In this document: positions 1-64,000 of the stretch, one piece after another
How positions within the stretch are numbered: position 1 is the first letter of the stretch
Layout of the letters: the number at the start of each line of letters is the position of its first letter
Origin: Candidatus Nomurabacteria bacterium
GTDB lineage: Bacteria; Patescibacteriota; Minisyncoccia; Phycocordibacterales; UBA9973
Direction: 5' to 3'
Assembly (NCBI GenBank): GCA_023898605.1
Contig: CP060230.1
Coordinates: 67,944 to 131,943, forward strand
DNA: 64,000 nt
Made by a program: the position numbers and the translations under genes
The notes under the pieces: model-generated
Seen by the model: the letters and a program-made list of their open reading frames with translations, nothing else
Database searches by the model: none
What the model was told of the DNA's origin: nothing

Positions 1-1
1 A

Positions 2-508
2 AGAGATAGTCTAGATAATTCTCTAGGAACTCTTCTCAAGAAACTAGATACTCCTTCTGAAAAAAAACCTGATTTCAAAAAATCCAAAAAACCTTCTTTT
101 GTTTTAAAGAGCGATATTCAGAAAGGGCTGGACGAAAAGATAATTATAGAAAAAAAAGAAGAGAAACATATGAGTCTCGGTTCTCTAAAACAAAGACCTC
201 CAGAAGTAAAGTCTCCGAGTATAAAGTTTGATCCAAGCAAAGACGCTTCAGACGAGAAAAGAAATGCTCTCAAAGAAGCTCTTTCCAAGGTTTCTATAAC
301 TTCCAAGGTTTTTGTAGATAAAAAAGAGGAGAAGAAAGAAGAAATCCCAGAAGCAAAGAAAAAGACTATAGAGGATTTCAACAAAAGTATAAGTAGTATC
401 AAAGAAGACGAGCCTACTAGAGTCATAGAAAAACCAAAAGAAACAAAGAAAGAACCAGAAAAAAACAAAATTTCACCTGAAGAATTATTAAAAATTTTTG
501 ATGAATAA
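2..508 (+). CDS. hypothetical Lys/Glu/Ser-rich protein, 5' end outside window
   Basis: The frame of ORF 170..508 stays open back to nt 2. The translation is low-complexity and KE-rich, with no recognisable domain. Confidence 0.4.
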   Translation, partial: RDSLDNSLGTLLKKLDTPSEKKPDFKKSKKPSFVLKSDIQKGLDEKIIIEKKEEKHMSLGSLKQRPPEVKSPSIKFDPSKDASDEKRNALKEALSKVSITSKVFVDKKEEKKEEIPEAKKKTIEDFNKSISSIKEDEPTRVIEKPKETKKEPEKNKISPEELLKIFDE

Positions 509-1970
509 AGTAGGCAAGATCACAATATTTGTTTTTATATTTTTGTTTTTTACACAAAGGGCGAGTGCGCTCGTTATAAACGAGGTCATGTATGATCTAG
601 ATGGAACTGACACAGATAGAGAGTGGATAGAGATTTACAATGACGGAGGTTCTAGCTTGGACATAGAGGGATACAAGTTTTTTGAAGCAAACAGTAATCA
701 TACTCTTACAATATATTCTGGTAGTTATGTTTTGCCAGCAGGGTCTTATGCTGTGATTTGTCAAAAACCAGAAACTTTTCTTTCTGATTGGCCGGGTTTT
801 ACTGGTACTCTTATAGATTCTAGTTTCTCTCTTTCCAACGAGTCTGGAGAGTATCTAGAGATAAGAGATTCCAACCTCGCTACGGTTGCAACTCTTTCTT
901 ATGATCCAAGTATTGGTGCCGCTGGTGATGGTAATTCGCTTAACCGCAATGGTTCGTCTTGGATAGCGGCTTCTCCGTCTCCTGGGTCTAGCAACAATAC
1001 TTCTTCTAATTCTAGTAACGACAATACTGACAACACAACTACTACCACAACTACAACAGCTTCTTCTAGCTCCGGATCACCGACTTCTTCTGGAGAAACT
1101 GTACAGAAGCAATCTTCTTGGTCTATCACTTTTTCTATGCCGAGTTCCGGATATGTGGGTGACGAAATAGAGATAGAAGGGATTGTAAAAAATCTTTTTC
1201 TAGAAAGAATACGGTCAGGGTTTTTTTTCTGGAATATGGGAGATGGATCTGTGTATGAAGGAGAAAAACTTTCTGAGATAACACACACTTATAAATATCC
1301 AGGAGATTATATAATCGTTTTGGAGTATTGGAGAAATGGATCTTTTGAACCAGAAGTTATTGCTAGAAAAAATATAACTATAGAAAATAGTAGTATCAAG
1401 ATTTCTCCAATTTCTTCACCAAACGGAACAAGTATCAAGATAGAAAACTCTGGCAAGGGCGAGATAGATCTTGGTGGTTGGGAAGTTATGCTTGTCGGAA
1501 GTTCGTATATCTTGCCTAAGAATACTATAATCTTGCCATCAAAAACTATAACTCTTATGCCAGAGCAGACAGGATTTACCTTTGTCGGAAACTCTCTTTC
1601 TCTCATGGCGCCTGACCATACACTAGCTTCAACTTACAGTACTCAGCCCGTTACGAGTTATGCTTATAGTTCCGGGGGTGGGTCTACTGGGATTTCTAGA
1701 GCAGTTTCTTATGGTGGTGATAGTGATGTCGATGTGCTTCCTAGGGCATCATTTACCGATGAAGAATCTAGTAATCTTTCTGCAAACGTTATAGATTCTG
1801 GCATTTCTAAAAATACTTCCGTGTATGCGTTTTTTGTAATATTTCTTTTCTTGGTTTCTCTAGGATATTTGTATATAAGAAGAACGAGCTTTGCCAAAGC
1901 CGGAGAAGATATAGAAGACACGGCTCCAGAAGAAGAGGAAGACGGCTATGATTTCAAACTTCTAGAGTAA
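498..1970 (+). CDS. secreted/membrane-anchored protein with two lamin-tail-domain (LTD)-like modules and a PKD-like module
   Basis: There is an N-terminal hydrophobic signal-like segment. LTD-like strings are LVINEVMYDLDGTDTDREWIEIYN and IKIENSGKGEIDLGGWEV; a PKD-like string is GDGSVYEG..HTYKYPGDYII. It also has a poly-Thr/Ser/Asn linker and a C-terminal TM helix. Confidence 0.7.
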   Translation: MMNKVGKITIFVFIFLFFTQRASALVINEVMYDLDGTDTDREWIEIYNDGGSSLDIEGYKFFEANSNHTLTIYSGSYVLPAGSYAVICQKPETFLSDWPGFTGTLIDSSFSLSNESGEYLEIRDSNLATVATLSYDPSIGAAGDGNSLNRNGSSWIAASPSPGSSNNTSSNSSNDNTDNTTTTTTTTASSSSGSPTSSGETVQKQSSWSITFSMPSSGYVGDEIEIEGIVKNLFLERIRSGFFFWNMGDGSVYEGEKLSEITHTYKYPGDYIIVLEYWRNGSFEPEVIARKNITIENSSIKISPISSPNGTSIKIENSGKGEIDLGGWEVMLVGSSYILPKNTIILPSKTITLMPEQTGFTFVGNSLSLMAPDHTLASTYSTQPVTSYAYSSGGGSTGISRAVSYGGDSDVDVLPRASFTDEESSNLSANVIDSGISKNTSVYAFFVIFLFLVSLGYLYIRRTSFAKAGEDIEDTAPEEEEDGYDFKLLE

Positions 1971-1972
1971 AT

Positions 1973-2542
1973 CTAATTAGAAATTTTCTTCAATATAAGC
2001 GGTACTTTTTTGAAATCATTTATTAGAGTTTCTCTCATTCCTCCGTTATATAGTGCGGCTGCGGGGTGGTAAAGTGGCAAGAAATATTCTGTTTGTATAT
2101 TTTTGAATTTTTTGTGTATTAGTTTACCGTGAGCTTCCGATATTTTTAGTTCAGGAAAAAAGTCATTCATAGAGTGCCTCCCGAGAAAAATTATAAGTTT
2201 TGGTTTTATAAAGTTTAGCTCTCCCAGAAGCCACTCTCTGCACGCATCTTTTTCTTCTGGTAGAGGGTCGCGGTTATCTGGTGGGCGATACTTTACTATG
2301 TTTGTTATGTAGATATCTTCTCTTTTTAGTTTTGTCGTTTCTAGCATTTCTGACAAGAATTTGCCGGCAGCTCCTATAAAAGGCCTACCTTCCTGGTCTT
2401 CTTTTTTGCCAGGTGCTTCACCAATAAATACTATATCGGATTTCGGGTTTCCGTCTCCAAACACGGGCCTAGTTGCTGACTTTTTCAATTCACATTTTGA
2501 AGATTCGTGCCATTTTTGTTGGAGTTCTGATAGATTCGCCAT
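1973..2542 (-). CDS. uracil-DNA glycosylase, family 4
   Basis: Shows the motifs GEAPGKKEDQEGRPFIGAAGKFL and HPAAAL, which are typical of family-4 UDG. Confidence 0.8.
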   Translation of the reverse strand: MANLSELQQKWHESSKCELKKSATRPVFGDGNPKSDIVFIGEAPGKKEDQEGRPFIGAAGKFLSEMLETTKLKREDIYITNIVKYRPPDNRDPLPEEKDACREWLLGELNFIKPKLIIFLGRHSMNDFFPELKISEAHGKLIHKKFKNIQTEYFLPLYHPAAALYNGGMRETLINDFKKVPLILKKISN

Positions 2543-2583
2543 GCTTTTATTATACTTGTTTTTCTGATATAGTGCAGAGTGCT

Positions 2584-2883
2584 ATGTCAATCAAGAAATT
2601 TATAATGAAAAACGCCCTTAGGGCAAAAGGTGTTTCAAAAGAAGATGCTGAGAATTTTGCAAGCAAGATAGAGGGTAACCCAGAACTGATCGCCTCTATG
2701 AAAAAACTAGAAGAAAACAAAGAAGTAAAAGCACTTTTTGAGAAAATACAAAAAGAAATAGAAGAAAAGAAAAAAACCATGCCCGAGATGTATGCAACTG
2801 TTCAGGTTATGGGTAAATACAAACAAGAAGTCATGAAGCACAGAGATGAGCTCATGCCACTTTTTGAAATGATGAACAAGTAA
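2584..2883 (+). CDS. hypothetical small helical protein
   Basis: I place the start at the internal ATG at 2584, which avoids overlap with the UDG gene. The charged KE-rich sequence has no recognisable domain. Confidence 0.4.
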   Translation: MSIKKFIMKNALRAKGVSKEDAENFASKIEGNPELIASMKKLEENKEVKALFEKIQKEIEEKKKTMPEMYATVQVMGKYKQEVMKHRDELMPLFEMMNK

Positions 2884-2900
2884 AAAAGTCAAAAATCATA

Positions 2901-3272
2901 ATGCAAAACTCAAAAGTTAAATTCAAAACAGACTTAATTGAAAGAGCGTATGATTTTGGTTTAAAAGTTATATTTCTTTGTGACAAGTTACCGCAAAAAA
3001 GAAGTTCTTGGGTTATATCAGATCAAATAATAAGATCTGGCACATCTATCGGAGCAAACCTTGTTGAAGCAAAGTCCTCAAGTTCTAGATTGGAATTTAA
3101 AAGGTTTTACGAAATAGCCTTGAAAAGTGGGAACGAGTCTGTTTATTGGCTTAGACTTTTATTTGATGCAAGTTTAATAAACAAAAAAGATTTTGATTCA
3201 TTAAAAGAAGAGTTAGATGAAATAAATAAAATGGTCGCTAAAAGTGTTATTAGTTTGAAGAAAAAGTTATAA
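2901..3272 (+). CDS. four-helix-bundle protein (23S rRNA intervening-sequence protein family)
   Basis: The string SIGANLVEAKSSSSRLEFKRFYEIALKSGNESVYWLRLL matches the family signature (IGANI.EA....S..DF...L.IA.GS..E..YWL). Confidence 0.75.
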   Translation: MQNSKVKFKTDLIERAYDFGLKVIFLCDKLPQKRSSWVISDQIIRSGTSIGANLVEAKSSSSRLEFKRFYEIALKSGNESVYWLRLLFDASLINKKDFDSLKEELDEINKMVAKSVISLKKKL

Positions 3273-3321
3273 GTCATATTTGTACTTTTGACTTTTAAAT
3301 TTTAATTTTTAAATTATTATT

Positions 3322-4449
3322 ATGCTCAAGATAGGAATTGTTGGACTTCCCAATGTAGGTAAATCAACGCTTTTCAATGCGCTTACAAAAAAGTGTGTTC
3401 CGGCTGAGAATTATCCGTTTTGTACTATAGACCCATCTGTGGGTATTGTTCCTGTGCCAGATGAAAGAGTAGAACTACTTTCAAAGTTTTCTAATTCCGA
3501 GAAGTCTATACCGGCAGCGATAGAGTTTGTCGATATAGCAGGACTCGTAGAAGGTGCAAGCAAGGGAGAGGGCTTGGGAAATAAATTCCTGTCTCATATA
3601 AGAGAAGTAGATGCGATACTAGAAATGGTTAGACTTTTTCCCGCCTCCGCCAAGGCTACAGGCGGGCAAGCCCCTTCTGGCGATATTGTTCATGTCTATG
3701 GGAATATAGACCCACTCAGAGATATCAAGGTTATAAATCTAGAACTTATACTTGCTGATCTAGAAGTTGCAGAAAAAAGAATCGGAACTCTAGCAAGAGA
3801 TGTGAGAAGTGGCAACAAGGAAGCGATACTAGAAGAATCTATTTTGAAAAAAATAATCCCCGCTCTAGAATCAGAAAAGATGATAAACGAAATCGAGTTT
3901 GATGAGAAAGAGGCTGCAAAACTAAAAAGCATGAACTTTCTAACTTCCAAAAAGATAATTTATGGCCTCAACAAGAAAGCCGGTGCCAAAAACTTTGATG
4001 AGTCTGATCCAGAAAAGTTCAAAGAGTTTTGTGATTATATCGAGTCTTCAGGTGCTGGTTGGGTTCTACTCGATGCCAAGATAGAAGATGAACTCAAGGA
4101 TTTCGAGGGTTCAGAAAAAAACGAGATGAGAGAAGCTATGGGCGGAGATGATGATGGTGTGGACCATCTCATAAAAAGGTCTTATGAAATTCTAGGATTA
4201 GAAACATATCTAACAACTGGTCCAGATGAAACTCGTGCGTGGACTATCAAGAAGGGTAGTACTGCACCAGTTGCTGGTATGGCTATACATACAGATTTCA
4301 AAGACAAATTTATCCGTGCAGAAGTTGTCTTCTGGAAAGATCTACTTGATGCAGGTTCTTATGCTGAAGCTAGAGCAAAGGGAAAAGTTAGGACGGAAGG
4401 GAAAGACTATATCGTAAAAGACGGAGATGTGATTGAATTTAAAATATAA
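3322..4449 (+). CDS. ychF: ribosome-binding ATPase YchF
   Basis: Has the P-loop GLPNVGKST, then FCTIDP, DIAGLVEGAS, and the C-terminal TGS-like string TRAWTI..GSTAP.AG.IHTDF..FIRAEV. Confidence 0.95.
   Translation: MLKIGIVGLPNVGKSTLFNALTKKCVPAENYPFCTIDPSVGIVPVPDERVELLSKFSNSEKSIPAAIEFVDIAGLVEGASKGEGLGNKFLSHIREVDAILEMVRLFPASAKATGGQAPSGDIVHVYGNIDPLRDIKVINLELILADLEVAEKRIGTLARDVRSGNKEAILEESILKKIIPALESEKMINEIEFDEKEAAKLKSMNFLTSKKIIYGLNKKAGAKNFDESDPEKFKEFCDYIESSGAGWVLLDAKIEDELKDFEGSEKNEMREAMGGDDDGVDHLIKRSYEILGLETYLTTGPDETRAWTIKKGSTAPVAGMAIHTDFKDKFIRAEVVFWKDLLDAGSYAEARAKGKVRTEGKDYIVKDGDVIEFKI
3640..3678 (+). repeat. in-frame 39-nt GC-rich hairpin module inside ychF (encodes PASAKATGGQAPS)
   Basis: Stem cccgcct (3640-3646) pairs with aggcggg (3660-3666). 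It interrupts the conserved YchF string F..D.IVHV. A related core (caaggctac.ggcggg) recurs upstream of leuS. Confidence 0.6.
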
Positions 4450-4468
4450 AAATATTTTAAATTCAATC
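4431..4468. repeat. perfect 17-bp-stem palindrome spanning the ychF stop codon
   Basis: The sequence is gattgaatttaaaatat-aaaa-atattttaaattcaatc. Confidence 0.8.
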
Positions 4469-4488
4469 ATCCTGAGCTTGTCGAATGG

Positions 4489-4509
4489 GTAATAGAATTC
4501 AAAATATAA
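4489..4509 (+). repeat. second copy of the ychF 3' end (reads VIEFKI-stop)
   Basis: gtaatagaattcaaaatataa compares with gtgattgaatttaaaatataa at the true ychF terminus. It shares the 19-bp atagaattcaaaatataat with 4818-4836. Confidence 0.7.
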
Positions 4510-4514
4510 TTAAT

Positions 4515-4543
4515 TTGACATTAATACAATATTGTGTTAGTAT
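4515..4543 (+). promoter_or_regulatory. sigma70-like promoter TTGACA-17-TAGTAT
   Basis: TTGACA lies at 4515-4520, followed by a 17-nt spacer and TAGTAT at 4538-4543. Confidence 0.55.
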
Positions 4544-4603
4544 GTAGAGAAACTAGGATTTTATTCTAACGCTGTCTAGTACAATCAAAAAAAAGGAGGC
4601 AAT

Positions 4604-4741
4604 ATGTTTTGGCATACTATTGGTCAATACCAGTACGAACATGATGCAAATGGGTACACGGGATGGTACCGTTGCGTCGGAGGTAAAATGGCCAACGGCC
4701 ACTGGCCCGAGTGGAATAACAGAACTGGAGCCACGCGGTAA
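4604..4741 (+). CDS. small ORF, 45 aa (MFWHTIGQYQYEHDANGYTGWYRCVGGKMANGHWPEWNNRTGATR)
   Basis: A strong SD (AAGGAGG) precedes the ATG. The ORF has its own promoter and terminator and is locally GC-enriched. It falls below the ORF-track size cutoff. Confidence 0.4.
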   Translation: MFWHTIGQYQYEHDANGYTGWYRCVGGKMANGHWPEWNNRTGATR

Positions 4742-4759
4742 AATCGCAAAAAATCAACA

Positions 4760-4794
4760 CCCCATCTAGTAGCGAAAGCGAACGATGGGGTTTT
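4760..4794 (+). terminator. intrinsic terminator after the 45-aa ORF
   Basis: Stem ccccatc pairs with gatgggg and is followed by tttt. Confidence 0.6.
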
Positions 4795-4814
4795 GAACTT
4801 ATTAAGGTGGCAAG

Positions 4815-4835
4815 GTCATAGAATTCAAAATATAA
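4815..4835 (+). repeat. third copy of the ychF 3' end (reads VIEFKI-stop)
   Basis: The sequence is gtcatagaattcaaaatataa. It is followed directly by a terminator. Confidence 0.7.
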
Positions 4836-4840
4836 TAAAA

Positions 4841-4862
4841 CCCCGTTTTCACGGGGCTTTTT
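4841..4862 (+). terminator. intrinsic terminator (probably the ancestral ychF terminator)
   Basis: Stem ccccgt pairs with acgggg and is followed by a T-run. Confidence 0.6.
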
Positions 4863-4899
4863 CTGTATTTGTTTTGTTTTTTTGATATAATGGAAATAC

Positions 4900-5202
4900 A
4901 TGCAAAAGTACGTAAAATATTCTCTTAAATTAGCATATAGTTTTGTTTTGTCAGTCGTATTTTCTTTTTGTTTATCTGCAAGTATACCTATGATCTTTGG
5001 TGACAATTTAAGAGATTTTTTTGATTTTCAGGATAAACCATATGGATATGTAGGATTGTTTCTGCTTACTATATCTAGTATTTTATTTTTTGTGTTATAC
5101 GAAAAAAATAATAGTATCTTTAGGTCATTTGAAAGAATAACAATACTTCTTATTTATTTTGTCATTTTATCCTCATTTTTTACAGCGAGTGTGCAATATT
5201 AA
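4900..5202 (+). CDS. hypothetical polytopic membrane protein
   Basis: Contains several hydrophobic helices. No family was recognised. Confidence 0.4.
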   Translation: MQKYVKYSLKLAYSFVLSVVFSFCLSASIPMIFGDNLRDFFDFQDKPYGYVGLFLLTISSILFFVLYEKNNSIFRSFERITILLIYFVILSSFFTASVQY

Positions 5203-5206
5203 ATAT

Positions 5207-5488
5207 ATGAAAACTATAGAAAAGATATACAAATTTATATACTCAGTCTTTCTTTCTCTACCAATTATTTTACTTATAAATGTAACTTTTATTCTTTTTT
5301 TTAAGAGAGCCTCTTTTTTTCATAGTTTTGCCACTATTGGCATAGCTATAGTTCTCTCTATACCTTTTACATTTTTGATATTCAGATCAGTTTTAAGAGA
5401 GCGAAGATTTATTTTGGTTGTAGAAAGGTCTATTATAGTTTTAGTATTCTTTTTTATTGCATTTATTTTTTCAAGATTAATTTTCTAG
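5207..5488 (+). CDS. hypothetical membrane protein
   Basis: I place the start at the internal ATG at 5207, just after the upstream stop. The protein has hydrophobic helices. Confidence 0.4.
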   Translation: MKTIEKIYKFIYSVFLSLPIILLINVTFILFFKRASFFHSFATIGIAIVLSIPFTFLIFRSVLRERRFILVVERSIIVLVFFFIAFIFSRLIF

Positions 5489-5527
5489 ACAAAAATTAAT
5501 CTTTGTTTTATATAAATCAGTATCTCT

Positions 5528-5725
5528 TTACTCTTCAAAAATTCGGGGGATTTTTACTACAATTGATAGACATGGATCATCGAAATTATGGATAAGAAAT
5601 GGCGGAGACGCTCTCCCTTCACTTCTTTTGACAACGATACTCATATCATCATTTTTTTCAGGGATGAAAATCGTTGCCCCAGTCGGACAGGTATAGCATT
5701 TCTGCTTTTTGTTTTTTTCTGACAT
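5528..5725 (-). CDS. hypothetical protein, 65 aa
   Basis: Supported only by the ORF itself. No motif was recognised. Confidence 0.25.
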   Translation of the reverse strand: MSEKNKKQKCYTCPTGATIFIPEKNDDMSIVVKRSEGRASPPFLIHNFDDPCLSIVVKIPRIFEE

Positions 5726-5831
5726 AAGAAAGATCCAATTTAGTTATCACCATATTACATCATATAAACTATAGTGTCAAGTTGTAATATTTATCGAAAA
5801 ATATACGTTTTTTTGCTATAATCGAGGGACA

Positions 5832-5870
5832 ATGGAGGGGAAATATGACCATAAAAACATAGAAAAAAAT
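5832..5870 (+). pseudogene. relic of the leuS 5' end (MEGKYDHKNIEKN..)
   Basis: YDHKNIEK parallels the real LeuRS N-terminus NYDHKGIERKW. The relic runs straight into a GC-rich insert. Confidence 0.5.
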
Positions 5871-5932
5871 GGCCCTCCTTCGCTTCTTCTTCGCCAAGTC
5901 TACGAAGAACAAGGCAAGGCTACGGCGGGCGC
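5871..5932 (+). repeat. GC-rich structured insert between the leuS 5' relic and the functional leuS start
   Basis: Contains the hairpin ttcttcg..cgaagaa and the core caaggctacggcgggc, which is also seen inside ychF. Confidence 0.5.
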
Positions 5933-5970
5933 ACAGATATATGCACTAAGGTGAAATATTTAATTTAAGT

Positions 5971-8900
5971 ATGAATAACTATGATCACAAAGGAATAGAA
6001 CGTAAGTGGCAAGAGAGGTGGGAGAAAGACGGTATTTATACTGTTTCGGACAAGGAAGAAAACAAAGATAATTTCTATACTCTAGTAGAATTTACATATC
6101 CATCTGGAGATTTGCATGTTGGCCACTGGTACGCGTTTGCAGTGCCAGATATTTTCGCACGATATAAAAGGATGCAAGGATACAACTCACTTTATCCTAT
6201 GGGATTTGATGCGTTTGGACTACCAGCAGAAAATGCAGCGATAAAACTAGGCGCAGATCCAAAGGTTTGGACATATGAGCAGATGGACAAGATGCGTGGG
6301 CAATTCAAAACAATGGGAGCAAGTTTCGACTGGGATAGAGAGGTAGTTTCTTGCGACCCGAATTATTACAAATGGACACAGTGGATGTTCAACCAATTTC
6401 TAAAAAATGATTTGGTTTATCGCGATACTACCAAGGTAAACTGGTGTCCCAAAGACAAGACAGTTCTTGCCAATGAACAAGTTGTAGACGGCAAATGCGA
6501 GCGATGTGGAAGTGAAGTAGAGCAGAAGAACCAGGATCAGTGGATGATTCGTATTACAAAATATGCCGATAGATTGATAGACGATCTGGATATTCTAGAT
6601 TGGCCAGATGCGATAAAAGATGCACAAAAAGCATGGATAGGAAGAAGCGAAGGAAGTGAGATAAGTTTTTCTCTAAATTATGAAAAAGAAAAAGTAAAAA
6701 ATGAATATTTCAAGTTTAGACCAGAACTTGTTGAATTAATTGAAAAAGGTTTGAAGACAGCAACCTTTAGAATGGAAGCTAAAAATGTTTCTGTTGGCGA
6801 TATTGTTAGTTTGATTAATTGGTCAGATGGCAAAGAAAGTAATCAAAAAGAGTTTGATAAAGCTAAAATAATAAAAGTCTCGGAACATAAATTAGGAGAT
6901 TTGCCACTTGATTATCCTGGTCACGAAAAAGATTCTTCAGTAGAAAAAAGACTTGCAAGGTATCAAGAATACTATGGCGACCACATAACAAACGATTCAA
7001 CTGTTTATATATATGAATTTCTTCCTCTTTCAATTCGTGTTTTCACCACTCGCGCAGACACACTATTTGGCGTGACATATGTTGTACTTGCTCCAGAACA
7101 CCCACTAGTAAATAAACTTCTTGATCAAGTAGAGAACAAAGAAGAAGTAGAAAAGTATATAGAAGAAACAAAGAAAAAGTCAGAACTAGAAAGACAAATT
7201 GGTTCAAAAGATCCTTCGACTGGCTCAGGACTAGGAAAAACTGGCGTAGAATTAAAAGGTATAACTGCAATAAACCCAGCAAATGGTGAAGAAGTGCCAG
7301 TTTGGATTGCAGACTATGTGCTTGCTGGGTATGGTACAGGTGCTGTTATGGCGGTACCTGCTCACGATGAGCGAGATTTTGAATTTGCAAAGAAATATGG
7401 ATTAGATTCTAAAATAGTTATTGTGAATTCGACCGGAGAGTGTACAGACGATGCTATTTCAAGAAATGTTGTTAAATCTTTTATAGAAAAGGACGGAAAT
7501 GTATATTTAGTAAGAGATATAGGTCCAAGCGGAAAGTCTTACTGGTCACTTCCTGGTGGTGGATATGAAGATGCAGAAGACGATATCTCTGCACTTACAA
7601 GAGAAATCATGGAAGAAACTCCATTTCGAAATATAAAAATTGGACAATTCATAGGGGCATCAAGACATTGCTATGATTTCAAAGCTATAAAAAATTCACG
7701 TTTAACAAAAATATTTTACGCAAGTTATGATATTGAGAATAAAAATTCAAACCCTCAAGTTCCTGGAAACTGGTTTCCAAAAGATGAGGCAATAAGGATG
7801 CTTTTGGAAGATGGAATAATAATAGAAGGAAACATACTAAGTAACTACTTTGAAGGAAAAATTAATACAGATAATGGAATTTTGATAAATTCTGGAAATT
7901 TTAATGAAATAACTTCAGAAGAAGCTAAGAAAAAAATCACAGAATTTGTTGGAGGAAAAATGGTAAAGACTTACAGACTTCGTGACTGGGGAATAAGCCG
8001 CCAGAGATATTGGGGTTGTCCTATACCTATAGTTTACGATCCGGAAGGAAAAGCTCACGCGATCCCAGACGAACATTTGCCATGGATATTGCCGACAGAT
8101 GTAGATCATACTCCAGACGGAACACCACCTCTTGCAAGAAGCAAAGAGCTTTTTGAACGAACAGAAAAAATATTTGGCGAAGGTTGGAAGCCAGAAGTAG
8201 AAACAATGGATACATTTGTAGATTCTTCTTGGTATTTCTATAGATACTTAGATAACAAAAACGAAAAAGAATTTGCATCGATAGATAGTATGGATGCATG
8301 GATGCCGATAGATATGTACATGGGAGGAGCAGAGCATACAACTATGCACTTACTATATTCACGATTCTGGACAAAAGCTCTTTATGATCTCGGACTAGTA
8401 AAAGATAACGAGGCATATAAGATGAGACGAAACAGAGGGCTTATACTTGGTCCAGATGGAAACAAGATGAGTAAATCAAAAGGAAACGTCATAAATCCAG
8501 ACGAAGTTGTAGATAGGCTTGGTGCAGATACGGTGCGATTGTACCTTTGTTTTATGGGGCCATACGGAGTGACTGTAAACTATCCGTGGGATCCAAACGG
8601 GGTTGTAGGTGTGAGAAGATTTCTAGAAAGAGTTTGGAAATTGAAAGAAAAAATAGATCCAGAGAAAAAAGTTTGTCGTACAGACCCACTTGTACACAAA
8701 ACAATCAAAGGCGTCACGAGTGACATGGAAGAGTTCAAGTTTAACACTGCTATATCCAAGATGATGATACTATCCAACGCTTTGGAAGGAGAGGATAAGA
8801 TAGTAGAAGCTTCTTATAAAGCCCTGCTTCGTCTTCTTTCACCATTTGCACCACACATAACAGAAGAGTTATGGCAATCTTTTGGACATTCTTCGTCAGG

Positions 8901-9159
8901 CTCAGAACAAGGAACAGAAAGTATCCACCTTTCTTCTTGGCCAGAATACGATGAGAGCATGACAAAAGACGAGACCGTTATGATTGGTATTCAGATTAAC
9001 GGCAAGGTTCGTGGTGAAGTAGAGGTTGGAGACGAAGATACAGAAGAATCAGTGAGAGAGAAGGTTATGTCTATAGACAAGATAAAACCATGGTTAGAAG
9101 GAAAAGAAATCAAGAAATTTATCTACGTAAGCAAGAAGATTGTTAACATTGTCGTATGA
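5971..9159 (+). CDS. leuS: leucyl-tRNA synthetase with two extra inserted domains
   Basis: Has a HIGH-type motif (HVGH), the CP1 strings TTRADTLFG and AVPAHDERDFEFAKKYGL, and KMSKS. At 1062 aa it exceeds the roughly 800-860 aa I recall for bacterial LeuRS. Confidence 0.95.
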   Translation: MNNYDHKGIERKWQERWEKDGIYTVSDKEENKDNFYTLVEFTYPSGDLHVGHWYAFAVPDIFARYKRMQGYNSLYPMGFDAFGLPAENAAIKLGADPKVWTYEQMDKMRGQFKTMGASFDWDREVVSCDPNYYKWTQWMFNQFLKNDLVYRDTTKVNWCPKDKTVLANEQVVDGKCERCGSEVEQKNQDQWMIRITKYADRLIDDLDILDWPDAIKDAQKAWIGRSEGSEISFSLNYEKEKVKNEYFKFRPELVELIEKGLKTATFRMEAKNVSVGDIVSLINWSDGKESNQKEFDKAKIIKVSEHKLGDLPLDYPGHEKDSSVEKRLARYQEYYGDHITNDSTVYIYEFLPLSIRVFTTRADTLFGVTYVVLAPEHPLVNKLLDQVENKEEVEKYIEETKKKSELERQIGSKDPSTGSGLGKTGVELKGITAINPANGEEVPVWIADYVLAGYGTGAVMAVPAHDERDFEFAKKYGLDSKIVIVNSTGECTDDAISRNVVKSFIEKDGNVYLVRDIGPSGKSYWSLPGGGYEDAEDDISALTREIMEETPFRNIKIGQFIGASRHCYDFKAIKNSRLTKIFYASYDIENKNSNPQVPGNWFPKDEAIRMLLEDGIIIEGNILSNYFEGKINTDNGILINSGNFNEITSEEAKKKITEFVGGKMVKTYRLRDWGISRQRYWGCPIPIVYDPEGKAHAIPDEHLPWILPTDVDHTPDGTPPLARSKELFERTEKIFGEGWKPEVETMDTFVDSSWYFYRYLDNKNEKEFASIDSMDAWMPIDMYMGGAEHTTMHLLYSRFWTKALYDLGLVKDNEAYKMRRNRGLILGPDGNKMSKSKGNVINPDEVVDRLGADTVRLYLCFMGPYGVTVNYPWDPNGVVGVRRFLERVWKLKEKIDPEKKVCRTDPLVHKTIKGVTSDMEEFKFNTAISKMMILSNALEGEDKIVEASYKALLRLLSPFAPHITEELWQSFGHSSSGSEQGTESIHLSSWPEYDESMTKDETVMIGIQINGKVRGEVEVGDEDTEESVREKVMSIDKIKPWLEGKEIKKFIYVSKKIVNIVV

Positions 9160-9196
9160 CAAAAGAGTTAGTTTTGTTTATACTTTAGTTTAGATT

Positions 9197-11473
9197 ATGC
9201 TAAAAAAAATCTCTAGAAAAATAACGAGAGGAGATAGACTGCTATTTTTGTTCTTGTCTTTGGGTATGTTTTTGTCTATGACATTTTTCTTACCCGACAC
9301 TTCTCTTATAGATTCTGCTTCAAAAGGTTTTTTCTACTCACTATTTGCATTGGTTATATTTATAGCAACTGTCTCACTTGTTTTATTTAGAAACAGATTT
9401 TCCTTTTCTAGCAGGCCGTTTCTTTATAGTGTTATTTTATTGGTTGTACCACTATCGTTACTTTTGTTTTTGACAAACTCTTTTTCTAGATCTTTTTTGG
9501 GAAGCGATTTTAGTCCAAACACGTATATATTTCTTTTTTCTAGTATTGTATATATTTCTTCAGCGCCATTTTTTGTAAATTCAGAAAGGAGGATAACGAC
9601 ACTACTATTTTTGCCACTCATTGTCTTTCTTATTGCAGCTAGCCTTTCTTTCTTGCAGGTTTCTGGAGTAGATATATTTTCTGGTGAGTTTATAAATCCT
9701 GTAGGTTCATGGGCGGCACTTTCTGTATTGGCTGGACTTATGTTTGTGTTTGTTATGGTTTCGCTCGAGTTTTTCAAACTAAACAAAACAGAAAAAGTTT
9801 TATCTTATATATTGGCAATTTTGTCACTACTTATTTTTACCCTTGTTAGAAACGAGGCGATACTTGTAGCTGTGGGACTTACTTCACTATCGGTTATCTC
9901 TCTCAAGACACTTCTTCCTGGACACAGAGAAGCTAGAGCGCCATTTTACGCGTTCTTTTCGATCATACTTGTAGCACTACTTCTTTTCGTGGGCGGATAC
10001 TTCAGTAATTTCTTGGGGAACACTTTTGGACTTTCTTTTGTAGATATAAGACCATCTTTTAGTTCAACTACTTCTGTCATAAAAAGTAGTTGGGGTGGTG
10101 AGGGATTCCTTGTCGGTTCTGGTATAAACAGCTTCTCTAATTCTTGGAATTTGTATAGACCAGAAGCAGTTATTTCTTCCGATATTGCGTTCTCGAGTTT
10201 TTCAAATGGTTTTGGTTATATAATGACTCTTTTTGGAGAACTTGGTCTTATTGTCGGAGTTGCTTTGACGATATTTTTGATTCATGGATTAATCATGGCT
10301 TGTCGAGTTTCTATGATGGTGGTTAGTGACAAGAGTGAAAATAGAAAAAATATCTTTTTGATTCTTCCACCTATCATGATGCTTTATAGTTTTGCAATAC
10401 TACTACTTTATTCTGGTTCTGTACCAACGGTTGCTTTGTTTGTTTTGAGCTACGCACTTGTACTTGCGTCACAGAGATTCCTTGGCATCGGAAAAACTTT
10501 TAGAATAGATATTTCCAAGGATCCAAGACTTGCATTTGTTTCTATGATTTTTGGCATATTCCTTTCTATATTTGCAGTCTTTTCTATAGCAGGTGTTTCT
10601 TCTCGGATGACTGGAAACTTCTTTTATCAAAAAGCTATAAATAGTGCTAGGGCAGGGAACCTAGATTCATACTACTTATTTACAGACAAGGCATCGAGAT
10701 CGAATCCCGCAGATTTTGCCCTTATAGAGAGAGCAAGAGCAGAAATTTCTATACTCGGTAGAGCGCAAGCTGACGGAACACAGATAGACGAAAATCGTGC
10801 TAGTAATATTTTCTCTAGTGCAGAGAGTTATGCTCTTCGGGCAATAGAGTATGACGCAAGAAACGCAGACAATTGGGCGTTCCTAGGCAACTTATACAAA
10901 AACTTTATTTCAAAAGACAACGAACAGTTTTACCAAAACTCTATAGTCGCCTTTGACAAAGCTCTAGAGTTCCGACCAAACGATCCGTCTATATATCTTT
11001 TCGAAGGAGAAGCTGCTCTTAGAAAAGATGATGTGGCTCTTGCAAGATCTATGGGAGAAAAAGCACTTTCTATAAAAAACAATTATGGAGATGCATTTGT
11101 TTTCTTGATATCACTAGAAAGTAGTATAGAGAACTACAAAGATGCTGTTAGACTTGCTGAAGCAATGGTGGAGAATATACCGAGCATAACTTCTTTCCAG
11201 ATTTTGGGAGAAGTATATGATTTGTCTGGTGACAAAACAAAAGCTAGGAGTGCATACGAAACAGCATACTTGCTTTCTGGTAGAAGCTTTGAGCTTTCAA
11301 ATGTCCTTGCTAGCTTTTATTCAAAATATGGTATAAATGATGGTCTAGATATGCTTATAAGTGACGAGAATTCACTGAGAGGAAATATAGACTATATAAA
11401 CTATCTTCTTGGTCTCAAGAGTAAGCCTGTCGTAGAAGAGACTTCTCCAGAAGAAGAATCTTCCGAAGAGTAA
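9197..11473 (+). CDS. polytopic membrane protein with C-terminal TPR repeats (O-antigen-ligase/Wzy-like candidate)
   Basis: The N-terminal part has more than 10 predicted TM helices. The C-terminal part has TPR-like repeats (AWAFLGNLY, AFDKALEFRPND). Confidence 0.5.
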   Translation: MLKKISRKITRGDRLLFLFLSLGMFLSMTFFLPDTSLIDSASKGFFYSLFALVIFIATVSLVLFRNRFSFSSRPFLYSVILLVVPLSLLLFLTNSFSRSFLGSDFSPNTYIFLFSSIVYISSAPFFVNSERRITTLLFLPLIVFLIAASLSFLQVSGVDIFSGEFINPVGSWAALSVLAGLMFVFVMVSLEFFKLNKTEKVLSYILAILSLLIFTLVRNEAILVAVGLTSLSVISLKTLLPGHREARAPFYAFFSIILVALLLFVGGYFSNFLGNTFGLSFVDIRPSFSSTTSVIKSSWGGEGFLVGSGINSFSNSWNLYRPEAVISSDIAFSSFSNGFGYIMTLFGELGLIVGVALTIFLIHGLIMACRVSMMVVSDKSENRKNIFLILPPIMMLYSFAILLLYSGSVPTVALFVLSYALVLASQRFLGIGKTFRIDISKDPRLAFVSMIFGIFLSIFAVFSIAGVSSRMTGNFFYQKAINSARAGNLDSYYLFTDKASRSNPADFALIERARAEISILGRAQADGTQIDENRASNIFSSAESYALRAIEYDARNADNWAFLGNLYKNFISKDNEQFYQNSIVAFDKALEFRPNDPSIYLFEGEAALRKDDVALARSMGEKALSIKNNYGDAFVFLISLESSIENYKDAVRLAEAMVENIPSITSFQILGEVYDLSGDKTKARSAYETAYLLSGRSFELSNVLASFYSKYGINDGLDMLISDENSLRGNIDYINYLLGLKSKPVVEETSPEEESSEE

Positions 11474-11476
11474 TTT

Positions 11477-13165
11477 ATGGTTGAGAGGATTGTACACGTA
11501 CTTAGCAAAGAATTTAGTACCACTAGTAAGGCAGCACTTATACTGGGTCTTTTTTCTTTTTTGTCACAAATTTTTGGTCTTGTTCGAGACAAACTACTCG
11601 CTTTCTATATAGGACCCTCTGAAACGCTCGACATATACTACGCTGCATTTAGAATGCCAGATCTTCTTTTTGTAACGATGGCGTCTATTACTTCTGTTAC
11701 GATACTTCTTCCTTTTCTGGTAGAGATGAGAGGTGATACAAAAGGCGTTGGTAATTCTAGAAAACTCATAAACAGTGTTACAACAACTTTTTTCTTTATA
11801 ATGACGATTTCTATTGCGATCGTCTTTTTGTTTGCTCCACTTATTTCAAAGGCTTTGGTTCCAGGTTTCGATGAAGAAGCAAGAGAGTTGTACGTAACCA
11901 TAACTAGGATCATGCTGTTTTCTCCACTGTTTCTAGGTATTTCAAACTTGTTTGGTTCTATAACGCAGATGTTCAACAAGTTTATGCCTTATGCTCTGGC
12001 CCCAGTTTTTTATAACCTAGGTATAATTGTCGGAGTATTTTTGTATGTACCTATGGGCATAGAAGGTCTAGCACTCGGAGTTGTTATAGGATCACTTATG
12101 CATGCCTTTGTTCAGCTTCCAGTTGTTTTCAAGTATAAAGCTGTACCCAAAATAACTTTCGATATTGACTGGCCACTCGTTAGGAGGGTTGGTAAGGTTA
12201 CGATACCTAGAACTTTGGCTCTTTCTCTAAACAACGTTTCTCTTATTGTTATCGTTTTGTTTGCTTCTAAACTAAGCGAGGGTTCTATCTCTATCTACAA
12301 CTTTTCTATGCACATACAAGCTGTACCACTCGGAATAATAGGTATATCGTATGCTGTTGCAACTTTCCCGATTCTGACAAAATCTTTCCAAGATAAAAAG
12401 ATAGATGAATTTTTGAGTAGCATTGTTTCTTCTATGAGACAGGTTGTTTTCTGGTCTATTCCGATAGCGGTTCTTTTCATCGTTCTGCGAGCTCAGATTG
12501 TTAGAGTCATACTTGGATCAGGACAGTTCGATTGGGGCGATACGAGACTAACTGCTGCGTCGTTTGCACTTTTTGCAGTTTCTATTGTTTCTCAAAGTGC
12601 GATTGTTCTACTTGTACGAGGTTTTTATGCTGCATCAAATACAAAAATCCCTCTTGTTATAAATCTCATATCTTCTACGATTATAGTTGTTCTCGTTCCA
12701 GTTCTTCTTCAGTTTTATCATGTGTATCCATACTTCCGAGAATTTATAGAAGTAACTCTCAAGGTCAAAGATGTTCCGGGCGGTGAAGTTCTGATGCTGC
12801 CTATGGCTTACTCTATAGGTACGATACTAAATAGTGTTCTTCTTTGGATGTTCTTCAAAAAGAAATATATGAAAGGTTTGAGATATTCGTTTAATCGAAC
12901 ACTTGTACACTCTGTTTCGTCTGCTTTGTTTGGAGGTATATTTGCTTATATGTTCCTCATGGTTTCTTCTTCTTTGTTTGAGATAGATCGATTCTATGAA
13001 ATATTTATACAAGGATTCCTTTCTGGGGTTATCGGTATAATCGCAACCGCTACATCTCTCCAGATTCTAAAAAACGAAGAATACTTCCATATCATGAAGT
13101 CTATAAAGAGCAAACTAAACGTCAAAAAACAACTAGTATTCTACGATACAGAAGAGTTAAATTAG
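11477..13165 (+). CDS. murJ: lipid II flippase MurJ
   Basis: The N-terminal string GLVRDKLLAFYIGPSETLDIYYAAFRMPDLLF and about 14 TM helices fit the MviN/MurJ family pattern. Confidence 0.85.
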   Translation: MVERIVHVLSKEFSTTSKAALILGLFSFLSQIFGLVRDKLLAFYIGPSETLDIYYAAFRMPDLLFVTMASITSVTILLPFLVEMRGDTKGVGNSRKLINSVTTTFFFIMTISIAIVFLFAPLISKALVPGFDEEARELYVTITRIMLFSPLFLGISNLFGSITQMFNKFMPYALAPVFYNLGIIVGVFLYVPMGIEGLALGVVIGSLMHAFVQLPVVFKYKAVPKITFDIDWPLVRRVGKVTIPRTLALSLNNVSLIVIVLFASKLSEGSISIYNFSMHIQAVPLGIIGISYAVATFPILTKSFQDKKIDEFLSSIVSSMRQVVFWSIPIAVLFIVLRAQIVRVILGSGQFDWGDTRLTAASFALFAVSIVSQSAIVLLVRGFYAASNTKIPLVINLISSTIIVVLVPVLLQFYHVYPYFREFIEVTLKVKDVPGGEVLMLPMAYSIGTILNSVLLWMFFKKKYMKGLRYSFNRTLVHSVSSALFGGIFAYMFLMVSSSLFEIDRFYEIFIQGFLSGVIGIIATATSLQILKNEEYFHIMKSIKSKLNVKKQLVFYDTEELN

Positions 13166-13204
13166 TTTTCAAAAAAGGCTTTTTCTGGTAGTATCGACTT
13201 GTTT

Positions 13205-15004
13205 ATGGATATAAATAACATAAGAAATTTCTCTATAATAGCCCACATAGATCACGGTAAATCCACTCTGGCAGACCGGTTTCTTGAAGTTACTGGTACT
13301 GTAGAAAAAAGAAAGATGAAAGACCAGGTTCTAGATTCGATGGAACTAGAAAGAGAGAGGGGAATCACGATCAAGATGCAGCCAGCCAGGATGGAATACA
13401 AACTTGGCAAAGATAAATACATTCTCAATCTTATAGACACTCCTGGACACATAGACTTCTCATATGAGGTTTCTAGGGCTATGAAGGCTGTAGAGGGTGC
13501 GATATTACTCGTAGACTCCACTCAGGGCGTTCAGGCGCAAACTATGACCACTCTAGAGATGGCCAAGAAGGCTGGGCTTGTTATAATCCCAGCTATTTCC
13601 AAGGTTGATTCGCCACTTTCTAGACCAGAAGAGGTTTCTTCTGAAATTGCAAAACTTCTAGATTGCGATCCAAAAGAGGTTATGAAGGTTTCTGGTAAAA
13701 CTGGTGAGGGCGTAGAAGATCTTCTAAGAAAGATAGTCGATACAGTACCAGCTCCTAAAAAGAGCGATACAGATATGCTCCAATCTCTAGTTTTTGATTT
13801 TAGTTACTCTAGTCACAGGGGTATCGTTGTATACATGAGAGTTTTCAGCGGTTCGGTCAAAAAGGGCGATACGCTTACATTTCTTGCTTCAAACGAGTCT
13901 TTTATCGTAAATGAAGTTGGAGTAACAAAACCAGAAGAACTACCTGTTTCTTCACTAGGTTCAGGAGAAATAGGTTATATAGTCACTGGTATCAAAAAAC
14001 CAAAGATCGCATCAGTTGGAGACACGCTTACACTAACAAAACAAAAAGCAAAACCACTTTCTGGTTACGAAAAACCAAACCCTGTTGTTTGGGCATCTAT
14101 TTTTCCGGAGAGCCAAGATGATTTTACAATACTAAGACAAGCTCTAGAGAGACTACAACTTTCTGATTCTTCACTTACTTTCGAAGAAGAATCTTCTGGA
14201 GTTTTGGGTAGAGGTTTTAGAATAGGTGTTTTGGGTATGCTTCACCTTGAAATAGTAACAGAAAGACTAAAGCGAGAGTTCAAGCTCGATCTTGTTATCA
14301 CGACTCCGTCTATAACTTATAACGTTATCAAGAAAAACGGTGAAAGCGAGATAGTTTATTCTCCTCACAAATTTCCAGATGACGGTTCTGTCAAAGAAGT
14401 TCATGAGCCTTGGGCTGATATCGTTATAATCTCTCCAGACAAATATCTGGGAACTATCTCGAGTCTACTTTTTGAACACGAAGGAGATATAACTCACACC
14501 GAAACCATGAGCGGTGGAAACGCCAAACTTTCTGTTTCTATGCCACTAAGAGAGCTTATGAGAAACTTTTTCGACAAACTAAAAAGCGCGACTCAGGGCT
14601 ACGCCTCTATATCTTATGAAATAGTTGGAGACCTGCCTGCAGACGTTGTGAGACTAGACATACTTATAAACGAAGACGTTGTTCCTGCTTTTTCTTCGGT
14701 TGTTTCTAGAAGAAGAGCATACGAAGAAGCCGAAGAAGCTGTAGAGACACTAGAGAAAATTCTTCCAAGACAACAAGTTGCCATAAAGATACAAGGTAGA
14801 GCTTTGGGTAGAATAGTTGCTTCTAGGAAGCTTTCAGCTTTCAGAAAGGACGTTACTCAGCACATGTATGGTGGAGATATCACTCGAAAAATGAAACTTA
14901 GAGAAAAACAGAAGAAAGGTAAGAAGAAAATGCAGGAAGGTGCAAAGGTAAACATACCTCACGACGTTTTCCTGAAGATGATGAGAAGGGGAGGAGATAA
15001 GTAG
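13205..15004 (+). CDS. lepA: elongation factor 4 (LepA)
   Basis: Shows IRNFSIIAHIDHGKSTLADR, DTPGHIDF and the LepA C-terminal domain. I prefer the ATG at 13205 to the TTG at 13199. Confidence 0.95.
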   Translation: MDINNIRNFSIIAHIDHGKSTLADRFLEVTGTVEKRKMKDQVLDSMELERERGITIKMQPARMEYKLGKDKYILNLIDTPGHIDFSYEVSRAMKAVEGAILLVDSTQGVQAQTMTTLEMAKKAGLVIIPAISKVDSPLSRPEEVSSEIAKLLDCDPKEVMKVSGKTGEGVEDLLRKIVDTVPAPKKSDTDMLQSLVFDFSYSSHRGIVVYMRVFSGSVKKGDTLTFLASNESFIVNEVGVTKPEELPVSSLGSGEIGYIVTGIKKPKIASVGDTLTLTKQKAKPLSGYEKPNPVVWASIFPESQDDFTILRQALERLQLSDSSLTFEEESSGVLGRGFRIGVLGMLHLEIVTERLKREFKLDLVITTPSITYNVIKKNGESEIVYSPHKFPDDGSVKEVHEPWADIVIISPDKYLGTISSLLFEHEGDITHTETMSGGNAKLSVSMPLRELMRNFFDKLKSATQGYASISYEIVGDLPADVVRLDILINEDVVPAFSSVVSRRRAYEEAEEAVETLEKILPRQQVAIKIQGRALGRIVASRKLSAFRKDVTQHMYGGDITRKMKLREKQKKGKKKMQEGAKVNIPHDVFLKMMRRGGDK

Positions 15005-15006
15005 AT

Positions 15007-15114
15007 TTATCCTCTCAAGCTAGGCATAAATAGCATTATCATAGAAATTATGACAAGAATGCTTATTATTCCCCAAATTCTTATTATTATTTTTCTGTGC
15101 TTTTGTTTAAACAT
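15007..15114 (-). CDS. possible 35-aa small membrane protein
   Basis: The ORF MFKQKHRKIIIRIWGIISILVIISMIMLFMPSLRG has a single TM helix. It is below the track cutoff. Confidence 0.25.
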   Translation of the reverse strand: MFKQKHRKIIIRIWGIISILVIISMIMLFMPSLRG

Positions 15115-15159
15115 AGTCTTTTATGATATAGTTTTCTATATAAGAAGATTACCAGTCTA

Positions 15160-15525
15160 ATGAAAAAATATCAAGAATCAAAAAAGGGTAGCTTTTGGGG
15201 ATCGAAGGTCTGTTTTTTTCTCCTTTGTTTTTTTTGTTTTTTTATATTTTTGGGAGTTTTTAGGAGCTTGGAGAGTTATAAAATAGCAAAAGGTAAGTAT
15301 ATACAAGCAGTTCAAGAAAACGAGCTTGTAAACAAGTCCAAAGATAAAATAGAAGACTCTATAATCTCTTTTGATAGCCCTCTCGAAAAAGAAAGAATAA
15401 TAAGAGAAAATTATAATGTTTCTAGAGATGGTGAAGGAGTTATAGTGGTAGTAGATAAAGAAGAAGAAGTAGAAGAAAAGACTACTTTTGGATTTATAAA
15501 AAACCTGTTCTCCAAAGAAGATTAG
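15160..15525 (+). CDS. septum-formation initiator (FtsB/DivIC-like) protein
   Basis: Has an N-terminal TM helix, a coiled coil, and the C-terminal string ERIIRENYNVSRDGEGVIVV typical of the family. Confidence 0.6.
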   Translation: MKKYQESKKGSFWGSKVCFFLLCFFCFFIFLGVFRSLESYKIAKGKYIQAVQENELVNKSKDKIEDSIISFDSPLEKERIIRENYNVSRDGEGVIVVVDKEEEVEEKTTFGFIKNLFSKED

Positions 15526-15615
15526 ATAAACTTGACAGAGGTGATATAATATAAGAGTAAAGATAAAAGTATCTTGTTTATAAGTATTAAGTAGCATGGC
15601 TAGGCTTGTAACAAA

Positions 15616-15849
15616 ATGAAATCAGTAACTATATATTCAACACCGTCATGTCACTTTTGTCATATGGCAAAAGAATTTTTAGGAGAAAAAAACATCGAAT
15701 TTACAGATTACGATGTATCTTCTGATGCAGCAAAAAGACAAGAAATGGTTGAAATGACTGGACAACTTGGTGTACCTGTAATCAAGATAGGAGATGACAT
15801 AATGGTTGGATTCCATCAGGGGAAAATCGAAGAACTTCTAGGGCTTTAA
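15616..15849 (+). CDS. glutaredoxin-like protein (NrdH/YruB type)
   Basis: The 77-aa protein carries a CHFC redox motif and the thioredoxin-fold string GVPVI. Confidence 0.85.
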   Translation: MKSVTIYSTPSCHFCHMAKEFLGEKNIEFTDYDVSSDAAKRQEMVEMTGQLGVPVIKIGDDIMVGFHQGKIEELLGL

Positions 15850-15923
15850 AAAACTTATAAATTAATGTAGAATCAGAAAACCGGTTTATGCCGGTTTTTT
15901 GATTGAGAGAAACGCCCCCGTAG

Positions 15924-15966
15924 CCCCGACGCTATGGTCGGGGTCCATACAACTTCACTCGTCGGG
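15924..15966 (+). repeat. family-A GC hairpin module (ccccgacgctatggtcgggg...cgtcggg)
   Basis: The 27-nt string gtagccccgacgctatggtcggggtcc is shared with 16641-16667. Confidence 0.7.
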
Positions 15967-16040
15967 ATTAAATGGACCCCAGTTGTAGAGCAAAGCTCAC
16001 AACGGGGCACAGTAGAACAGTTCCGCGCGCCCCGTATCAT

Positions 16041-16112
16041 GTCTCCGTAGTTAAATGGATATAACAGCTCCGTCCTAAGGAGTAGTTGTGGGTTCGATTC
16101 CTGCCGGAGACA
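16041..16112 (+). tRNA. tRNA-Arg (anticodon CCT)
   Basis: I folded the cloverleaf by hand. The acceptor is GTCTCCG/CGGAGAC, the anticodon loop is GTCCTAA and the T loop is TTCGATT. No CCA is encoded. Confidence 0.85.
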
Positions 16113-16195
16113 CAAATTGTTAGAGACATTGATATCGGGGGGGGTTCTACTTTGTCCTTCGAAACTTTAGTGAAGAAGGAAGGAATAGTTCTGGG

Positions 16196-16224
16196 CTTGC
16201 CCTGTCTGAAATAGGCGGGGTGAA
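16196..16224 (+). repeat. family-B GC hairpin module (degenerate copy) in the T-loop position of the ghost tRNA
   Basis: cttgccctgtctgaaataggcggggtgaa compares with cttgccccgcctgaaataggcggggtgaa at the Val locus. Confidence 0.65.
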
Positions 16225-16283
16225 ATTCCTGGCGGGGGCACAAAATCTATCTACTAAACTTTATTTTTGATATAATTTAATGG

Positions 16284-16616
16284 ATGGAAATAGACAATAA
16301 TAAAAAAATTGATGAGATCTTGGAGCTTTTGGAGGAGAATAACAAAATGCTTAGACACATAAGAGGCTCACAGAGAAGATCTCAGATTTTTAGGTTGCTT
16401 TATATTGTGGTTATCATAGCTCTTACAGCCGGTGCTTACTACTATATAAATCCATATATAAGTCAGGTTATGGACGCCTATTCTGGAATTCAAGATACTC
16501 TGGGCGGTATAGGTGAAATACCATCCAACATTTCCAATACAAATCAAGAGGCTGGAAATTTGTTAAAAGGCGGAAATTTTGATATAAATTCTTTACTAGA
16601 AGGACTAGGGCAGTAG
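16284..16616 (+). CDS. hypothetical single-TM protein
   Basis: The 110-aa ORF has a central TM helix. No family was recognised. Confidence 0.4.
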   Translation: MEIDNNKKIDEILELLEENNKMLRHIRGSQRRSQIFRLLYIVVIIALTAGAYYYINPYISQVMDAYSGIQDTLGGIGEIPSNISNTNQEAGNLLKGGNFDINSLLEGLGQ

Positions 16617-16633
16617 CCCTTTCTTTCTTAGAT

Positions 16634-16699
16634 GCTCAGGTAGCCCCGACGCTATGGTCGGGGTCCCGTACTTCTACAAAGTAGAACGTCGGGGCTCAG
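16634..16699 (+). pseudogene. 5' fragment of a ghost tRNA-Phe (GCTCAGGTAG[51-nt insert]CTCAG)
   Basis: Removing 16644-16694, which has ccccgacg...cgtcgggg termini, restores GCTCAGGTAGCTCAG. That string is close to the start of the intact tRNA-Phe. Confidence 0.55.
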
Positions 16700-16702
16700 A
16701 AT

Positions 16703-16963
16703 ATGGCGTGGGTGTATATATTAAAAACTAAATCTGGTAAGTTTTATATTGGTAGCACTATCAATTTAGAGCAAAGATTAAAACACCATAAAGGTGGGAA
16801 TACTCCTTCGACATATAGGTTGAAGTTTGATAGTCTTTTATTGTCTCAAGAATATGATACTTTGAAAGATGCCAGGAGTGTTGAATCAAAATTGAAAAAA
16901 CTCAAACGAAAAGATTATTTACAAAAAATTGTTGAAGATGGTTTTATTAAAATAAAACCCTAA
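16703..16963 (+). CDS. GIY-YIG nuclease family protein (86 aa)
   Basis: Shows VYILKTKSGKFYIGSTINLEQRLKHHKGG. The ATG lies 3 nt after the ghost D-arm CTCAG. Confidence 0.9.
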   Translation: MAWVYILKTKSGKFYIGSTINLEQRLKHHKGGNTPSTYRLKFDSLLLSQEYDTLKDARSVESKLKKLKRKDYLQKIVEDGFIKIKP

Positions 16964-16992
16964 CGTTGAAAATAAAAATTTGTTTACAAAGT

Positions 16993-17066
16993 GCTCGGGT
17001 AGCTCAGTTGGTTAGAGCACTCGCCTGAAGAGCGAGGTGTCGGCAGTTCGAGTCTGCCCCCGAGCA
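16993..17066 (+). tRNA. tRNA-Phe (anticodon GAA)
   Basis: The acceptor is GCTCGGG/CCCGAGC, the anticodon loop is CTGAAGA and the T loop is TTCGAGT. The flanks tttacaaagt and actttgtaaa extend the acceptor helix by 10 bp. Confidence 0.9.
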
Positions 17067-17092
17067 CTTTGTAAATAAGATTAGATGTGTAT

Positions 17093-17215
17093 GCTCAGTA
17101 CCGACGTCCCGACATGTGGTCGTCGGGAGCACGGAGAGCCGACAGAATCGTCGGCTTTGGTTAGAGCACTCGCCTGAAGAGCGAGGTGTCGGCAGTTCGA
17201 GTCTGCCCCCGAGCA
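17093..17215 (+). pseudogene. 3' part of the ghost tRNA-Phe with a ~57-nt double-hairpin insert after GCTCAG
   Basis: 17157-17216 is a 60-bp perfect repeat of 17008-17067. There is no matching 5' acceptor strand. The insert holds the hairpins tcccgac/gtcggga and gccgac/gtcggc. Confidence 0.6.
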
Positions 17216-17249
17216 CAAGATATAACCTAGTCAATTCTAATTTTAAAAA

Positions 17250-17327
17250 ATGGTACACTACACTTACATTTTAAAAAGCTTAAAGGATGGCAAGTATTAT
17301 ATAGGGTCAACCTCCGATTTGGGCTAG
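17250..17327 (+). pseudogene. truncated GIY-YIG N-terminal remnant (25 codons)
   Basis: Reads MVHYTYILKSLKDGKYYIGSTSDLG and then a stop. Confidence 0.6.
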
Positions 17328-17346
17328 CTTCACCCCAAAGATGTTC

Positions 17347-17375
17347 TTGACATAAAAGTATTATTATACTATAAT
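17347..17375 (+). promoter_or_regulatory. consensus promoter TTGACA-17-TATAAT
   Basis: Both hexamers match the consensus exactly and the spacer is 17 nt. Confidence 0.65.
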
Positions 17376-17389
17376 GTTAGAGATAGTTT

Positions 17390-17914
17390 ATGATCTTTAA
17401 CTTAAAATACTTTATCATGTCGAATAATAATGAAACAGTTGAAAACCCTACCACTTCTGTAGATAAAGTGGTAATTTCAATCTCTAAACGATCGATCTGG
17501 TCATTTATTGGACTGCTTGTGGTAGCTGGCTTCAGCTATCTCCAATGGATAGGCTATTTATTGCCAACCTTTAAGCAGATATTTATTTTGATTGAGGAAG
17601 CAGATGCTTCAATTTTAAGCGTAAGCCAAATAGGGTTGATGTGGGTGCCCGTAATATCGTACGCCCTAGTGGCGTTAAATATCTGTCTTTTTTTTAATAT
17701 ATTTAAGGAATTAAAGAAAGAGAAAGGTCTCATTGCGGGTCTCATTGTGGGTCTCATTTGGGGTCTTTGGGGTCTCATTGCGGGTCTCATTGCGGGTCTC
17801 ACTGCGGGTCTCATTGTGGGTCTCATTTGGGGTCTCACTTGGGGTCTCACTTGGGGTCTCACTGCGGGTCTCATTATGGGTCTCATTATGGGTCTCAAAA
17901 ATGAGTACTCATGA
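17390..17914 (+). CDS. membrane protein with C-terminal (G-L-I/T-x) tetrapeptide repeat array
   Basis: Two N-terminal TM helices are followed by about 14 in-frame GLIAGLIVGLIWGL... repeats. Confidence 0.6.
   Translation: MIFNLKYFIMSNNNETVENPTTSVDKVVISISKRSIWSFIGLLVVAGFSYLQWIGYLLPTFKQIFILIEEADASILSVSQIGLMWVPVISYALVALNICLFFNIFKELKKEKGLIAGLIVGLIWGLWGLIAGLIAGLTAGLIVGLIWGLTWGLTWGLTAGLIMGLIMGLKNEYS
17726..17896 (+). repeat. 12-bp tandem repeat GGTCTCAYTRNG, about 14 units, in-frame
   Basis: I counted the units directly. One unit is shortened to 9 bp. Confidence 0.9.
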
Positions 17915-17990
17915 AAATACAAAAGAGCTTGTCTTGGATGAGCTCTTTTTTAATTTTTATAAATTAATATTCGAATATCAAAGACATAAC

Positions 17991-18018
17991 AAAACCACCC
18001 GTATATGGGTGGTTTTTT
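17991..18018. terminator. bidirectional intrinsic terminator
   Basis: The sequence is aaaaccaccc-gtatat-gggtggtttttt. Confidence 0.7.
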
Positions 18019-18020
18019 AT

Positions 18021-18551
18021 TTATAGTGATTTTACCTTGATAGTTGTTTGTTTGTCTTTGTCTATCTTTGGAAGTCTTATTGTTAGAAGTCCGTGTTTTT
18101 CTATCGCTTCGGCTCTTTCTGGTTCGATTTCTTGTGGGAGAATTATAGTTCTAGAGAATGCACCCCAATATAGTTCCTTTGTGAAATAATCTTGTTCTGG
18201 TATGGCACGATTTTCTTCTCTTCGTCCTTTTATAACAATTGAGTCTCTAGTTATGCTTATACCCAAGTCTTCTGGCCTCACTCCAGCCACCATTGTTTGT
18301 ACTATTATTTCTCCTGGTGTTTGGTATACGTCTACAGTTAGTTGACCCTCTTCTTCTTGCCACGCGTCTTCTTCTTCTACCACAATTTGAGATTGTGGGC
18401 TTTGGGATTTAACCTTGAGTGTTCTTACGTCTTTTTGTGCTAGAGGTTTTTCTTCTTCCTGTGCGAACACATCATCGTCTTCCATCAAGTCTTCGTCAAA
18501 GCGAATACTTCCTGTCAGTCTTTCGAAGAGAGATTTTCTTTTTTTTATCAT
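18021..18551 (-). CDS. Hsp20/alpha-crystallin small heat-shock protein
   Basis: Shows alpha-crystallin domain strings: DVYQTPGEIIVQTMVAGVRPEDL, FSRTIILP, GLLTIRLPK. Confidence 0.85.
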   Translation of the reverse strand: MIKKRKSLFERLTGSIRFDEDLMEDDDVFAQEEEKPLAQKDVRTLKVKSQSPQSQIVVEEEDAWQEEEGQLTVDVYQTPGEIIVQTMVAGVRPEDLGISITRDSIVIKGRREENRAIPEQDYFTKELYWGAFSRTIILPQEIEPERAEAIEKHGLLTIRLPKIDKDKQTTIKVKSL

Positions 18552-18556
18552 AATAA

Positions 18557-19285
18557 TTAATTTATTGTCGGCTGAATGTTTTCTTTGTAATAAATAGCGT
18601 CAGATATTCTTCTAAGTCTTTCGAAGAATAGCATACTAACAATTGCGAGAACCCATAGAACGCCATAAAGTCTCCAGAATTGTTCTCCTGTATCATTAAT
18701 TATAAGGAAATTAAACGTTCCGTGCAATAAAATTGCCACCATAATCCCCACAATACTATAAAAGACTCTGACTATTTTTAGATATCTAAACCCTAGTCCC
18801 ATGCCTATACCTATTGCTGCACTCGATATAGTGTGCAGGATTGATGCACCCAAGAATCTGAGTCCGCCTGTAAGAAGACTAACTGTAGTGTCTTGTGTTG
18901 TTATCGGATCAAACAAGAACATAGAGTTTTCTAGCGCAGAAAATCCAAGAGCAATCGTTATAAAATAGATAGGGAAGTCTATAGGTTCGTCTGCCTTGCC
19001 ACTAGGCAAGATTATTATTATGAACATCAAGAATTTTAGGATTTCTTCTGATGCTGCAGCAAGTCCGACAAATGTTTTGTCGTCGATAGAAATACTGCTC
19101 AAAAACTCCTGTATAGGCAAGACAAGTGGTACAGCTATCATTCCTCCTAGGAATGCCAAAAACAAAAGACCTTTTGGTTCGGGTCTTTTGTCATCTTCTT
19201 TGAGCCAAAACCATAGCCAGACTAGAGCTGGAATGATTCCACTTGCTATAGCAACCAATATATTGTTTATGCTTTGATACTCCAT
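18557..19285 (-). CDS. PrsW-family intramembrane metalloprotease
   Basis: A polytopic protein with the EEILKF and HGTFNF motifs. Confidence 0.7.
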   Translation of the reverse strand: MEYQSINNILVAIASGIIPALVWLWFWLKEDDKRPEPKGLLFLAFLGGMIAVPLVLPIQEFLSSISIDDKTFVGLAAASEEILKFLMFIIIILPSGKADEPIDFPIYFITIALGFSALENSMFLFDPITTQDTTVSLLTGGLRFLGASILHTISSAAIGIGMGLGFRYLKIVRVFYSIVGIMVAILLHGTFNFLIINDTGEQFWRLYGVLWVLAIVSMLFFERLRRISDAIYYKENIQPTIN

Positions 19286-21456
19286 TTCTCTACCATAAGA
19301 GGACTATCGTGTCCCAAGAGTGACCATATTTCTTCTGTTACAAATGGCATGAATGGATGAAGCGCTTTGATCTGTTCTTTTAGTAGATACAGAAGCGTAT
19401 ATTTTGCAGAGTCATTCATGTCTTTTTTACACTCTTCTATTATGATATCAGCAAATCTGTGCCAGAAGAAGTGGTAAAGCTTCTCGCCGACTAGGTATAA
19501 CTTGTATTCTGTCATTTCTTTTGTAATTTCTTCCAAAAGTTTTTGCCACTCGTCTATATATTCTTGGTGAGAAGGATCTAGTTTTGGAGTAATAGAAGTA
19601 TCGAAGTCAGAAGTATTTTCTAAAACAAATCTTGTAGCGTTCCATATCTTGTTACCAAACTTTTTGTAAGCTTTGATTTTTTCTTCGCTCAAGTTGTTGT
19701 CTCCTCCTGGTCCTATGCCAACGATTAGACCCATACGTAGCGCGTCAGCACCGTAGTCTTTTATAACATCTACTGGGTCTAGTGTGTTTCCTAGAGATTT
19801 ACTCATCTTTCTTCCTTGTTTGTCACGAACGAGCCCGTGTAGATATACGTTCTTGAACGGTATTTCTCCTATTAGGTATTTTGTCATAAGAACCATTCTT
19901 GCAACCCAGAAAAAAATTATGTCATAACCAGTTTCGAGAACAGTTGTTGGGTGGTATATGCTATCTTTCGAATTCGCGAGCCATTTCTTGAGATCTATAT
20001 CATAAACTTCTTTGTCTAGAAGCGTAGAGAATGTCCAAAGACCGGAAGAAAACCAAGTGTCTAGTGTATCTTCGTCTTGTACCCAGCCGTCTCCAGGAGA
20101 AGTTTTTGAAACTTCTATTTTTCCGTCTTTGTGCCAAGCTGGAACTCTGTGCCCATACCATATTTGTCTAGAGATATTCCAGTCACGCAAGTTTTCTATC
20201 CAGTTTGTATAAACTCTCTCATATCTTTCTGGCATTATGTTTATTTCGCTCTCTTTTACAACATCTAACATTAGATCTTTGAGACTTTTTCCTGTTTCGT
20301 TTTTCTTGTTTACATCAACCCACCATTGCATTTTAGGTAGTGGTTCTATAATCCCGCCAGTACGTTCTGCTGTTGCAACGCTTTGCACAACCTCTTCTTC
20401 ATTTATTAGAAGGTTTTCTTTTCGTAGCCACTCAACAACAGCTTCTCGCGCTGCTTCAACTTTTGTATCTTTTACTCCTTCCATACCAACTGTCATCTTG
20501 GCGTATTCGTTTATAACTTGTTTCATTGGTAGGTTGTGTCTTTCCGCGATTTCCCAGTCTGTTTGACTATGCGCTGGAGTAACACCAAGAGCGCCAACTC
20601 CAAACTCTGGATCGACTTCTTCGTCGGCAATTATTTTTACAGTTACAGTTTCGCCTGCAAACTCGAAAGAATATTCTTTGCCTACGTATTCTTTATATCT
20701 AGCATCATCTGGGTGTACAGCAACTGCAGTATCTCCAAGTTTTGTTTCTGGTCTTGTTGTTGCTATAGGGAAGGGGAAGTCGTTAGAGTATTTGAAAGTG
20801 TACATTTTACTTTTTCTTTCTTCTCTAACTATTTCGTCATCGGAAATAGTCGTTTGACCTTTTGGATCCCAGTTTACTATTCTTTCTTTTCTGTATATAA
20901 GTCCGTCGTCATACATCTTTTTAAACGCAGAGAAGACAGCTTCATGTCTTGTTTCGTCTAGTGTGTAAGCTTCTCGTGACCAGTCGAGTGATGCACCCAT
21001 CTTTATACATTGAGAAATGATAGTGTCGTGAGAGTCCTGTGCGAACTTCTCAACTCTTTTCAAGAATTCTTCACGTCCCAAATCTTGTTTTCTAATTTTT
21101 TCTTTTGCCAACTCTTTTTCTACTTTTGACTGTGTTGCTATGGCTGCATGATCTGTTCCTGGTATCCAAAGTGTCCTGAGTCCTCGCATTCTAGCGAAAC
21201 GAACCATTATGTCTTCTATTGCGAGCATAGAAGCGTGTCCTGTGTGCAGTGTTCCTGTTACGTTTGGAGGAGGGAGAACAATAGAGAAAATCTCGGCGTC
21301 TTTGTCTGTAAAACCTTTTTCTATACAAATATCTGGATTAAAAAGTCCGCTTTTTTGCCACATATCATATATGCGATCTTCTGTGTCTATGTGGTCGTAT
21401 GGAGACAAGAATTTCTCCGGTATGCTTGTCCCGTTAGATTTTTCATTTGAATTCAT
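19267..21456 (-). CDS. valS: valyl-tRNA synthetase (short form, no C-terminal coiled coil)
   Basis: Shows PPPNVTGTLHTGHA and KMSKSLGN. It ends at 729 aa, right after the anticodon-binding domain. Confidence 0.95.
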   Translation of the reverse strand: MNSNEKSNGTSIPEKFLSPYDHIDTEDRIYDMWQKSGLFNPDICIEKGFTDKDAEIFSIVLPPPNVTGTLHTGHASMLAIEDIMVRFARMRGLRTLWIPGTDHAAIATQSKVEKELAKEKIRKQDLGREEFLKRVEKFAQDSHDTIISQCIKMGASLDWSREAYTLDETRHEAVFSAFKKMYDDGLIYRKERIVNWDPKGQTTISDDEIVREERKSKMYTFKYSNDFPFPIATTRPETKLGDTAVAVHPDDARYKEYVGKEYSFEFAGETVTVKIIADEEVDPEFGVGALGVTPAHSQTDWEIAERHNLPMKQVINEYAKMTVGMEGVKDTKVEAAREAVVEWLRKENLLINEEEVVQSVATAERTGGIIEPLPKMQWWVDVNKKNETGKSLKDLMLDVVKESEINIMPERYERVYTNWIENLRDWNISRQIWYGHRVPAWHKDGKIEVSKTSPGDGWVQDEDTLDTWFSSGLWTFSTLLDKEVYDIDLKKWLANSKDSIYHPTTVLETGYDIIFFWVARMVLMTKYLIGEIPFKNVYLHGLVRDKQGRKMSKSLGNTLDPVDVIKDYGADALRMGLIVGIGPGGDNNLSEEKIKAYKKFGNKIWNATRFVLENTSDFDTSITPKLDPSHQEYIDEWQKLLEEITKEMTEYKLYLVGEKLYHFFWHRFADIIIEECKKDMNDSAKYTLLYLLKEQIKALHPFMPFVTEEIWSLLGHDSPLMVEKWSIKA

Positions 21457-21655
21457 AATTTTCTCTTTATTTTAAGATCGAAAGCCTATATTTGTCTCAT
21501 AAAAATAAAACAAAATCTGTTCGGGATTTCTCTCTGACATGAAAAAAATATAGCATTTTATAGCCTTTTTTTCCAGGAATCATTACTATAGATTGAGTAT
21601 TGACTAGATACAATAATTATTATATAATAATATTACCTCTAAAGATTGAGGTTAT

Positions 21656-21793
21656 ATGGCAATGACAATGTCATTAATGGCGCTGATGCAAGGTTATAGA
21701 GACCAATCCGTCTTTGTTTGTTGTGGCGTTTACAACAAACTAGTCGATACCTTTCAAGGAAGGGAGACGATAAATAGCAGTTCTTTATTATGA
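21656..21793 (+). CDS. possible 45-aa leader ORF coupled to the downstream gene
   Basis: A GAGG RBS precedes the ATG. Its stop TGA overlaps the ATG of 21790 (ATGA). Confidence 0.3.
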   Translation: MAMTMSLMALMQGYRDQSVFVCCGVYNKLVDTFQGRETINSSSLL

Positions 21794-22386
21794 AAAATAT
21801 CATTGTTGGTCTTTTCTTGGTGATCGTATGTGTTTGGATTACTTACGTAATTTCATTCATTTGGTTCTTCGATAAATACAAGGAAACCAAAGATCCTGGT
21901 TACCCGTTTGTCTTTTTTACACTTATTGTTTTGTTGGGTTTTGCCCATGTTGAGCTTTACACTGGCATTCAAAAGCGTTTTGCTGATATTGCAAACAAAG
22001 CAACAAACACAAACAAGCATCAACCTAAGAAAAGGAAAACCTTGCGGGATTATCTGCGAGAAACCAGTTTCACTTTTGATCTGGAAGATGAAAATCGATT
22101 GATTTCAAAAAATAATCCAGGCCTTGTTATAAGGGTTAGTAAGGGACATTCAATTGACGATGTGAATATTTACACAAATCGTCCACATGAATTAAATGAG
22201 GAAGATGAGATTTGTGTGACAAACCAGATTCTTTTCATCCGTAATTTTTTTTACCATATGGGAAGTCACGAAATCAATATCTACAAAAGTCCAGCGGCTA
22301 AGTGGGAAGATTTCTCTCAGGAACTGATTGAAACAATCTTTAATCTGTATGAAGGAAAGTATCAGGTTGAAGAACACGAAGCTTAA
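21790..22386 (+). CDS. hypothetical membrane-anchored protein (2 TM plus soluble domain)
   Basis: Has hydrophobic N-terminal helices. No family was recognised. The gene is locally GC-enriched. Confidence 0.5.
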   Translation: MKNIIVGLFLVIVCVWITYVISFIWFFDKYKETKDPGYPFVFFTLIVLLGFAHVELYTGIQKRFADIANKATNTNKHQPKKRKTLRDYLRETSFTFDLEDENRLISKNNPGLVIRVSKGHSIDDVNIYTNRPHELNEEDEICVTNQILFIRNFFYHMGSHEINIYKSPAAKWEDFSQELIETIFNLYEGKYQVEEHEA

Positions 22387-22397
22387 AGTTCTTTACC

Positions 22398-22432
22398 ATG
22401 CGCGGCAAGTAATTACTTGCCGCGCATTTTTT
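22398..22432. terminator. strong intrinsic terminator between convergent genes
   Basis: The 13-bp stem atgcgcggcaagt/acttgccgcgcat is followed by a T-run. Confidence 0.75.
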
Positions 22433-23585
22433 ATCCTTCGATTCGGAGATTTCCTTCGGCACGGATTTCATCCACCGGTATACTTTGACCGAAATAAAAC
22501 GAAGCTATCGCAACCATGAGAGCGTTGTCTCCAGACAGATCACTTCTCGGATAGAATATTTTTGTATCAGATAGTTCTTTTATGAGTCTTTCTTTTAGGT
22601 AAGAGTTAGCAGCTACTCCACCACCAACAACAAGCATGTTTGATCCAAACTCTTTCATGGCATCCACAGTTTTCTTTACTAGTACATCTACAGCTGCATC
22701 TTCGAACGCTCTCGCTACTTCAGACTTGTCCATGTCATCTTGGTTTTTCTCGACATAGTATCTAACTGCTGTCTTGAGTCCAGAAAAAGAAAAATCATAA
22801 CTTTTTTCGTGCATCATAGGTCGTGGAAAGCCAATTTCTTCTTTTTCGTGTATCTTTCTATGCTTGTCGGCTATTTTAGATATTTCTGGTCCGCCAGGAT
22901 ATGGGAGTCCGAGCATTCTTGCTACTTTGTCAAAAGCTTCACCTACAGCGTCGTCTTTGGTTTCGCCAAGTATTTTGTACATGCCCCAGCCATCTACTTT
23001 TACAAGTTCTGAGTGTCCTCCGGAAACTAGTAGTGATATAAATGGAAACATATCTTCTCTTATTGTGAAGTTTTTGTTTCCGTCTTCTGCAAATACAGAA
23101 AATATATGACCTTCCATGTGGTTTATAGGTATAAGAGGTATATCCCACAACACTGATAGTGCTTTTGCAAAGTTTATACCAACCCACAATGTCGGCTCTA
23201 GTCCTGGTCCTCTTGTAACCGCTAGCTGATCTACTCCCTTGATATCGTATTTTTTTGCAAAGACTAGTAGATCTTCGTATAGTCCAGTTTCTCTTTCTAG
23301 TATTTCTTTGGCTTTTTCTAATCTTGTTTTGTCTACTTCTCCAGACTTTTCTTGTATCATTCCTGCTTCACGAAGTGCGAGTTCTAGTATGGGAACGAGT
23401 GCTTTGGCGTGTTCTCTTTTTGCGACAGCAGGGAAAACACCACCGTATTTGGCGTGGATCTGCGCTTGTGATGCTATGCAATTAGAAAGTATCTCGAAGT
23501 GTGTTTCTTCGTCGCTATCTTTTTGTGTACTAAGTATCGCTATGGCTGTTTCGTCACAAGATGTTTCTATCCCCAAAATTTTCAT
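22431..23585 (-). CDS. tsaD: tRNA N6-adenosine threonylcarbamoyltransferase TsaD
   Basis: Shows MKILGIETSCDETA, HMEGH and VSGGHSELV, with the full Kae1/Gcp architecture. Confidence 0.95.
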   Translation of the reverse strand: MKILGIETSCDETAIAILSTQKDSDEETHFEILSNCIASQAQIHAKYGGVFPAVAKREHAKALVPILELALREAGMIQEKSGEVDKTRLEKAKEILERETGLYEDLLVFAKKYDIKGVDQLAVTRGPGLEPTLWVGINFAKALSVLWDIPLIPINHMEGHIFSVFAEDGNKNFTIREDMFPFISLLVSGGHSELVKVDGWGMYKILGETKDDAVGEAFDKVARMLGLPYPGGPEISKIADKHRKIHEKEEIGFPRPMMHEKSYDFSFSGLKTAVRYYVEKNQDDMDKSEVARAFEDAAVDVLVKKTVDAMKEFGSNMLVVGGGVAANSYLKERLIKELSDTKIFYPRSDLSGDNALMVAIASFYFGQSIPVDEIRAEGNLRIEG

Positions 23586-23634
23586 GTCTATATATTATAC
23601 AAGATTTTTGTTTGATGCGTGTTATATTGTTGTT

Positions 23635-24600
23635 ATGTTTTCAGAAGACGAAGAAAAAAGTGAAAAATTAACAAAGATTTTAGATCAAAATGGTTTTACC
23701 AAAAAGGAAATCGGTATAGCCATTATTGACTTGAAAGAACCTGAGCCAAAGATTTTTGGGTATAATTTTGAGCACTTTATATATCCTGCCTCTGTTTACA
23801 AAGTCTTTATTGGCGCGGAAGCATTGCGTAGAATTGAGTCCGGTGATTTTTCACTAGAGCAAGTTATTGAAGTAAAGTATCCAAATGATGTAGATAAAGA
23901 TGCAAAGATTTTTCCAGGAGATAACAGAAATCTTTTAAAATCTGGCGATAGAGTAACTATAGATTATTTGCTTGATCTTATGTTTACTCGTAGCGACAAT
24001 ACAGCATCCAATTGTCTTATAGATTTAGTGGAAAGAGAAAGTATAACTAAAAATATAATATACAAATATAACTGGCAGGGAAGTGAAGTAACAAGAAAGT
24101 TTTTGGATAGAACAAAAGAAGATAAACCATATAGATATTCGGATACTACTATGACATGCGCAAGACATGTTGCAGAATTTTTTTACCTTGTTGAAAAAGA
24201 AGAACTTGTGTCCCCGTGGGTGTCTAAAAATTTAAAAGAATATATGCTCCGATGGAATACTGGGGGGAGAAAGGGTTTATCATTATCTGATTATATTTCT
24301 TATTATAGAAAGGGTGGATATTTGGAAAACAATTTGTATCTTCCGTTTTATCGTGAATATTACAAAAAGGCAGGCTTTGCGCTAGACTATGCAGCTATCG
24401 GTGTATTTAGACTCATAAAAACAATTGTCACAAAAGGTTGGGCATTTATACGTTGGGTAAACGATGCAGGAGTAGTAACAGGAAAAAATTCACACTATGT
24501 TATATCTTTCTTTTCAGTAAACAAACAAATAAATCCTTACAAAAAATTTAATTCAGAAAAATTAGCGAAACTCATATTTGAGTTTATGGAAAATAGATAA
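23635..24600 (+). CDS. class-A beta-lactamase-like serine hydrolase
   Basis: Has an SxxK motif (SVYK) and an SDN motif. I place the start at the ATG at 23635, because the long upstream extension lies antisense to tsaD. Confidence 0.65.
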   Translation: MFSEDEEKSEKLTKILDQNGFTKKEIGIAIIDLKEPEPKIFGYNFEHFIYPASVYKVFIGAEALRRIESGDFSLEQVIEVKYPNDVDKDAKIFPGDNRNLLKSGDRVTIDYLLDLMFTRSDNTASNCLIDLVERESITKNIIYKYNWQGSEVTRKFLDRTKEDKPYRYSDTTMTCARHVAEFFYLVEKEELVSPWVSKNLKEYMLRWNTGGRKGLSLSDYISYYRKGGYLENNLYLPFYREYYKKAGFALDYAAIGVFRLIKTIVTKGWAFIRWVNDAGVVTGKNSHYVISFFSVNKQINPYKKFNSEKLAKLIFEFMENR

Positions 24601-24858
24601 TTTTTTGGTATCTTTATACTACCACACTCGAACATTTTTCCGAAAGAAATGAATACTTTTTGTTCAGGTTTAAAAATGCAAGCAAGCGCTGCTTTTCCGA
24701 TTCGCGAAATACTTTTCATTTTTAAAAGAATTTTACCGCAACGTGCGATGCCGAGATGATTTGTTTTCTTTTGACATTCTGCGAGTTTCTCCGTTCTCGT
24801 TATATCTACTAATTCAAGTAGGAAGTAGATTAACCTAGGAGCAGTATAGCATAACTGC

Positions 24859-24887
24859 TTGACAAAACCAAATGCTTATGCTATGAT
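24859..24887 (+). promoter_or_regulatory. promoter TTGACA-17-TATGAT
   Basis: The hexamers and the 17-nt spacing were read directly from the sequence. Confidence 0.55.
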
Positions 24888-24926
24888 ATTGGTAATTCTT
24901 TAAAAAATATTGATTTTTAGGGTTTA

Positions 24927-24980
24927 TTTTGAAAGTTATCAGAACTGCCAGAAACTTGGCTTGTCTGATAACTTTCAAAA
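24927..24980 (+). promoter_or_regulatory. 17-bp perfect inverted repeat in the 5' leader of the 25007 gene
   Basis: ttttgaaagttatcaga pairs with tctgataactttcaaaa across 20 nt. The spacer contains an inner hairpin, gcca/tggc. Confidence 0.5.
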
Positions 24981-25006
24981 TTCATAAAAAATTAAAAATC
25001 AATAAA

Positions 25007-25519
25007 ATGGAAAAATCAAAGAAAGGCTCTCGTGCTATGAGTACTGCTGCAATTTTCGCAATCATTATTTCTGTCGTTGGCTCTTTAATTTTAAGAGTTA
25101 ATACAGAAAATATGGTAATGGATGTTTTACTCGGACTTTTTGTCTTTGGAAAATTTGCCATGACCATGATGTTTACCCAAGGGTGGAAAGTGTTCAACCA
25201 CAAAACAATTCTCGGAATGCCACGCCTTTTGTTTGTTTTTTATATCATTGTTGGAACTCTTTTGGTTTCAATTTTTGTAACAAGCAGACAATTCGGTCCT
25301 GACTTAGCTTCTTCTGCAAAAAACATTCTCGGTTTCGTAATTTCAGCTTCGGCTGGATTGATCGGAACTTTGTATATGTGGTATGCCGGAGTTAATGAAT
25401 GGATGGCAGGTGGTAGTGAATATGATGCACGGATGCAATTCAAAAGTAAAGGTGATTCAGATGAAGTAACCGAGGAAAAAGTTATTAAACTGAAAAACCT
25501 TGGCGTTATTCCATCTTAA
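25007..25519 (+). CDS. hypothetical 4-TM membrane protein
   Basis: I place the start at the ATG at 25007, downstream of the leader hairpin. The protein has hydrophobic helices. Confidence 0.5.
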   Translation: MEKSKKGSRAMSTAAIFAIIISVVGSLILRVNTENMVMDVLLGLFVFGKFAMTMMFTQGWKVFNHKTILGMPRLLFVFYIIVGTLLVSIFVTSRQFGPDLASSAKNILGFVISASAGLIGTLYMWYAGVNEWMAGGSEYDARMQFKSKGDSDEVTEEKVIKLKNLGVIPS

Positions 25520-25644
25520 TATCTTTGCCAGAAAAAATTCGAGCTTCACTAATTTTTTAGTGAAGCTCTTTTGTTTTTCTATTTGCCCGCCCCGCCAAAA
25601 AACAAATTCGTCCGCTTTATTTATTTTGAAAACAGGTTCCATTT

Positions 25645-25765
25645 TGGTGGGCGATACAGGACTCGAACCTGTGGCCTTTTCAACGTCATCCCGCCTATTT
25701 AGGACGGGATAAAATGAACGCTCTAGTTCACCCCGCCTATTTCAGGCGGGGCAAGCTGAGCTAAT
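25645..25765 (-). pseudogene. 3' portion of a ghost tRNA-Val (encodes CCA) with hairpin inserts in the D loop and anticodon loop
   Basis: On the minus strand it reads ATTAGCTCAG[29-nt hairpin]CTAGAGCGTTC[27-nt hairpin insert]TGACGTTGAAAAGGCCACAGGTTCGAGTCCTGTATCGCCCACCA. Confidence 0.6.
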
Positions 25766-25992
25766 TTTTCTTTGTAATCTTTATTTTTCTTTTTTAGCCA
25801 CTTTTCGTGTTTTCTGGCTAGCTCATAATTTTTATATTCTTTGGTGTAAACTAAAACATATGGTTTTAGTTTAGAGGAGGTTTTTAATTTACCACTATTG
25901 TGTTCTTTTAATCGCCTAGTTGGATTATCAGAAATACCCACATAAAAACTTTGGTTTATTTTACTTTTTATAAGATAAACAAAGCAAGACAT
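25723..25992 (-). CDS. GIY-YIG nuclease family protein (89 aa)
   Basis: Shows FVYLIKSKINQSFYVGISDNPTRRLKEHNSG. The start codon lies 1 nt after the tRNA-Val 3' end. The last 14 codons read through the ghost D arm and hairpin. Confidence 0.85.
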   Translation of the reverse strand: MSCFVYLIKSKINQSFYVGISDNPTRRLKEHNSGKLKTSSKLKPYVLVYTKEYKNYELARKHEKWLKKKNKDYKEKLAQLAPPEIGGVN

Positions 25993-25993
25993 G

Positions 25994-26066
25994 TGAGCGA
26001 TAGAGGATTCGAACCTCTGACCTTTCCCACGTCAAGGGAACGCTCTACCGACTGAGCTAATCGCTC
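25994..26066 (-). tRNA. tRNA-Val (anticodon GAC)
   Basis: The cloverleaf folds as GAGCGAT-TA-GCTC-AGTCGGTA-GAGC-G-TTCCC-TTGACGT-GGGAA-AGGTC-AGAGG-TTCGAAT-CCTCT-ATCGCTC-A. Confidence 0.9.
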
Positions 26067-26474
26067 GCTCAAATAAAATTACTACAGTACAAATTGTATC
26101 AATAAAAAATAAAATATGCTCTACTTCACCCCGCCTATTTCAGGCGGGGCAAGCTGAGCTAATCGCTCGCTCAAATAAAATTACTACAGTACAAATTGTA
26201 TCAATAAAAAATAAAATATGCTCTACTTCACCCCGCCTATTTCAGGCGGGGCAAGCTGAGCTAATCGCTCGCTCAAATAAAATTACTACAGTACAAATTG
26301 TATCAATAAAAAATAAAATATGCTCTACTTCACCCCGCCTATTTCAGGCGGGGCAAGCTGAGCTAATCGCTCGCTCAAATAAAATTACTACAGTACAAAT
26401 TGTATCAATAAAAAATAAAATATGCTCTACTTCACCCCGCCTATTTCAGGCGGGGCAAGCTGAGCTAATCGCCC
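26051..26474 (-). repeat. four perfect 102-bp tandem units plus the ghost tRNA-Val 5' end
   Basis: Units start at 26051, 26153, 26255 and 26357, with a partial unit at 26459. On the minus strand each unit contains an AT-rich promoter-like region, GAGCGATTAGCTCAG, a 29-nt hairpin and GTAGAGC. The array ends in GGGCGATTAGCTCAG (26474-26460), which matches the ghost 3' acceptor. Confidence 0.85.
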
Positions 26475-26574
26475 TAGTGGGTTATAGAATATAACAATTG
26501 AGATCAAAAGTCGAATGGTTGCCTTGCCTTGGTTTGTGTTATAGTATCATCCTAAATAAATTTAAGTTTTTTAT

Positions 26575-27243
26575 ATGAGAAGAAGAGATATCAAAGCACC
26601 CGAAGGAAACAGAGTCCTTGTTTTTGCTTCTGGCTCCAAGGATGGAGGCGGTAGTGGTTTCGAGGCTATGGTTACTAGTCCCTACGGACTCAATGTTGTT
26701 GCCGTGGTTTCAAATCATGAAAACGGTGGAGTGAGACAAAGAGCTGATAGGTTGGGAGTACCTTTTATTTTTTTCGACGGACCTTTTACAGAAGAAGGTT
26801 ACAATTCGATTTTAGAAAAAGTTGGAGAAGTTGATCTCATCTTTTTGTCTGGTTGGCTCAAGCTTGCAAAAGGTCTTGATCCGACAAAGACTCTGAACAT
26901 ACACCCTGGTCCACTTCCTCGTTTTGGAGGAAGGGGAATGTATGGGCACCATGTTCACGAGGCTGTGATGGAGGCATACAGGAAGTTCGAGATTGCAACT
27001 TCCGAAGTCAACATTCACTTTGTTACCGACGAGTATGATCGAGGTCCGGTTGTATTCAAAAAGCAGGTATCTATCTATCCGTTTTATACGGTTGATATGC
27101 TTGCAACTGAGGTCAACAAGGTGGAACATCAATTCCAGTCAGAAGTTGCGGCAGCATTTCTGATGGGAAAGATCAGCTGGAGTGGAAAAATGGAGGACTC
27201 TCCAACAACATTTCCAAATTATCTAGGAGTCGCCCCTATGTAG
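26575..27243 (+). CDS. PurN-like formyltransferase (stand-alone N-terminal formyl-transferase domain)
   Basis: Shows LNIHPGPLPRFGG (the NIHPSLLP motif), HFVTDEYDRGPVV (catalytic Asp region) and the N-terminal VLVFASGSKDGGGSG. Confidence 0.75.
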   Translation: MRRRDIKAPEGNRVLVFASGSKDGGGSGFEAMVTSPYGLNVVAVVSNHENGGVRQRADRLGVPFIFFDGPFTEEGYNSILEKVGEVDLIFLSGWLKLAKGLDPTKTLNIHPGPLPRFGGRGMYGHHVHEAVMEAYRKFEIATSEVNIHFVTDEYDRGPVVFKKQVSIYPFYTVDMLATEVNKVEHQFQSEVAAAFLMGKISWSGKMEDSPTTFPNYLGVAPM

Positions 27244-27314
27244 GGCGACTTTTTTATTTTTGACAAAAAAGGCAATATGGGTGTATATTCAGAAATGAAT
27301 CAAACCCTCGCACC

Positions 27315-27857
27315 ATGCAAAACCCAAACTTGATTATTCGGTACATTTTTCCATTGATTAATTCAAATGGAATTGACTCTAGTATTGGATTTTTGACCGA
27401 CACAGAGATACAGGGTTGTAATATACACTTTGTATCCAATTTCTTCTGGAATGAATTTTATCCCACTAAGTATAGTGGAATGGAGATTCTAGAAGAGTGC
27501 ATCAATCAGTCACTCATGGAAAATCCACGAGAAATTTTTTTGTTTCTTGTTCAGATGAAGCAGGCAGACAAACTGATTTCGCGTGAGAAAATACCCATGC
27601 CATGCATTCACCCCAAAGACATGATTCTCGGAAACACTGTTCTGGAAATTCAAAACATTTCAGAACTAAAAAAGATGAGAGGTGGAGTACCTGCTTCGAT
27701 TTCGGATATACCTTATATCGAGGTTGGCTCAAAGAGGAGAGATCATGTCATCTATCCGTTTACCTTTGAGTTCGACATTGATCCAAAAGAAGTCGGAAGG
27801 CCATTTTTTGGAATCGACAGCGTCGAATTTCCAAACCACAAAAAACAGATATCTTAA
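27315..27857 (+). CDS. hypothetical protein, paralog 1 of a tandem pair
   Basis: Shares blocks with 27944..28504: FWNEF..KYSGMEILE vs YFWKQ..KYFGMEKLE, and IPMPCIHP vs IPMPMIPP. It has its own promoter and terminator. Confidence 0.5.
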   Translation: MQNPNLIIRYIFPLINSNGIDSSIGFLTDTEIQGCNIHFVSNFFWNEFYPTKYSGMEILEECINQSLMENPREIFLFLVQMKQADKLISREKIPMPCIHPKDMILGNTVLEIQNISELKKMRGGVPASISDIPYIEVGSKRRDHVIYPFTFEFDIDPKEVGRPFFGIDSVEFPNHKKQIS

Positions 27858-27864
27858 ATCACAA

Positions 27865-27888
27865 GCACCCCACGTCGGGGTGCTTTTC
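27865..27888 (+). terminator. terminator hairpin gcaccccacgtcggggtgc plus T-run, fused to the next -35 TTGACA
   Basis: Read directly from the sequence. A near-identical module lies at 28511-28534. Confidence 0.7.
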
Positions 27889-27943
27889 TTTGACAAGAAA
27901 TATTATATGGGTGTATATTCAGAAATGAATAAAACCCTCAGTT

Positions 27944-28504
27944 ATGAAAGAAACATATCTCATTTTGAGACAACTGTACTTTACCAGTATAGGAGAACCT
28001 TATATCTTCGTAAGCGAAGATGAACTTTTCCACGGAAGGAATTTTAACACCAGGGTTGAAGAAATTTATATTGTTTCTGAATACTTTTGGAAACAAAACC
28101 CTCATAAGTACTTTGGAATGGAAAAATTAGAATCTTTAATTTCTGAACGCGTTGAAGATCATAGGTCTGCACGTATTATTTTTTTCTTTATGGAGAAAAA
28201 TTATCTTGATAAAATTATCAAGAGATCTTGTATTCCTATGCCAATGATTCCTCCCGGGTGTATTGCCTACGGTATTGATATTCGCCCCATGCTTTTTTAT
28301 TCTATAGAAATCGATAAAAATCTTCGCATCGGACATATCGGAGACAAAGAAGCACCCATTGTGTGGACAGATGAGGAAAAACCAAGACCTTTGGTTGGAT
28401 CAGTATTTTTCAATTATGATTCCATGTTAAAATATCCGGACGGCATAATACCTTTGTATATAGCTGGTCCAGGCTTCAATGACGCTCGCTTTAAGGTTAT
28501 CTGA
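27944..28504 (+). CDS. hypothetical protein, paralog 2 of a tandem pair
   Basis: See the evidence for paralog 1. Its 5' region is nearly identical over 35 nt to that of paralog 1. Confidence 0.5.
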   Translation: MKETYLILRQLYFTSIGEPYIFVSEDELFHGRNFNTRVEEIYIVSEYFWKQNPHKYFGMEKLESLISERVEDHRSARIIFFFMEKNYLDKIIKRSCIPMPMIPPGCIAYGIDIRPMLFYSIEIDKNLRIGHIGDKEAPIVWTDEEKPRPLVGSVFFNYDSMLKYPDGIIPLYIAGPGFNDARFKVI

Positions 28505-28510
28505 AATAGT

Positions 28511-28534
28511 GCACCCCGCGTCGGGGTGCTTTTC
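28511..28534 (+). terminator. terminator hairpin gcaccccgcgtcggggtgc plus T-run
   Basis: Read directly from the sequence. Confidence 0.7.
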
Positions 28535-28583
28535 TTTTGACAAAATCTGATTTTTGATGTAATTTAACAAAAAATTGAAAACT

Positions 28584-29135
28584 ATGGTTAAGAAATATTT
28601 ATTTCCCAGGAACAGACTCGTTTTGACATTCAGGGGTTTAAGATTCACAATTGCTTTTGGATACGACAAAAACTGTTTTGGAGGGAAGAATAATATATTT
28701 TTTTCTTCTCTACTTTATTCTCAGGTCTATTTCTTTTTGGAGGTCCCCAATGACCTGGGCGGTATCGAAGCTTTTCATAGAATCCAGCCATCTTCTGGTA
28801 AAAAAGTGTATGCCGAAGGTGCTGGGGGACCGTTTTTCTACCCAAGTGAATTTTTTGATTTCATGGTTTCGGATATTTCTGAAGCAATTATGAATAATAA
28901 ATCACAGCAAGCAGAAGAATGGAAAAGGTTTATGAATAGCATCGTCGTTATAACCGTTGGTCCCCAGAAAAATATCGTGGGTTTCTGGTTCGAGGATGAT
29001 GTGATTCATGAGATTGGTGGAGCAGTTCTCACCAAAAGGTTCGAAGATCTCCAGCACGTGTTTGAATCTTTTCCAAGACGTATGGTTTTGGCTGCTGTAA
29101 AAAAAAGGGCGGGAAACAACAAAGGAAAAAGATAA
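28584..29135 (+). CDS. hypothetical protein
   Basis: I prefer the ATG at 28584. No family was recognised. The gene is followed by the terminator aaaaagcgccacttggcgcttttt. Confidence 0.45.
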   Translation: MVKKYLFPRNRLVLTFRGLRFTIAFGYDKNCFGGKNNIFFSSLLYSQVYFFLEVPNDLGGIEAFHRIQPSSGKKVYAEGAGGPFFYPSEFFDFMVSDISEAIMNNKSQQAEEWKRFMNSIVVITVGPQKNIVGFWFEDDVIHEIGGAVLTKRFEDLQHVFESFPRRMVLAAVKKRAGNNKGKR

Positions 29136-29565
29136 CTCAAAAAGCGCCACTTGGCGCTTTTTATTTTTGTGAAGTTTTGCCACCCTCCCGTTCGTGTGTG
29201 CGTAAAACCCCGCTCGTAAGGACGAGAGGGGGAGGTGCGAGCGGGGCTCCCTAAAAACAAAACCACTCATATTATAAGTGGTTTTGGAGCAAGGTATACT
29301 CATCTGTCGCTATCTAAGTTACCAGTTCTTATACAACTGCTCATCAAGCTCTAAAGATATTGATAACTATTGCTCAGTCTGACCTTTATTTTCCGCGTCG
29401 TTGGCGCAAAGCACTTGCGGCAACAGATTTTTCTTTTTTTCGAGGGAGGTCCTTTCTCAAAAGTTTTGATGCAAGTTTGCCAACTTTTTTACTAGTTTTT
29501 GCCATAAAATTATATAAATTAATTATTAATATCGACCAATATAGAAATATGTGGAAAACTGTACA

Positions 29566-29594
29566 TTGAAAACTTTCTATATATTTTCTATAAT
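29566..29594 (+). promoter_or_regulatory. promoter TTGAAA-17-TATAAT giving a near-leaderless lexA-MTase mRNA
   Basis: The TATAAT ends 7 nt before the ATG at 29602. The promoter is flanked and overlapped by the inverted repeat atatagaaa (29539-29547) / tttctatat (29574-29582). Confidence 0.55.
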
Positions 29595-29601
29595 ATCATA
29601 C

Positions 29602-31050
29602 ATGATTACAAAAAAGCAAAAAAATGTGCTGGATTTTATAAAAAATTTTCAGCAAAAAAATGCTATATCCCCATCATTAGAAGAAATTAAGAAAAAATTT
29701 GGTTTAGCTTCCGTTTCTACAGCTTCTTATTATGTTGAAAAACTAGAAAGCAAAGGATATTTAAAAAAAGACGACAAACAACACAGAGGAATATCGGTTT
29801 TTGAAAACGAAAGCATGGTAAAAATACCTTTACTTGGCGTAATTGCTGCTGGAGAACCAATACAATCCATAGAAAACCGTGAAGAGATTGCACTTCCAAA
29901 GAGTAGGATAGGCAACAACAATAATGTTTTTGCATTGAGGGTCTCAGGAGACAGTATGATCGACGAAAATATACAAGACGGTGATGTGGTTGTTGTAAGA
30001 GAAACTAAAAACCCCACAAACGGTGATAAGGTTGTCGCATTAATAGATCGAGAGAATGTTACTTTAAAAACTTTTTATAAGGAAAAAAAACAAATTTTAC
30101 TTAAACCAGCAAATAAAAAATATGACTCGATTGTCATAGATAAAAATAGAGAATTTGAAATTCAAGGAGTGATGATTGATATTGTAAAACAATCATTTAA
30201 CAATCCTGTAGATATTATATTTCCAGAAAAGGCGCAGAAACGAAAAACGACTATTCCTCTAAATAAAGTAGTGTGTGGAGATTGTGTTGATGTGATGAAA
30301 AATATACCAGACAACTCCGTTGACATGGTCGTTACTTCTCCACCTTATGATGATGTAAGAAACTATAATGGTTTTAGTTTTAACCTACACGACACAGGTA
30401 AAGAAATCTTTAGAATTTTAAAAGACGGTGGTGTTGTAGCTATGGTTATCCAAGATCAAACAAAAAATTTTGGTAAAAGTTTAACATCTTTTAGAACTAT
30501 CGTTGATTGGGTGGATAATATAGGTTTTAAATTATTTGAAACAGTAATTTATAGAAAACATGGTACCGAGGGGGCATGGTGGAAATATCGTTTTAGGGTA
30601 GATCATGAATATATGCCAATTTTTATTAAAGGAGAAAGACCCAGCTATTTTAATAAAGAAAATCTTAAGATACCCTCAAAGCATGGTGGAAAAGTAATGA
30701 CTGGTAGTGGAAATAGAAAGACTGATGGAACAACAACAAAAACAGTTACAAGACCTATAAATTTAAATAAATGCCGTGGAACTATTTGGGATTATTTGAA
30801 TGCAGGTGATAAGAATCCATTAAAAAGAAAACATCCAGCTGTATTCCCAGATCAAATTCCTGTGGATTTTATAGATTGTTTTTGTCCGCCTAAAGGCATA
30901 GTCCTTGATCCGTTTGTAGGTTCAGGATCAACACTAGTTGCCGCTAAAAAGCTCGGGAGAAATTATATTGGGATTGATATCTCACAAGAGTATTGTGATC
31001 TAACAGAGGAAAGATTAAAAAAGGATATACCAAACACCTTATTTAAATAG
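29602..31050 (+). CDS. LexA (wHTH plus S24 peptidase) fused to a beta-class N4/N6 DNA methyltransferase
   Basis: The N-terminal half has LexA features: cleavage site VIAAGEP, the Ser motif VSGDSM and the Lys motif VTLKTFY. The C-terminal half has MTase motif IV (TSPPY) and motif I (DPFVGSGST). The frame is continuous. Confidence 0.85.
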   Translation: MITKKQKNVLDFIKNFQQKNAISPSLEEIKKKFGLASVSTASYYVEKLESKGYLKKDDKQHRGISVFENESMVKIPLLGVIAAGEPIQSIENREEIALPKSRIGNNNNVFALRVSGDSMIDENIQDGDVVVVRETKNPTNGDKVVALIDRENVTLKTFYKEKKQILLKPANKKYDSIVIDKNREFEIQGVMIDIVKQSFNNPVDIIFPEKAQKRKTTIPLNKVVCGDCVDVMKNIPDNSVDMVVTSPPYDDVRNYNGFSFNLHDTGKEIFRILKDGGVVAMVIQDQTKNFGKSLTSFRTIVDWVDNIGFKLFETVIYRKHGTEGAWWKYRFRVDHEYMPIFIKGERPSYFNKENLKIPSKHGGKVMTGSGNRKTDGTTTKTVTRPINLNKCRGTIWDYLNAGDKNPLKRKHPAVFPDQIPVDFIDCFCPPKGIVLDPFVGSGSTLVAAKKLGRNYIGIDISQEYCDLTEERLKKDIPNTLFK

Positions 31051-31053
31051 ATT

Positions 31054-32079
31054 TTATTCCATCTTATCAGGAGTTTCTAAGGTGTATTCTATATTTATTC
31101 CACTTGTCATTGCCCAAGATAATGGGTTTTTATCAAAAAACGCCTTGAAATTAACATTTGTTAATGTTTTTCCGTCTTTTTCGAAACTGCTTTTTGTAAA
31201 TTTATACAATTTAAATCCATTCCATCTCCACGAATTTTTCTTGTATTCCCACTTAGTTAAAGAGCCAAGCAATGTTAAGAATTTTTCAATTCTCTCCACT
31301 GCACCTTGATTAATTTTATAGCTAGTTCCATCTTCCTCAGTATTGTAATGTTCGCCATCTTTAGTTGATATTTTTAATCTATCACCCCTTTCGTGAGGAA
31401 TACTTATTTTATCCCTTTCTCTAAAGAAATTATCCATCTCTCTCATCAAGTTTATAATTGTTGTATATTTTTCATTTTCAAAAATTACATTTAAAGGGCT
31501 ATTTTTTTTATCAGCATCAAGATAATTTAACCAATTTAAAACATTCTCCGGATAACTAAATAAAACATTGAAAACACCATCTGTGAAATATAGTGGCGGT
31601 ATAGAATCCTCATCCAAAGCGACACGAGTGTGTTCGTTTACTATTCCCATAAGAATATGAATTGTTGCCAGTGGATATTTAAGACGAAAGTCATGTTTTC
31701 CGTCATACTCTCTTAAATTATTTGGCTGGATACAGTTTTTAAATTTTTCATCCCAATTTGCAGGTTTATTATTTTTATTTAAAAGCAACATATGGTGACC
31801 CAAACTACGAATATCGCCTCTGGAGATTTCCATGTCTAAAAAGATACAATCTTTTGGTTTAATTCCATCCTTTAAAACCATAACCTTCCCATCATAAAAA
31901 CCTTCTATAGTCCAATCAAAATAATGAGACATGAACAGCCCACATAGCAAACCGTCACTATCCGGACTAAGAATTGCTTTATGATTTCTCTCAACGATCC
32001 AAGGATATTTTTTGATTAAATCTTTATAATCAATTTTATCATTGTGTCTATTTTCTAATAATCTCTGTATATTTGACAT
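31054..32079 (-). CDS. putative type II restriction endonuclease
   Basis: The call rests on context. The gene is convergent with the MTase (3-bp gap) and 4 nt downstream of a C-protein-like HTH gene. No family was recognised by eye. Confidence 0.45.
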   Translation of the reverse strand: MSNIQRLLENRHNDKIDYKDLIKKYPWIVERNHKAILSPDSDGLLCGLFMSHYFDWTIEGFYDGKVMVLKDGIKPKDCIFLDMEISRGDIRSLGHHMLLLNKNNKPANWDEKFKNCIQPNNLREYDGKHDFRLKYPLATIHILMGIVNEHTRVALDEDSIPPLYFTDGVFNVLFSYPENVLNWLNYLDADKKNSPLNVIFENEKYTTIINLMREMDNFFRERDKISIPHERGDRLKISTKDGEHYNTEEDGTSYKINQGAVERIEKFLTLLGSLTKWEYKKNSWRWNGFKLYKFTKSSFEKDGKTLTNVNFKAFFDKNPLSWAMTSGINIEYTLETPDKME

Positions 32080-32083
32080 AAAT

Positions 32084-32305
32084 TTATTTAACGAAAAAAT
32101 CTAGCGATTTTTTATAAAGTTTTGCAAACTCTTTGAGTTGCAAAACATCAAAGCGTCTTTGTCCAGATTCTATCTTTGAGACATAAGATTGAGTTCTGCC
32201 AAGTTTTTCAGAGACTCCAATCTGACTTAAACCAGCTTCAAGACGCGCTTTTTTCAAGCGTTCTACTATTTTCTTATGGTCGTCTTGATAAATCGCTCTT
32301 GGCAT
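32084..32305 (-). CDS. XRE-family HTH, controller (C) protein-like
   Basis: The 73-aa protein shows LSQIGVSEKLGRTQSYVSKIESGQR and sits immediately upstream of the putative REase. Confidence 0.7.
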   Translation of the reverse strand: MPRAIYQDDHKKIVERLKKARLEAGLSQIGVSEKLGRTQSYVSKIESGQRRFDVLQLKEFAKLYKKSLDFFVK

Positions 32306-32365
32306 ATATCTATATAATAGTATTCCATTGTGTATTATTCCAAATTGCCATATAATTTATATAGA

Positions 32366-32455
32366 CCCGCCCGAAGCCCCATCGCCATACCTTTTCAAAA
32401 AGAATCCCTTCGCGAAAAAGAAAAAGAATGGAGATGCGGAACGGGGCGAGGGCGG
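32366..32455. repeat. GC-rich long imperfect inverted repeat at the island edge
   Basis: cccgcccgaagccccatcgcc is roughly complementary to ggagatgcggaacggggcgagggcgg across an A-rich loop. Confidence 0.4.
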
Positions 32456-32737
32456 AGCGCCGAGGTACAAGGTGCTAGTCGGCATGATTAGTAGTTTTCG
32501 AAAAAAGTTCGCGCATTGGTTATAATTTCATCACAAAGTACACAAAAATCCCACGCAGGTGGGATTTTTGGTCTTTGTGACCCTAGTCGTGGTGCGACCA
32601 TACGATTCGTTGCTCCCACAATGCTTTTTTGGCTTTTTCTATTATATCAAGTCGACCCTTGTCGAGCGACAAAAAGTGACAAAAGTGACACAGGTTTAAA
32701 TAAAAAGGTTACAGCAATCTGTAACCTTTTTGCTACT

Positions 32738-34030
32738 TTATGGATTTAATCGCTTAACATCTCTTGGGAGATAAGTCGCCTCGCGAACATTTGGCAGGTC
32801 GAGGATTTTCATAATGAATCGTCCAGGACCAATACCTGCACCTCCATGTGGAGAGCATCCCCATCGGAAAAAGTTGAGATAATCTTTTAATTCTTCAAGA
32901 GACATACCTTTCTCTTTTGCTTGTTTCTCAAGTATCTCAATGCGGTGCTCACGTTGTGCAAGAGTCGTTACTTCAATACCTTTAAACAAAAGGTCTGCGC
33001 GCTTGCCCCGACCTTCTTCGTTGCGCATATGATAAAAGGCACTTTTTGATACATGGTATTCAGTAATGAAGACGAAGTCGTGATTGTGCTTTTCTCGTAC
33101 GTATTCACTGATAGCGCGCTCTTCTTCTGGAGAGAGATCGTGTTCTTCTCCGCTTGCCACACCACGCTCTGCAAGTATCTTTTTTGCTTCAACCATCGTA
33201 ATCTGCGGAAAAGGCATACTAGGGATTTCTAGTTGGAGCTCTGGAAACTTTTCTTTTAATCGGGTAAATCCAGAAACTATCATATTTTCCTCGGCAACAA
33301 TGATGTCCTGATGAGATTCAATGTAGGCCATTTCAAAATCCCAACCAGTAAATTCTGTAAGGTGTCGGGTTGTAAATGAAAGCTCTGCTCGAAATACAGG
33401 ACCTGTCATAAACACTCTTTCAAAACCACTTGCAATAGCCATTTGTTTATAGAACTGTGGTGACTGTGCAAGATATGCCTTGCGGTCAAAGTAGTTAACT
33501 TCAAAGACTTCAGCACCAGTTTCGCTTGGCGTTGACATGAATGAGGGTGTATAGATTTGAATAAAATTATTTTTATCCCAGTAGTCACGGAAGCCTTTTT
33601 CAAGTTCCGTCCATACCTTGAAAATCTTTAGATGATCTGGTTTACGAAGATCAATCCAGCGATAGTCGAAACGTATAGGTGCTTCAGTTTCTTCTCCACC
33701 CTTCTTTTCAATAATTGGTATCGGTAGCTGTGCATCGGCAGCTGAAAGTACTTCGATTGAAGTAGCTTCTATTTCATAACCACAAGGTGCCTGAGCTGCC
33801 TCTTTCACAAGGCCTACAACTTTAACCACTGATTCTGTAGTAAGTTCCTTGGCAATTTGAAAAGCCTCGGCCTGTTCAATGGTAACGACTGTTTGCAAGA
33901 TACCAGTTACATCCCGAACAATAAGGAATGCGATTTTACTTTGCGCACGTATAGTATGAGCAAAGCCTACGACAGTAGTCTCTTTCCCTGAATACTCAGG
34001 AATGTCTTTAATATAGGTTCTTATAATCAT
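32738..34030 (-). CDS. aspS: aspartyl-tRNA synthetase, archaeal/type-2 (possibly non-discriminating)
   Basis: A 430-aa class IIb aaRS with an N-terminal OB fold and class II motifs. The C-terminal string GGAGIGPGRFIM..REATYLPRDVKRLNP favours AspRS over AsnRS. Confidence 0.8.
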   Translation of the reverse strand: MIIRTYIKDIPEYSGKETTVVGFAHTIRAQSKIAFLIVRDVTGILQTVVTIEQAEAFQIAKELTTESVVKVVGLVKEAAQAPCGYEIEATSIEVLSAADAQLPIPIIEKKGGEETEAPIRFDYRWIDLRKPDHLKIFKVWTELEKGFRDYWDKNNFIQIYTPSFMSTPSETGAEVFEVNYFDRKAYLAQSPQFYKQMAIASGFERVFMTGPVFRAELSFTTRHLTEFTGWDFEMAYIESHQDIIVAEENMIVSGFTRLKEKFPELQLEIPSMPFPQITMVEAKKILAERGVASGEEHDLSPEEERAISEYVREKHNHDFVFITEYHVSKSAFYHMRNEEGRGKRADLLFKGIEVTTLAQREHRIEILEKQAKEKGMSLEELKDYLNFFRWGCSPHGGAGIGPGRFIMKILDLPNVREATYLPRDVKRLNP

Positions 34031-34039
34031 ATTTATTAG

Positions 34040-34260
34040 AGATGAAGGAACAAAAATGCCCCTTCGAACTTATGTTGATAAGCTCGCAGGGGCGATAGTA
34101 TATCGCGGTGCCACCCTACTTTTTTCTCTGGCTCCGTATCGTTGCCTCCCCGTTGTCAGTGGTTCAAAGGCTTCGATATGCAGTAACGCTACTATATCAC
34201 AAACACATACTTAAGTAAAGCGGTAGCGAAAAGCTTTTCGCAAGTATGCTATGTATTTCT
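34040..34260 (-). promoter_or_regulatory. T-box leader upstream of aspS
   Basis: The minus strand carries AGGGTGGCACCGCG (complement of 34104-34117), matching the T-box consensus. The terminator GCCCCT..AGGGGC plus T-run lies at 34093-34052. A candidate specifier GAC-A is seen in cactGACAacgg. Confidence 0.6.
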
Positions 34261-34310
34261 AGTCCTGCATAGTCTTAGCAAACATAGTGAACTCTGTCAT
34301 CAATATATAC

Positions 34311-35594
34311 ATGACAGAAATAATAAAAGACAATTTAAAGTATTGTTTGTACGCCCGCAAATCAACCGAAGCAGAAGAAAAACAAGCTCTTTCTATTGAT
34401 TCCCAAATCAAAGAAATGAAGCAAATAGCTGATCGTGAAGGGTTAAATATTGTTGAGATTCGTCGTGAATCTCATAGTGCAAAAGAATCAGGTCAACGAC
34501 CAGTATTTGAAGAAATACTAAAGGATATAGACGACGGCATATTTAACGCCATTATCACTTGGGCACCAGATAGATTAAGTCGTAATGCAGGAGACCTAGG
34601 AAAACTGGTTGATCGTATAGATCAAAAGAAACTAACTCAAATCAAAACTTTTGGTCAGACATTTACAAACTCACCAAGTGACAAATTTCTTCTTATGATT
34701 TTGTGTTCTCAAGCAAAACTTGAGAATGACAACAAGAGTATTAATGTGAAGCGAGGTATGAGAGCACGGTGTGAAATGGGATTATGGCCAGTACAGCCAC
34801 CAACTGGATATAGAAAGCCAAATGAGAGATTGTCTAAATGTGAAGTAGAGATTGATCCAGAAAGAGCACCGGTTATCAAACAAATTTTTGAAAAGATTGC
34901 ATACGAACGATGGAGCGGAATGAGAGTATATTCGTGGTTGCGATATGAATTAAATTTTAAAACACACAAAGGATTCTATTTAAGTGTCGGAAATGTATTT
35001 AAGATAATCAACAACACCTTTTATTACGGACGATTTGAATTTCCACAAGGAAGTGGAAACTGGTATGACGGAAAACACACACCAATAATCAGTAAAGAAC
35101 TTTTTGATGATTGTCGATCTGCAATTAAAACACAGGTCATAAAAACCCATGGAAAAGAGTTTGCGTTTACTCGAATGGTGAAATGTGGATCGTGCGGATC
35201 GGGGATTACTGCTGATGAGAAGTTCAAGAAGTTGCTAAACGGAGGAGTAAATAGACATGTCTATTATAGGTGTACGAAGTCGAAAGATAGAAAATGTACG
35301 AATCCTGCAATAAACGAAGACGATCTATTAAAAGAATTTCAGAAAATGGCAGGAACTTTGGAACTTAATGAAGTACAACTTAATGAGAAATTAAATCTTG
35401 AAATTAAGAAATTCAAAAAACTTCAAGCGATGTTTTTAGGAAAGGACAACCCAGCAGATATACAGAAAGTTGATCTCAGAAATTACATGAAATTCGTTTT
35501 GAAAGACGGAACAATTTTAGAAAAACGATCGGTTCTTGATTGTATAAAAAACGATCTAGTTTTGAAAAATAAGATCATAATAGTTAAAGAGTAA
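34311..35594 (+). CDS. large serine recombinase
   Basis: Shows YARKSTEAEEKQALSIDSQ (catalytic Ser region), a recombinase domain and a Cys-rich zinc ribbon (CGSCGSG...YYRC). I prefer the ATG at 34311. Confidence 0.9.
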   Translation: MTEIIKDNLKYCLYARKSTEAEEKQALSIDSQIKEMKQIADREGLNIVEIRRESHSAKESGQRPVFEEILKDIDDGIFNAIITWAPDRLSRNAGDLGKLVDRIDQKKLTQIKTFGQTFTNSPSDKFLLMILCSQAKLENDNKSINVKRGMRARCEMGLWPVQPPTGYRKPNERLSKCEVEIDPERAPVIKQIFEKIAYERWSGMRVYSWLRYELNFKTHKGFYLSVGNVFKIINNTFYYGRFEFPQGSGNWYDGKHTPIISKELFDDCRSAIKTQVIKTHGKEFAFTRMVKCGSCGSGITADEKFKKLLNGGVNRHVYYRCTKSKDRKCTNPAINEDDLLKEFQKMAGTLELNEVQLNEKLNLEIKKFKKLQAMFLGKDNPADIQKVDLRNYMKFVLKDGTILEKRSVLDCIKNDLVLKNKIIIVKE

Positions 35595-35710
35595 AACTAA
35601 CTTTTTAAACAAAAATACCTAACGAGATCATCGTTAGGTATTTTTGTTATTCTTTATAGCAAGGGTATTTAGTGACCCTTGTCGAGTGCTCGAACTAGCA
35701 CTCGACTCTG

Positions 35711-35782
35711 TGACCCTACGGGGAATCGAACCCCGATTACCGGCTTGAAAAGCCGATGTCCTAACCGTTAGACGATAGGGCC
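35711..35782 (-). tRNA. tRNA-Glu (anticodon TTC)
   Basis: The reverse complement is GGCCCTATCGTCTAACGGTTAGGACATCGGCTTTTCAAGCCGGTAATCGGGGTTCGATTCCCCGTAGGGTCA, which folds as a cloverleaf. Confidence 0.9.
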
Positions 35783-35898
35783 ATTTGGTGGAAAGATTAT
35801 AACACAAGAAAATGATAAAGCAAACGGTATTTCCTTGTCAGATATATGTTTTGTGGTAAGATTTGTTTAAGCGTTTTTTCTGAAAAATCGGGGGAATA

Positions 35899-36048
35899 AT
35901 GGTGGGTTTTTGGCGTCGTCATTATAGTACGTCTGATTCCGTGGTTGTTTTCTGCCACCCCCGATTTTTTCCAAGTTCTTTACAATGGAAAACCCAGCGA
36001 CCGTCTGGTACGCCTCCATTATACGATTTTCTCGTTAAGTGTGTTTGA
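35899..36048 (+). CDS. possible 49-aa small ORF or structured sRNA
   Basis: The unit has the promoter TTGTCA-16-TAAGAT (35835-35862), a GGGGGA element before the ATG, and a terminator at 36065-36088. A 12-bp inverted repeat (35883-35894 / 35958-35969) spans it. Confidence 0.25.
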   Translation: MVGFWRRHYSTSDSVVVFCHPRFFPSSLQWKTQRPSGTPPLYDFLVKCV

Positions 36049-36064
36049 TTTTTTTGAATTCCGA

Positions 36065-36088
36065 CCCCCGTGCTTGCACGGGGGTTTT
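36065..36088 (+). terminator. intrinsic terminator cccccgtg-cttg-cacggggg-tttt
   Basis: Read directly from the sequence. Confidence 0.7.
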
Positions 36089-36140
36089 ATATTTGTAATA
36101 GATAAATTTCTATGTATAATCAAAAAAAACCCCTGCACCT

Positions 36141-36710
36141 ATGAAAAATATGCAAACCCTCTCCGACCATCAATTGGTCCAAATGTTCATGAGTGATGGA
36201 AATGAACAAGCTTTTGGTGAAATCTATCTTCGGTACGAAAATCCCGTGAGAGATTTTATTAAAAAATTGTTTTACGGCAGTAAAATGCCAAACTGTCAGG
36301 ACGAAGATGATATCGTTCAAGAAACCTTCCTGAATGTACATAGTGCCTTGAAAAGAGGCCTGTACAAGAATGAAGGGAGAATGAAGGCATGGATCTTTAC
36401 TGTCGCAAAGAATCTTTTTCTGACAATTTTCCAAAAAAACAAAAGGAAGCCAGTGTCGGAACTCAATGATTGGTATTCTAAAATGGTGTTTTTGCCAGAT
36501 ATAGAGAACAGAATGTTCTCCGAAAGGGCTTTCGAATTTCTACTAAAAAGCGGTAGAGATTATGATTGTTTGTTTTTGTATGCGATTGGTTTGAAATACA
36601 ACCAAATTGCAGAAGTCATGAATATCTCCAAAAACACCGTAGGGGCAAAAATATTTAAACAAAGAAAATCTTTGGAAGAGGTTTTTGCCCCAGAGAGATC
36701 AGAACGTTGA
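36141..36710 (+). CDS. ECF-type sigma-70 family factor
   Basis: Region 2 reads DIVQETFLNVHSAL...AWIFTVAKNLF. Region 4 reads the HTH YNQIAEVMNISKNTVGAKIFKQRKSL. Confidence 0.8.
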   Translation: MKNMQTLSDHQLVQMFMSDGNEQAFGEIYLRYENPVRDFIKKLFYGSKMPNCQDEDDIVQETFLNVHSALKRGLYKNEGRMKAWIFTVAKNLFLTIFQKNKRKPVSELNDWYSKMVFLPDIENRMFSERAFEFLLKSGRDYDCLFLYAIGLKYNQIAEVMNISKNTVGAKIFKQRKSLEEVFAPERSER

Positions 36711-36809
36711 AAACAACAACTGCGTGCCCCGTGCTGCGCAGTTTTTTTGTGATAAAATATTCTGGTTAATCATTTAACTAAAAAATAAAAAAATATAAAA
36801 ATCGGCACT

Positions 36810-36838
36810 TTGACATAAGTGTCGATTTTATGTAGTAT
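36810..36838 (+). promoter_or_regulatory. promoter TTGACA-17-TAGTAT overlapped by an imperfect inverted repeat
   Basis: Hexamers and spacing were read directly. The repeat tcggcac..gtgtcga flanks the -35 hexamer. Confidence 0.5.
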
Positions 36839-36857
36839 CGAAAAAAAGCACATTCAT

Positions 36858-37904
36858 ATGTCCAATAAAAAACCAGAAATGACCATAGACTATTCTAAGG
36901 CAGAAGAGGTTTTCGGAACATTGTATGATGCTTTCGAAAACAAAACTTTTCCTTTTGACCAAGTCGTTTTACCTCAAAGGAGGGATAACATGCCTGACTC
37001 GATAGAGTGGGGTGGTCGCGATCACGCACTTTTTCTGTTTACTCTATGCTACTACATGAGAGGTCAGATAAAGAGTGAAACTGCTGTAAAAAATCTCAAG
37101 AAAATATGGGAAGACAACAAAGATTTGTTCGACCCAGATTACTTGAAATTTGCGGACCACGAAACAGTTTCCAAGATTATCGAAGACAAGTTGTTTTTTA
37201 ACGGCCTCGGATTCGGATCAAAGTCCATTGCACCCCAATGGTGTCTCAACAAAGTCAAAATAGCCAATCATTGGTCAAGTGATCCACGTAAACTGTTTGA
37301 AAATGTTTCCGGATATGAAGACGCTCTAAAGGTCGTAGCAAACAAGGGTAAATGGAAAGCCGAGAAGCCAAACGGTTTCTATGGTTTCCAAGAGAAAATG
37401 GTTTCCATGCTCGCATATTTTTATGTTGATGCAGGAATTATTTCACCCCTGAGATTCCCGCCACCAATAGATTTTCATATCTTGAGAGTTCTGGTTTCAA
37501 ACGAAGTTTTGAAGATCAGTAACTTCTATCCCGGAATGAGTTTCTATTATGGTAAGACCACCGATATGGCAAGAGAGGTGACAAATTGGTGGTTGGAGAA
37601 ACATTCTAAAGATCCGATGATACTTTCCAACGTTCTGTGGCTTATGTCTCGGGACAACTGTGAAAGATCCCCAACAAACGGATCAATCATTGGAGAGTAC
37701 AAAGCAAGGAGTACTAAGGTGAATCCAAAAAATCTTTCTTTCAAGATGGCCACTAAAAGGTTCGAGAATACCTGCTTCAGGTGTCCGATCAAAGATAGTT
37801 GTAGGTATGATATACCATCGGCTTCTTATTATACACACGGAAAACTCGAAGTAAGGCAAGAGAAGAAAAAGGACTATCTGGTACAACTAAGGTTGAAACT
37901 ATAA
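36858..37904 (+). CDS. HhH-GPD-superfamily-like protein (putative DNA glycosylase) with C-terminal Cys cluster
   Basis: FYGFQEKMVSMLAYFYVDAGII..PPPIDFHILRVLVSN aligns by eye with the EndoIII hairpin region (GVGRKTA....VDTHI.RV). The C-terminal CFRCPIKDSC has C-x2-C-x5-C spacing. Confidence 0.4.
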   Translation: MSNKKPEMTIDYSKAEEVFGTLYDAFENKTFPFDQVVLPQRRDNMPDSIEWGGRDHALFLFTLCYYMRGQIKSETAVKNLKKIWEDNKDLFDPDYLKFADHETVSKIIEDKLFFNGLGFGSKSIAPQWCLNKVKIANHWSSDPRKLFENVSGYEDALKVVANKGKWKAEKPNGFYGFQEKMVSMLAYFYVDAGIISPLRFPPPIDFHILRVLVSNEVLKISNFYPGMSFYYGKTTDMAREVTNWWLEKHSKDPMILSNVLWLMSRDNCERSPTNGSIIGEYKARSTKVNPKNLSFKMATKRFENTCFRCPIKDSCRYDIPSASYYTHGKLEVRQEKKKDYLVQLRLKL

Positions 37905-37978
37905 GCGTTTGATTTGAATTTTCAGTCAAACGCTTTTTCTTTTTGCATAAAGTGGGGGATAGGAATATAATTTACATT

Positions 37979-38581
37979 ATGATAAAAGTTGACTACAAAG
38001 AAGCTTTTTTGGGGATACTAGGTGCGGTTCTTGTAATTGTTGCTATCGGAGTTGCACCACTGGAAAAAATCAAAAATTCTTCTACAAACAAAGGTGAGGT
38101 CGGTGTTTCTGATTATGAAAAAACTGTAAACGAAATACTGTCTGTTATTGCTCTATCTTCGGAAGTAAACGAGCCGGTGGGGTCTTTGTTTGAAGAATAC
38201 TACTCAACACATTCTTCTTCTGATATGAGTGTTGCAGAAAAGAATCTACTTGATCAAGCAAGACGAAGACTAGATGGGGCAGGGGTTTCACTCAGGATAC
38301 CAACTGTCGAAGGTGTGAATTTATACTCTATGCAAGGAGGTGACGGATACGGTGGATATTTCTGGGTCCTGTGGCTTTCTGAAGAAAGAAGAGCTGGACT
38401 AGTAGGTAATCCAGATATAACAATAAACTTCCCAGTAGAAGATCCGAGCGTGCTTATGGTCAGAACAGAAAAGTTTATGGTAGACGGAGAAGACCAGCCA
38501 TTAGTCAGGGGTTATCTTATAGAAAATGGTTTTGCAAACCCAACAGTCGGACCGTCTCCAGTGTTTGTAGAATATAAATAA
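37979..38581 (+). CDS. hypothetical N-terminally anchored exported protein
   Basis: Has a single N-terminal TM helix. No family was recognised. Confidence 0.45.
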   Translation: MIKVDYKEAFLGILGAVLVIVAIGVAPLEKIKNSSTNKGEVGVSDYEKTVNEILSVIALSSEVNEPVGSLFEEYYSTHSSSDMSVAEKNLLDQARRRLDGAGVSLRIPTVEGVNLYSMQGGDGYGGYFWVLWLSEERRAGLVGNPDITINFPVEDPSVLMVRTEKFMVDGEDQPLVRGYLIENGFANPTVGPSPVFVEYK

Positions 38582-38602
38582 AAATCTCCGCACAAAGCGG
38601 AG

Positions 38603-38654
38603 TTTTTTTATTCTCTATCTACTCTCTCATCGAGAAGTACTGGCTCTATGTCGC
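38603..38654. repeat. 52-bp duplicate of the rmuC 3' end (copy 1)
   Basis: Identical to 39673-39724: tttttttattctctatctactctctcatcgagaagtactggctctatgtcgc. Confidence 0.9.
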
Positions 38655-38675
38655 CAAAACTTTTTATATTTATAT

Positions 38676-38704
38676 TTGACTTATATATATTTATATAGTA
38701 TAAT
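38676..38704 (+). promoter_or_regulatory. promoter TTGACT-17-TATAAT
   Basis: Hexamers and spacing were read directly. Confidence 0.6.
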
Positions 38705-38723
38705 ATAAAAAAATAACAACAAA

Positions 38724-39668
38724 ATGCACCTTAACAAAAGCCAACAAAAAGAAGTACAAAAATTTCTACAGATGGTAGGTGCTAAAAAGCCACTTACCTT
38801 AGAAGAAGAAAAAAGACTCTTTGAAAAGAGTCTTTCAAAAGACCAAATTAAAAAATTATTGATTTCGCACAATGCTCGTTATATTGTGCATGTAGTGAAA
38901 GAACACCTTTACGAAGGTGTTGAAATAGCTGACCTTCTACAAGAAGGATTGGTAGCGACTTATGTCGCTGCCGATAAATTTGACCATACTCGTGGTTTTA
39001 AATTTATCAGCTACGCTACTCATTACATGAAAGCGTATATTTTGAAATTTTGTTCAGAGGAGATTAATTTTAGCCTAAGTGAGATGCTAAAACACATTAA
39101 GGTAAAAAAAATTTCTTCAATTTTTGAACAAAAGTTTGGGATATACCCTCTAATTCAAGATATTGCCTTTGACGAGGAGGTGATGGAATACCTTGGAATT
39201 AGTAGTGGGAATCTTAAAAAAATTTTTTACAAAATAGAGGTTCTTTCCTTGGAAGCTACTTACAAGGAAAGAAGGGATGGAGAATCCTATACCTCAAGTG
39301 TTTCACCAATCGATGTGTTGATTGATGAAACCTTCGCGATCGATCCTGAGATGGAGAAGGAGTCCTTCAGGATGGACTTAAAAGAGTTTTTCAAAATCTT
39401 AAATATCCGTCTAAGGACGGACTTGTCCTTTCTTATCTTCAATATAGGTTCGCAAGAGCTTATAAAAGATTCGAAGGACAATCTCGTCCAAGAATTGATG
39501 GAAGAATATCCATCAGGATATGAAGTTGACTTGGAAACCCTGGGACTCGTCTTGGGGATTAGCAAGGAAAGGGTAAGGCAAAGGATTCATAAGAGCATCT
39601 CTGAGCTAAGAAAAAGGGAGAAGCTTGTGAGTCTGTTTTTTGAAAAACATAGAAGCCTTCTTAATTGA
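38724..39668 (+). CDS. sigma-70 family RNA polymerase sigma factor (group 3/4-like)
   Basis: Region 2 reads DLLQEGLVATYVAADKFDHTRGFKFISYATHYMKAYI. Region 4 reads LGISKERVRQRIHKSISELRK. Confidence 0.8.
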   Translation: MHLNKSQQKEVQKFLQMVGAKKPLTLEEEKRLFEKSLSKDQIKKLLISHNARYIVHVVKEHLYEGVEIADLLQEGLVATYVAADKFDHTRGFKFISYATHYMKAYILKFCSEEINFSLSEMLKHIKVKKISSIFEQKFGIYPLIQDIAFDEEVMEYLGISSGNLKKIFYKIEVLSLEATYKERRDGESYTSSVSPIDVLIDETFAIDPEMEKESFRMDLKEFFKILNIRLRTDLSFLIFNIGSQELIKDSKDNLVQELMEEYPSGYEVDLETLGLVLGISKERVRQRIHKSISELRKREKLVSLFFEKHRSLLN

Positions 39669-39672
39669 AGGC

Positions 39673-39724
39673 TTTTTTTATTCTCTATCTACTCTCTCAT
39701 CGAGAAGTACTGGCTCTATGTCGC
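39673..39724. repeat. 52-bp repeat (copy 2), including the true rmuC stop and last 15 codons
   Basis: Identical to 38603-38654. Confidence 0.9.
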
Positions 39725-40718
39725 TAGATGCTCCAGCGATACGCAAGACGTCTTTGTCGACTTTCTTGAGTTCTTTTCCAGAAGAGTTATAGTGATTTAC
39801 TGCAGTCGATAAGGTGTTGCCGAGTTTGTTATGATAATCCTCATAAGCTTTCAAGTGTTTACCTAGATCTTCAACTCTTTTGATTATTTCTTGTGCGCGT
39901 TCTTCTATCTCTAGAGCTTTGAGCCCTTGGAGAACAGTTTGGAGGAATGCTAGGAATGAAGTAGGAGAGACTATGATAACTTTTTTTTCTTTGAACGCAT
40001 AGTCTATGAGGTCACGAGTGTTGACCTTGATACCGCCGACTTGAGCAACAAGAAGATCATAATATATAGCTTCGTGAGGTATGAACATAAACGCAAAGTC
40101 CATAGTTCCTTCGCTTGGTTTTACGTATTTACTTGTTTCGTCGATACGAAGCTTGAGATCGTTCTTGAACTGCTTCTCCAACTCTTCTCTTCGAGACTTA
40201 TCTTTTTCTTCGACAAGACGGTTGTAGTTTTCTAGAGAAAACTTGGAGTCTATCGGTATAATCTTGTCTTTGACGAAAACAACTGCATCGACAATAGTAC
40301 CGTCTTTGAAACCATACTGTACTTGGTATGAGCTTGGAGGAAGAACATTTTTCAAAACTGTTTCTAGATAATATTCGCCCAAGATACCTCTTTGTTTTGG
40401 ATTCTTGAGTATGTCCTGGAGACTTTCTAGCTGTTCGGCGAAACCTACAACTTGTTTTCCGGTTTCTTTGACTTCAGTAAGTTCGCGAGTTATTTCTCGT
40501 ATTATTTTTTGTGATTCTCCCGCTTGGTATCGTATAGATTCGTTGACTTGTCTTTCTGTTTCGCGGAGTTTCTGATCGAGAGTATTGGAGAGGTTGTTTA
40601 GTTGCTGTAGTAGTAGGGAAGAGTCGCCATCTTTTGGAGAAGAGTTCTTGTTTTTGGAAAGATAAAAAATAATCCCCAAAAGCATGATGACTATAATTCC
40701 AAAAAAGATGTTTTCCAT
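39678..40718 (-). CDS. rmuC: DNA recombination protein RmuC
   Basis: Has an N-terminal TM helix, a coiled coil, and the RmuC nuclease-like core (DAVVFVKDKIIPIDSKFSLENY). Confidence 0.9.
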   Translation of the reverse strand: MENIFFGIIVIMLLGIIFYLSKNKNSSPKDGDSSLLLQQLNNLSNTLDQKLRETERQVNESIRYQAGESQKIIREITRELTEVKETGKQVVGFAEQLESLQDILKNPKQRGILGEYYLETVLKNVLPPSSYQVQYGFKDGTIVDAVVFVKDKIIPIDSKFSLENYNRLVEEKDKSRREELEKQFKNDLKLRIDETSKYVKPSEGTMDFAFMFIPHEAIYYDLLVAQVGGIKVNTRDLIDYAFKEKKVIIVSPTSFLAFLQTVLQGLKALEIEERAQEIIKRVEDLGKHLKAYEDYHNKLGNTLSTAVNHYNSSGKELKKVDKDVLRIAGASSDIEPVLLDERVDRE

Positions 40719-40755
40719 ATCGGTTAATTATATCAGATTTTGAGTATTAAAAAAT

Positions 40756-40960
40756 TTGACTTTTGACTGATAATGTTTAATATCGGTTTTGAATAAAGCA
40801 CATATAGATGAAAGAAAAAAATATACAAAAAGTGCCCATTGTCTGGGCACCAGGGCATCATGTATCTGTAAAAACTATGGACCAGTTGCCTAGCCACAAC
40901 TACGAAACACCGGACTATTTAGTTCGGAAATGACCCAAGGCCGCGTTTGCGGCCTTTTTT
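40756..40960 (+). ncRNA. orphan small transcription unit (sRNA or 41-aa ORF at 40808..40933)
   Basis: The promoter is TTGACT-16-TAATAT (40756-40783). The body is GC-enriched. A strong terminator (aggccgc-gttt-gcggcct plus T6, 40938-40960) is oriented for the plus strand. Confidence 0.3.
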
Positions 40961-41708
40961 ATTGTTCGAGGAAATATTTGAGAGTATATAGCCAGTCTTC
41001 TTCTCCATCAGGGTTTTTTAGTTTTTCGTTGTACATCCACTCTAGATAACCTCTATCCATTTTGGCAACGTCTTCTACTTTTTGTCCGTTATATTTTCCA
41101 AAACCAAAAACTCTCATTATAGAAGGCTTGCTAGAGATTTCTATCATTTCTTTTATTGCTTCTTCTTCGTCGCCATTGTTTTTGTCTAGAAACTTTTTGT
41201 AGAGTCTTTCAAATAGTTTTCCCAGAACCAAAACATCACCCTTGGCATCATGAGCTTGAGCATCTACATCCATATCTAGAAAGTATCTTAGGTACTGCAA
41301 GTTGTATCTCGGTATTTTGGAGTCTTTGTCCATATGGCGTACGAGTCTCAGTGTGCAGATAAAGTCACCGATGTTTATGTCTTCTTTTGAAAACATATTT
41401 ATATCGAAAGGTGCGTTGTGTGCTACTGGTATATTATCTCTATCTTCAAAAAGTTTTTTGATTTTTTCATAATCAGAACTTTTTTTGAAAGCTTCTTTTC
41501 CTTCTACCATTTTGTTTGAGATATGATGAACTGCACTTGCTTCTGGTGGTATGGGTTTTCCAGGATTGTACAACTCTACAAAAATCTCACCATCTTCAAA
41601 GCTTGTGTCACCACGCTCTTTCTTGGCATAAGCTATTTGGCATAGTACATCTTCTTCTGTGTTTCCAGTAGTTTCTGTATCAAAAAATATAAAATTCTTC
41701 ATAGCCAT
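40959..41708 (-). CDS. DEDDh 3'-5' exonuclease with C-terminal DUF3820-like domain
   Basis: Shows FFDTETTG, HNAPFDINM and HDAKGDV. The C-terminal part reads KYNGQKVEDVAKMDRGYLEWMY. I place the start at the ATG at 41708. Confidence 0.8.
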   Translation of the reverse strand: MAMKNFIFFDTETTGNTEEDVLCQIAYAKKERGDTSFEDGEIFVELYNPGKPIPPEASAVHHISNKMVEGKEAFKKSSDYEKIKKLFEDRDNIPVAHNAPFDINMFSKEDINIGDFICTLRLVRHMDKDSKIPRYNLQYLRYFLDMDVDAQAHDAKGDVLVLGKLFERLYKKFLDKNNGDEEEAIKEMIEISSKPSIMRVFGFGKYNGQKVEDVAKMDRGYLEWMYNEKLKNPDGEEDWLYTLKYFLEQ

Positions 41709-41738
41709 ACTATACAACTTTTGATATAATCTTTCTAT

Positions 41739-42191
41739 ATGAGTTTGCAAACAGACATAAAAGAAAAAATAAAAGAAGCAATGTTGGCAAAGGACCAAGT
41801 AAGGCTTGGTGTTATGAGGATGCTAACTAGTGCGTTTACAAATGAGCTTGTAGCCAAGGGTAAAAAGCCGACAGAAGAACTTTCTGACGACGAGGCATTG
41901 GCCGTGATTGCAAGGCTTGCAAAACAGAGAAAAGACTCAATAAGTCAGTTCGAAGCCGGTGGAAGAATGGATCTTGTAGAAGAAGAGAAGGGTCAGCTAA
42001 CTATTCTAGAAGAATTTTTACCAGAAATGATGGGAGAAGATGAAGTTAGAAGTTTTGTTTCTACAAAGAAAACAGAGCTCGGAGTAGATGATCCAAAAGA
42101 CAAAGGAAAGCTTATGTCAGAAGTTATGAAAGAATTAAAAGGTCGAGCCGATGGAGGCATTGTAAAAAGTGTAGTAGATAGTTTGTTTTAA
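41739..42191 (+). CDS. GatB/YqeY domain protein
   Basis: Shows IKEAMLAKDQVRLGVMRMLTSAF and a 150-aa family pattern. Confidence 0.85.
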   Translation: MSLQTDIKEKIKEAMLAKDQVRLGVMRMLTSAFTNELVAKGKKPTEELSDDEALAVIARLAKQRKDSISQFEAGGRMDLVEEEKGQLTILEEFLPEMMGEDEVRSFVSTKKTELGVDDPKDKGKLMSEVMKELKGRADGGIVKSVVDSLF

Positions 42192-42206
42192 ATTTTTTAA
42201 TTATGA

Positions 42207-42484
42207 ATCCCGTTAGAGATTAATCATGTTTTATGTTTACGTATTACAGAGTAAAAAAGACGGGAAAATGTATACAGGAAGTACCAAAGATCTTCGGAAG
42301 CGCTTTTTGCAACACGAAAAAGGATTATCAACTTGGACAAAAGGAAGAGGTCCATTTATAATGGTTTATTATGAAGCATGTCTCAATGAGCAAGATGCTC
42401 GGTCGCGTGAGACATATTTAAAATCAGGTATGGGAAAGCGTTATCTAAAAAATAGACTTAAGCGCTTCCTATCTCTAACGGGAT
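42207..42484 (+). mobile_element. minimal GIY-YIG element bounded by perfect 14-bp terminal inverted repeats
   Basis: atcccgttagagat (42207-42220) is the reverse complement of atctctaacgggat (42471-42484). ATGAA/TGAA is present on both flanks. Confidence 0.65.
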
Positions 42485-42486
42485 GA
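42226..42486 (+). CDS. GIY-YIG nuclease family protein (86 aa)
   Basis: Shows FYVYVLQSKKDGKMYTGSTKDLRKRFLQHEKG. Confidence 0.9.
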   Translation: MFYVYVLQSKKDGKMYTGSTKDLRKRFLQHEKGLSTWTKGRGPFIMVYYEACLNEQDARSRETYLKSGMGKRYLKNRLKRFLSLTG

Positions 42487-42821
42487 AAATTATAGTTCAT
42501 TGGCTTATCCTAACTCTAGCGGTATTTGCTGTACCATATTTTGTTGGAGGTATATCAGTAGATAGTGTAGTTGTGGCGATTATTGTCGGTGCGTGTCTTG
42601 CGTTTATAAATATGGTTGTAAAACCTGTTATATCTATCCTAACTCTACCCATAAACATAATTACTCTAGGACTTTTCTCTTTAGTTATAAATGCGGGGCT
42701 TTTCTACCTAGTTTCGACAGTCGTCGAAGGTTTTAGTGTAGATGGGTTCATGCCGGCACTTTGGGGATCTCTGGTTGTTTCAATAATAAACTGGTTTTCT
42801 GGTAAAGTCGTAAGAGATTAA
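42483..42821 (+). CDS. phage-holin-family-4 / YvlD-like membrane protein
   Basis: A 112-aa protein with 4 TM helices and the string FINMVVKPVISILTLPINIITLGLFSLVINA, typical of the family. Confidence 0.7.
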   Translation: MKIIVHWLILTLAVFAVPYFVGGISVDSVVVAIIVGACLAFINMVVKPVISILTLPINIITLGLFSLVINAGLFYLVSTVVEGFSVDGFMPALWGSLVVSIINWFSGKVVRD

Positions 42822-42822
42822 G

Positions 42823-43737
42823 GTGATAAAATTTTTCCAAAAAAGAAAAACTATAGTTACTCATGACTCGTCTTTTCACGCGGACGATCTTTTTGCTTGT
42901 GCAACGCTAAAAATCTTGTATCCAAATGCAAAAATAATAAGAACTAGAGACGAGAAGATAATCCAAAAGGGAGATATTGTTCTAGATGTTGGTGAAATAT
43001 ATGACGAAGATAAAAAAAGGTTTGATCACCACCAAAAAGAGGGTGCAGGTTTTCACGATATAGATACTTCTATTCCATATGCGTCTTTTGGGTTGATATG
43101 GAAAAATTTTGGATTAGAGATTTGTGGTGGCGACAAAGATGTATGGAGAAAAATAGAAAAAAATATTGTTCTGCCTATAGATGCGACAGACAACGGAGTA
43201 AGTACGATAAACCTCATAGGTAATGTTTCGCCATATTTTGCGCCCGAAACTTTTTTGGCGTTTTCTCCTTCGTGGAAAGAAGATAAATCAAATATAGATA
43301 AAATATTTCTTGAACAAGTTGAGAAAGTAAAGACACTGCTTTTACGAGAAATAAAAGTAGCCAAAGATGACATAGACGGAGAGAGACTTCTAGAAAAAGC
43401 ATATCAGGATGCAGAGGACAAAAGATTTTTGATTGTAGATGTAAATATGCCGAGACCTCTTTATCAGGGATATCTTCCGGTAAAAAGCGAAGTTTGCTTT
43501 CTTATATATCCATCTAGTGACAAAAAGAGTTGGAAAGCAGAATCTATAAGAGCTGATTTTGGGACAATGAACTCTAGAAGATATTTCCCTCAAAACTGGA
43601 GAGGGTTAGGAGAAGAAAAACTTCGAGAAGTTACTGGAATAGATGACGCTATCTTCTGTCACAGGGCTGGATTTCTAGTTATGGCTGAGACTTTCGAAAG
43701 TGTAAAAAAAATGGTAGAAATAGCACTACAAAACTAA
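42823..43737 (+). CDS. MYG1-family metal-dependent hydrolase
   Basis: Shows THDSSFHADDLFACATLK and FDHHQ. It uses a GTG start. Confidence 0.85.
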   Translation: MIKFFQKRKTIVTHDSSFHADDLFACATLKILYPNAKIIRTRDEKIIQKGDIVLDVGEIYDEDKKRFDHHQKEGAGFHDIDTSIPYASFGLIWKNFGLEICGGDKDVWRKIEKNIVLPIDATDNGVSTINLIGNVSPYFAPETFLAFSPSWKEDKSNIDKIFLEQVEKVKTLLLREIKVAKDDIDGERLLEKAYQDAEDKRFLIVDVNMPRPLYQGYLPVKSEVCFLIYPSSDKKSWKAESIRADFGTMNSRRYFPQNWRGLGEEKLREVTGIDDAIFCHRAGFLVMAETFESVKKMVEIALQN

Positions 43738-43738
43738 T

Positions 43739-44713
43739 ATGCATTTAGTAGATGAAGTAAAAATAAAAGCAGTAGCCGGAAAGGGGGGTGACGGCGTCAT
43801 ACGTTGGCGTCATGAGAAATTCGAACCCAAAGGGGGTCCTGCTGGTGGAGATGGTGGACGCGGAGGAAGCGTTTATTTTGAGGCGGTCAGAGATCCGTTT
43901 TTACTTGCTAGTTATACTGACAAAAAGGTCTACAAGGCAGAAAATGGTATGCCAGGAAGTGACGGCAAGAAGAAAGGTAAAGACGGTGAAGATCTTGTTA
44001 TCAAGGTTCCAGTTGGATCAAAAATAATAAACCTTTCGACAGACGAAGAAGCAGAACTTCTAGAAGAAGGACAAAAAGTAAAAATGCTTTCTGGAGGAGA
44101 AGGTGGACTCGGAAATGATAGATTCAAGTCTTCTAGAGAAACAACTCCATATATAGCAACGCCGGGAAAGATTGGTGAAGAATCAGAGTTTTTGATAGAG
44201 CTATCTCTTCTTGCTGATATAGGACTTGTCGGTTTTCCAAATGCAGGAAAAAGCTCTCTTCTAAACTCTATAACAAACGCAAATGCAAAAGTTGGAGAGT
44301 ACGAGTTCACAACACTAGAACCAAACCTTGGAGACATGCACGGATTTGTTATTGCAGATATTCCGGGTCTTATAGAGGGTGCAAGCGAGGGTAGGGGACT
44401 TGGGAGTAAGTTTCTAAAACACATTTCTCATACAAGACTTATAGCTCACCTCGTATCTTGTGAGGCCGGTATGAATATGATGAAGGCCTACAAAGAAATA
44501 AGAAAAGAACTAGAATCATACGGTAGAGGTCTTTCAGAAAAGGACGAGATAATCATACTTTCTAAAACAGATGCCTTTACTGATAACAAAGAAATAGAAA
44601 AGAAAGTGGCTGATTTCAAGAAGCTCGGAAAACCAGTTTTTGCAGTATCTTTGTTTGACGAAGAATCTATCAAAAATCTAAAAGACGGTCTCGTAAAAAT
44701 ACTAGAGAAATAA
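43739..44713 (+). CDS. obg: GTPase Obg
   Basis: The Obg fold reads AGKGGDGVIRWRHEKF.PKGGPAGGDGGRGGSVYF. The G domain shows GFPNAGKSS and DIPGLIEGAS. Confidence 0.95.
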   Translation: MHLVDEVKIKAVAGKGGDGVIRWRHEKFEPKGGPAGGDGGRGGSVYFEAVRDPFLLASYTDKKVYKAENGMPGSDGKKKGKDGEDLVIKVPVGSKIINLSTDEEAELLEEGQKVKMLSGGEGGLGNDRFKSSRETTPYIATPGKIGEESEFLIELSLLADIGLVGFPNAGKSSLLNSITNANAKVGEYEFTTLEPNLGDMHGFVIADIPGLIEGASEGRGLGSKFLKHISHTRLIAHLVSCEAGMNMMKAYKEIRKELESYGRGLSEKDEIIILSKTDAFTDNKEIEKKVADFKKLGKPVFAVSLFDEESIKNLKDGLVKILEK

Positions 44714-44775
44714 AACCTTGATAATAGTGGATTTTGCTAGAGGCTTTATTTATGTATAATTGAATCTATATAAAT

Positions 44776-45831
44776 ATGCCACTAGACTTCATAAAAATCT
44801 TCTTGCCATCAACACTTTCTTTTCTGGTAGGTATTTTGGTAACTCCTAGACTTACGTATTATTTCTACAAATACAAAATGTGGAAGAGAGTGTCTAGAAA
44901 AGACAACTTTGTTGAAATGAGTGAAGAGTGGAAGAAAATCCACAATGAGAAAGAAGAAGTTTCTACTCCTAGAGTTGGTGGTATTGTGATCTGGCTATCT
45001 GTTTTTTTGATAACAGCTATACTCTGGGTTCTTTCTAGGGTTTCTTCTGGAGAAATAATAGAGAGATTTGATTATGTTAGTAGAAGTCAGACATGGCTTC
45101 CGTTTTTTGCACTACTTGTTGGAGGAATAGTTGGTCTTATAGAGGATTCACTAGAGATTTTTACAAGCAAAACTAAAACTCTTTCTCATGGACTCGACAA
45201 AAGAGTTCTTATATCGATTATCGTTGCGATAGGACTTTTCTTTGGATGGTGGTTCTTTGCAAAGCTCGGAGTTAGTACTGTTCATATACCGTTTGATGGC
45301 GATGTAAATCTCGGGATTTTGTTTATACCGTTTTTTATATTAGTTACACTCGGAATATTTTCTTCTAGAGTTATCGACGGTATAGACGGTCTTTCTGGTG
45401 GAGTTTTGGCGATTATATTTGCATCGTATTCACTTATAGCATTTTTCAATAATCAGATAGACCTGGCTACTTTTTCTGGAGTAGTTGCAGGAGCGATACT
45501 TGCGTTTCTTTGGTTCAATATACCACCAGCAAGATTCTATATGGGAGAAACGGGAATGCTGGCTCTTGCACTATCGCTTTCTATAGTTGTGTTTATGACA
45601 GGAGAAGTTTTGATGCTTATATTGATCGGTCTTCCTCTGGTTATTACTTCTATTTCTTCTGCACTACAGATTTTTTCAAAAAAATATTTTGGTAAAAAGG
45701 TTTTCAAGATCGCACCTCTACACCACCACTTTGAAGCACTAGGTTGGTCTAGACCCAAGATAGTTATGCGTTATTGGATTGTGTCGCTTGTTTGTGGGTT
45801 TTTGGGAGTCATAATCTCTATTGTTAGTTAA
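44776..45831 (+). CDS. mraY: phospho-N-acetylmuramoyl-pentapeptide transferase
   Basis: A polytopic protein with DGIDGLSGG and APLHHHFE, sitting in the mraY-ftsW-murG context. Confidence 0.85.
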   Translation: MPLDFIKIFLPSTLSFLVGILVTPRLTYYFYKYKMWKRVSRKDNFVEMSEEWKKIHNEKEEVSTPRVGGIVIWLSVFLITAILWVLSRVSSGEIIERFDYVSRSQTWLPFFALLVGGIVGLIEDSLEIFTSKTKTLSHGLDKRVLISIIVAIGLFFGWWFFAKLGVSTVHIPFDGDVNLGILFIPFFILVTLGIFSSRVIDGIDGLSGGVLAIIFASYSLIAFFNNQIDLATFSGVVAGAILAFLWFNIPPARFYMGETGMLALALSLSIVVFMTGEVLMLILIGLPLVITSISSALQIFSKKYFGKKVFKIAPLHHHFEALGWSRPKIVMRYWIVSLVCGFLGVIISIVS

Positions 45832-45845
45832 ACATAAAAATAGCT

Positions 45846-46964
45846 ATGTACACTTCGAAGAAAGGAGAAATAGATAAATTCTTTCTTTACACGACAATGG
45901 TGTTGGTTGGTTTTGGAGTACTAGCGTTTATTTCTGCGGCCTTTGGTATATATGCAAAAAGCCAGGAAAAGTTTTTTTCTATACTTTTTAGTCAGCTAGT
46001 TTTGGGACTTGGACTCGGACTTCTGGTTGCTTATTTTACATCGAAAGTAAATTACAAATTTTGGAGAAAACACTCACTAGTTTTTTTTATAATTTCTATC
46101 GTGGCGTGTCTTTTGGTTTTTGTTCCCGGAATAGGTGTTTTGTATAACGGAGCAAGGCGTTGGATATCGATAGGACCCATATCTTTCCAGCCTGCAGAGT
46201 TTTTGAAAATTGCAGTTATATTATATCTTTCTGCATGGCTTTCTTTTGTAAGGAACAAGCCAAAAAATTTCTGGTGGAGTTTGGTCCCGCTAGTTGCGAT
46301 TTTAGGAGTGGCGGGAATTATTCTTGGTTTTCAACCAGACACAAAGAGTTTTATTCTCATAGTTGCTGCATCTCTTGTCATGATTTTTGTTTCCGGAGTT
46401 AGTTTCAAGTATATAGGTATAGCTCTTGCGCTTATCGCAGTAACTTTGACACTTATGATACTTTTTAGGCCATATGTTGCTACTAGAATAAAAACATATG
46501 TTGACCCTAGTTCTGACCCTCTCGGTTCTTCGTGGCAGATAGATAACTCAATGATCGCTATTGGTTCGGGGGGATTTTTTGGTAGAGGTTATGGCCAGAG
46601 TATCCAAAAGTTCACATATCTTCCAGAACCACACGGAGACTCTATATTTGCAGTAATAGGGGAGGAAATGGGATTTTTGGGGACAACATTTTTGGTTTTG
46701 CTGTACGCAGCTTTTGGTTTGAGAGGTTTCAAGATAGCCATGATGGCACCAGACACGTATAGTCGATTTTTGGTTGTTGGTATAATCGGACTACTTTTGT
46801 CTCAGTCCTTTCTCAATATTCTTTCTATGACCGGACTTTTCCCACTAACGGGAGTACCTCTTGTTTTTGTAAGTCACGGCGGTACATCTCTGCTTTTCTC
46901 ATTTTTTGCTGTCGGTATAGTTATGAACGTATCTAGATACACCAAAATAACATCTTTGGTATAA
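45846..46964 (+). CDS. ftsW: SEDS-family peptidoglycan glycosyltransferase FtsW
   Basis: Shows SFQPAEFLK, PEPHGDSIFAVIGEE and GGTS. Confidence 0.9.
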   Translation: MYTSKKGEIDKFFLYTTMVLVGFGVLAFISAAFGIYAKSQEKFFSILFSQLVLGLGLGLLVAYFTSKVNYKFWRKHSLVFFIISIVACLLVFVPGIGVLYNGARRWISIGPISFQPAEFLKIAVILYLSAWLSFVRNKPKNFWWSLVPLVAILGVAGIILGFQPDTKSFILIVAASLVMIFVSGVSFKYIGIALALIAVTLTLMILFRPYVATRIKTYVDPSSDPLGSSWQIDNSMIAIGSGGFFGRGYGQSIQKFTYLPEPHGDSIFAVIGEEMGFLGTTFLVLLYAAFGLRGFKIAMMAPDTYSRFLVVGIIGLLLSQSFLNILSMTGLFPLTGVPLVFVSHGGTSLLFSFFAVGIVMNVSRYTKITSLV

Positions 46965-46973
46965 TATAGTCCT

Positions 46974-48110
46974 ATGAGAATACTTTTTGCTGGAGGAGGC
47001 ACAGGAGGACATTTTTACCCGATAATCGCTGTTGCCGAGGAATTAAACGCACTTGCTGACAAAGAAAAAATAATAGAACTAAAACTTCACTACGCCTCTA
47101 CAGAACCGTATGACAATGCGGCGCTTCTTAGAAACGGGATCAAGTTTGAACAAATATATGCTGGAAAAGTTAGAATATATTTTTCTCCAAAAAACATTAT
47201 AGATATATTCAAAACTTTTGTTGGTTTTATCAAAGCCCTAGGGATGGTCTATAGACTTTATCCAGATGTTGTTTTCTCCAAGGGTGGTTACGCGAGTGTC
47301 CCTACTGTTTTGGCGGCGAGAATTTTAGGTATACCTGTTATCATTCACGATTCAGATTCAGTTCCCGGAAGGGCGAATCTTTTTGCTGGTAAGTTTGCAA
47401 AACGAATCGCGCTTTCTTTTGAGTCTGCAGCGAGTTATTTCAAACACAAAGATAGGATTGCCATAACAGGACAACCAGTAAGACGTGACTTGCGCGAGGC
47501 GACTAGAGAGGGTGCATATGAGCATTTTGATCTTGATCCAACCAAAAAGACAATACTTATATTTTGCGGTTCACAAGGTGCACAAAAAATAAACGATATA
47601 GTTTTGGATACACTGCCACATATCTTGAAAGAGTATCAGGTTATACATCAAACTGGAGACAAGAACAAAGATATAGTTATGAAAGAGGCAAAAGTAATCC
47701 TAGGAAAAGATTACGAAACCCTTTCAAAAAATTACAAAGTTTTTGGTTTTCTAAACACACTTTCTACAAAACTTGCTGGTGGGATTGCTGATGTTTCGAT
47801 AGCTAGAGCGGGATCTTCTATTTTTGAACTTTCACTTTGGGGCGTGCCGTCTATATTGATACCAATAACAAGTTCGAATGGTGATCACCAAAGAAAGAAT
47901 GCATATGCAGTAGCTAGAACTGGCGGGGCAGTGGTTATAGAAGAAGCAAACATGAAAGATACAATAATAATCTCCGAAATAGAAAGAATACTCAAAAATG
48001 AGACACTTCATGATCAAATGTCTAGAGATATAAAACATTTTGCTACACCCGACTCAGCGGGAATAATAGCGGGGGAGATATTGCGTGTTGCTCTAGATCA
48101 CGAAAAATAA
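46974..48110 (+). CDS. murG: UDP-GlcNAc:lipid I GlcNAc transferase MurG
   Basis: Shows AGGGTGGHFYPIIAV and the C-terminal string ARAGSSIFELSLWGVPSILIP. Confidence 0.9.
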   Translation: MRILFAGGGTGGHFYPIIAVAEELNALADKEKIIELKLHYASTEPYDNAALLRNGIKFEQIYAGKVRIYFSPKNIIDIFKTFVGFIKALGMVYRLYPDVVFSKGGYASVPTVLAARILGIPVIIHDSDSVPGRANLFAGKFAKRIALSFESAASYFKHKDRIAITGQPVRRDLREATREGAYEHFDLDPTKKTILIFCGSQGAQKINDIVLDTLPHILKEYQVIHQTGDKNKDIVMKEAKVILGKDYETLSKNYKVFGFLNTLSTKLAGGIADVSIARAGSSIFELSLWGVPSILIPITSSNGDHQRKNAYAVARTGGAVVIEEANMKDTIIISEIERILKNETLHDQMSRDIKHFATPDSAGIIAGEILRVALDHEK

Positions 48111-48150
48111 AAAAGATGAAAATATAAGGATTTTTTGCTAGAATGGTGGC

Positions 48151-49491
48151 ATGAAAGAAAATGGAGTAGTAACAAGATTTGCACCGTCTCCCACTGGGAG
48201 ATTTCATGTTGGAGGAGTCAGAACAGCTCTTTATAACTACCTTTTTGCAAGACATACTGGTGGCAAGTTTATTCTAAGAATAGAAGATACAGACAAAGAA
48301 AGATCTAAGAAAGAATATGAAGACGAAATCATGGATCTTTTCTCATGGCTTGGACTAGAGCATGACGAATTCTATAGACAGTCTGATAGAACTTCTACAT
48401 ACAGGAAATATCTTGAGAAGATGATAGAAGAGGGAACTGCTTATGTCTCAAAAGAAGAAAATCCAAAAGAAGGACAAAGAGATGAAGTTATAAGATTTAA
48501 AAATCCAAACAAAGAAGTTACTTTCAAAGACGAGATTTTGGGAGAAATAACGTTTGATACAACAGAGCTTGCAGATTTCGTTATTGCTAGAGATTTGGAC
48601 AACCCTGTTTATCACTTTACTGTTGTGGTAGATGATTTTGAGATGGGCGTTACACATATCATAAGAGGACAAGAACATATTTCAAATACACCAAGACAAC
48701 TACTTCTTCAAGAAGCTATCGGAGCGACACGTCCTTTGTATGCTCATATACCACTTATACTTTCGAAAGATAAAACAAAACTTTCAAAAAGAGATCCATC
48801 TGTTGTACCTGCGATTGAATATAGAGATTTGGGTTATCTTCCAGAAGCACTACTGAACTTTTTAGCGCTTATTGGATGGAACCCCGGTGGAGACAAAGAA
48901 GTTTTTTCAAAAGATGAACTTGTAAAAATGTTTGATATATCCAAGGTCCAAAAGAGTGGGGGAGTTTTCAATAATGAAAAACTAGAATGGTTTAATCGTG
49001 AGCATATAAAACTTCTAAGCCAGGAAGAAAAGATAGATGCAATAGTAAAAAACCTAACAGATGAATTCAAAAATGACCCAAATTTTTCTGAAGAAAAGAT
49101 AGGGAAGGGGGTAGAGGCCATCCTAGAGAGAATATCCGTTTTTGGTGAAATAAGCTCTCTGTGCGCCTCTGGAGAGCTAAATTGGCTTATAAAACAGCCT
49201 GTTTATGACGGAAAAATGCTCCTGTGGAAAACTTCTACAGCCGATTCTACCAAAAACCATCTTAATAAGGTTTTGTCAATAGTTCAAGATTTGGACTCTA
49301 ATGGCGACGCTTCTTACTGGAAAGAAAACATTTTTCCTTATGCAGATGAAGTTGGTCGTGGTGATGTTCTCTGGCCCCTACGCGTATCTCTATCTGGCTT
49401 AGAAAAATCCCCTGACCCTTTTACACTCATGAGTATTCTTGGCAAAGATGAATCTATTTCTAGGATTAAGTTTGCTATAGGCCTATGCTAA
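48151..49491 (+). CDS. gltX: glutamyl-tRNA synthetase
   Basis: Shows RFAPSPTGRFHVGGVRTALYN (HIGH region) and KLSKR. Confidence 0.95.
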   Translation: MKENGVVTRFAPSPTGRFHVGGVRTALYNYLFARHTGGKFILRIEDTDKERSKKEYEDEIMDLFSWLGLEHDEFYRQSDRTSTYRKYLEKMIEEGTAYVSKEENPKEGQRDEVIRFKNPNKEVTFKDEILGEITFDTTELADFVIARDLDNPVYHFTVVVDDFEMGVTHIIRGQEHISNTPRQLLLQEAIGATRPLYAHIPLILSKDKTKLSKRDPSVVPAIEYRDLGYLPEALLNFLALIGWNPGGDKEVFSKDELVKMFDISKVQKSGGVFNNEKLEWFNREHIKLLSQEEKIDAIVKNLTDEFKNDPNFSEEKIGKGVEAILERISVFGEISSLCASGELNWLIKQPVYDGKMLLWKTSTADSTKNHLNKVLSIVQDLDSNGDASYWKENIFPYADEVGRGDVLWPLRVSLSGLEKSPDPFTLMSILGKDESISRIKFAIGLC

Positions 49492-50786
49492 AGACTTTCT
49501 TTAGATATTTAGCATCTTTTCTTATTTTGTTTTCGATGACGTTTTCTAGCGCTCTCGCTAATAGTGCTGTTACTGATCTTGAAAACAAAATAGAAAGCCA
49601 CCAAACTGAAATAGAAAAACTAAACCAAGAACTAGAGATTTTTCAACGAGAATTGAATAGTCTTTCTCAAGAAAAGAATACTTTATCAAATGAGGTAAAG
49701 AAGCTAGATATCACAAAAAAGAAACTAGAAACAGACATAAGGCTGACTGAAGAAAAGATAACAAAAACAGATCTTTCGATAAAAGAACTCGGTATCGATA
49801 TAACAAACAAAGATGAACTTATAAAAAACAAAAAGACTGCTATAGCAAAGGCTTTGAGACAGCTCTATGATGATTCAGGACAAAACAGTCTCATATTTTA
49901 TATTGCTAGCGGTAAAACTCTAGCTGATACTTGGAGACACGCAGATAGCATACTTAGATTCCAAGAAGAACTAGAACAAGATATAGTAGAACTTTCTGAC
50001 ACAAAACAACTTCTAGAAGCTGATAAGAAAGAAGCTGAGAGCTTAAAAGAAGAGCTTATATCACTCAAGTCAGAACTTGGAGACCAAAAAAAGATAGTTG
50101 TTTCAAACGAAACAGAAAAGAATAATCTTCTTTCTGAAACAAAGAATCAAGAATCTAAATATGCAGCTCTTGTCAAAGAAAAGGAAGCTCTTATTGCTGC
50201 TTTTGAAGCAGAACTTCAGGCTTATGAGTCTGAACTCCAATACATACTTGATCCATCCAAACTTCCGGCACCAGGTTCAGGACCACTTGGTTGGCCGCTT
50301 TCTAGTGTTCTTATAACACAGCAGTTTGGAGTTACCGCAGACTCTGGGAGGCTTTATGCAACTGGTTCGCACTCAGGAGTAGACTTTAGAGCATCTACAG
50401 GAACGCCGGTCTTTGCTATGGCAAACGGTACAGTGGTTGATTATGGAGATACAGATATAGCTTGTAGAGGTGCATCTTTTGGTAAATGGGTTCTTATAAG
50501 GTATTCAAATGGTCTTGCGGCTACATTTGGACACTTATCACTTGTAAAGGTCTCAAAGGGCCAAATGGTGACTCCAAATACGCTCATAGCTTATAGTGGT
50601 AATACAGGTAGATCTACAGCGCCACATCTACACGTAACAGTTTACGCTGGAGATGCGGTCAAAGTTGAAGGTAAAGAATCCTTGGCATGTACTGGTAAGA
50701 TTTTGGTTCAGCCAAGAGCGGCGACAAATGCATATCTTGATCCACTTCTTTATATGCCGAAAACAACTTCCTCAATGTTTAAGTAA
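49485..50786 (+). CDS. M23 peptidase with N-terminal coiled coil (EnvC-like)
   Basis: Has a signal sequence, long heptad repeats, and the strings HSGVDFRA and GNTGRSTAPHLH. Confidence 0.85.
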   Translation: MLKTFFRYLASFLILFSMTFSSALANSAVTDLENKIESHQTEIEKLNQELEIFQRELNSLSQEKNTLSNEVKKLDITKKKLETDIRLTEEKITKTDLSIKELGIDITNKDELIKNKKTAIAKALRQLYDDSGQNSLIFYIASGKTLADTWRHADSILRFQEELEQDIVELSDTKQLLEADKKEAESLKEELISLKSELGDQKKIVVSNETEKNNLLSETKNQESKYAALVKEKEALIAAFEAELQAYESELQYILDPSKLPAPGSGPLGWPLSSVLITQQFGVTADSGRLYATGSHSGVDFRASTGTPVFAMANGTVVDYGDTDIACRGASFGKWVLIRYSNGLAATFGHLSLVKVSKGQMVTPNTLIAYSGNTGRSTAPHLHVTVYAGDAVKVEGKESLACTGKILVQPRAATNAYLDPLLYMPKTTSSMFK

Positions 50787-51000
50787 TTTATTTTTCTAAA
50801 GCCCGCCAAAACAATAGGCGGGTTTTTGTATGCTAGACACCAGGGATTGAAGAGCCTTTATAAGTAGACTATTTCTCCCTTATATAATGTCGCAAAAGGT
50901 ATATTGTGCGACTATATATTTATTTATGTATATAATATAAAAACAAAATAAGGGTTGCCCCCTATCTCCCGATCTATGACACAACTCTTAAAAAACAACT

Positions 51001-51447
51001 TTAGCTATTTGAACATTCTCTCCAGATTGCTACGAGTTGATTATATTCTGTAATTAATTCTTCAGTTTCTTGATAAAAACTATTGTAGTATTGTGCGTCT
51101 TGGTTATAGTTTTCAACTCGATCTTTGTAACCAGTCTCATATGGCGCATACGGCTTTTCTAGGGATTCTTTTTCTATATCTAAACTAAGCTTTAGATCGT
51201 CTAACTCAAGCCTTCTTTTTTCTATGTCTTCATACATTTCTTTTTCTGGAGGCAAACATATGTCTGATATATCTTTTCCAGTAGTAAAGTATGAGTCAAC
51301 AATAAGAACATTTTTGTCTTCTCCAACCTTATACTTGTAATATGCTTTCTTGATGTCTTCTTTGAGTAGAGTTATTGTAACAACAACAAAAAGTACAACA
51401 AACATATTTATTATTATTCTATTTCTAGCACCTTTAGTTATTGCCAT
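51001..51447 (-). CDS. hypothetical N-terminally anchored protein
   Basis: Has a single TM helix. No family was recognised. Confidence 0.4.
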   Translation of the reverse strand: MAITKGARNRIIINMFVVLFVVVTITLLKEDIKKAYYKYKVGEDKNVLIVDSYFTTGKDISDICLPPEKEMYEDIEKRRLELDDLKLSLDIEKESLEKPYAPYETGYKDRVENYNQDAQYYNSFYQETEELITEYNQLVAIWRECSNS

Positions 51448-51848
51448 AAGTCATCACAAACTTTTGATTTTTCGTAACCAGCGTCTTCAGCTGATTCTTG
51501 AGTTTCAAAAAATATTTTATTGTCTTCTTTTATACTGTTTGCACCGCTACATCCTACAGAATAGTACTTTTGGCCATTGATAGAGGCTACATAGTTTGAA
51601 GGTCCGTTTGTAGGTCTCGAAACACTGGTATTTTGCCCCAGGACTTCCCCGTCCAGATTTTCAGAATAAGAGTAACCATAAACATAGACATTTTGGTCTT
51701 TTTCTTCGGTTTTTTGCTTGTCTACAGAGAGTCTACCTAGCCCAAATGAGATTATTCCTGTCATGACAAGGACAATAAGCGTAAATACCTCCATTTTATC
51801 AACCCCGGCTCCCCTGCCCTTGATATTTTTGGCTATATTTGTTATCAT
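51438..51848 (-). CDS. hypothetical anchored protein with C-terminal Cys-containing metal-binding-like motif
   Basis: Has a TM helix. The C-terminal part reads YYSVGCSGANSIKEDNKIFFETQESAEDAGYEKSKVC. Confidence 0.4.
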   Translation of the reverse strand: MITNIAKNIKGRGAGVDKMEVFTLIVLVMTGIISFGLGRLSVDKQKTEEKDQNVYVYGYSYSENLDGEVLGQNTSVSRPTNGPSNYVASINGQKYYSVGCSGANSIKEDNKIFFETQESAEDAGYEKSKVCDDLWQ

Positions 51849-51904
51849 ATATCCACCTGATTATAACACATTATAGCAGTAATAACCTTTATTTTTATTG
51901 ATTT

Positions 51905-52183
51905 ATGGCACATAGAAAGGCTGCCGGAACAGCCAAAAACTTAAGAGATTCAAATCCAAAGTACCTAGGTACCAAGCTTTACGATGGACAAGTTGCCAAA
52001 GCTGGTAGTGTTATCGTAAGACAAAGAGGATCAAAAATACTAGCTGGAAACAATGTTTCTATGGGTAAAGATCATACTCTTTTCGCTCTAAAGCCTGGAA
52101 CAGTTAGGTTTGGCTCAAAAAGAAAAACAAACTTTGATGGAAGTGTATCTAGAAAAAAAGTAGTACACGTTGATCAAAAATAA
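51905..52183 (+). CDS. rpmA: 50S ribosomal protein L27
   Basis: Begins [22 protein letters not shown]. Confidence 0.95.
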
Positions 52184-52217
52184 AAACTCCGCGAATCTCG
52201 CGGAGTTTTTATTTTGT

Positions 52218-52667
52218 TTAATCTTCTTTTCTCGAAACAACTAATTCTAGGTTTTCATCTACACTATCTCTCACAACTCTAACGGTATATATTCCAAGCT
52301 GTTTTATGTGTTCAGCCAGTTTTATGTAGTCTTTTGGTATAGTAATACCAAACGTTTTCTTTATTTCTTCGCTTATTCTTTCTTCGTGTATAACTGAATA
52401 AAGTACGCCTTTTTCGTTTGCCTTTTCTTCTAGATGTATTTTTTGACCTCTGATTTTTTCTAGTTCTTTTTCAAATAGACTTGATTGGATGTCTTTTTCT
52501 GCAACTAGGCTAGCTTTTCTTTTTTGTAATTTATCTACAGATTTTGAATCTGCTGGTATGGCTAATTGTTTTGGTATGAGGTAGTTCTGGGCGTATCCAG
52601 AGTTAACTTCTTTTATTTCGTCTTTTTGTCCTACTTTCGGAACAGATTTCAAGAGTATTACTTTCAT
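52218..52667 (-). CDS. rplI: 50S ribosomal protein L9
   Basis: Begins MKVILLKSVPKVGQKDEIKEVNSGYAQNYLIP. Confidence 0.95.
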   Translation of the reverse strand: MKVILLKSVPKVGQKDEIKEVNSGYAQNYLIPKQLAIPADSKSVDKLQKRKASLVAEKDIQSSLFEKELEKIRGQKIHLEEKANEKGVLYSVIHEERISEEIKKTFGITIPKDYIKLAEHIKQLGIYTVRVVRDSVDENLELVVSRKED

Positions 52668-52677
52668 ATTCTTTGGG

Positions 52678-53865
52678 TTAATTGTTTAATAATTCGATCG
52701 CTTTTTCCATTTGTGGATCTCTACCGTTTTCTACATCTTCTTTTGTGAACTCGACTTCATAATCTGGAGTTAGTCCTTGTTCACTTATAGATATACCGTT
52801 TGGTGTTAGCCATTTTGCTACAGTTATCTTGATAGAAGAATTTTCGGTTACAGGTATTAGTTCTTGTACTGAACCCTTACCAAATGTTTGCTCTCCGACA
52901 AGAGTTGCTTTTCCATGCTCACTCATAGCTCCAGCCATGATTTCTGAAGCTGAAGCAGAACCCTGGTTTACTAGTATTACTACATCGTATCCAGTCCCAA
53001 ACACATTGTAACCTCTACTTCTATATTCTTTTTTCTCACCTTCTTTTCCTATAGATTCTATAACTACAGTTTTACCACTAGGAAGGAACCAGCTAGTCAT
53101 ATCGATTGCGCTATCTAGGTATCCTCCTGGATTGTCTCGAAGGTCAATAATTAGTTTCTTTGTTCCAGACTTTAGAAACCTATTTAGAGAGTCTCTAAAA
53201 TCTACATGTGAGTTTTGAGAGAAACTGTATATTTGTATAACGTATATATTGTTTTCTGTGTCTTTGTAATCGTGAACATTTGGTACGTTTATGACGGCTC
53301 TTTGTACATTGATATCTAGATATTCCTCGTCTCTTTTTAAACCAAGTTTTACAGTAGTTCCTTCTTCGCCTCTTATCAAACTAACGCCTTCGCTTAGAGA
53401 AAGTCCTAGAGTGCTTATGTCGTCAATAGATATAACTATGTCTCCAGATCTGATACCAGCCTTTTCTGCTGGAGATCCTGGTAGTGGTGCAACGACAACT
53501 ATTGCTCCGTCTTTTTCATCTACTTCCATACCAACCCCACTAAACTTACCATTGACTCCTTCTAGGAATTTTTGGCTTTCTTCAGGTGTAAAAAATTCTG
53601 TGTACGGGTCCCCTACTGATTCAGTAAGGCCTTTTATTGAACCCCAGATCTTTTCTTCGTCTGTAACTTCTTTGATTGATTTTGATTCTATTATATTCCA
53701 AACCTTCCAATAAGATGCAAAGTTTGCTTCGCTTTCTTCTGCTAGTGCTCCCTCCCCTAGGCTTACTTCCAGTTTGTGGCTACCTAAAGATATACCAACA
53801 AAAAAAGACAGAACACAGAAAGTTAGTATTGTAAATAGTCTAAAAAGGTTTGTGTTTTTGTTCAT
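52678..53865 (-). CDS. ctpA: S41 C-terminal processing peptidase
   Basis: Has a PDZ region (PAEKAGIRSGDIV), the string NQGSASASEI and the catalytic Lys region. Confidence 0.9.
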   Translation of the reverse strand: MNKNTNLFRLFTILTFCVLSFFVGISLGSHKLEVSLGEGALAEESEANFASYWKVWNIIESKSIKEVTDEEKIWGSIKGLTESVGDPYTEFFTPEESQKFLEGVNGKFSGVGMEVDEKDGAIVVVAPLPGSPAEKAGIRSGDIVISIDDISTLGLSLSEGVSLIRGEEGTTVKLGLKRDEEYLDINVQRAVINVPNVHDYKDTENNIYVIQIYSFSQNSHVDFRDSLNRFLKSGTKKLIIDLRDNPGGYLDSAIDMTSWFLPSGKTVVIESIGKEGEKKEYRSRGYNVFGTGYDVVILVNQGSASASEIMAGAMSEHGKATLVGEQTFGKGSVQELIPVTENSSIKITVAKWLTPNGISISEQGLTPDYEVEFTKEDVENGRDPQMEKAIELLNN

Positions 53866-53909
53866 ATTATCTGAACATTATCTCAAATATAAGGAGTTTT
53901 TTCAACCAA

Positions 53910-55103
53910 CTAATTTCCTGCTTCAGATGGCTCGAGAGCTTTTTCTGTGTATGTATTTGCAGGGTCCCATATAAGCCATGAATCTATACCCGCATCGTAT
54001 GTTGCTGTGATTTGTGCTCTAACCATGTCTGCTGTATATGTCGCACCGAGATTGAAGTCTTGTATCCAAGGGCGCAAGTTTTCTGCTGACTTTCCTATAG
54101 CTATAGCTCTATCTACAGCACTTTTCATTGCAATATAAACAACATCATAAGGAACTTCGGCTGGTTTTGGGAAGCCATGCCATGTGTCTGGATAATGTGA
54201 TGGATACACCATAGGACATACGTAGTCGAAATTGCGAAGCCCGTCTTCTAGAATTTGTCCTATATTTAGATCATCTGTATTTGTAGTGGTCATACCAAAT
54301 AGATCCGCAGAGCTGGGTATGCCGTCAGCTCTAAGCTTGTCACCAATAAAAGTATAAAAAGAGTTCATGACTTCTGACTTAACTTTGCCTTCGGAAACTG
54401 GATAATATATATCTTTCATATCTCCATCTGATGGGAATCTTATGTAATCAAAGTTTATTTCATCAAAACCAAGGTCATAGGAACCTTTTGCAATCCGGTA
54501 AGTATAATCCCAAACCCTTTCACTTCCTGCATCTATCCAACTTATACCTTTTCTGTCTTTCCAAACAGAATTTTTATCGCTAGCTTTTTTTACTGCTTCT
54601 TCTGGCCAAACTTTTACAATATGCGGATCTTGAAATACTGCGACCCTACCTATAACATAAATATTTTTTGAGTGCAGCTCTTCTATAAGAGACTCTATAT
54701 CTCTTATTCTGTTCTCGGTTGATCCTATTTCTTGTATAACTTCGTCATCTATCTGAAAAGCAACTTTTCCAGTGTAGTCCTTGATATCGATTATTATAGA
54801 GTTAACCTCAGTTCTTTCTACAAGAGAAATAACCGAATTTCTTATAGACGGTGTTCCTGCTACCCAACTAGTCATATAGACAGCCTTCATGCTGTCTGGA
54901 GTTTCTATATGAGAAGCTACTTTTTTGGGTTCTTCTTCTACTTCTACCTTGGCTTCGACATCACTTTCGATTAGAGATGTTTCAGCTTCGCTTTTTTGGT
55001 TTATTGCGATTAGTCCGTCTAGTTTTATATCTGGAGCTTTATAACCGACAAAGGTAAAAACACCTAGTCCGATTATTCCAAATATAAAATGATTAAACTT
55101 CAT
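53910..55103 (-). CDS. putative glycoside-hydrolase-like TIM-barrel protein (DUF4015-like)
   Basis: Has an N-terminal anchor and the strings MKAVYMTSW..NSIIIDIKDYTG and FDEINFDYIRFP. Confidence 0.55.
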   Translation of the reverse strand: MKFNHFIFGIIGLGVFTFVGYKAPDIKLDGLIAINQKSEAETSLIESDVEAKVEVEEEPKKVASHIETPDSMKAVYMTSWVAGTPSIRNSVISLVERTEVNSIIIDIKDYTGKVAFQIDDEVIQEIGSTENRIRDIESLIEELHSKNIYVIGRVAVFQDPHIVKVWPEEAVKKASDKNSVWKDRKGISWIDAGSERVWDYTYRIAKGSYDLGFDEINFDYIRFPSDGDMKDIYYPVSEGKVKSEVMNSFYTFIGDKLRADGIPSSADLFGMTTTNTDDLNIGQILEDGLRNFDYVCPMVYPSHYPDTWHGFPKPAEVPYDVVYIAMKSAVDRAIAIGKSAENLRPWIQDFNLGATYTADMVRAQITATYDAGIDSWLIWDPANTYTEKALEPSEAGN

Positions 55104-55467
55104 CTTTTAGATTCAAAACTTCTTTTCTTCTTATTCTTCTTCTTGGTGTTGGTTTTTCTTCTTCACTCATTACTGATATTTCTATCCCACGATCTTCTTC
55201 TGGTTCGTTTTCTGGATCTGAAGACAATTCTTCTTCCTCTTCCATTTCTACAGAAGAATCATCCTCTTCTCCGAAGTTTTCAAATCTAAGAGATCTTTTT
55301 TCTCTTATTAGTTTTGCTCTTCTCTTTTTTCTAAAAGAGTAAGAGAAAAATATGATTACTATACCGGTTATTATATAAAGTATTTTTTTGGTATCAGCTG
55401 GAAATCCAGAAAAAGACAGAACAATATTCCAGATACCAATTATCATCAAGATTCTGTATTTTGCCAT
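55093..55467 (-). CDS. hypothetical membrane protein with acidic tail
   Basis: Has 2 TM helices and a Glu-rich C-terminus. Confidence 0.4.
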   Translation of the reverse strand: MAKYRILMIIGIWNIVLSFSGFPADTKKILYIITGIVIIFFSYSFRKKRRAKLIREKRSLRFENFGEEDDSSVEMEEEEELSSDPENEPEEDRGIEISVMSEEEKPTPRRRIRRKEVLNLKDEV

Positions 55468-55502
55468 GGTCTAATTTTACTTTAAAGCTATATTTTTGGC
55501 AA

Positions 55503-56207
55503 TTATTCTCCCCTCGGATAAACCACTACGGTTATCTCTCCTTTTACAACGGTTTTTCTTTCTAATTCTTTTATAACTTCTTCTGGGTAGCCGTATATAT
55601 GCTCTTCGTATATTTTTGTCATCTCGCGTGATACTAAAATTTTTCTAGTATTGTCTTCTTTTTTTATTTCAGAAATAGTTTTTATTATTCTGTGAGGAGA
55701 CTCGTAAAATACACACGTGTGTTCTGTCGACAAAATTTCTTTGATTGTGGAGAGCTTTCCTTTTTTTGTTGGCATAAAACCAAAAAAAGTAAATTTGTTT
55801 GAGGGTGCACCACTCACAGACAAAGATGCAATAATCGCACTCGGTCCAGGTATGGTGAAAATATTTATTTCGGGGTGATTGTCACGAATCTCTTTTAGAA
55901 GTTTTGATCCAGGATCAGAAATTGCTGGTGTTCCTGCGTCTGTGACGAGTGCTAAGTTTTTACCTTCTAGTAGTAGATCGATTATTTTTTCTGAAGAAAA
56001 AACGTTGCTTTTTGAATGATAAGAAATATATGAATTTTTTATTCCAAAAGAACTGAGCATGGTACCAGTTTTTCTTGTGTCTTCTGCAATTATATAATCA
56101 ACTTCTCGAAGTGTGTTTAGCGCTCTCTCCCCTATGTCTCCTAGATTCCCTATTGGAGTTGCTACGACGTAGAGTGTGCTTTCTGTTTTTTTATTTTCCT
56201 TTGGCAT
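55503..56207 (-). CDS. rsmI: 16S rRNA (cytidine1402-2'-O)-methyltransferase
   Basis: Shows LYVVATPIGNLGDIGERALNTLREVDYIIAEDTR. Confidence 0.9.
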   Translation of the reverse strand: MPKENKKTESTLYVVATPIGNLGDIGERALNTLREVDYIIAEDTRKTGTMLSSFGIKNSYISYHSKSNVFSSEKIIDLLLEGKNLALVTDAGTPAISDPGSKLLKEIRDNHPEINIFTIPGPSAIIASLSVSGAPSNKFTFFGFMPTKKGKLSTIKEILSTEHTCVFYESPHRIIKTISEIKKEDNTRKILVSREMTKIYEEHIYGYPEEVIKELERKTVVKGEITVVVYPRGE

Positions 56208-56997
56208 AAAAGAGTTTTTTACCTACGTGTAGTGGGATAAGCGCGCTAGTAACTTTCTTATATTCTTCGTATTCTTGATTGCCGGCGTATCTTTTTTCTA
56301 GAAGTGGTATGCCAGAAACTTTTGTTATTAGAATAGTTATAGTTATAGGTCCTATAATTCCAAACATAAAACCTTGAGTACACAAAGTCATAAGCCATAT
56401 TCCCCACCAAAGTGTTACTTCTCCAAAATAGTTTGGATGTCTTGTGTATTTCCACAAACCTTCTTTCATTATTTTCCCCTTATTTTCTTCTTTTTTCAAA
56501 AATCTGGAAAGCTCATAATCTCCAACTGTTTCGTATAGAAATCCAGCTACAAAAACAAGAAATCCAAATATAACAAAAATATTTTTGTAAGTTTCTGGAC
56601 TAGTACTCATGCCGATAGATACAGGTAAAACGATTAGAGAAAGCATAAATCCTTGAAGAAGATAAACTTTCAAGAAAGATTTTATTATAAAATTTTTACC
56701 CCACTTTTCTCTCCACTCTTTATATCGCCAGTCTTCTTTTTTGCTAGTATTTCTTTTTGAGATATGTACAAGTAGTCTCGTTGCCCACAAAAACACAAGT
56801 GCAAGGATTATTATTTTTGGAGTATTGATTTCACTTATATTTGTCAGAAAAAAAGAAATCGTTACAAACAAAAATCCAGGCCCCCAAGCGCTATCGGCTA
56901 TATCATTTCGATTTAGAAGCATGCCAAGCAAAAATATAACTGACATGTAGATAGTCGCAAGAATTATATTTGAGATAAGTATTTCTATTATATTCAT
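56191..56997 (-). CDS. DUF1295 / steroid-5-alpha-reductase-like membrane protein
   Basis: Shows GLWKYTRHPNYFGEVTLWWG. Confidence 0.7.
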   Translation of the reverse strand: MNIIEILISNIILATIYMSVIFLLGMLLNRNDIADSAWGPGFLFVTISFFLTNISEINTPKIIILALVFLWATRLLVHISKRNTSKKEDWRYKEWREKWGKNFIIKSFLKVYLLQGFMLSLIVLPVSIGMSTSPETYKNIFVIFGFLVFVAGFLYETVGDYELSRFLKKEENKGKIMKEGLWKYTRHPNYFGEVTLWWGIWLMTLCTQGFMFGIIGPITITILITKVSGIPLLEKRYAGNQEYEEYKKVTSALIPLHVGKKLFYAKGK

Positions 56998-57000
56998 AGC

Positions 57001-57495
57001 TTATTTTAGGAATCTATCTAGGGCTATATTTACCCTTTTTCTAAAGTCTTCTTTTTGGCTTTCAAACTCTGAAACAGGCCCTACATATACGTTTTTTGGG
57101 TCTACAAAGCCCTCTAGAGCGTTGACTACGAGTTTTAGGCCTTCTATACCGCGAGCCCCTCCAACTGTCCCAGAAGAGACGCCACAAAATAGCCACTTTT
57201 TTCCACTATAGTTTGGGACCGCTCCGGCGTCTATCAGCATTTTTAGTTCCCCTGGATATCCATGATTGTATTCTGGTGTGACAACTATAAAGTGCGTTGC
57301 AACTGTGATCAGGTCATTCCACTCTTTTGTTTTTTCTGAAGATAGCCCCTCTGTATAATCATGAGCAAAGTCTCTTACATCTACTGTTTTTATTTTTGTA
57401 CTTCTTTCTTTTACTATATTTACCATCTCAGAAAAAACTTGTTCTGACTCTCTCCCCTCTCTTCCTGTTCCAAGTATGATCAAAATATTTTTCAT
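57001..57495 (-). CDS. NAD(P)H-dependent FMN reductase family protein
   Basis: Shows ILGTGREGR and TPEYNHGYPGELKMLID. Confidence 0.8.
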   Translation of the reverse strand: MKNILIILGTGREGRESEQVFSEMVNIVKERSTKIKTVDVRDFAHDYTEGLSSEKTKEWNDLITVATHFIVVTPEYNHGYPGELKMLIDAGAVPNYSGKKWLFCGVSSGTVGGARGIEGLKLVVNALEGFVDPKNVYVGPVSEFESQKEDFRKRVNIALDRFLK

Positions 57496-57496
57496 A

Positions 57497-58516
57497 TTAT
57501 TTTTTTACGATTATTGTCTGTGTTGGATAAGCAATTTCTATTTTTTCTTTAGTGAATTTTTCGAATATGCTTAGCATTATTTTTTCATTTTTGTTCATAT
57601 AGGTTGCATAGTCACTTGAGTTTACGTAATAAACATTTTCAAAGATTATCGAAGAGTCTCCGAAACTAAGTAGGTTTGATCTATCGAACCTTACATCACT
57701 AACGCTTTCATGTGCAGACTTTATTATTCCAGGTATTTTTTCAAGAACATTTTTTGGTGTGTCATATGATACTCCAACGTTGAAAACTACCCTTCTCTCC
57801 TCCAATCTTTTGAAGTTTTGGATTCTAGAAGATGTTAGGTCACTGTTTGATATAACTATTTGCTCTCCTTGCAAGGCTCTTAATCTCGTTGTTTTTATTC
57901 CTATTTTTTCAACTGTACCCATTTTACCGTCTATCATGATCGTGTCTCCTATTTCAAATGGTTTGTCAAAAAATATAGAAAACGAGCTGAATAGATCAAC
58001 CAATATATTTTGTAAAGCTATCGCGATAGCGATACCACCTATACCAAGTGATGCTGCTAGAGAGGTTATATTTACACCCAAGTTCGACAAAACAAAAAGA
58101 AGTGCGATAACCCATATAACTGCACGTATTATGTTTTGTATAAATAATGCTGCTGACTTGGAGGAATCATTCTCTTCTTTGCCTATATATATTTTTGTAT
58201 AGTGTTTAACTGCAGTATTTATGATTATAACTATTTGTGTTGAAAGAAGTACTAGAAATAACTTGTCTCCCACCGACGAAAGTTTGACTCCTAAATCTTT
58301 TGAGAAAATTAGATAAAACGACAAATAAAGTAGGAACCAGTTTTTAACTGACTTAATCATACTCAATATAAGGTCATCAAACGTATTGGATGTTTTTTTA
58401 GAAAACGACGCAAAACCTTTCTTTATAAGTATGTGTACTATTTTGATTGCCAAAAAAAGTACAGCAAAAATTACAAGATCTCTTATGTATGTATTTTCTA
58501 TAATTTGTTCAAACAT
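57497..58516 (-). CDS. MscS-family mechanosensitive channel
   Basis: Has TM helices and the beta-domain string PFEIGDTIMIDGKMGTVEKIGIKTTRLR. Confidence 0.85.
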   Translation of the reverse strand: MFEQIIENTYIRDLVIFAVLFLAIKIVHILIKKGFASFSKKTSNTFDDLILSMIKSVKNWFLLYLSFYLIFSKDLGVKLSSVGDKLFLVLLSTQIVIIINTAVKHYTKIYIGKEENDSSKSAALFIQNIIRAVIWVIALLFVLSNLGVNITSLAASLGIGGIAIAIALQNILVDLFSSFSIFFDKPFEIGDTIMIDGKMGTVEKIGIKTTRLRALQGEQIVISNSDLTSSRIQNFKRLEERRVVFNVGVSYDTPKNVLEKIPGIIKSAHESVSDVRFDRSNLLSFGDSSIIFENVYYVNSSDYATYMNKNEKIMLSIFEKFTKEKIEIAYPTQTIIVKK

Positions 58517-58518
58517 TT

Positions 58519-59223
58519 TTATATATTTATTGTGTCGGGTTGCGCTGCTTCTTTCTTGTGCATATTTCTTATTTCTCTATGATGTCTTTGGAATTGGAAT
58601 AGAGAGAAAACAAATATTGCAGAACCAACTATACCTATTATGTTTACGATAAATGTAGCGAGCGCATCTCTAACTAGAAGTAGTTCAAGTGAAGCAATAC
58701 CAACTCCGATACCAGCAAGTGGTGGGATAAGAGATACAGCTATTGCGACTCCCGGCATTGCGCCACCTATTCTAGGGTGAGCTATACCATACGATGCAAT
58801 CAACCCAGAAACTGTTGCAGTTAGGAATGATAGAAATAGATCACTAGAGAAAAATATGAAGTTTTGTTCGCTTACACCCTGTCTTCCAAAAAGAAAGGCA
58901 ACAATTGTAGAGAGTATCAATGCAAAAACTACGGATCTTATAACCATCTTGATAGAACTACTCATGATAACTGGATCATTTATAACAACACCAAGACTTA
59001 TGGTAAGTATCGGATAAAGTATCGGTGCTACGAGCATACTGGCGATAAGAACTGGTATGTTGTCTAGCATTATTGCAAAAGTCGCCAGCATAACTGACGC
59101 TACAACTAGAACGAAAAATTCTTGTTTTGGAGATGAGTTTTTAATCAAGAGAGATAGACTGTCTCGGATCTCTTGGTCCGTTACGCCTTTTGTAAGGCTG
59201 AAAAATTTCTTATTTTCTTCCAT
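58519..59223 (-). CDS. DUF389-like hydrophobic membrane protein
   Basis: A polytopic protein. LVAPILYPI and the repeat architecture resemble DUF389. Confidence 0.5.
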   Translation of the reverse strand: MEENKKFFSLTKGVTDQEIRDSLSLLIKNSSPKQEFFVLVVASVMLATFAIMLDNIPVLIASMLVAPILYPILTISLGVVINDPVIMSSSIKMVIRSVVFALILSTIVAFLFGRQGVSEQNFIFFSSDLFLSFLTATVSGLIASYGIAHPRIGGAMPGVAIAVSLIPPLAGIGVGIASLELLLVRDALATFIVNIIGIVGSAIFVFSLFQFQRHHREIRNMHKKEAAQPDTINI

Positions 59224-59311
59224 ATGATATATATGCTATCACAAACGTTCTGGGTTATCTATTTGAGAGAAGTTTAAGCCCCGGAATAGAATCCCGGGGC
59301 TGGTTTCAGAT

Positions 59312-59722
59312 TTAGGCCGCTTTTTTGGCCGGCAGTTTTTGCTCATTTCGAAACTCCTTCGATCCTTTTTTTTGCCAGTGTTGGTGGTATTTCACTTCAA
59401 CATTCTTTCCTGTGTACCATGTGATCTTTACATCAAAGCTTCTCTTTGTGTTTCTGCACTTTATAGTGCCGATGGTTTTTTCAGGAAAAACGTGATTGAA
59501 GAATAAAATATCTTCTTCTGGAGCCACGACATATACGAAAAAATTTTCTTCGAAGAACTTTTGGACAGTTTTGGCTAATCCGTATGCATCGTTTTTGTCC
59601 CACCTTTTGTTATGAGTGGTTATTTTTATGTCCTTGCCGTGAACTCGTCTTAGTGCAATTATTTGCTTGCATCCTTTAGAAAGTTTGTGCCTCGAAATGA
59701 ATACTACTTTTTGTTCTCTCAA
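59312..59722 (-). CDS. hypothetical basic protein
   Basis: Supported only by the ORF. No family was recognised. Confidence 0.35.
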   Translation of the reverse strand: MREQKVVFISRHKLSKGCKQIIALRRVHGKDIKITTHNKRWDKNDAYGLAKTVQKFFEENFFVYVVAPEEDILFFNHVFPEKTIGTIKCRNTKRSFDVKITWYTGKNVEVKYHQHWQKKGSKEFRNEQKLPAKKAA

Positions 59723-59777
59723 ATTTACAAGGGTTTGTTTAACCCAGTTTATAAAAAATAAGAAATTCTGTCAAAAT

Positions 59778-60641
59778 TTACTTTCCAACAGAAAAGAGAT
59801 TGATTCTTTCTTCGATTAGATGTGAGACTGCATCTACTGCAGGTTTTAGAATCTTATACGGAGCGATTTCTTCTGGGTCGTCTTGGAGTGAAAGTTTAAG
59901 GGCGTTTTTATACGCATTTCTTATCTCTGTGTTTATATGAACAACACTTACTCCAGCTTTGATTGCTTCTACGAAATCTTCATCTGTAATTCCAGATCCC
60001 CCATGAAGTACAAGAGGTAGACCAGTAGCTTCTTTGATATCTTTGACTCTTTGTACATCTATTCTAGGATTACCACCTTTTACCATTCCATGTATGTTTC
60101 CTATTGCCGGAGCTAGGATGTGTATACCTGTATCACTGCTATAACTTTTTGCCTCTTCTGGATCTGTCATCGTTATGCCTTCTGGTATTTCTTCTAGATT
60201 CTTTGAAGAGCTACCTATATAGCCTAGCTCTCCTTCTACTAGGACTTCTCTTCCCTCTTTTTCCATAATTTCTTTTGCGTATTCGACACATTGTTTTGTT
60301 AGAGCAACGTTCTCATCATAAGGAAGTTTTGCTCCATCTACGATAACCATGTCGAAACCTGCATCTATAGCAGCTTTTACTTTCTCGAAGCTATAGTGGT
60401 GATCAGCATTTAGAAAAACAGGTATTCCCTCTTTCTCTCTCATGTTTCTGACCATTGCTACTGCTGTGGTTAATCCTACGAAACTTTCTTCTCCTTCTGA
60501 AAGTCCTAGGATTACAGGTTTTCCAGTTTTGCGTGCCGCTGAAATGATTCCGTTAAATATCCCGATTGTTGAGAAGTTGAAGTGTCCTAATGCATAACCC
60601 TCGTCTCTCGCCTCTTGTATGTATTCTTTTAGTGTTTTCAT
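59778..60641 (-). CDS. fba: class II fructose-bisphosphate aldolase
   Basis: Shows GHFNF, ADHH and LVLHGGSG. I prefer the ATG at 60641 to the TTG at 60653. Confidence 0.9.
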   Translation of the reverse strand: MKTLKEYIQEARDEGYALGHFNFSTIGIFNGIISAARKTGKPVILGLSEGEESFVGLTTAVAMVRNMREKEGIPVFLNADHHYSFEKVKAAIDAGFDMVIVDGAKLPYDENVALTKQCVEYAKEIMEKEGREVLVEGELGYIGSSSKNLEEIPEGITMTDPEEAKSYSSDTGIHILAPAIGNIHGMVKGGNPRIDVQRVKDIKEATGLPLVLHGGSGITDEDFVEAIKAGVSVVHINTEIRNAYKNALKLSLQDDPEEIAPYKILKPAVDAVSHLIEERINLFSVGK

Positions 60642-60642
60642 T

Positions 60643-60798
60643 TTATATTCCAAAAAATTTTAATAAATAAATAATAAGTAGTGCAATGATAATAAGCTGA
60701 GCGACCTTGTCAAAAGGATCCTCTAATTTTGCTGTTAGTTTGTAGAATATCCCTAGGATTACTACAACCACAAGAAGCGAAGTTAAACTCTCTATCAT
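60643..60798 (-). CDS. 51-aa two-helix small membrane protein
   Basis: The sequence is MIESLTSLLVVVVILGIFYKLTAKLEDPFDKVAQLIIIALLIIYLLKFFGI. Its stop lies 1 nt before the fba ATG. It is below the track cutoff. Confidence 0.45.
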   Translation of the reverse strand: MIESLTSLLVVVVILGIFYKLTAKLEDPFDKVAQLIIIALLIIYLLKFFGI

Positions 60799-60837
60799 AT
60801 ATGTAGATTATATAACATTTTATGTAAATAAAAAAAG

Positions 60838-61296
60838 TCACGCATCGCGTGACTCTAAATCTTCCCAAAAATCTTTTGTTCTTGTTAATGCAAGAGCAAG
60901 TCCCTTCATGTTGTCTATGGGATTTTTGACTTTTGGACATAATTCACTTGGAATTTCAATTGGGAAGCAATTATACAAAATAACTTTCATATTCTCCAAA
61001 AAAGGATAGTATATACCATCCTTGCTGGGGTTTATTTTCCAGTTGTATAGTATATTTGCTTCCTCGTCTGATATTCTGATACTTTCTCTGACTCGCGTCC
61101 TAAATAATTCCAAATAAATTCTTGCTTTTTCTTTGATTTTTTCTTTTTGGATGTCTGTTTTTGGAGGGTCAGCAATTAGTTGGTTTTCATAGTGTTGAGA
61201 TTTTCTTTGAATCTTTTTACATAAGGACTCAAGAATGTTTTTTTTGACAACTTTTCTCAACTCTGCGATTAATCTTAGGCAGTCGATGTCGGTCAT
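60838..61296 (-). CDS. hypothetical protein
   Basis: The 152-aa ORF has no recognised family. Confidence 0.4.
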   Translation of the reverse strand: MTDIDCLRLIAELRKVVKKNILESLCKKIQRKSQHYENQLIADPPKTDIQKEKIKEKARIYLELFRTRVRESIRISDEEANILYNWKINPSKDGIYYPFLENMKVILYNCFPIEIPSELCPKVKNPIDNMKGLALALTRTKDFWEDLESRDA

Positions 61297-61484
61297 ATTG
61301 TCTTAAGGTGCTTTTCTATATTTATACCATATTTTCCACAGTTTCTCAATAGGTTTTATATGATATAATTTTATAAACAAAGACTAGAATTTCGAGCATC
61401 TCTGATATAACCCCCAAGAAAAATCGCTATATAACCAATATGGCAGGTCTTTTTGTTTTTATTATTTTTAATTTCTAACTAATC

Positions 61485-62486
61485 ATGGGTATTTTTTCAA
61501 AAAAAATTGATTTTCTCGCGATCGGAGACAACGTAACAGACGCTTTTATAAAAATAAGTGATGCAAAAACTCACTGTAAACTAGATCAAACAAACTGCGA
61601 GCTTTGTGTACGTTTTGGTGACAAGGTTCCTTTTGACGATCTTATCGTTGTTCCGGCTGTTGGTAACGGTCCAAATGCTGCGGTTGCTGCTGCAAGGCTT
61701 GGGCTAAGCTCTGCCCTATCGGCTGCAATGGGAAAAGATACTTATGGAAAAGAGTGTCTAGAAGCACTCAAGAAAAATGAAGTCATAACTGACTATATAG
61801 ATATTGATCCAAAACTTCCTACAAACTATCACTTTATATTATGGTATGACGTAGAAAGAACTATACTTGTAAAGCATCAAGCATATGTAAGAAAACTAAA
61901 TCCAAAGATGCCAAAGCCAAGATATATATATCTAACATCTTTGGGAGAGAACACTCTAGATTTTCACAACGAGATCGCTGATTATCTAGAAAAAAACCAA
62001 GATATATTTCTTGCCTTCCAGCCCGGAACATTTCAAATGAAAATGGGTATAGAGAAACTAGGAAGAATCTACTCTAGATCAAACCTGTTTTTCTGCAATG
62101 TAGAAGAAGCACAAAGAATACTCGGAGAAGAATCGAGAGATGTAAGTATGCTTCTAGACAAGATTCATAATCTTGGACCAAAAAATGTTGTTATAACTGA
62201 CGGTATAGAGGGTGCATATGCCAGAGAAGAAAATGGCAAGAAATTCTTCGTGCCTGTTTACCCTCACGAACCATTTGAAAGAACTGGTGCTGGAGACGCT
62301 TTTGCATCTACTGTTACTGCTTACCTTGCAATGGGACTAACTTTCGAAGAAGCTCTGATAAGAGGCCCTATAAACTCTATGTCTGTAGTTCAGAAAATTG
62401 GCGCACAAGAAGGCCTACTTCCTAAAAAAGATCTAGAAGACTACCTAGCAAAAGCTCCTAGTGATTACAAAATCAAGGAGATATAA
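61485..62486 (+). CDS. PfkB-family carbohydrate kinase
   Basis: Shows GNGPNAAV and the anion-hole motif TGAGDAFAS. Confidence 0.85.
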   Translation: MGIFSKKIDFLAIGDNVTDAFIKISDAKTHCKLDQTNCELCVRFGDKVPFDDLIVVPAVGNGPNAAVAAARLGLSSALSAAMGKDTYGKECLEALKKNEVITDYIDIDPKLPTNYHFILWYDVERTILVKHQAYVRKLNPKMPKPRYIYLTSLGENTLDFHNEIADYLEKNQDIFLAFQPGTFQMKMGIEKLGRIYSRSNLFFCNVEEAQRILGEESRDVSMLLDKIHNLGPKNVVITDGIEGAYAREENGKKFFVPVYPHEPFERTGAGDAFASTVTAYLAMGLTFEEALIRGPINSMSVVQKIGAQEGLLPKKDLEDYLAKAPSDYKIKEI

Positions 62487-62492
62487 AACCAT

Positions 62493-62900
62493 ATGATAAG
62501 AGAAGGATTTTTCGGAAAAGATAATAGTGAAAATAATAAAAGACTAGAGAATCTGGGTGTTCAGTTAGAGTTGGATATATCAGAAGAAAAAAGTCCTGAA
62601 CAAGGACCAAAAGTTTTGAAACTTTCTGAAATACCATCATCAGAACTTTCTGACATTTTGGAAGATATGATAAAAGAATCTAGTCCACTAGATTCATGGT
62701 TAGACTTGAGAGATGAGTTCAAAGCAAAGATACAAGATTATGAAGCAAAAATACAAAACATAGAAAATGATCCAGAGTTAGAAAAGGCTGAAAATAAAAT
62801 AATGAGAAAAGAAGGACTTTTGAAAGAATATCATAGCAGTATTGCGTCTCTTAAATCTAGAGTTGAACTTTGTCAAAGAGAAATAAATAAATACAATTAA
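62493..62900 (+). CDS. hypothetical acidic coiled-coil protein
   Basis: The ORF has charged heptad-like sequence. Confidence 0.4.
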   Translation: MIREGFFGKDNSENNKRLENLGVQLELDISEEKSPEQGPKVLKLSEIPSSELSDILEDMIKESSPLDSWLDLRDEFKAKIQDYEAKIQNIENDPELEKAENKIMRKEGLLKEYHSSIASLKSRVELCQREINKYN

Positions 62901-62904
62901 TCTT

Positions 62905-63567
62905 ATGAGAAGATTTGAATTTTTTTCAAAGCCGGAAGATAGAGAAAAAGCAAAAGAAGCTATCAAAAAAATAGACCACAATAACTTCCCTTCTGAGGAT
63001 GCATTTGAGGAAACAAAAAACGAACTAGAAGAATCAAATAGAATCGAAACAATAATAAATTCTGAAAAAGAAAAAGGAGAATTTGGAGAAGTTGGTACAA
63101 ACAAGGCCTTGAGAGAGGCTTATAGTAAGATAGTTTCTTCAGAAGAGTATATAGAAAACTTCGAGACAGATCTAAGTGAAATACTTATATTTTTTGAGTC
63201 TCTTGAACAAAACGAGAAGTTCCCAGATGAAATAAAAGAAGCGTATAGTCGCATACCTATGTTTATAGATGCTTTAGAAAAAAGACTAGCTAATCTTTTT
63301 TCGCTAGAAAATTTCAGTGACAAAAAGTATAAAAGAAGTGAATCATACAAAGAAAGACCGGAAAAAGAAGATTCTCTTGAATATCAAGAAGGTGCAAGAG
63401 TTTTGCTTCAAAGGATCAAAAAAATAGTAGAATCAAAACCTATAGAAGACCTAGACGGAAACGAAATAAGAGAGCTAGAAAGTTTACAAGGAATTCTCAT
63501 AGCATCTTCTTCACAAATAAGACAAATAGCTTACCCAGATCTTGATGAGGGTGCTAGTTTGAACTAG
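62905..63567 (+). CDS. hypothetical acidic protein
   Basis: Supported only by the ORF. No family was recognised. Confidence 0.4.
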   Translation: MRRFEFFSKPEDREKAKEAIKKIDHNNFPSEDAFEETKNELEESNRIETIINSEKEKGEFGEVGTNKALREAYSKIVSSEEYIENFETDLSEILIFFESLEQNEKFPDEIKEAYSRIPMFIDALEKRLANLFSLENFSDKKYKRSESYKERPEKEDSLEYQEGARVLLQRIKKIVESKPIEDLDGNEIRELESLQGILIASSSQIRQIAYPDLDEGASLN

Positions 63568-63571
63568 AAAT

Positions 63572-64000
63572 CTATCTATTTCCTACAAAGTCTAGTATTG
63601 AGTTTTTTATACCTTCTTCGTCTAATCCGTAGAATTTCAATAGTTCTTCTGGCTTTCCACTTTGACCAAATTCGTCGTTTATACCGAGTCTTTTTATACG
63701 AGTCGGAAGCCTTTCTCCTAGTAGTTCGGAAACAGCACTACCAAGTCCACCTGCTATCTGGTGCTCTTCTATCGTAACTATTGCACGTGTTTCTTTTGCC
63801 AGAGTAAGTACTGCTTCTTCGTCTAGTGGTTTTATAGTAGATATGTTTAGTACTTTTGATTTTATGCCTTTTTTTTCTAGAGCCTTGGCTGCAAGAATTG
63901 CATTTCTTACAAGTGATCCTGTTGCGATTATACCGACGTTTGGTAGGCCATCAGATGCAAAAAATATCTCTCCCTTCCCTATTTTGAAAGGAGTTTCTTT
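63572..64000 (-). CDS. transketolase-family protein, C-terminal part (5' end outside window)
   Basis: The minus frame is open to the window edge. It reads ...GKGEIFFASDGLPNVGIIATGSLVRNAILAAKALEKKGIKSKVLNISTIKPLDEEAV...IAGGLGSAVSELLGE...GQSGKPEELLKFYGLD. Confidence 0.85.
   Translation of the reverse strand, partial: KETPFKIGKGEIFFASDGLPNVGIIATGSLVRNAILAAKALEKKGIKSKVLNISTIKPLDEEAVLTLAKETRAIVTIEEHQIAGGLGSAVSELLGERLPTRIKRLGINDEFGQSGKPEELLKFYGLDEEGIKNSILDFVGNR

Follow-up and report, generated by a model that had tools for sequence, protein, structure and literature searches.

Integrative elements target tRNA genes, carry a replacement 3' segment, and leave the displaced fragment behind as a direct repeat. 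Short GC-rich palindromes are known as REP/REPIN sequences with RAYT, as the GC clusters of yeast mitochondria, and as the double-hairpin elements of Allomyces; REP is linked to a dedicated RAYT gene, and double-hairpin elements lie near mobile endonuclease ORFs. SegB of phage T4 is a free-standing GIY-YIG homing endonuclease encoded in a tRNA gene cluster (PMC2330249). It recognizes the T-psi-C motif and cuts the 3' ends of tRNAs; its site holds a conserved tRNA motif, many tRNA genes are cut, and its own gene is inherited together with the flanking tRNA genes (PMC2330249). A 2026 report describes SegB as promoting segmental amplification of anti-defence loci in a phage targeted via tRNA-Tyr cleavage (PMC13096335). 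In the "gene hybrids" of fungal mitochondria (Allomyces macrogynus atp6; Glomus atp6, atp9, cox2, and nad3), an endonuclease ORF, of the GIY-YIG type in Glomus atp9, brings a duplicate terminal segment and the native terminus is displaced (PMC3630166). In the "fractured genes," a free-standing endonuclease gene has broken up a split-intein gene (PMC2677866). Patescibacteria also harbor tRNA group I introns, which sit in the anticodon loop at 35/36 and mostly lack endonuclease genes (PMC13011429).

Here we describe a tRNA-Phe locus in a 64-kb window (the whole stretch of DNA that was analyzed, 64,000 nt) from a Candidatus Nomurabacteria genome (Paceibacteria, CPR; ultra-small Patescibacteria). 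We consider it probable that the locus is a selfish, free-standing GIY-YIG homing-endonuclease cassette that resides inside tRNA genes and duplicates a tRNA segment; a literature search found no published description of this architecture. All features lie on the forward strand. The locus opens with a 5' ghost of tRNA-Phe, recognized by sequence reading as tRNA positions 1-10 (GCTCAGGTAG, 16634-16643), whose single mismatch to the intact tRNA-Phe is A5 in place of G5. A 51-nt, GC-rich double-hairpin module (DHM, 16644-16694) with the termini CCCCGACG and CGTCGGGG lies between tRNA positions 10 and 11, after which the ghost resumes with positions 11-15 (CTCAG, 16695-16699), followed by aat and ATG. 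Two elements break up the 5' ghost: the hairpin module follows position 10, and the ORF follows position 15. The ORF (16703-16963; Pfam PF01541) belongs to the GIY-YIG group that we call clade A and encodes a single-domain protein of 86 aa. An earlier note, made from the letters alone, had proposed the elements of this locus, and they are present where it placed them, apart from a shift of one base in the GCTCAG motif described below; its account of the 5' ghost (16634-16699), with the 51-nt insert, aat, and the ATG at 16703, was confirmed base for base.

Beyond the ORF stands an intact tRNA-Phe(GAA) (16993-17066/67; ARAGORN; Rfam, 69.5 bits), whose acceptor helix is lengthened by an inverted repeat with its left arm at 16980-16992 and its right arm at 17067-17078, the latter matching the reverse complement of the flank just upstream at all but one base. 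With the acceptor stem included, the arms (16980-16999 and 17059-17078) are 20 nt long and 95% complementary; the flank pairing, put at 10 bp by the earlier note, amounts to 13 bp. The DNA fold of the flanked gene has a z of -7.3. Extensions of at least 6 bp are rare (9 of 265 tRNAs): eight of the nine lie just downstream of a clade A ORF, and in seven of those eight loci a hairpin-disrupted copy then follows. The arm sequences vary among loci. At the Phe locus, this second ghost retains a D-arm remnant, GCTCAG (17093-17098), its acceptor 5' strand being gone. A degenerate or nested hairpin module of 58 nt (17099-17156), estimated earlier as a double-hairpin insert of about 57 nt, separates positions 15 and 16 of the D loop, and the 3' part of the ghost, from the D loop to the tRNA 3' end (17157-17216), repeats 17008-17067 at 60 of 60 positions, the perfect copy that had been claimed. 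Rfam sees the 3' part as a partial tRNA only (model positions 9-63, 31.9 bits). The locus closes with a 25-codon, clade-A-like N-terminal stub, MVHYTYILKSLKDGKYYIGSTSDLG* (17250-17327), whose assignment to GIY-YIG was upheld by Pfam (E=8e-5; 23.3 bits, cut-off 22.6) and by tblastn (E=0.01); in alignment A1 it resembles the P0025/P0033 subgroup.

On sequence comparison, the intact tRNA-Phe is the functional copy at this locus, because between sibling strains one of its T-stem pairs has changed in a compensatory way (17045 A>G with 17055 T>C), and the ghost copy lacks this change. Residue A5 of the 5' ghost does not pair with C68 of the 3' ghost, and the two are probably not halves of one split gene. 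The earlier description of a split ghost stands as regards an interruption in the D arm and probably fails as regards a single gene in two parts. The succession of ORF, inverted-repeat-flanked tRNA, and hairpin-disrupted second copy recurs as a separate module in six other loci, where the truncated starts of the second ghost are similar; this recurrence and the A5/C68 mismatch make the Phe locus look like the product of two successive events.

The "gene hybrids" are the closest match in logic, and their pattern is seen by analogy only in the layout of clade A and in that of clade B, the mirror-image arrangement at a tRNA-Val locus of the window. They differ in that they concern mitochondrial protein genes and an in-frame C-terminal segment, whereas bacterial tRNA genes are occupied here, the duplicated part being the 5' end in clade A and, in clade B, the stretch that runs from the D loop to the 3' end; unlike them, the cassette would rely on tRNA end-processing and on a dedicated, co-evolving hairpin module. 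SegB, a larger, multi-domain protein, is similar in that a GIY-YIG gene lies among tRNA genes, but its gene is located between intact tRNA genes, without ghost halves, a hairpin module, or ORF-tRNA overlap, and its cuts do not fall in the D arm. Intron-encoded enzymes of the I-TevI type belong to the same nuclease superfamily and likewise represent a selfish gene in an essential, conserved gene whose function is kept; the Phe cassette differs in having no ribozyme and a protein that consists of the catalytic domain only. With REP/RAYT systems the locus shares multicopy GC-rich hairpins in an AT-rich genome, sometimes in inverted pairs, that are tied to a nuclease gene, but that gene encodes a GIY-YIG nuclease instead of a Y1 transposase and the modules concentrate in tRNA-gene loops; no sign of hundreds of dispersed module copies was found. 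Integrative elements resemble the cassette in the tRNA target, in a segment that regenerates the gene, and in a displaced fragment that forms a direct repeat, and archaeal tRNA introns resemble it in the insert positions (D, anticodon, and T loops). Compared with integrative elements and archaeal split tRNAs, however, the cassette is tiny and nuclease encoding, and it lacks a recombinase, a bulge-helix-bulge, and splicing-type maturation. "Fractured genes" also consist of a conserved gene broken by a free-standing homing-endonuclease gene between its parts, but they restore function by trans protein splicing (PMC2677866), whereas at the Phe locus neither half is functional and the cassette brings a complete copy. 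The amplification reported for SegB (PMC13096335) recalls a 102-bp tandem array at the Val locus.

The 86-aa protein matches PF01541 with an E value of 4e-14 (53 bits, cut-off 22.6), and Pfam also recognizes GIY-YIG in the Val ORF and in a third ORF, in addition to the stub, so that several paralogous copies lie within 64 kb. Residues Y5, Y15, G17, R25, H29, and E61 are invariant in 31 homologues; they include the residues of catalytic type (Tyr of GIY, Tyr/Gly of YIG, Arg, and the metal-binding Glu), and we take them to correspond to the catalytic residues of I-TevI. In structure comparisons, the closest solved protein was UPF0213 BH0048, followed by Slx1, UvrC-N, and I-TevI; the closest structures, 1zg2 and 1ywl, are of uncharacterized UPF0213 proteins. 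A match of residues 2-30 to TIGR01453 (25.7 bits) is far under the 56-bit cut-off. The protein comprises the catalytic domain alone, without the DNA-binding domains of I-TevI or Seg-type enzymes. Codon differences from a sibling strain were five synonymous and one nonsynonymous; by this measure the ORF is under purifying selection. With its invariant residues of catalytic type, the protein looks active. An exact-sequence look-up of the protein returned no match, despite a 100% identical NCBI entry (P0001). A phage origin was considered and rejected: tblastn against 50,697 phage records gave no match, and the hairpin pattern appeared only in GC-rich viral contigs, by chance.

In the Phe DHM, hairpin 1 reads CCCCGAC-GCTATG-GTCGGGG, and hairpin 2, TCCCG(T)AC...CGTCGGGG, is degenerate and encloses a TTCTAC/GTAGAA stem. 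The module folds as DNA with a z of -3.8 (16644-16694), and the second Phe module, with the stems TCCCGAC..GTCGGGA and GCCGAC..GTCGGC, with a z of -3.3. A stretch of 27 nt that includes hairpin 1 is identical between the Phe DHM and a ghost at the neighboring Arg locus (15920-15946). Altogether, 78 distinct modules share CCGACG...CGTCGG termini, which makes them a multicopy palindrome family; their stems covary and a consensus can be derived. A model of two hairpins was preferred to a single long-range helix because the outer pairs (CC/GG, TC/GA) covary within each hairpin and not across the two, although the minimum-energy fold of the window's own degenerate Phe DHM takes the outer helix. Elsewhere, the sequence that resumes behind the DHM corresponds to the D arm of whichever tRNA is targeted at that locus. 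Each nuclease clade has its own type of hairpin, and the class of hairpin insertion agrees with the nuclease subclade in 50 of 55 cases (63% expected). No target-site duplication was found at class I and II module junctions; only L015 shows one (TCCA/TCCA). We regard the hairpins as a conserved, covarying, mobile module in its own right.

To place the locus, we compared it with 80 metagenomic homologues and with 80 Paceibacteria lepA loci (1.34 Mb). The closest homologues lie upstream of tRNA-Ile, -Arg, -Asn, and -Phe and repeat the layout of ghost, hairpin module, and ORF. An intact tRNA on the same strand begins within 120 nt of the ORF stop in 69 of the 80, and 3 of the 11 homologues without an adjoining tRNA have no contig room for one. 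In 60 of the 69, the tRNA starts between -10 and +20 nt from the stop; in 26 homologues the ORF runs 9-10 nt into the tRNA, with its stop at or next to T8-A9-G10, and in the sequences inspected (L083, L086) these three tRNA bases are the stop. A CCGAC..GTCGG hairpin lies within 130 nt upstream of the ATG in 72 of 78 cases, and a copy of the adjoining tRNA's first 9 nt (at most 2 mismatches) lies upstream in 53 of 78. The identity of the 5' ghosts begins at tRNA +1, with no flank base shared at 33 of 49 loci, and they break at tRNA positions 10-12 (27 cases) or 15 (7 cases). The earlier proposal of site-specific invasion rather than random decay is strongly supported by the comparative data, among them these breakpoints and the 69 adjoining intact tRNAs. 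Sixteen anticodon species are targeted across the homologues; nearest-neighbor nucleases share a tRNA target in 24 of 62 cases (8% expected), and switches between isoacceptors occur between nucleases at 78-85% identity. One gene, L060, has an in-frame stop. Among the lepA loci, all five GIY-YIG matches lie within 100 nt of a tRNA. In related loci, about 17 of 176 tRNAs have an exact copy of their own 5'-end 9-mer within 700 nt upstream (about 0.5 expected), and about 20 of 176 have an exact copy of their own 3'-end 11-mer within 700 nt downstream (about 0.03 expected); roughly 20% of tRNA genes in the sampled loci bear ghost ends. Judged by these counts, the structure of ghost, GIY-YIG gene, and intact tRNA exceeds chance.

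The cassette is patchily distributed. The order lepA, tRNA-Arg, small ORF, tRNA-Phe is kept in about 40 genomes, and 4 of 41 such Phe loci, the window's among them, carry the GIY-YIG block, a contrast that lies between genomes of ~60-67% LepA identity. The polymorphism of the block that the earlier note had called for is thus seen among syntenic Phe loci, and the sibling strain with a simple tRNA-Phe that it had suggested looking for was not found: exact-protein look-ups of both neighboring genes returned two cassette haplotypes, and all alleles were occupied. Metagenome assemblies made independently from other samples show a colinear locus with 99.2-99.5% identity; L196, L199, and L200 span it, and L197 and L198 cover parts up to contig ends. 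An assembly artefact was rejected, since the independent assemblies show an identical structure. The two sibling haplotypes differ at 13 sites within 16798-17156 (359 nt) and at 1 of 2,191 flanking nucleotides (Fisher, 9e-11); substitutions in lepA on the same sibling contigs are clustered too. Divergence stops precisely where the hairpin module meets the 60-nt repeat, and the 5' ghost with its hairpin module is unchanged. Divergence limited to the cassette fits an exchange of cassettes by recombination.

Two related loci lie in the same window. At the Arg locus (15914-16240, forward strand), which has no ORF, an intact tRNA-Arg(CCT) (16041-16112) is nested in a ghost that has pairing ends (GCCCCCG, 15914-15920; CGGGGGC, 16233-16239) and carries hairpin 1 as in the Phe ghost and a Val-type hairpin (16196-16224). 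The clade B Val locus (25645-26474, reverse strand; ARAGORN and Pfam) has the mirror layout. Read 5' to 3', it begins with a resident 5' ghost, GGGCGATTAGCTCAG, and a D-loop hairpin, followed by 4.1 copies of a 102-bp unit; an intact tRNA-Val(GAC) (26066-25993) and a GIY-YIG ORF (25992-25723) that begins at the tRNA 3' end come next, and then TTAGCTCAG, a hairpin, and the remainder of the resident tRNA to ...ATCGCCCACCA. Homologues L192, L193, and L194 share this layout. The likeness between the Phe and Val interruptions that had been pointed out earlier holds in that the Val-type family, as a mirror image, also has its hairpin in the D loop. Val-type ghost halves (window, L193) represent another tRNA-Val allele, which shows compensatory differences from the intact gene in the acceptor and T stems; this marks the intact tRNA as a replacement and not a decayed twin.

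These observations can be accommodated by the following model of a homing-endonuclease cassette. A clade A unit would begin with the 5' end of the target tRNA, broken at 10/11 or 15/16 by the double-hairpin module, and continue with a GIY-YIG ORF of ~86 aa and a complete tRNA beginning at or overlapping the ORF stop. The tRNA segment being duplicated, the essential tRNA would therefore be regenerated beside the ORF. The predicted nuclease would cut unoccupied tRNA genes in the D arm, and repair from the occupied allele would copy the cassette into the cut gene. If ORF and tRNA are cotranscribed, ordinary RNase P processing of the 5' end could free the regenerated tRNA in clade A, and 3' processing could release it in the Val-type mirror family; segment duplication and end-processing would then stand in for the self-splicing of intron-borne endonuclease genes. 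In the window, a second round probably duplicated the tRNA adjoining the ORF, leaving a templated inverted-repeat scar, possibly by snap-back; the downstream copy would then have gained another hairpin module in its D loop. The remnant of a second GIY-YIG gene follows it. Several points speak against homing. The protein has only a catalytic domain, which weakens the case for sequence-specific recognition; all near-identical strains recovered are occupied; and the model does not account for a matching tRNA 5' segment when the element switches to another tRNA. Moreover, the intact tRNA beside the ORF keeps an uninterrupted D arm, which offers no evident immunity to an occupied locus. In the lepA set, the D loop is noncanonical in 3 of 3 Phe tRNAs beside intact ORFs, compared with about 8 of 34 without an ORF; immunity through D-loop variants was nevertheless rejected, since at least half of further metagenomic Phe cassettes have a canonical D loop. 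Target-site duplication by staggered cuts was likewise discarded as a general mechanism, as ghost identity does not reach past tRNA +1 into the flank in the 33 of 49 loci noted above.

Some hairpin modules have no ORF of their own: examples sit in a tRNA-Val ghost, behind the stop codon of lepA, and within ORFs. Their occurrence without ORFs and outside tRNAs suggests that they are able to move on their own and counts against a nuclease cassette. In an account that overlaps with the preferred one, and that we think rather unlikely, the modules would be the primary agents, MITE- or REPIN-like, entering the loops of hairpins in single-stranded DNA, such as the D, anticodon, and T loops that tRNA genes can form. 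The small GIY-YIG protein would then be a structure-specific mobilizing nuclease, comparable to RAYT with REP, rather than a sequence-specific homing enzyme, and pairs of ghost and intact copies would persist as only cells with a duplicated tRNA survive. Such an origin would suit the covarying stems, the bulged G of hairpin 1 and bulged C of hairpin 2 that give the module a two-fold strand symmetry, the nesting of modules in one another's loops (at least 12 of 78), their presence in D, anticodon, and T loops of ghost copies, and the pairing of one hairpin type with each nuclease clade; Slx1, a structure-specific nuclease, is among the nearest solved structures after UPF0213, and the protein has no DNA-binding domain. 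It does not predict that ORF and tRNA are joined precisely, to the point that T8-A9-G10 serves as a stop; target-site duplication is absent at most insertions, hairpins without ORFs can be explained as cassette remnants, and in the 64-kb window all hairpins of these families sit in tRNA loci. We hold as a tentative possibility that hairpin modules and single-domain GIY-YIG proteins form a new class of mobile element whose nuclease reads DNA structure (hairpin loops) and not sequence. If so, the nuclease would drive the modules and its own gene into the loops of cloverleaf-folded, single-stranded tRNA genes, as a GIY-YIG counterpart of REPIN/RAYT and a third route into essential genes beside introns and inteins. 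About one-fifth of Paceibacteria tRNA loci would have been shaped by this element, which would survive in an essential single-copy gene through segment duplication, RNase P or 3' processing replacing splicing.

Three further readings seem less likely still. That the block is a domesticated host module, either a tRNA regulator or processing signal or a repair nuclease, with the fragments as by-products of local tandem duplication, seems improbable given its presence in only 4 of 41 syntenic Phe loci, the spread of near-related proteins over different tRNAs (at least 16 anticodon species), the existence of pseudogenes and stubs (the in-frame stop of L060; the window stub), and the paralogous copies within one 64-kb window; the purifying selection on the ORF would agree with it, as would a G-rich, Shine-Dalgarno-like stretch that many loci have in hairpin 2 (3' arm), 6-12 nt ahead of the ATG, where it could act as a regulatory device, and the confinement of sibling substitutions to 16798-17156, which leaves the 5' ghost and its hairpin module unchanged. 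The hairpin-bearing copies might instead be functional, as novel tRNAs with short introns or as split halves joined as RNA, as in some archaea. The inserts do lie in loops like archaeal tRNA introns, their removal gives back a near-perfect tRNA sequence, and Patescibacteria are rich in tRNA group I introns, but those known are at 35/36 (PMC13011429) and the inserts here have no ribozyme core. The space between the Phe ghosts is filled by the ORF and the intact tRNA, with no room for such a core. Rfam searches of the window (gathering threshold), the locus (E<=10), and nine related loci found tRNAs only, with RNase P and rRNA elsewhere, and no intron or ribozyme family over the inserts at gathering or E-value thresholds; the covariance-model check proposed earlier thus came out in favor of the earlier interpretation, ARAGORN and Rfam calling only intact copies and no hairpin copy as a full or intron-containing tRNA. 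An intact copy stands beside every hairpin-bearing copy whose flanks were read, most ghosts are truncated (5' ghosts end at 15-33; in second ghosts the 5' strand of the acceptor stem is missing), the compensatory change is confined to the intact copy, and A5 and C68 are mismatched, so functional ghosts are very improbable. Least credible to us are scars of the attL/attR type left by integrase-borne integrative elements. About 20 tRNAs in related loci do have, 95-190 nt further downstream, a direct repeat of the part from the T loop to the 3' end, and such elements follow a like logic in bringing a replacement tRNA segment; no integrase was found nearby, the Phe-locus duplicate runs from the 5' end to the D arm, and the supposed elements are only 60-450 nt long and encode a GIY-YIG nuclease and no recombinase.

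If the reading as a homing-endonuclease cassette is correct, the tRNA genes of the CPR would be a major habitat of a previously unrecognized family of nuclease cassettes, in which a selfish nuclease occupies an essential RNA gene without a ribozyme or intein, and this would bear on how tRNA alleles are replaced in reduced genomes and on horizontal transfer there. The co-evolving double-hairpin module offers a handle on how a GIY-YIG enzyme with only a catalytic domain finds its target, and predicted nucleases of 86 aa that may recognize the sequence or structure of tRNA genes are of interest for tool discovery. Annotation of tRNAs in these genomes is also concerned, as ghosts occur, Rfam hits can be partial, and contigs break at the repeats; contigs L197, L198, and L201 stop inside the Phe locus. 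A consensus scan upstream of the Phe ghost gave no clear promoter, and the only perfect promoter in that scan, at 17347-17375, belongs to the next gene.

The tRNA-Phe locus at positions 16634 to 17327, all of whose elements lie on the plus strand, combines an intact tRNA gene with a small nuclease gene and two broken tRNA copies, here called ghosts, and a base-by-base rereading bore out the element order described in an earlier note. The 5′ ghost begins with GCTCAGGTAG (16634 to 16643) and runs into a GC-rich insert of 51 nt (16644 to 16694), in a window whose GC content is 36.7%; CTCAG and aat follow, and then the ATG (at 16703) of a GIY-YIG open reading frame (ORF) of 86 amino acids (16703 to 16963; Pfam GIY-YIG, E=4e-14). 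A GIY-YIG protein with 100% identity to that of the Phe locus is on record from a Candidatus Nomurabacteria MAG, and gene content together with the best-matching LepA proteins assigns the window to class Paceibacteria of the Patescibacteria. Downstream lies an intact tRNA-Phe(GAA) (16993 to 17066; ARAGORN and Rfam), whose acceptor stem is lengthened by flanking inverted repeats with 20-nt arms that are 95% complementary (fold z-score of the extended helix, −7.3). The second ghost consists of GCTCAG (17093 to 17098), a hairpin-rich insert of 58 nt, and a tRNA-Phe copy from the D loop to the 3′ end (17157 to 17216) that is identical to the intact gene at 60 of 60 positions, and the locus closes with a 25-codon stub of a GIY-YIG N terminus (17250 to 17327; Pfam, 23.3 bits). 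The earlier note had treated the hairpin-bearing copies as broken genes, and neither ARAGORN nor Rfam called any of them a complete or intron-containing tRNA; Rfam gave a partial match only, to model positions 9 to 63.

Contigs from other samples carry the same Phe locus at 99.2 to 99.5% identity and without gaps, which excludes misassembly. Thirteen differences between sibling and window fall within 16798 to 17156, against one in 2,191 nt of flanking sequence (Fisher, 9e-11), so the cassette was exchanged or diverged as a block; the divergent tract stops exactly where the second hairpin module, a GC-rich insert with two hairpins, meets the 60-nt repeat. Five of the codon changes in the ORF are synonymous and one is not, the two changes in the intact tRNA-Phe compensate each other within one T-stem pair (17045 A>G and 17055 T>C), and the ghost copy retains the old T-stem state, from which it follows that selection acts on the ORF and on the intact tRNA but not on the ghost. 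Recombination tracts are common in this population, since lepA also has clustered synonymous differences between sibling strains. Between the window and the sibling contig L196, the lepA differences (13501 to 13549 and 14251 to 14671) form clusters in which the spacing is a multiple of three, which suggests short recombination tracts from diverged strains. The sibling contigs L197, L198, and L201 end in the first hairpin module (window position 16659) or in the intact tRNA (about 17031 to 17044); these repeats therefore fragment assemblies, and such tRNA loci are probably underreported.

The Phe-type arrangement is real, recurrent, and biologically structured. Among 80 Paceibacteria loci around lepA (1.34 Mb), the order lepA, (Gly), Arg(CCT), small ORF, Phe(GAA) is kept in about 40 genomes, and at these syntenic Phe loci we found the presence/absence polymorphism of the GIY-YIG block that the earlier note had expected, with only three of the roughly 40 genomes occupied. 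None of the five GIY-YIG matches in this set is more than 100 nt away from a tRNA. Loci L040, L030, and L060 share the order of own tRNA 5′ end, hairpin or hairpins, remaining D arm, ORF, and intact tRNA, and the closest protein homologues have the same layout upstream of tRNA-Ile, tRNA-Arg(TCT), and tRNA-Asn. A metagenome scan with the family profile yielded 80 loci involving 16 anticodon species. In 69 of them an intact tRNA on the same strand lies no more than 120 nt from the ORF stop, and in three of the remaining 11 the contig is too short to contain one. The tRNA starts between −10 and +20 nt from the ORF stop in 60 of these loci, and in 26 the ORF extends 9 to 10 nt into the tRNA; in the two of these whose sequence was read, L083 and L086, T8-A9-G10 of the tRNA serves as the TAG stop codon. 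Where enough upstream sequence was available, a CCGAC..GTCGG hairpin lies within 130 nt of the ATG in 72 of 78 loci, and the first nine bases of the adjacent tRNA are copied with at most two mismatches in 53 of the 78. Identity between ghost and intact tRNA begins at tRNA position +1, without any common flank base in 33 of 49 cases, and ends at positions 10 to 12 (27 cases) or 15 (7 cases); the ghost fragment sometimes comes from another isoacceptor (L149 and L161). Across the 176 tRNAs of the lepA loci and the window, about 17 have an exact 9-mer of their own 5′ end upstream (about 0.5 by chance) and about 20 an exact 11-mer of their own 3′ end downstream (about 0.03 by chance). Nearest-neighbor proteins share a tRNA target in 24 of 62 cases versus 8% expected, and isoacceptor switches occur between nearest-neighbor nucleases at 78 to 85% identity.

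One further locus, L015 (4414 to 4850), has a full-length ghost tRNA-Trp with a CCCCGTCAC/GTGACGGGG hairpin in its anticodon loop and TCCA on both sides of that hairpin, a possible 4-bp target duplication. Its GIY-YIG ORF begins at the 3′ end of the ghost and is followed by an intact tRNA-Trp.

An acceptor helix extended by its flanks for at least 6 bp, as in the second half of the Phe locus, is rare (9 of 265 tRNAs), and eight of the nine lie directly downstream of an ORF of clade A, the Phe-type ORFs that stand upstream of an intact tRNA. At seven of these eight loci, the window included, a second near-identical copy of the same tRNA follows, missing part of its acceptor 5′ strand and bearing a hairpin module in its D arm. 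The inverted-repeat arms vary between loci, each being the reverse complement of local upstream sequence, and we infer that they are the scar of templated synthesis (snap-back or template switch) at the tRNA's own acceptor palindrome during duplication. Both ghost parts that the earlier note described are present, but they are probably not halves of one split gene as it had proposed, because A5 in the 5′ ghost faces C68 as its partner in the 3′ ghost. A better reading of the locus combines one standard clade-A cassette with a later duplication-and-hit event and the remains of a second clade-A-like gene.

Of the window's four tRNA loci, two others, Val and Arg, resemble the Phe locus. At the Val locus, on the minus strand, the resident tRNA-Val is broken in the D loop by a CCCCGCC/GGCGGGG hairpin; the ends of this ghost, GGGCGAT and ATCGCCCACCA, pair together and enclose 4.1 copies of a 102-bp unit, 100% identical, and then an intact tRNA-Val(GAC), whose 3′ end is directly abutted by the ATG of a GIY-YIG ORF. 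Compensatory changes in both the acceptor stem and the T stem distinguish the intact copy from the ghost, and therefore both were once functional alleles. Homologues of this ORF (clade B, the Val type) occur in the same mirror layout, in which the ATG comes right after an intact tRNA and the ORF is followed by the remainder of the tRNA copy, in L192 and L193 (Val) and in L194 (Phe). The last codons of the ORF at all three are TTAGCTCAG plus the CCCCGCC/GGCGGGG hairpin; the ghost of L193 is a different allele with compensatory stem differences, and the 3′ part of the L194 ghost is identical to the intact gene. The perfect tandem array in the window (26052 to 26472, minus strand), with the intact tRNA-Val at its end, is built of units that each combine the tRNA-Val 5′ part and its D-loop hairpin with a 70-nt spacer, and L192 has two units of this repeat. 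The array recalls the segmental amplification that SegB is reported to drive in phage T6 (PMC13096335).

At the Arg locus (15914 to 16240, plus strand), a ghost with pairing ends (GCCCCCG and CGGGGGC) surrounds an intact tRNA-Arg(CCT) and holds three different hairpin inserts without an ORF. It shares 27 identical nt with the Phe ghost, including the first hairpin (15920 to 15946 and 16640 to 16666), and the flanks of its intact tRNA are partly complementary (16005 to 16018 with 16144 to 16157). A third GIY-YIG ORF of 86 amino acids (42226 to 42486, plus strand; Pfam, E=6e-16) adjoins no tRNA. A 12-bp inverted repeat, TCCCGTTAGAGA/TCTCTAACGGGA, is found on its flanks, and its neighbors are a GatB/YqeY-like gene on one side and a membrane-protein gene on the other.

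The hairpin module belongs to a family whose consensus reads NNCCGAC-G-(loop or extra stem)-GTCGGNN NNCCGAC-(loop or extra stem)-C-GTCGGNN. Across 78 distinct copies, the outer two base pairs form in 149 of 156 cells in hairpin 1 and in 150 of 156 in hairpin 2; column shuffles gave 98 and 94 on average and at most 114 and 112. Each hairpin shows at least five types of pair (CC/GG, TC/GA, GG/CC, AG/CT, and others), so compensatory change maintains the structure. The extra G after CCGAC is always in hairpin 1 and the extra C before GTCGG usually in hairpin 2, which gives the module a two-fold strand symmetry. Insertion falls into two classes, between tRNA positions 10 and 11 (48 loci) and between 15 and 16 (14 loci), and the class tracks the nuclease subclade in 50 of 55 cases versus 63% expected. 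In viral contigs the hairpin pattern had only chance matches, in GC-rich DNA. Double-hairpin modules were also seen outside tRNA loci, inside a low-complexity protein-coding region (L040, 2520 to 2572), at the ruvX 3′ end (L084 to L086, 731 to 771), where the ORF is longer than in L083, and directly after the lepA stop codon (L062, 11848 to 11888).

At these loci, a nuclease gene with a patchy distribution directly adjoins an intact tRNA; a fragment of that tRNA (sometimes of another isoacceptor), broken in the D arm, flanks the gene, which also carries a linked, covarying hairpin module. A homing mechanism is plausible. The nuclease would cut unoccupied tRNA genes in the D arm, the occupied allele would serve as the template for double-strand-break repair, so that the cassette is copied, and the duplicated tRNA segment would regenerate the gene; the hairpin module would interrupt the ghost at the presumed target site. 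The tRNA may be freed from the ORF-bearing transcript by RNase P (clade A) or by 3′ processing (clade B), and splicing would therefore not be needed. In many loci the G-rich 3′ arm of the module lies 6 to 12 nt before the ATG, so one might speculate that the module limits translation too.

The main rival explanation is that the hairpins move on their own and that the nuclease is a structure-specific helper. Hairpin modules that lack an ORF of their own were seen within a tRNA-Val ghost, downstream of the lepA stop codon, and inside ORFs; modules are nested within one another's loops, and in ghost tRNAs they occupy D, anticodon, and T loops alike. Distinct hairpin types belong to other nuclease clades.

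With homing as the working model, we rate the Phe-type unit as a putative free-standing homing-endonuclease cassette with gene-segment duplication. The 86-amino-acid protein consists of a GIY-YIG catalytic domain alone, of the UPF0213 (BH0048) type, with Slx1, UvrC-N, and I-TevI as more distant solved relatives, and it does not have the I-TevI/Seg architecture. For a GIY-YIG enzyme that targets tRNA genes, the nearest precedent is T4 SegB; unlike the window cassette, it is a phage enzyme that recognizes the T-psi-C motif and leaves no ghosts (PMC2330249). The nearest precedent for the duplication logic is found in fungal mitochondrial mobile ORFs, which supply a second copy of a gene terminus that takes the place of the native one (PMC3630166). 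The known tRNA introns of Patescibacteria are group I ribozymes at anticodon-loop positions 35/36, mostly without endonuclease genes (PMC13011429). In the literature searched, coverage of which is incomplete, we found no description of the bacterial architecture of tRNA, GIY-YIG, and hairpin, nor of the target, host, and hairpin partner of such candidate cassettes.

Other structured sequences accompany Paceibacteria tRNAs. Many tRNAs (Gly, Trp, Arg, and Phe) are followed by a degenerate second copy that reads acceptor 5′ strand, one hairpin, T stem, T-loop insert, and tRNA 3′ end. The insert, of about 75 to 90 nt, is conserved and structured (..GAATCGAAAGGCTTTTC-hairpin-GAAAAGCACCTGGCTAAGTAGTAGCCGATTC..), its stems covary between loci, and these copies contained no ORF and matched no Rfam family (L007, 12339 to 12530 and 534 to 380 on the minus strand; L023, 12342 to 12560; L074, 13423 to 13610; L017, 13141 to 13375; L037, 12426 to 12670; L079, 12595 to 12820). 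A second GC-rich structured family downstream of tRNAs ends in GGGGTCGCGA-hairpin-(T)TGTGACC just before the repeated tRNA 3′ end (L030, 20900 to 20990; L040, 15420 to 15650; L083, 2830 to 2990; L019, 14680 to 14870; L034, 4390 to 4560). In the window, the gene next after the Phe locus (17390 to 17914, plus strand) encodes a membrane protein with a GL(I/T)xGL repeat region and an internal repeat of about 100 nt (17726 to 17897, 89% identity), preceded by a perfect TTGACA-17-TATAAT promoter (17347 to 17375). Two tandem paralogous ORFs of 180 and 186 amino acids with unassigned function (27315 to 28530, plus strand) both have a hairpin directly behind them, and the two hairpins are nearly identical, GCACCCC(A/G)CGTCGGGGTGC.

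Follow-up and report, generated by a model that had tools for sequence, protein, structure and literature searches.

In Mycoplasma, the vsp and vlp loci consist of tandem paralogs whose promoters and 5′ regions are near-identical but whose coding bodies diverge strongly; the products are repetitive surface antigens that undergo phase variation by site-specific inversion or through poly-A tracts. Integron arrays are built from head-to-tail single-gene units with short, imperfectly palindromic conserved spacers; the cassettes carry no promoters, terminate in attC sites and depend on an IntI tyrosine integrase next to them. The erp genes of Borrelia burgdorferi (ospE/ospF/elp) are divergent paralogs with a conserved 5′ promoter/operator (the “upstream homology box”) and a TSS located 14 bp ahead of the start codon, and one set of DNA-binding proteins co-regulates all copies (PMC9112904).

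The locus described here belongs to Candidatus Nomurabacteria bacterium (assembly GCA_023898605.1). The window, i.e., the whole stretch of DNA that was analyzed, is 64,000 nt long and corresponds to positions 67,944–131,943 of contig CP060230.1, forward strand, on which the genes, promoters, modules and terminators of the block described below are located. The original prediction had singled out a block of four genes at 26575–29163, and every feature described in it was recovered in place. As in erp, the 5′ non-coding DNA of two paralogs in the block is conserved above their coding DNA and the predicted leader is short. The erp loci are scattered over cp32 prophage plasmids, and their products are surface lipoproteins whose leader peptides are conserved; the two copies here, by contrast, are adjacent, chromosomal and code for cytoplasmic proteins. 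The erp operator measures ca. 145 bp and is bound by BpaB, BpuR and EbfC, whereas the module conserved here is 35–56 nt, and here the terminator is conserved too. Near-identical promoters in front of divergent coding bodies are also shared with vsp/vlp, although the cassettes have neither such a switch nor such repeats. The head-to-tail layout and short palindromic spacers recall integrons; in contrast to integron cassettes, each unit has a promoter and a Rho-independent terminator, and none of the neighbors of the block was identified as a tyrosine integrase, the only recombinase in the vicinity being a large serine recombinase.

The paralogs are referred to below as the cassette 1 gene (27315–27857, 180 aa) and the cassette 2 gene (27944–28504, 186 aa, H6791_00455). 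The NCBI annotation of the former (P0002) is 125 aa long and starts at an internal Met; the family alignment favors the 180-aa product. A σ70-type promoter with TTGACA and TATATT hexamers separated by 18 nt (11 of 12 consensus positions) is predicted in front of each gene, at 27260–27289 and 27890–27919. All four genes of the block end in hairpin terminators (ΔG of −14.4 to −16.5 kcal/mol, z of −4.3 to −5.6). The two that follow the paralogs, at 27865–27891 (−16.5 kcal/mol, z −5.6), where it overlaps the −35 element of cassette 2, and at 28511–28537 (−15.8 kcal/mol, z −4.8), contain the hairpins GCACCCC[A/G]CGTCGGGGTGC (27865–27883 and 28511–28529) and are identical at 26 of 27 positions, T-tract and loop included, a match with P = 7e-8 against the coding background. 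The terminators were expected to run directly into the next TTGACA, and the first three do so: the T-tract of the first (27225–27253, −16.5 kcal/mol, z −4.6) enters the −35 element of cassette 1, and the third reaches the TTGACA (28537–28542) of a different promoter that belongs to gene 4. After gene 4 the hexamer is TTGTGA. Hexamer spacing, GC-rich hairpins and T-tracts are those of a putative unit composed of a σ70 promoter and a Rho-independent terminator. Each paralog is probably transcribed alone from its near-consensus σ70 promoter and would be insulated by a strong intrinsic terminator with a U-tract that extends into the following −35 element.

The first gene of the block (26575–27243, 222 aa, H6791_00445) had been viewed as a stand-alone accessory formyltransferase with intact catalytic motifs and no purine-pathway neighbors. 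The motifs are intact (LNIHPGPLPRF against LNIHPSLLPLF and VTDEYDRGPV against VTEGMDEGPI in PurN structures 4ds3 and 3av3), and the 64-kb window contains no other purine gene. Residues 13–190 match Formyl_trans_N (PF00551) with 63 bits. The best-scoring model is PurN, ahead of PurU, Fmt and sugar formyltransferase, though its score (TIGR00639, 65.2 bits) lies under the equivalog cutoff of 150.1; the best PDB matches are also PurN structures, with the NIH...D residues aligned. The protein resembles PurN (TIGR00639; PDB 4ds3, 3av3, 1c2t) in its Formyl_trans_N fold, NxH...D residues, HPxxLP loop and size, and differs from it in an altered, lengthened phosphate-binding loop (SGSKDGGGSG). The accessory part of the view did not hold. 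There are 3336 homologs across Patescibacteria, with identities of 52–60% among the 120 matches listed, and homologs at 54–60% identity are divergent neighbors of purL (L015/L016) and purD (L018); no association with purine genes was seen in L013/L014. Homologs in conserved metabolic operons had been named as grounds for refutation, and for this gene the purL and purD neighbors amount to that. Since family members adjoin purD and purL elsewhere, the protein is probably a genuine divergent PurN. Most likely, it is the GAR transformylase of the organism, of a divergent CPR type, and lies outside the cassette system; strain SNPs in its gene are mostly synonymous.

The region upstream of the paralogs contains the module ATATGGGTGTATATTCAGAAATGAAT[C/A]AAACCCTC in two copies (27275–27309 and 27905–27939) that are identical at 34 of 35 nt, as had been noted, and differ at 27301; given the coding background, such a match has P = 3e-10. 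The module is part of a 56-nt repeat (27254–27309 and 27884–27939; 48/56, or 86% identity) that takes in the −35 element. Both copies are non-coding, with in-frame stops upstream, and lie 5 nt (copy 1) and 4 nt (copy 2) from the ATG, so that their frames relative to the genes differ. Copy 1 includes the −10 element and a palindrome, ATTCA-GAAA-TGAAT (27287–27300, 5+5 bp only), and spans ca. −21 to +14 relative to a TSS that we place, from sequence, at about 27294–27297. The leaders are ca. 20 nt long, unstructured (z of +0.9 and −0.5) and devoid of Shine–Dalgarno motifs, which this genome lacks; −10 boxes in this genome lie 8–25 nt before start codons. Only two copies of the module exist in the 64-kb window, where shuffled sequences lead one to expect 0, and a loose scan of the window with up to 14 mismatches and with sub-motifs revealed no others. 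Searches with GGGTGTATATTCAGAAATGAAT gave 0 matches in genome, viral and metagenome contig collections, which do not include the source genome. Inspection disclosed no convincing LexA box common to the module and the region upstream of a nearby LexA–methyltransferase gene. A leaderless upstream ORF starting from the ATG within the module (27295/27925) was also rejected: the peptides share MN(Q/K)TL only, are 12 and 32 aa long and lie in a different frame from the genes.

The genes themselves are divergent paralogs, as predicted (BLASTP, 38% identity over 71 aa, E of 3e-11; global alignment, 36% over 150 aa). Aligned codons are 48% identical at the nucleotide level, far below the flanks, and identical residues other than Met and Trp use the same codon in only 18 of 50 cases, i.e., synonymous sites are saturated. 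The similarity stops abruptly 4–5 nt short of each ATG and returns no earlier than the terminator. The two cassettes go back to an old tandem duplication of a single promoter–gene–terminator unit.

The family comprises six clusters among 1.84 billion representatives, all from Nomurabacteria-like metagenomes. Its members are acidic, soluble two-domain proteins of ca. 180 aa with a conserved N-terminal half. The cassette 2 protein is the member of the block closest to the relatives, scoring 54–60 bits against proteins from other genomes and 46 bits against cassette 1, a divergent member. A homologous protein search returned the window’s own two proteins and P0006 only, and a search of genomes and metagenomes for related loci with family query A4 returned none. 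An AF2 model of the cassette 2 protein reached a pLDDT of 76.9 and a pTM of 0.77 (an earlier run with two sequences had given a pLDDT of 37), and Foldseek found no match for it in PDB or BFVD at E ≤ 0.001. Profiles of the paralogs matched nothing in Pfam or among PDB sequences. The three proteins that had been called orphans, the paralogs and gene 4, indeed matched no Pfam, PDB or PADLOC entry. A PD-(D/E)xK nuclease, suggested by SEDE...E-x-K motifs, was rejected, because the window copies do not preserve the E-x-K and the fold searches hit no nuclease. The σ-factor-like gene at 36141 was likewise dismissed as a hidden family member (hhalign probability <1%).

In other genomes, the family gene is single and adjoins tRNA genes in three of four contexts. 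In L002, whose context shows clear synteny with the window, and in L005 it lies between tRNA-Val and tRNA-Glu. These two relatives, which come from different samples, share 56 of 63 upstream nt (89%), while their proteins are 37% identical and use the same codon in 30 of 60 identical residues. Their promoter is completely different in sequence from that of the window, and the constraint on the module is therefore lineage-specific.

Strains related to the window provide another view of the module. Within a tract that diverges between strains, copy 1 carries one SNP in 35 nt (T27300C, which breaks the outermost pair of the palindrome) versus a pS of 0.19 in the flanking codons (P = 0.005, with two haplotypes compared and tract boundaries defined post hoc), and three of five positions are changed in the linker that separates it from the ATG. 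Copy 2 shows no variation among assemblies L010, L011 and L012. The coding part of cassette 1 is hypervariable and mosaic: co-occurring strains differ there in at least three haplotype tracts, and breaks in the contigs fall within the gene.

We consider that the module may be a core promoter with a TSS-proximal putative operator, kept under purifying selection and co-regulating two insulated monocistronic paralogs; we give this reading an even chance. It would act as DNA, combining the −10 element and the region around the start site with an operator that overlaps them, with the palindrome ATTCA-N4-TGAAT at 27287–27300 as the candidate core. Purifying selection would hold the module constant so that one putative DNA-binding factor could control both diverged paralogs. 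Since promoters and terminators are near-identical despite the divergence of the coding parts, the two genes are most likely switched on and off together. The arrangement, tandem paralogs with a common promoter, is real but fairly ordinary. The original prediction had left the choice between a functional regulatory module and cassette-wise gene conversion. The former is the best reading, consistent with the strain data and with the recurrence of the pattern in L002 and L005, where intragenomic conversion cannot act.

Concerted evolution is the strongest of the competing explanations and, in our estimate, a possible though clearly less probable one. Gene conversion would repeatedly homogenize promoter and terminator, or the flanks would serve as homology arms for the swapping of coding alleles. 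In either case the constraint would be recombinational and not regulatory, which is compatible with an operator being present. The near-identity of the terminators, loop included, is not needed for termination; it fits this explanation as well as it fits selection. The region is visibly recombinogenic, as the mosaic structure and broken assemblies of cassette 1 indicate. In strain L021, the C-terminal tract of gene 4 diverges by ca. 25%, but the terminator of the gene shows no difference. The closer match of cassette 2 to proteins from other genomes than to its own neighbor, and the conserved ends and hypervariable interior seen again in L002 versus L005, are also in line with homogenization. 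However, the islands of homology are just 27–56 nt long and are surrounded by unalignable DNA, and such lengths are at or under those usually required for efficient RecA recombination. The recombination tracts observed between strains do not stop at the module, SNPs being present on both sides of copy 1. The copies are, moreover, incompletely homogenized (27301 between copies, 27300 between strains), and the conservation between L002 and L005 cannot be accounted for by intragenomic conversion.

A combined version, which we regard as unlikely, is that the units are interchangeable expression cassettes. They would encode a hypervariable cytoplasmic family that is specific to Nomurabacteria, has no detectable fold relative and is engaged in an arms race with phage, host or competitor; promoter and terminator would be both regulatory signals and recombination anchors for allele swapping among strains. 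If true, the locus would be a CPR-specific diversification locus.

The module could also act in RNA, with the transcribed AAUGAAUMAAACCCUC serving as a signal for translation initiation or stability in mRNAs without a Shine–Dalgarno sequence. The invariant block AAACCCUC occupies −13 to −6, the position of a ribosome-binding site, in a genome without such motifs; neither the two copies nor the strain variant show any change in AAACCCTC, while the next 4–5 nt vary freely; and a similar AAACCCCTGCACCTATG precedes the σ-factor-like gene at 36141. Yet some 20 of the 35 conserved nt precede the inferred TSS, AAACCCUC has no complementarity to the canonical anti-Shine–Dalgarno sequence, and among the 47 gene starts that were inspected no other displayed it convincingly. 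The 5′ UTRs have no significantly stable structure, and region 25500–29700 has no Rfam match apart from tRNA, i.e., there are no signs of a structured cis-regulatory RNA. Together with the inclusion of the −10 element and the difference in frames, this makes an RNA-level role improbable and argues for action at the level of DNA.

The block had been compared to immunity or defence gene arrays, and such an array, with rapidly evolving genes of immunity, anti-phage or anti-defence function in a defence island by a tRNA hotspot, is, in our view, hardly more than a slim prospect. The orphan, acidic, fast-evolving products and strain mosaicism of cassette 1 would suit it, as would the neighborhood: a GIY-YIG element, a LexA–DNA-methyltransferase fusion, a 341-aa protein whose cluster at 90% identity has 42 members, and a large serine recombinase ca. 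5 kb downstream. One relative also lies near an HTH-peptidase M78 gene. On the other side, none of the four block proteins matches a PADLOC-DB v2 family at E ≤ 0.1 (the neighboring methyltransferase alone does), and PHROGs yield nothing for the three orphans. No phage or viral homologs were found for cassette 2 or gene 4, and a toxin or nuclease partner is missing. The gene is not arrayed in relatives, and in L002 it follows the housekeeping genes for TsaD and adenylate kinase. The label “accessory block” also had to be given up, since the stretch from purN to gene 4 is common to every strain assembly covering it. It is flanked by strain-variable pieces, the GIY-YIG/tRNA-Val element on the left and the LexA–methyltransferase block on the right. 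A tRNA-like gene interrupted by a hairpin was also observed, for which ARAGORN identities are inconsistent. Gene 4 (28584–29135, 183 aa, pI 9.5, H6791_00460) encodes a basic orphan unrelated to the paralogs (hhalign probability <1%); its cluster has three members only, and it matched nothing in Pfam, NCBIfam, PHROGs, PADLOC, PDB or phage records. Its terminator (29139–29162) forms the right-hand limit of the block common to L021 and the window, the two being identical through 29175 and unrelated from beyond 29176.

A trivial explanation, a recent segmental duplication in which genes and flanks would be equally similar, is suggested by the tandem layout alone and can be set aside, because the synonymous sites are saturated and the similarity breaks off before the ATGs.

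The analysis corrects several assignments: the formyltransferase is a probable PurN, one of the paralogs is mis-annotated as truncated, and the supposed accessory block is a common part located between two mobile insertions. It also brings forward a small protein family that is without explanation in sequence or fold libraries and is mosaic among co-occurring strains. If the module is indeed an operator, it would offer a 35-bp handle on transcription in an uncultivated CPR bacterium with a reduced genome, a setting in which hardly any promoters or regulators have been defined.

The block lies in the 619-kb genome of a Candidatus Nomurabacteria (Patescibacteria/CPR) and comprises four plus-strand genes (locus tags H6791_00445 to 00470, proteins USN94884-USN94889): a formyltransferase (26575-27243), cassettes 1 (27315-27857) and 2 (27944-28504), and a fourth gene (28584-29135). 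Mostly housekeeping genes surround it (LeuRS, MurJ, LepA, class-I aaRS, TsaD, class-II aaRS, MraY/FtsW/MurG-type genes and GluRS), along with minus-strand genes for tRNA-Val (25993-26066) and tRNA-Glu (35710-35782). Shine-Dalgarno motifs are essentially absent from the genome, and -10 boxes are found 8-25 nt upstream of start codons.

The 35-nt non-coding module that the original prediction placed upstream of each cassette is present at 27275-27309 (copy 1) and 27905-27939 (copy 2), with 34/35 positions identical. A search of the 64-kb window retrieved exactly these two copies, where none is expected by chance. The module is embedded in a 56-nt direct repeat (86% identity) starting at the -35 element. 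Both copies carry the promoter TTGACA-18-TATATT, which matches the consensus at 11 of 12 positions, and the module reaches from about -21 to +14 of the inferred start site, i.e., over the -10 element, start region and short leader. It does not code for protein, since its frame differs relative to the two start codons and in-frame stops lie upstream. The leader of a sigma-factor-like gene (36120-36143, AAACCCCTGCACCTATG) is similar to that of cassette 1 (AAACCCTCGCACCATG), which could be due to chance or to a common initiation signal.

Hairpins were found at the end of all four genes (-14.4 to -16.5 kcal/mol, z -4.3 to -5.6), and the T-tract of each terminator directly enters a -35-like hexamer. 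The cassette terminators (GCACCCCRCGTCGGGGTGC, 27865-27883 and 28511-28529) differ only at a loop-closing position and are identical at 26/27 positions with the T-tract included. Near-identical terminators running into the next promoter, as had been predicted, are thus confirmed.

The products of cassettes 1 and 2 are indeed paralogs, albeit distant ones (38% identity over 71 aa, E 3e-11), to which the product of gene 4 is unrelated. In a protein-guided codon alignment, the coding sequences are 48% identical, and the same codon is used for only 18 of 50 identical residues other than Met and Trp, so synonymous sites are saturated. Against this 48% background, the module (34/35, P=3e-10) and the terminator (26/27, P=7e-8) are conserved far more strongly than the coding DNA, in agreement with the prediction. 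When the DNA of the two units is aligned, similarity collapses 4-5 nt ahead of each ATG and resumes only at the terminator.

Variation between close strains was analyzed using independent short-read assemblies covering the block (L010-L012 and L019-L021). A divergent tract with a synonymous divergence of 0.19 extends from the 3′ end of the formyltransferase gene into cassette 1 (27135-27347 in all three assemblies). Module copy 1, which is located inside this tract, contains one change, T27300C (P for at most 1 in 35 is 0.005), and the 5 nt separating it from the ATG contain three. Together with the C/A difference between the copies at 27301, T27300C leaves invariant blocks of 25 nt (ATATGGGTGTATATTCAGAAATGAA) and 8 nt (AAACCCTC). 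Cassette 1 is a mosaic, with SNP tracts that differ by assembly (27416-27506; 27560-27658), contig breaks inside the gene and non-synonymous changes in 5 of 10 altered codons. Changes in the formyltransferase are mostly synonymous (5/6 codons), and the three assemblies with coverage of cassette 2 show no variation in it. Gene 4 of L021 diverges by ~25% in its C-terminal tract and has an identical terminator.

Remote-homology searches, proposed earlier for the three orphans (the products of cassettes 1 and 2 and gene 4), produced no matches in Pfam, NCBIfam, PHROGs or PADLOC. When 1.84 billion cluster representatives were searched exhaustively with an HMM profile of the two paralogs, a total of six clusters emerged: those of the two window proteins and four more (178-186 aa, E 7e-10 to 4e-5). 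These proteins are acidic (pI 5.0-6.0), lack a hydrophobic segment and are conserved mainly in the N-terminal 100 residues (R9, E31, V40, F44-W45, G55, L59-E60, K86 and R90). The six sequences yielded a usable AlphaFold model (pLDDT 76.9, pTM 0.77) with a predicted alpha/beta N-domain and a beta-rich C-domain. Foldseek found no match to the model in the PDB or among viral models, and profile searches of PDB sequences and Pfam with the family were empty; nothing in the sequence, profile or fold searches justified assigning the proteins as nucleases, regulators or immunity factors. The cassette 1 gene is publicly annotated from an internal Met as 125 aa (P0002, H6791_00450); the family alignment, with its conserved N-terminal R, E and FW, supports a 180-aa ORF.

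The genomic context of the relatives, a further check proposed earlier, gave no direct support for a defence island: the family gene is beside tRNA genes in 3/4 contexts and between tRNA-Val and tRNA-Glu in 2/4. It is single-copy in the relatives, the tandem pair being specific to the window's lineage. The gene for P0003 (contigs L002/L003) is directly 3′ of PrsW, class-I aaRS, TsaD, adenylate kinase and tRNA-Val genes, which is the window's own neighbourhood, with housekeeping proteins 57-68% identical. The P0004 gene (L005-L008) is flanked by tRNA-Val/GIY-YIG/beta-lactamase-like genes and tRNA-Glu and adjoins a serine recombinase gene, and that of P0005 (L009) is near an HTH-peptidase M78 gene. 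In the window, a large serine recombinase gene (34287-35594) is convergent with tRNA-Glu; the same pairing adjoins the family gene in L005 (2340-3321), the recombinases being only 28% identical. In L005, ~1.8 kb separates tRNA-Val from tRNA-Glu, compared with ~9.6 kb in the window.

Contigs L002 and L005, which come from different samples, have 56 of the 63 nt upstream of the family-gene ATG in common. This stretch contains a promoter different from the window's, TTGC(A/T)T-17-TATAAT, and both genes also have a similar stop-codon-spanning terminator. Their proteins are 37% and their coding DNA 51% identical, with the same codon in 30/60 identical residues. From these sequences, the family therefore appears to be characterized by a hypervariable coding body between conserved expression signals.

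The formyltransferase retains the NxH...D catalytic residues in an alignment to PurN structures, as predicted, and scores 65 bits against the PurN equivalog model (cutoff 150). It had been considered an accessory enzyme, a view at odds with the 3336 relatives retrieved at E<=1e-10; among these, the 120 listed, with 52-60% identity, belong to Nomurabacteria, Pacebacteria, Uhrbacteria and other Patescibacteria. Relatives at 54-60% identity are head-to-head with purL (L015/L016) or purD (L018). The protein is best read as a putative divergent CPR-type PurN with scattered pathway genes.

The suggestion of a defence or immunity array gained no direct support: a PADLOC search matched only the neighbouring methyltransferase and none of the block proteins, and the truly variable pieces flank the block. 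The left one, a GIY-YIG/tRNA-Val element of ~0.7 kb, contains a perfect tandem repeat (26052-26472; 102 nt x 4.1). The repeat unit joins the 5′ end of tRNA-Val and the promoter region upstream of it to the 3′ end of the GIY-YIG gene in reverse complement, encoding a terminal LAQLAPPEIGGVK. The copy number of the array may be uncertain, as it is collapsed or gapped in the short-read assemblies L010 and L019. A presence/absence polymorphism (window 25655-26478; L020 1-80; L019 2980-3260) is seen here: L020 joins 25765 straight to 26470 and so lacks the GIY-YIG gene, tRNA-Val and repeats. In the "empty" state, the site reads as one continuous tRNA-like gene (acceptor stem GGGCGAT/ATCGCCC-ACCA, D and T arms normal) with two related GC hairpins (CCCCGCCTGAAATAGGCGGGG, CCCGTCCTAAATAGGCGGG) interrupting it; ARAGORN assigned no identity to this gene. 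The first base of the GIY-YIG ORF is the last of tRNA-Val, and the ORF's 3′ end restores the 5′ part of the interrupted tRNA. The arrangement suggests a mobile element, composed of a tRNA and a GIY-YIG gene, that homes into a tRNA-like gene; T4 SegB (PMC2330249) is comparable. The 3′ end of tRNA-Val lies directly against the ATG start of the following gene (GIY-YIG at 25990-25995; adenylate kinase at ~9420-9425 of L002). Processing of the tRNA would free a leaderless mRNA, in keeping with very short leaders and a genome-wide absence of Shine-Dalgarno motifs.

Similar pieces occur elsewhere. Within 16200-17330, a GIY-YIG ORF (16706-16936) lies just upstream of tRNA-Phe, with a second, incomplete tRNA-Phe copy (17153-17207, 31.9 bits in Rfam) preceded by GC hairpins, and a truncated GIY-YIG start at ~17250-17330; the GC hairpin motif also occurs 3′ of tRNA-Arg (16201-16219), and a further GIY-YIG homolog at 42232-42423. 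The right variable piece, from ~29176, is replaced in L021 by sequence unrelated to the window. It contains a fusion of LexA (HTH and S24 peptidase) with an N6/N4 DNA methyltransferase (29602-31050, plus strand) and a convergent 341-aa orphan (31054-32079, minus strand) without Pfam or PDB matches, whose cluster at 90% identity has 42 members on many CPR contigs; the two are possibly a mobile restriction-modification-like pair under SOS-type control. A GC-rich inverted-repeat region in otherwise AT-rich DNA (29176-29300, dG -33.7 kcal/mol, z only -1.9) adjoins a terminator-like minus-strand hairpin (29286-29258), upstream of which a 39-codon Lys/Arg-rich unannotated ORF (MAKTSKKVGKLASKLLRKDLPRKKEKSVAASALRQRRGK, ~29390-29507, minus strand) was read by eye. 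Farther away, the 1062-aa leucyl-tRNA synthetase (5971-9159) has ASCH (residues 248-352) and NUDIX (506-610) domains on either side of its editing domain, and a 12-nt x 14.6 tandem repeat (GGTCTCATTGCG, 17726-17897) lies within an ORF (17390-17914) without Pfam matches.

The leaders are unstructured on folding and match nothing in Rfam, which makes a DNA-level role the most economical reading of the module. It would be a core promoter overlapped by an operator, with the palindrome ATTCA-GAAA-TGAAT (27287-27300) as the candidate operator core, and would place two paralogs, otherwise insulated as monocistronic units, under common regulation. Of the two explanations first offered, a regulatory module or gene conversion, we thus favor the former, and the latter stays a serious rival: concerted evolution or recombinational cassette exchange would keep the flanks alike, the terminators are near-identical down to the loop, and the region is evidently mosaic among strains. 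The L002/L005 case cannot be explained by conversion between tandem copies, and regulatory selection and exchange can coexist. A recent duplication extending into the genes, the counter-case named in the original prediction, is ruled out by the saturation of coding sites and the break in similarity before the ATGs.

We conclude that the feature is real and its statistical basis sound, the initial interpretation being right in part. The block resembles known multigene families with conserved 5′ expression modules, the Borrelia erp loci (PMC9112904) among them; it adds a small new example, from a CPR genome, in which the proteins belong to an unexplained family.

Follow-up and report, generated by a model that had tools for sequence, protein, structure and literature searches.

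A LexA repressor fused to the methyltransferase of a Type II restriction-modification system in Patescibacteria points to a possible link between DNA-damage signalling and protection from self-restriction

Methylation can lag after repair synthesis or recombination, under stress or when a system enters a new host, and how Type II restriction-modification (R-M) systems then spare their host is a long-standing question. C proteins, methylation of promoters and autorepression by plain helix-turn-helix (HTH) methylases are the solutions known, and none of them senses DNA damage. A gene lying in a 64-kb stretch of Candidatus Nomurabacteria DNA, the whole of which was analysed and is hereafter called the window, encodes a LexA repressor joined to a DNA methyltransferase. 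It raises the question of whether an R-M system can listen to DNA damage, given that a catalytically conserved LexA on a methylase would wire the RecA damage signal directly to the protective half of the system.

An earlier reading of this DNA, made from its letters only (the sequence-only reading), had described a complete LexA in frame with a methyltransferase, and this description was borne out by the open reading frame as well as by Pfam and NCBIfam searches. The enclosing ORF is single and extends from 29551 to 31050 on the forward strand, the ATG used by orthologs (M-I/L-T-K-K/R-Q-K) being located at 29602 (Table 1). A protein identical to it over all residues (100%), P0001, is encoded on a Candidatus Nomurabacteria contig of 619 kb. 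Residues 1-197 scored 172.7 bits against the NCBIfam lexA equivalog TIGR00498 (profile positions 4-200 of 203), for which the curated equivalog cut-off is 110.95, and the same half could be aligned over its whole length with LexA proteins of known structure (3k2z, 1.8e-29; E. coli 3jso, 5.5e-24). In the other half, Pfam N6_N4_Mtase (PF01555) was recognised at residues 240-470 over profile positions 1-221 of 221 (1.6e-38); its relatives in the PDB are 2zie, 8s9n (an N4C MTase), 1g60 and 1boo, and PADLOC classified it as MTase_II/oMTase. As judged from these matches, residues 1-197 are a full LexA and the C-terminal part is a complete methyltransferase. The hallmarks that had been listed at the outset (VIAAGEP, GDSM, the catalytic Lys, TSPPY and DPFVGSGST) were all located, and the order of the methylase motifs, IV then I, assigns the enzyme to the beta class. 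The SPPY motif presumably indicates N4-cytosine as the modified base. Between the two halves lies a linker that is gapped and variable in the ortholog alignment; an AF2 model of the fusion, of moderate confidence (pLDDT 67, 16-sequence alignment), served only to delimit it.

Table 1. Features of the LexA-methyltransferase locus, in positions of the window
Feature	Position	Strand	Remarks
LexA-methyltransferase fusion gene	29602..31050	+	482 aa plus stop, without stop or frame break
LexA winged-HTH DNA-binding domain	29605..29790	+	Residues 2-63; Pfam PF01726 LexA_DNA_bind, 2.1e-12
Peptidase_S24 domain PF00717	29827..30177	+	Residues 76-192; Pfam 4.7e-30
Ala83-Gly84, predicted autocleavage bond	29848..29853	+	Within VIAAGEP
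Ser118	29953-29955	+	In GDSM; read from sequence
Lys156	30067-30069	+	In TLKTFY; read from sequence
Flexible linker	30193..30240	+	About residues 198-213; AF2 pLDDT <50, between two folded parts
Beta-class N4/N6 DNA methyltransferase	30247..31047	+	Residues 216-482
Motif IV TSPPY	30334-30348	+	Residues 245-249
Motif I DPFVGSGST	30907-30933	+	Residues 436-444
Promoter	29566..29594	+	-35 TTGAAA 29566-29571; 17-nt spacer; -10 TATAAT 29589-29594
Predicted LexA operator, direct repeat TTTCTAT-N4-TTTCTAT	29574..29591	+	Period 11 bp; units 29574-29580 and 29585-29591
Inverted-repeat arms ATATAGAAA / TTTCTATAT	29539-29547 / 29574-29582		
Third, inverted operator-like unit ATAGAAA	29541..29547	+	Part of the inverted repeat of the sequence-only reading
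Invariant box TGTGGAAAAC	29550..29559	+	Family consensus TGTGGATAACT
Putative cognate restriction endonuclease	31054..32079	-	341 aa, uncharacterised family
Controller (C) protein, HTH_3	32084..32305	-	73 aa; Pfam PF01381, 7.9e-13
C-box-like operators upstream of C	32321..32350	-	TGGCAATTTGGAAT 32337-32350; CAATGGAATA 32321-32330

The fusion gene is convergent with the gene of a 341-aa protein, with 3 bp between their stop codons, and an HTH_3 gene lies next to the latter, both ORFs being as described when the locus was first said to face a C-protein/putative REase operon. No match to the 341-aa protein was found in Pfam, NCBIfam, PADLOC or PDB sequence searches, and its 1019 homologs are all labelled 'hypothetical'. 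Its AF2 model reaches a pLDDT of 91.8, with weak DHH/RecJ-like fold matches that stay below the confident level. The gene adjoins this methylase in 78 of 82 loci, in convergent or co-directional orientation, across phyla and in bacteria as well as in archaea, and this co-inherited partner is regarded as a putative restriction enzyme. As for the HTH_3 protein, a weak match to the PADLOC Control_protein model was observed (7.5e-5); its gene is found upstream of R in about 33 loci, and in 30 loci the C genes are preceded by conserved palindromic elements such as ATTCCAATTTGGAAT. C-boxes of its own are thus present at the C gene, and no LexA-type repeat was found upstream of C/R. By its gene content and arrangement (M; convergent C and R), the module is a mobile, C-protein-controlled Type II R-M system. 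Palindrome avoidance in 635 kb of host DNA gave a generic mild depletion of many palindromes and no specific candidate for the R-M target.

In a promoter scan, the site given in Table 1 scored best, with 11/12 matches, and the ATG is located 7 nt downstream of its -10 element. The first unit of the direct repeat lies within the promoter spacer and the second overlaps the -10. An 11-bp-period direct repeat was present in every fusion promoter examined; both 7-nt units change in concert between lineages whereas the 4-nt spacer drifts, and some fusions have exactly GTTCGGT-N4-GTTCGGT. A box of the operator type also stands before the free-standing lexA-dinB operon of L165 and the split lexA-methylase pair of L163. 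The perfect operator occurs once in the window, at the fusion promoter, and of the 83 strict matches present in related loci totalling 1.36 Mb, 82 lie at LexA-gene promoters. Secondary sites in the window, at 5205-5233, 20193 and 61313-61340, were rejected as being inside ORFs or single units in AT-rich DNA. The sequence-only reading had pointed instead to an inverted repeat flanking the promoter. Its arms are real, but the element conserved across orthologs is the direct repeat, and among the related loci examined the inverted unit upstream of the TGTGGAAAAC box was seen only in the window, L003, L005, L021 and L035; the inverted repeat was not retained as an operator. With an operator in its own promoter, the fusion would be autoregulated, and autorepression is well supported: the operator is conserved over the -10 and co-varies with a residue of the recognition helix, in agreement with the initial proposal of a methylase promoter repressed by the LexA part. 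We strongly infer that the fusion binds DNA at the predicted operator.

Another element of the same promoters is left unaccounted for by our main model. The invariant TGTGGAAAAC box belongs to a DnaA-box-like 11-mer family, the reverse complement of its consensus TGTGGATAACT matching the DnaA-box consensus TTATCCACA. This box was found in 83 of 111 non-redundant LexA-gene promoters, independently of both the methyltransferase family and the helix class.

The recognition helix of the fusion corresponds to S39-T40-A41-S42-Y43-Y44. The winged HTH aligns without gaps with the N-terminal domain of T. maritima LexA as well as with E. coli LexA (n+2 offset), where Y43, S42 and S39 fall on Glu45, Glu44 and Asn41, three residues that contact DNA in the E. 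coli protein (PMC3091678). The residue at the Glu45 position goes along with the operator unit, Q being found with TCGGT, E with TCGGG, K with TCGCT and F, Y or H with TC(T/G)A(T/A). This correspondence holds in 89 of 90 promoters, where 20,000 permutations of the labels gave 49 at most, and it is seen with two methylase partners that are unrelated. The sole exception is the second fusion of the L056 contig, with TGACACC-N4-TGACACC. At least four classes of operator specificity have arisen. Since the helix, the operator and the promoter are neighbours on the DNA and are passed on as one, common descent accounts for part of the co-variation. Such an apparent one-residue code would supply natural orthogonal, damage-cleavable repressor-operator pairs.

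A LexA with its own operator may also be the only LexA of the cell. A methylase would then have been welded to the chromosomal lexA, the fusion would act as the master SOS regulator that represses recA, dinB, uvr and similar genes at other places in the genome, and loss of the R-M module would mean loss of SOS control, a form of addiction. The lexA equivalog score fits such a role, as do the name 'transcriptional repressor LexA' given to these proteins by NCBI and UniRef and an operator of the same type as the SOS box of the canonical lexA-dinB operon in L165. In addition, the search for a separate lexA that had been proposed at the outset retrieved none in the window, and the flanks of about 50 fusion loci are likewise devoid of a second lexA, L056 excepted. 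However, L056 itself holds, on one 6.3-kb contig, two different LexA-methylase fusions with different operators; the operator is a private one, its classes are those expected of insulated local regulators, and the R-M module is mobile and patchy, stand-alone methylases being found in other Patescibacteria-labelled genomes (L060, L070, L078, L080). Neither the window, which covers about 10% of the source genome, nor the flanking DNA of about 110 loci contained further operators, and an approximate E. coli RecA query retrieved no recA from the 1.36 Mb of related loci. In a search for free-standing patescibacterial LexA, the query P0279 proved to belong to a Planctomycetota/Omnitrophota clade, and gave the L163 and L165 comparisons. 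A master SOS regulator is in our view unlikely, and the earlier suggestion that other SOS genes may be under the same control has so far found no counterpart in the distribution of operators in the window and the related loci.

Ala83-Gly84, Ser118 and Lys156 are homologous to A84-G85, S119 and K156 of E. coli LexA. This Ala-Gly, Ser and Lys set is retained in 15 of 16 close orthologs. Among 56 diverse fusion representatives (50% identity level), which share only about 31-56% identity and differ in their methylase partners, Gly84, Ser118, Met119 and Lys156 are invariant and Ala83 is at least 90% conserved. The invariance of Gly84, Ser118 and Lys156 across such diverse partners argues for purifying selection on cleavage. 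Dead S24 domains in orthologs, a weak point foreseen by the sequence-only reading, were encountered in L026/P0102, where Ala-Gly, Ser and Lys are all lost, beside L057, in which the S24 domain is deleted and the winged HTH is left. Both lineages kept the operator, and their promoters also retain a TGTGGATAACT-type box. Cleavage is thus dispensable in some lineages and damage-responsiveness is not essential to the design.

These two lineages would suit a LexA module that is only a dimerising DNA-binding tag, in charge of autorepression and perhaps of methylase dimerisation, with no physiological response to RecA. The catalytic residues may persist through recent ancestry or slow decay, and plain HTH-methylase autorepressors work without a protease. 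Nevertheless, three catalytic residues that do not vary in 56 representatives of such low identity and with different partners make a mere tag quite unlikely.

Given the fusion, its conservation, its R-M context and a private co-varying operator over the -10, we consider it rather probable that a LexA-type autorepressor sets the methylase level and that RecA-triggered self-cleavage would raise this level after damage. Dimers of the fusion would form via the S24 domain and bind, with two winged-HTH domains, the direct repeat that lies in the spacer and across the -10 of the fusion's promoter. The amount of methylase would in this way limit further synthesis, a built-in homeostat comparable to that of SsoII-type HTH-methylases, and there are established cases of methylases that repress their own genes (PMC3874152). 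Since the part that binds DNA is a LexA with its catalytic residues intact, the RecA-ssDNA filaments that arise upon DNA damage would trigger cleavage at Ala83-Gly84. The triggering damage may include double-strand breaks made by the system's own restriction enzyme at under-methylated sites, and unbalanced Type II R-M activity induces SOS (PMC3874152). Cleavage would free the winged HTH from the S24-linker-methylase part and derepress the promoter, and methylase output would go up until damage stops, while the restriction gene would be controlled separately by the C protein and its C-boxes. The outcome would amount to restriction alleviation in a Type II form. We only infer that RecA brings about cleavage and that methylation shifts in this direction. 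In E. coli, LexA cleavage fragments are degraded as protease substrates and, since the methylase stays on the S24 fragment, the net effect on the methylase could be negative.

Pushed further, the same cleavage might act as a damage-triggered suicide switch with an abortive-infection logic, in which RecA-induced cleavage makes the methylase unstable or inactive, methylation is lost, the chromosome is cut by the restriction enzyme and a damaged or infected cell dies. The methylase that remains joined to the S24 fragment and the fate of such fragments in E. coli would be in line with this scenario. Moreover, R-M systems behave as toxin-antitoxin pairs with the methylase as antitoxin (PMC3874152). 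Yet cleavage also strips the repressor from its own promoter, so that new synthesis should rise, and existing DNA methylation persists without replication; variants with a dead S24 domain or with none survive beside the same R gene, and there is no evidence for a degron. A suicide switch appears improbable, and autorepression relieved by damage is the reading that we prefer.

The sequence-only reading had treated this gene as a one-off and knew of no description of a self-cleaving repressor in such a position. In keeping with the latter, no published description of LexA-methyltransferase fusions was found in the literature. As to the former, the fusion belongs to a broad class, as the search for lexA-methyltransferase fusions that had been called for showed. 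The best 120 homolog clusters all comprise proteins of about 480 aa with full coverage, the same three domains and 61-100% identity, and these at least 120 clusters stem from independent assemblies (NCBI, JGI, ENA and Logan). The same fusion was found in about 50 species-level Patescibacteria genomes (species representatives) with 59-96% identity. The nearest relatives of the LexA half are LexA modules on DNA methyltransferases of at least five unrelated families, namely N6_N4, Eco57I, D12, N6_Mtase and C5, and fusions occupy dozens of 50%-identity clusters. Split, neighbouring lexA-like and methylase genes were observed in L052-55, L059, L079 and L163, the methylase of the last pair being Dam-like. 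Stand-alone homologs of the methyltransferase half are present in many phyla with 74-79% identity; on phages, plasmids and viral contigs the methylase half alone occurs, and no fusions were found there. That the fusion is an artefact, be it a missed stop, a frameshift or a chimeric assembly of lexA and a methylase gene, was rejected as having a negligible chance, for although the source is a metagenome-assembled genome and split pairs exist in some lineages, the ORF is intact, the linker region is conserved in length and the uninterrupted architecture recurs throughout these clusters and species genomes from independent assemblies, which answers the initial concern about a sequencing error.

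We propose, tentatively and jointly with the parts that follow, that LexA-methyltransferase fusions may form a general, unrecognised layer of R-M control in Patescibacteria and Omnitrophota. Each methylase would then possess a private RecA-cleavable repressor with a re-programmable code, the operator triplet being set by one helix residue. Breaks made by its own restriction enzyme would be sensed by the circuit, which would answer with more methylation and be tied to replication through a DnaA box in the same promoter. In genomes without another lexA, the fusions would be the SOS repressor and methylation would be part of SOS. As databases label these proteins only as LexA, studies of SOS regulons and methylomes in candidate-phyla bacteria will be misled by the annotation. 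The features of this locus, and the return of its design with many unrelated methylases in uncultured, ultra-small bacteria, suggest that DNA-damage signalling and the defence of a cell against its own restriction enzyme are linked in a way not described before.

Several known systems resemble parts of this arrangement. In M.SsoII/M.Ecl18kI, M.EcoRII and M.ScrFIA, a DNA-binding domain is carried at the N-terminus by an R-M methylase, as in the fusion. These SsoII-type enzymes are C5 methylases with a short plain HTH and are not known to have a protease domain or a signal input, whereas the fusion has a LexA of about 200 aa with an intact Ser-Lys autoprotease and an Ala-Gly bond, potentially destructible by RecA*. 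SsoII-type methylases bind an operator in their own promoter and repress their own synthesis (PMC3874152), and in the fusion, likewise, the operator overlaps the core promoter. Unlike in the SsoII type, the LexA module sits on N4/N6 methylases (elsewhere on D12, Eco57I, N6_Mtase and C5 enzymes) and coexists with a C protein. The resemblance is functional and does not reflect homology, the DNA-binding fold and the methylase class being different.

With the canonical LexA of E. coli and T. maritima, the fusion shares the two-domain fold, the catalytic residues and an operator in its own promoter. Direct-repeat LexA boxes with an 11-bp period, GTTC-N7-GTTC, are known (PMC8565304), and the repeat described here has this period in common with Alphaproteobacteria LexA boxes. 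On the contrary, a 285-aa enzyme at the C-terminus is foreign to canonical LexA, as are an operator seen only at its own promoter (in the window and in 1.36 Mb of related loci) and the possibility that several paralogous fusions with different specificities share one contig, as in L056.

The gene order is that of the PvuII, Esp1396I and AhdI type, in which C precedes R and is accompanied by palindromic C-boxes, M being convergent and under its own promoter. In the known cases M is controlled by the C protein, by promoter methylation or not at all, whereas here M has its own LexA-type repressor and the module thus has two controllers. In Type I restriction alleviation after DNA damage, HsdR is degraded by ClpXP. 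The logic is shared, damage or unmodified sites shifting the balance toward protection, but Type I alleviation relies on proteolysis of the restriction subunit and the mechanism proposed here on derepression of the methylase through self-cleavage of the fused repressor. Finally, symE, tisB and lambda CI are also examples of an SOS input onto a toxin/antitoxin-like or mobile module, with an S24 repressor guarding a mobile element. For symE and tisB, LexA acts in trans on a separate gene, whereas in the fusion the repressor and the 'antitoxin' enzyme are one covalent molecule.

The LexA-methyltransferase gene lies in one uninterrupted frame (29551..31050, plus strand), and its start codon was placed at the ATG at 29602, giving a protein of 482 aa, from the starts of its orthologs (M-I/L-T-K-K/R-Q-K). 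The NCBIfam curated LexA equivalog model was matched at 172.7 bits (cut-off 110.95) over profile positions 4-200 of 203, and the LexA half could be aligned over its full length with LexA proteins of known structure (3k2z, 1.8e-29). The methylase half carries motif IV before motif I, which is the beta-class order, and aligned with the beta-class N4C/N6A enzymes 2zie, 8s9n, 1g60 and 1boo. An AF2 model, of moderate confidence only, contained two folded parts with a disordered joining stretch at residues 198-213. Every LexA and methylase hallmark named in the sequence-only reading was recovered by Pfam, NCBIfam and direct reading of the DNA. On every sequence-level test of membership, the N-terminus of the fusion is a LexA by homology.

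Features of the fusion gene, its promoter and the facing restriction genes, in window coordinates or protein residues
Feature	Position	Strand	Basis or remark
DnaA-box-like 11-mer, TGTGGAAAAC	29550-29559		fusion promoter
Best promoter-like site	TTGAAA 29566-71, 17-nt spacer, TATAAT 29589-94	+	
Predicted operator TTTCTAT-atat-TTTCTAT	29574-29591	+	sole perfect copy in 64 kb
LexA_DNA_bind	residues 2-63		Pfam
Peptidase_S24	residues 76-192		Pfam
N6_N4_Mtase	residues 240-470		Pfam, entire profile covered
Ala83-Gly84 in VIAAGEP	29848-29853	+	sequence
Ser118 in GDSM	29953-29955	+	sequence
Lys156 in TLKTFY	30067-30069	+	sequence
Motif IV TSPPY	30334-30348	+	sequence
Motif I DPFVGSGST	30907-30933	+	sequence
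R, 341-aa protein	31054..32079	-	neighbour of methylase in 78/82 loci
C, 73-aa HTH_3 protein	32084..32305	-	upstream of R in ~33 loci
C-box, CAATGGAATA	32321-32330		C-box conservation
C-box, TGGCAATTTGGAAT	32337-32350		C-box conservation

The fusion of an intact LexA to the methylase of a restriction-modification (R-M) system is conserved. The 120 best homolog clusters, from NCBI, JGI, ENA and Logan assemblies, are all of ~480 aa with full coverage, the same three domains and 61-100% identity. Their named members belong to Candidatus Nomurabacteria, Giovannonibacteria, Pacebacteria and 'Patescibacteria group', and one from Candidatus Nomurabacteria, on a 619-kb contig, is 100% identical to the window fusion. 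A scan with one genome per species gave 319 relatives, and the fusion was uninterrupted in ~50 of the best 80 loci. Its recurrence in these clusters and loci rules out a missed stop or an assembly error. The LexA half alone was also searched against 1.84 billion cluster representatives (50% identity level). Most of its closest relatives proved to be long proteins, 378-890 aa, in which LexA occupies the first ~200 residues. Both LexA domains were present in all 56 long relatives examined, and Gly84, Ser118 and Lys156 were invariant among them. Their C-terminal partners were N6_N4_Mtase (31), Eco57I (7), D12 (5), N6_Mtase (5) and C5 (3), with MmeI-type and TaqI_C signatures also represented. LexA modules are therefore joined to at least five unrelated DNA methyltransferase families, and the window case is no one-off. 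The named members are spread over many lineages of Patescibacteria and also include Omnitrophota, under the bare database label 'transcriptional repressor LexA'.

The two halves were not found together among phage records, plasmid records or viral contigs. Stand-alone genes for the methylase half occur at 74-79% identity in Clostridia, Bacteroidota, Planctomycetota, Oligoflexia, Mollicutes and archaea. IMG/VR viral contigs (L166-L213) also hold stand-alone homologs of this half (57-73% identity, residues ~206-476), and in no case the LexA module; a possible role is that of phage anti-restriction methylases directed against the same R-M family.

The fusion genes have a direct repeat in common in their upstream regions, made of two 7-nt units at a period of 11 bp. 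In the window, the first unit falls within the promoter spacer and the second over the -10, and the ATG follows 7 nt past the -10, so the mRNA should be leaderless or nearly so, as had been read from the sequence at the outset. The inverted repeat reported at the same time does exist (arms at 29539-47 and 29574-82), but its downstream arm is the first operator unit and its upstream arm was seen only in the window and four related loci (L003, L005, L021, L035), the conserved element being the direct repeat. Across lineages both units vary jointly (TTTCTAT, TTTCGAT, TTTCGGT, GTTCGGT, TTTCGCT, TTCGGG, CTCGGG) while the 4-nt spacer drifts. The same repeat grammar was found in an unrelated fusion family, the P0270 type (615 aa; 80 metagenome loci), and in the first of two different fusions on L056 (564-3204 and 4992-6317), a 6.3-kb contig labelled Omnitrophota. 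Of 83 matches to the strict repeat pattern in 1.36 Mb of related loci, 82 have a LexA-domain gene starting no more than 260 bp downstream. Three tandem TTTCTAT-like units with an 11-bp period were also seen at 5205-5233 (minus strand), inside a small hydrophobic ORF starting at 5206; in AT-rich DNA they are probably a coincidence.

At L165 (4001-5829), a free-standing lexA heads a lexA-dinB operon behind the promoter TTGAC-TTTCGAT-ttat-ATTCGAA, so in a canonical SOS context this box type is a true LexA box. The same period has been reported for other direct-repeat LexA boxes, GTTC-N7-GTTC (PMC8565304). Together with L163 (4001-5567), an Omnitrophota MAG in which a free-standing 199-aa lexA is followed 53 bp on by a D12 (Dam-like) methylase, L165 connects the fused modules with a clade of ordinary SOS repressors.

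The unit changes with the variable residue X of the recognition helix (S-T-x-H-X-H). Among 95 promoters, 90 of which have a detectable repeat, Q is paired with TCGGT, E with TCGGG, K with TCGCT, and F, Y or H with TC(T/G)A(T/A). This rule was obeyed by 89 of the 90, and shuffling the labels 20,000 times never gave more than 49; since related sequences are non-independent, this figure is not a probability. The second fusion of L056 breaks the code with an aberrant repeat (TGACACC-N4-TGACACC). An ungapped alignment with E. coli LexA (offset 2) puts X at Glu45 and the residue before it at Glu44; helix III contacts DNA through five residues, and these two are among them (PMC3091678). The concerted change of both units and the same rule with two methylase partners argue for a direct read-out of the unit by X. 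The fusion gene accordingly has a private predicted operator that covers its own -10 and varies in step with a base-contacting residue, and the idea of autorepression put forward in the sequence-only reading is well supported by it. For the suggested control of further SOS genes, on the other hand, neither the window, which covers ~10% of the source genome, nor the sequence flanking related loci gave any support.

A second element, the 11-mer TGTGGA(T/A)AACT, was found in 83 of the 111 promoters of LexA genes in a non-redundant set (L001-L162), in two copies in 14. It occurs in either orientation and at varying position: directly adjoining the repeat, 5' of the -35 or immediately ahead of the ATG. 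Of its 168 copies in 1.36 Mb, 97 lie inside promoter windows that make up ~1.4% of the sequence. Since it is invariant across LexA helix classes and methylase families, neither the helix nor the methylase reads it. It was absent from the 100 bp upstream of stand-alone methylase genes of other phyla, and was not seen upstream of lexA in L163 or L165. Its reverse complement matches the textbook DnaA box, TTATCCACA, and it is an attractive hypothesis that methylase synthesis would be tied to replication through DnaA.

The genomic context is a mobile, C-controlled Type II R-M module. The C and R genes face the fusion gene, as the convergent operon first described. R and methylase are adjacent with fused and free methylases alike, and in convergent as well as co-directional arrangements. 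This linkage is that expected of a cognate restriction enzyme, and R is a putative endonuclease; the protein has no sequence match in Pfam, NCBIfam, PADLOC or PDB, and its 1019 homologs are every one labelled 'hypothetical'. The C genes carry their own conserved palindromic C-boxes (e.g. ATTCCAATTTGGAAT), which points to separate C-box control of the restriction gene. The methylase and R stop codons (31048-31056) are 3 bp apart with no terminator-like site between them, so the two transcripts should overlap or collide; the gaps are similarly tiny in orthologous loci. A large serine recombinase (Resolvase, Recombinase and Zn_ribbon_recom; 34287-35594, plus strand) lies 2 kb from the module and, with a module GC of 32.0% vs a window mean of 36.7%, hints at a mobile island. 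Between them stands a class II aminoacyl-tRNA synthetase gene (Asp/Asn/Lys type), separated from the C/R promoter region by a strong 12-bp-stem hairpin with T-runs on both strands (32543-32570), resembling a bidirectional terminator. Directly upstream of the fusion, 27315-29135 (plus strand) holds three unannotated ORFs (180, 186 and 186 aa) with no Pfam or PADLOC match; the first is a paralog of the second (38% identity over 71 aa, E 3e-11), and the third has no detectable relation to either.

The design also has natural variants. At L052-L055, L059 and L079, a separate divergent LexA-like gene (wHTH and S24) lies immediately 5' of a stand-alone methylase gene. The first L056 fusion (621 aa) has a circularly permuted N6_N4 methylase and is followed by an EcoRII-C family nuclease. 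L057 (5992-7053) encodes a 353-aa fusion with the wHTH only, the S24 domain being deleted, and L026 (= P0102; 6001-7434) a full-length fusion with Ala-Gly, Ser and Lys all replaced; both retain the direct-repeat operator. The split pairs, including L163, and these two variants indicate that regulator and methylase are functionally coupled, fused or split, and that DNA binding is the part always retained. Self-cleavage, which a dead S24 in orthologs was to call into question, can be lost in this way, but the invariance of the catalytic residues across the 56 very divergent fusions argues that it is under selection.

We strongly infer that the fusion is its own repressor. Upon DNA damage, RecA* would cleave it at Ala83-Gly84, the wHTH would be detached and the promoter derepressed, and methylase output would rise. 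Type II R-M systems that fall out of balance are known to switch on SOS, so the circuit would sense and correct the harm done by its restriction enzyme. The main uncertainty is which sign the response has: the methylase would still be on the S24 fragment, and if this is degraded methylation could fall.

In the literature searched, nothing relevant on natural LexA-methylase fusions was found, only artificial ones for epigenetic editing, in keeping with the initial doubt that such a repressor-methylase had been described; as far as this literature shows, a self-cleaving SOS repressor as methylase regulatory domain, and the breadth of the design, are undescribed. The fusion resembles the autoregulatory HTH-methylases in function, with a methylase level that would be self-limiting as in SsoII-type enzymes, while the likeness of its N-terminus to LexA is one of homology. 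Restriction alleviation is a mechanism of Type I systems, and the proposed circuit would be its Type II analogue.
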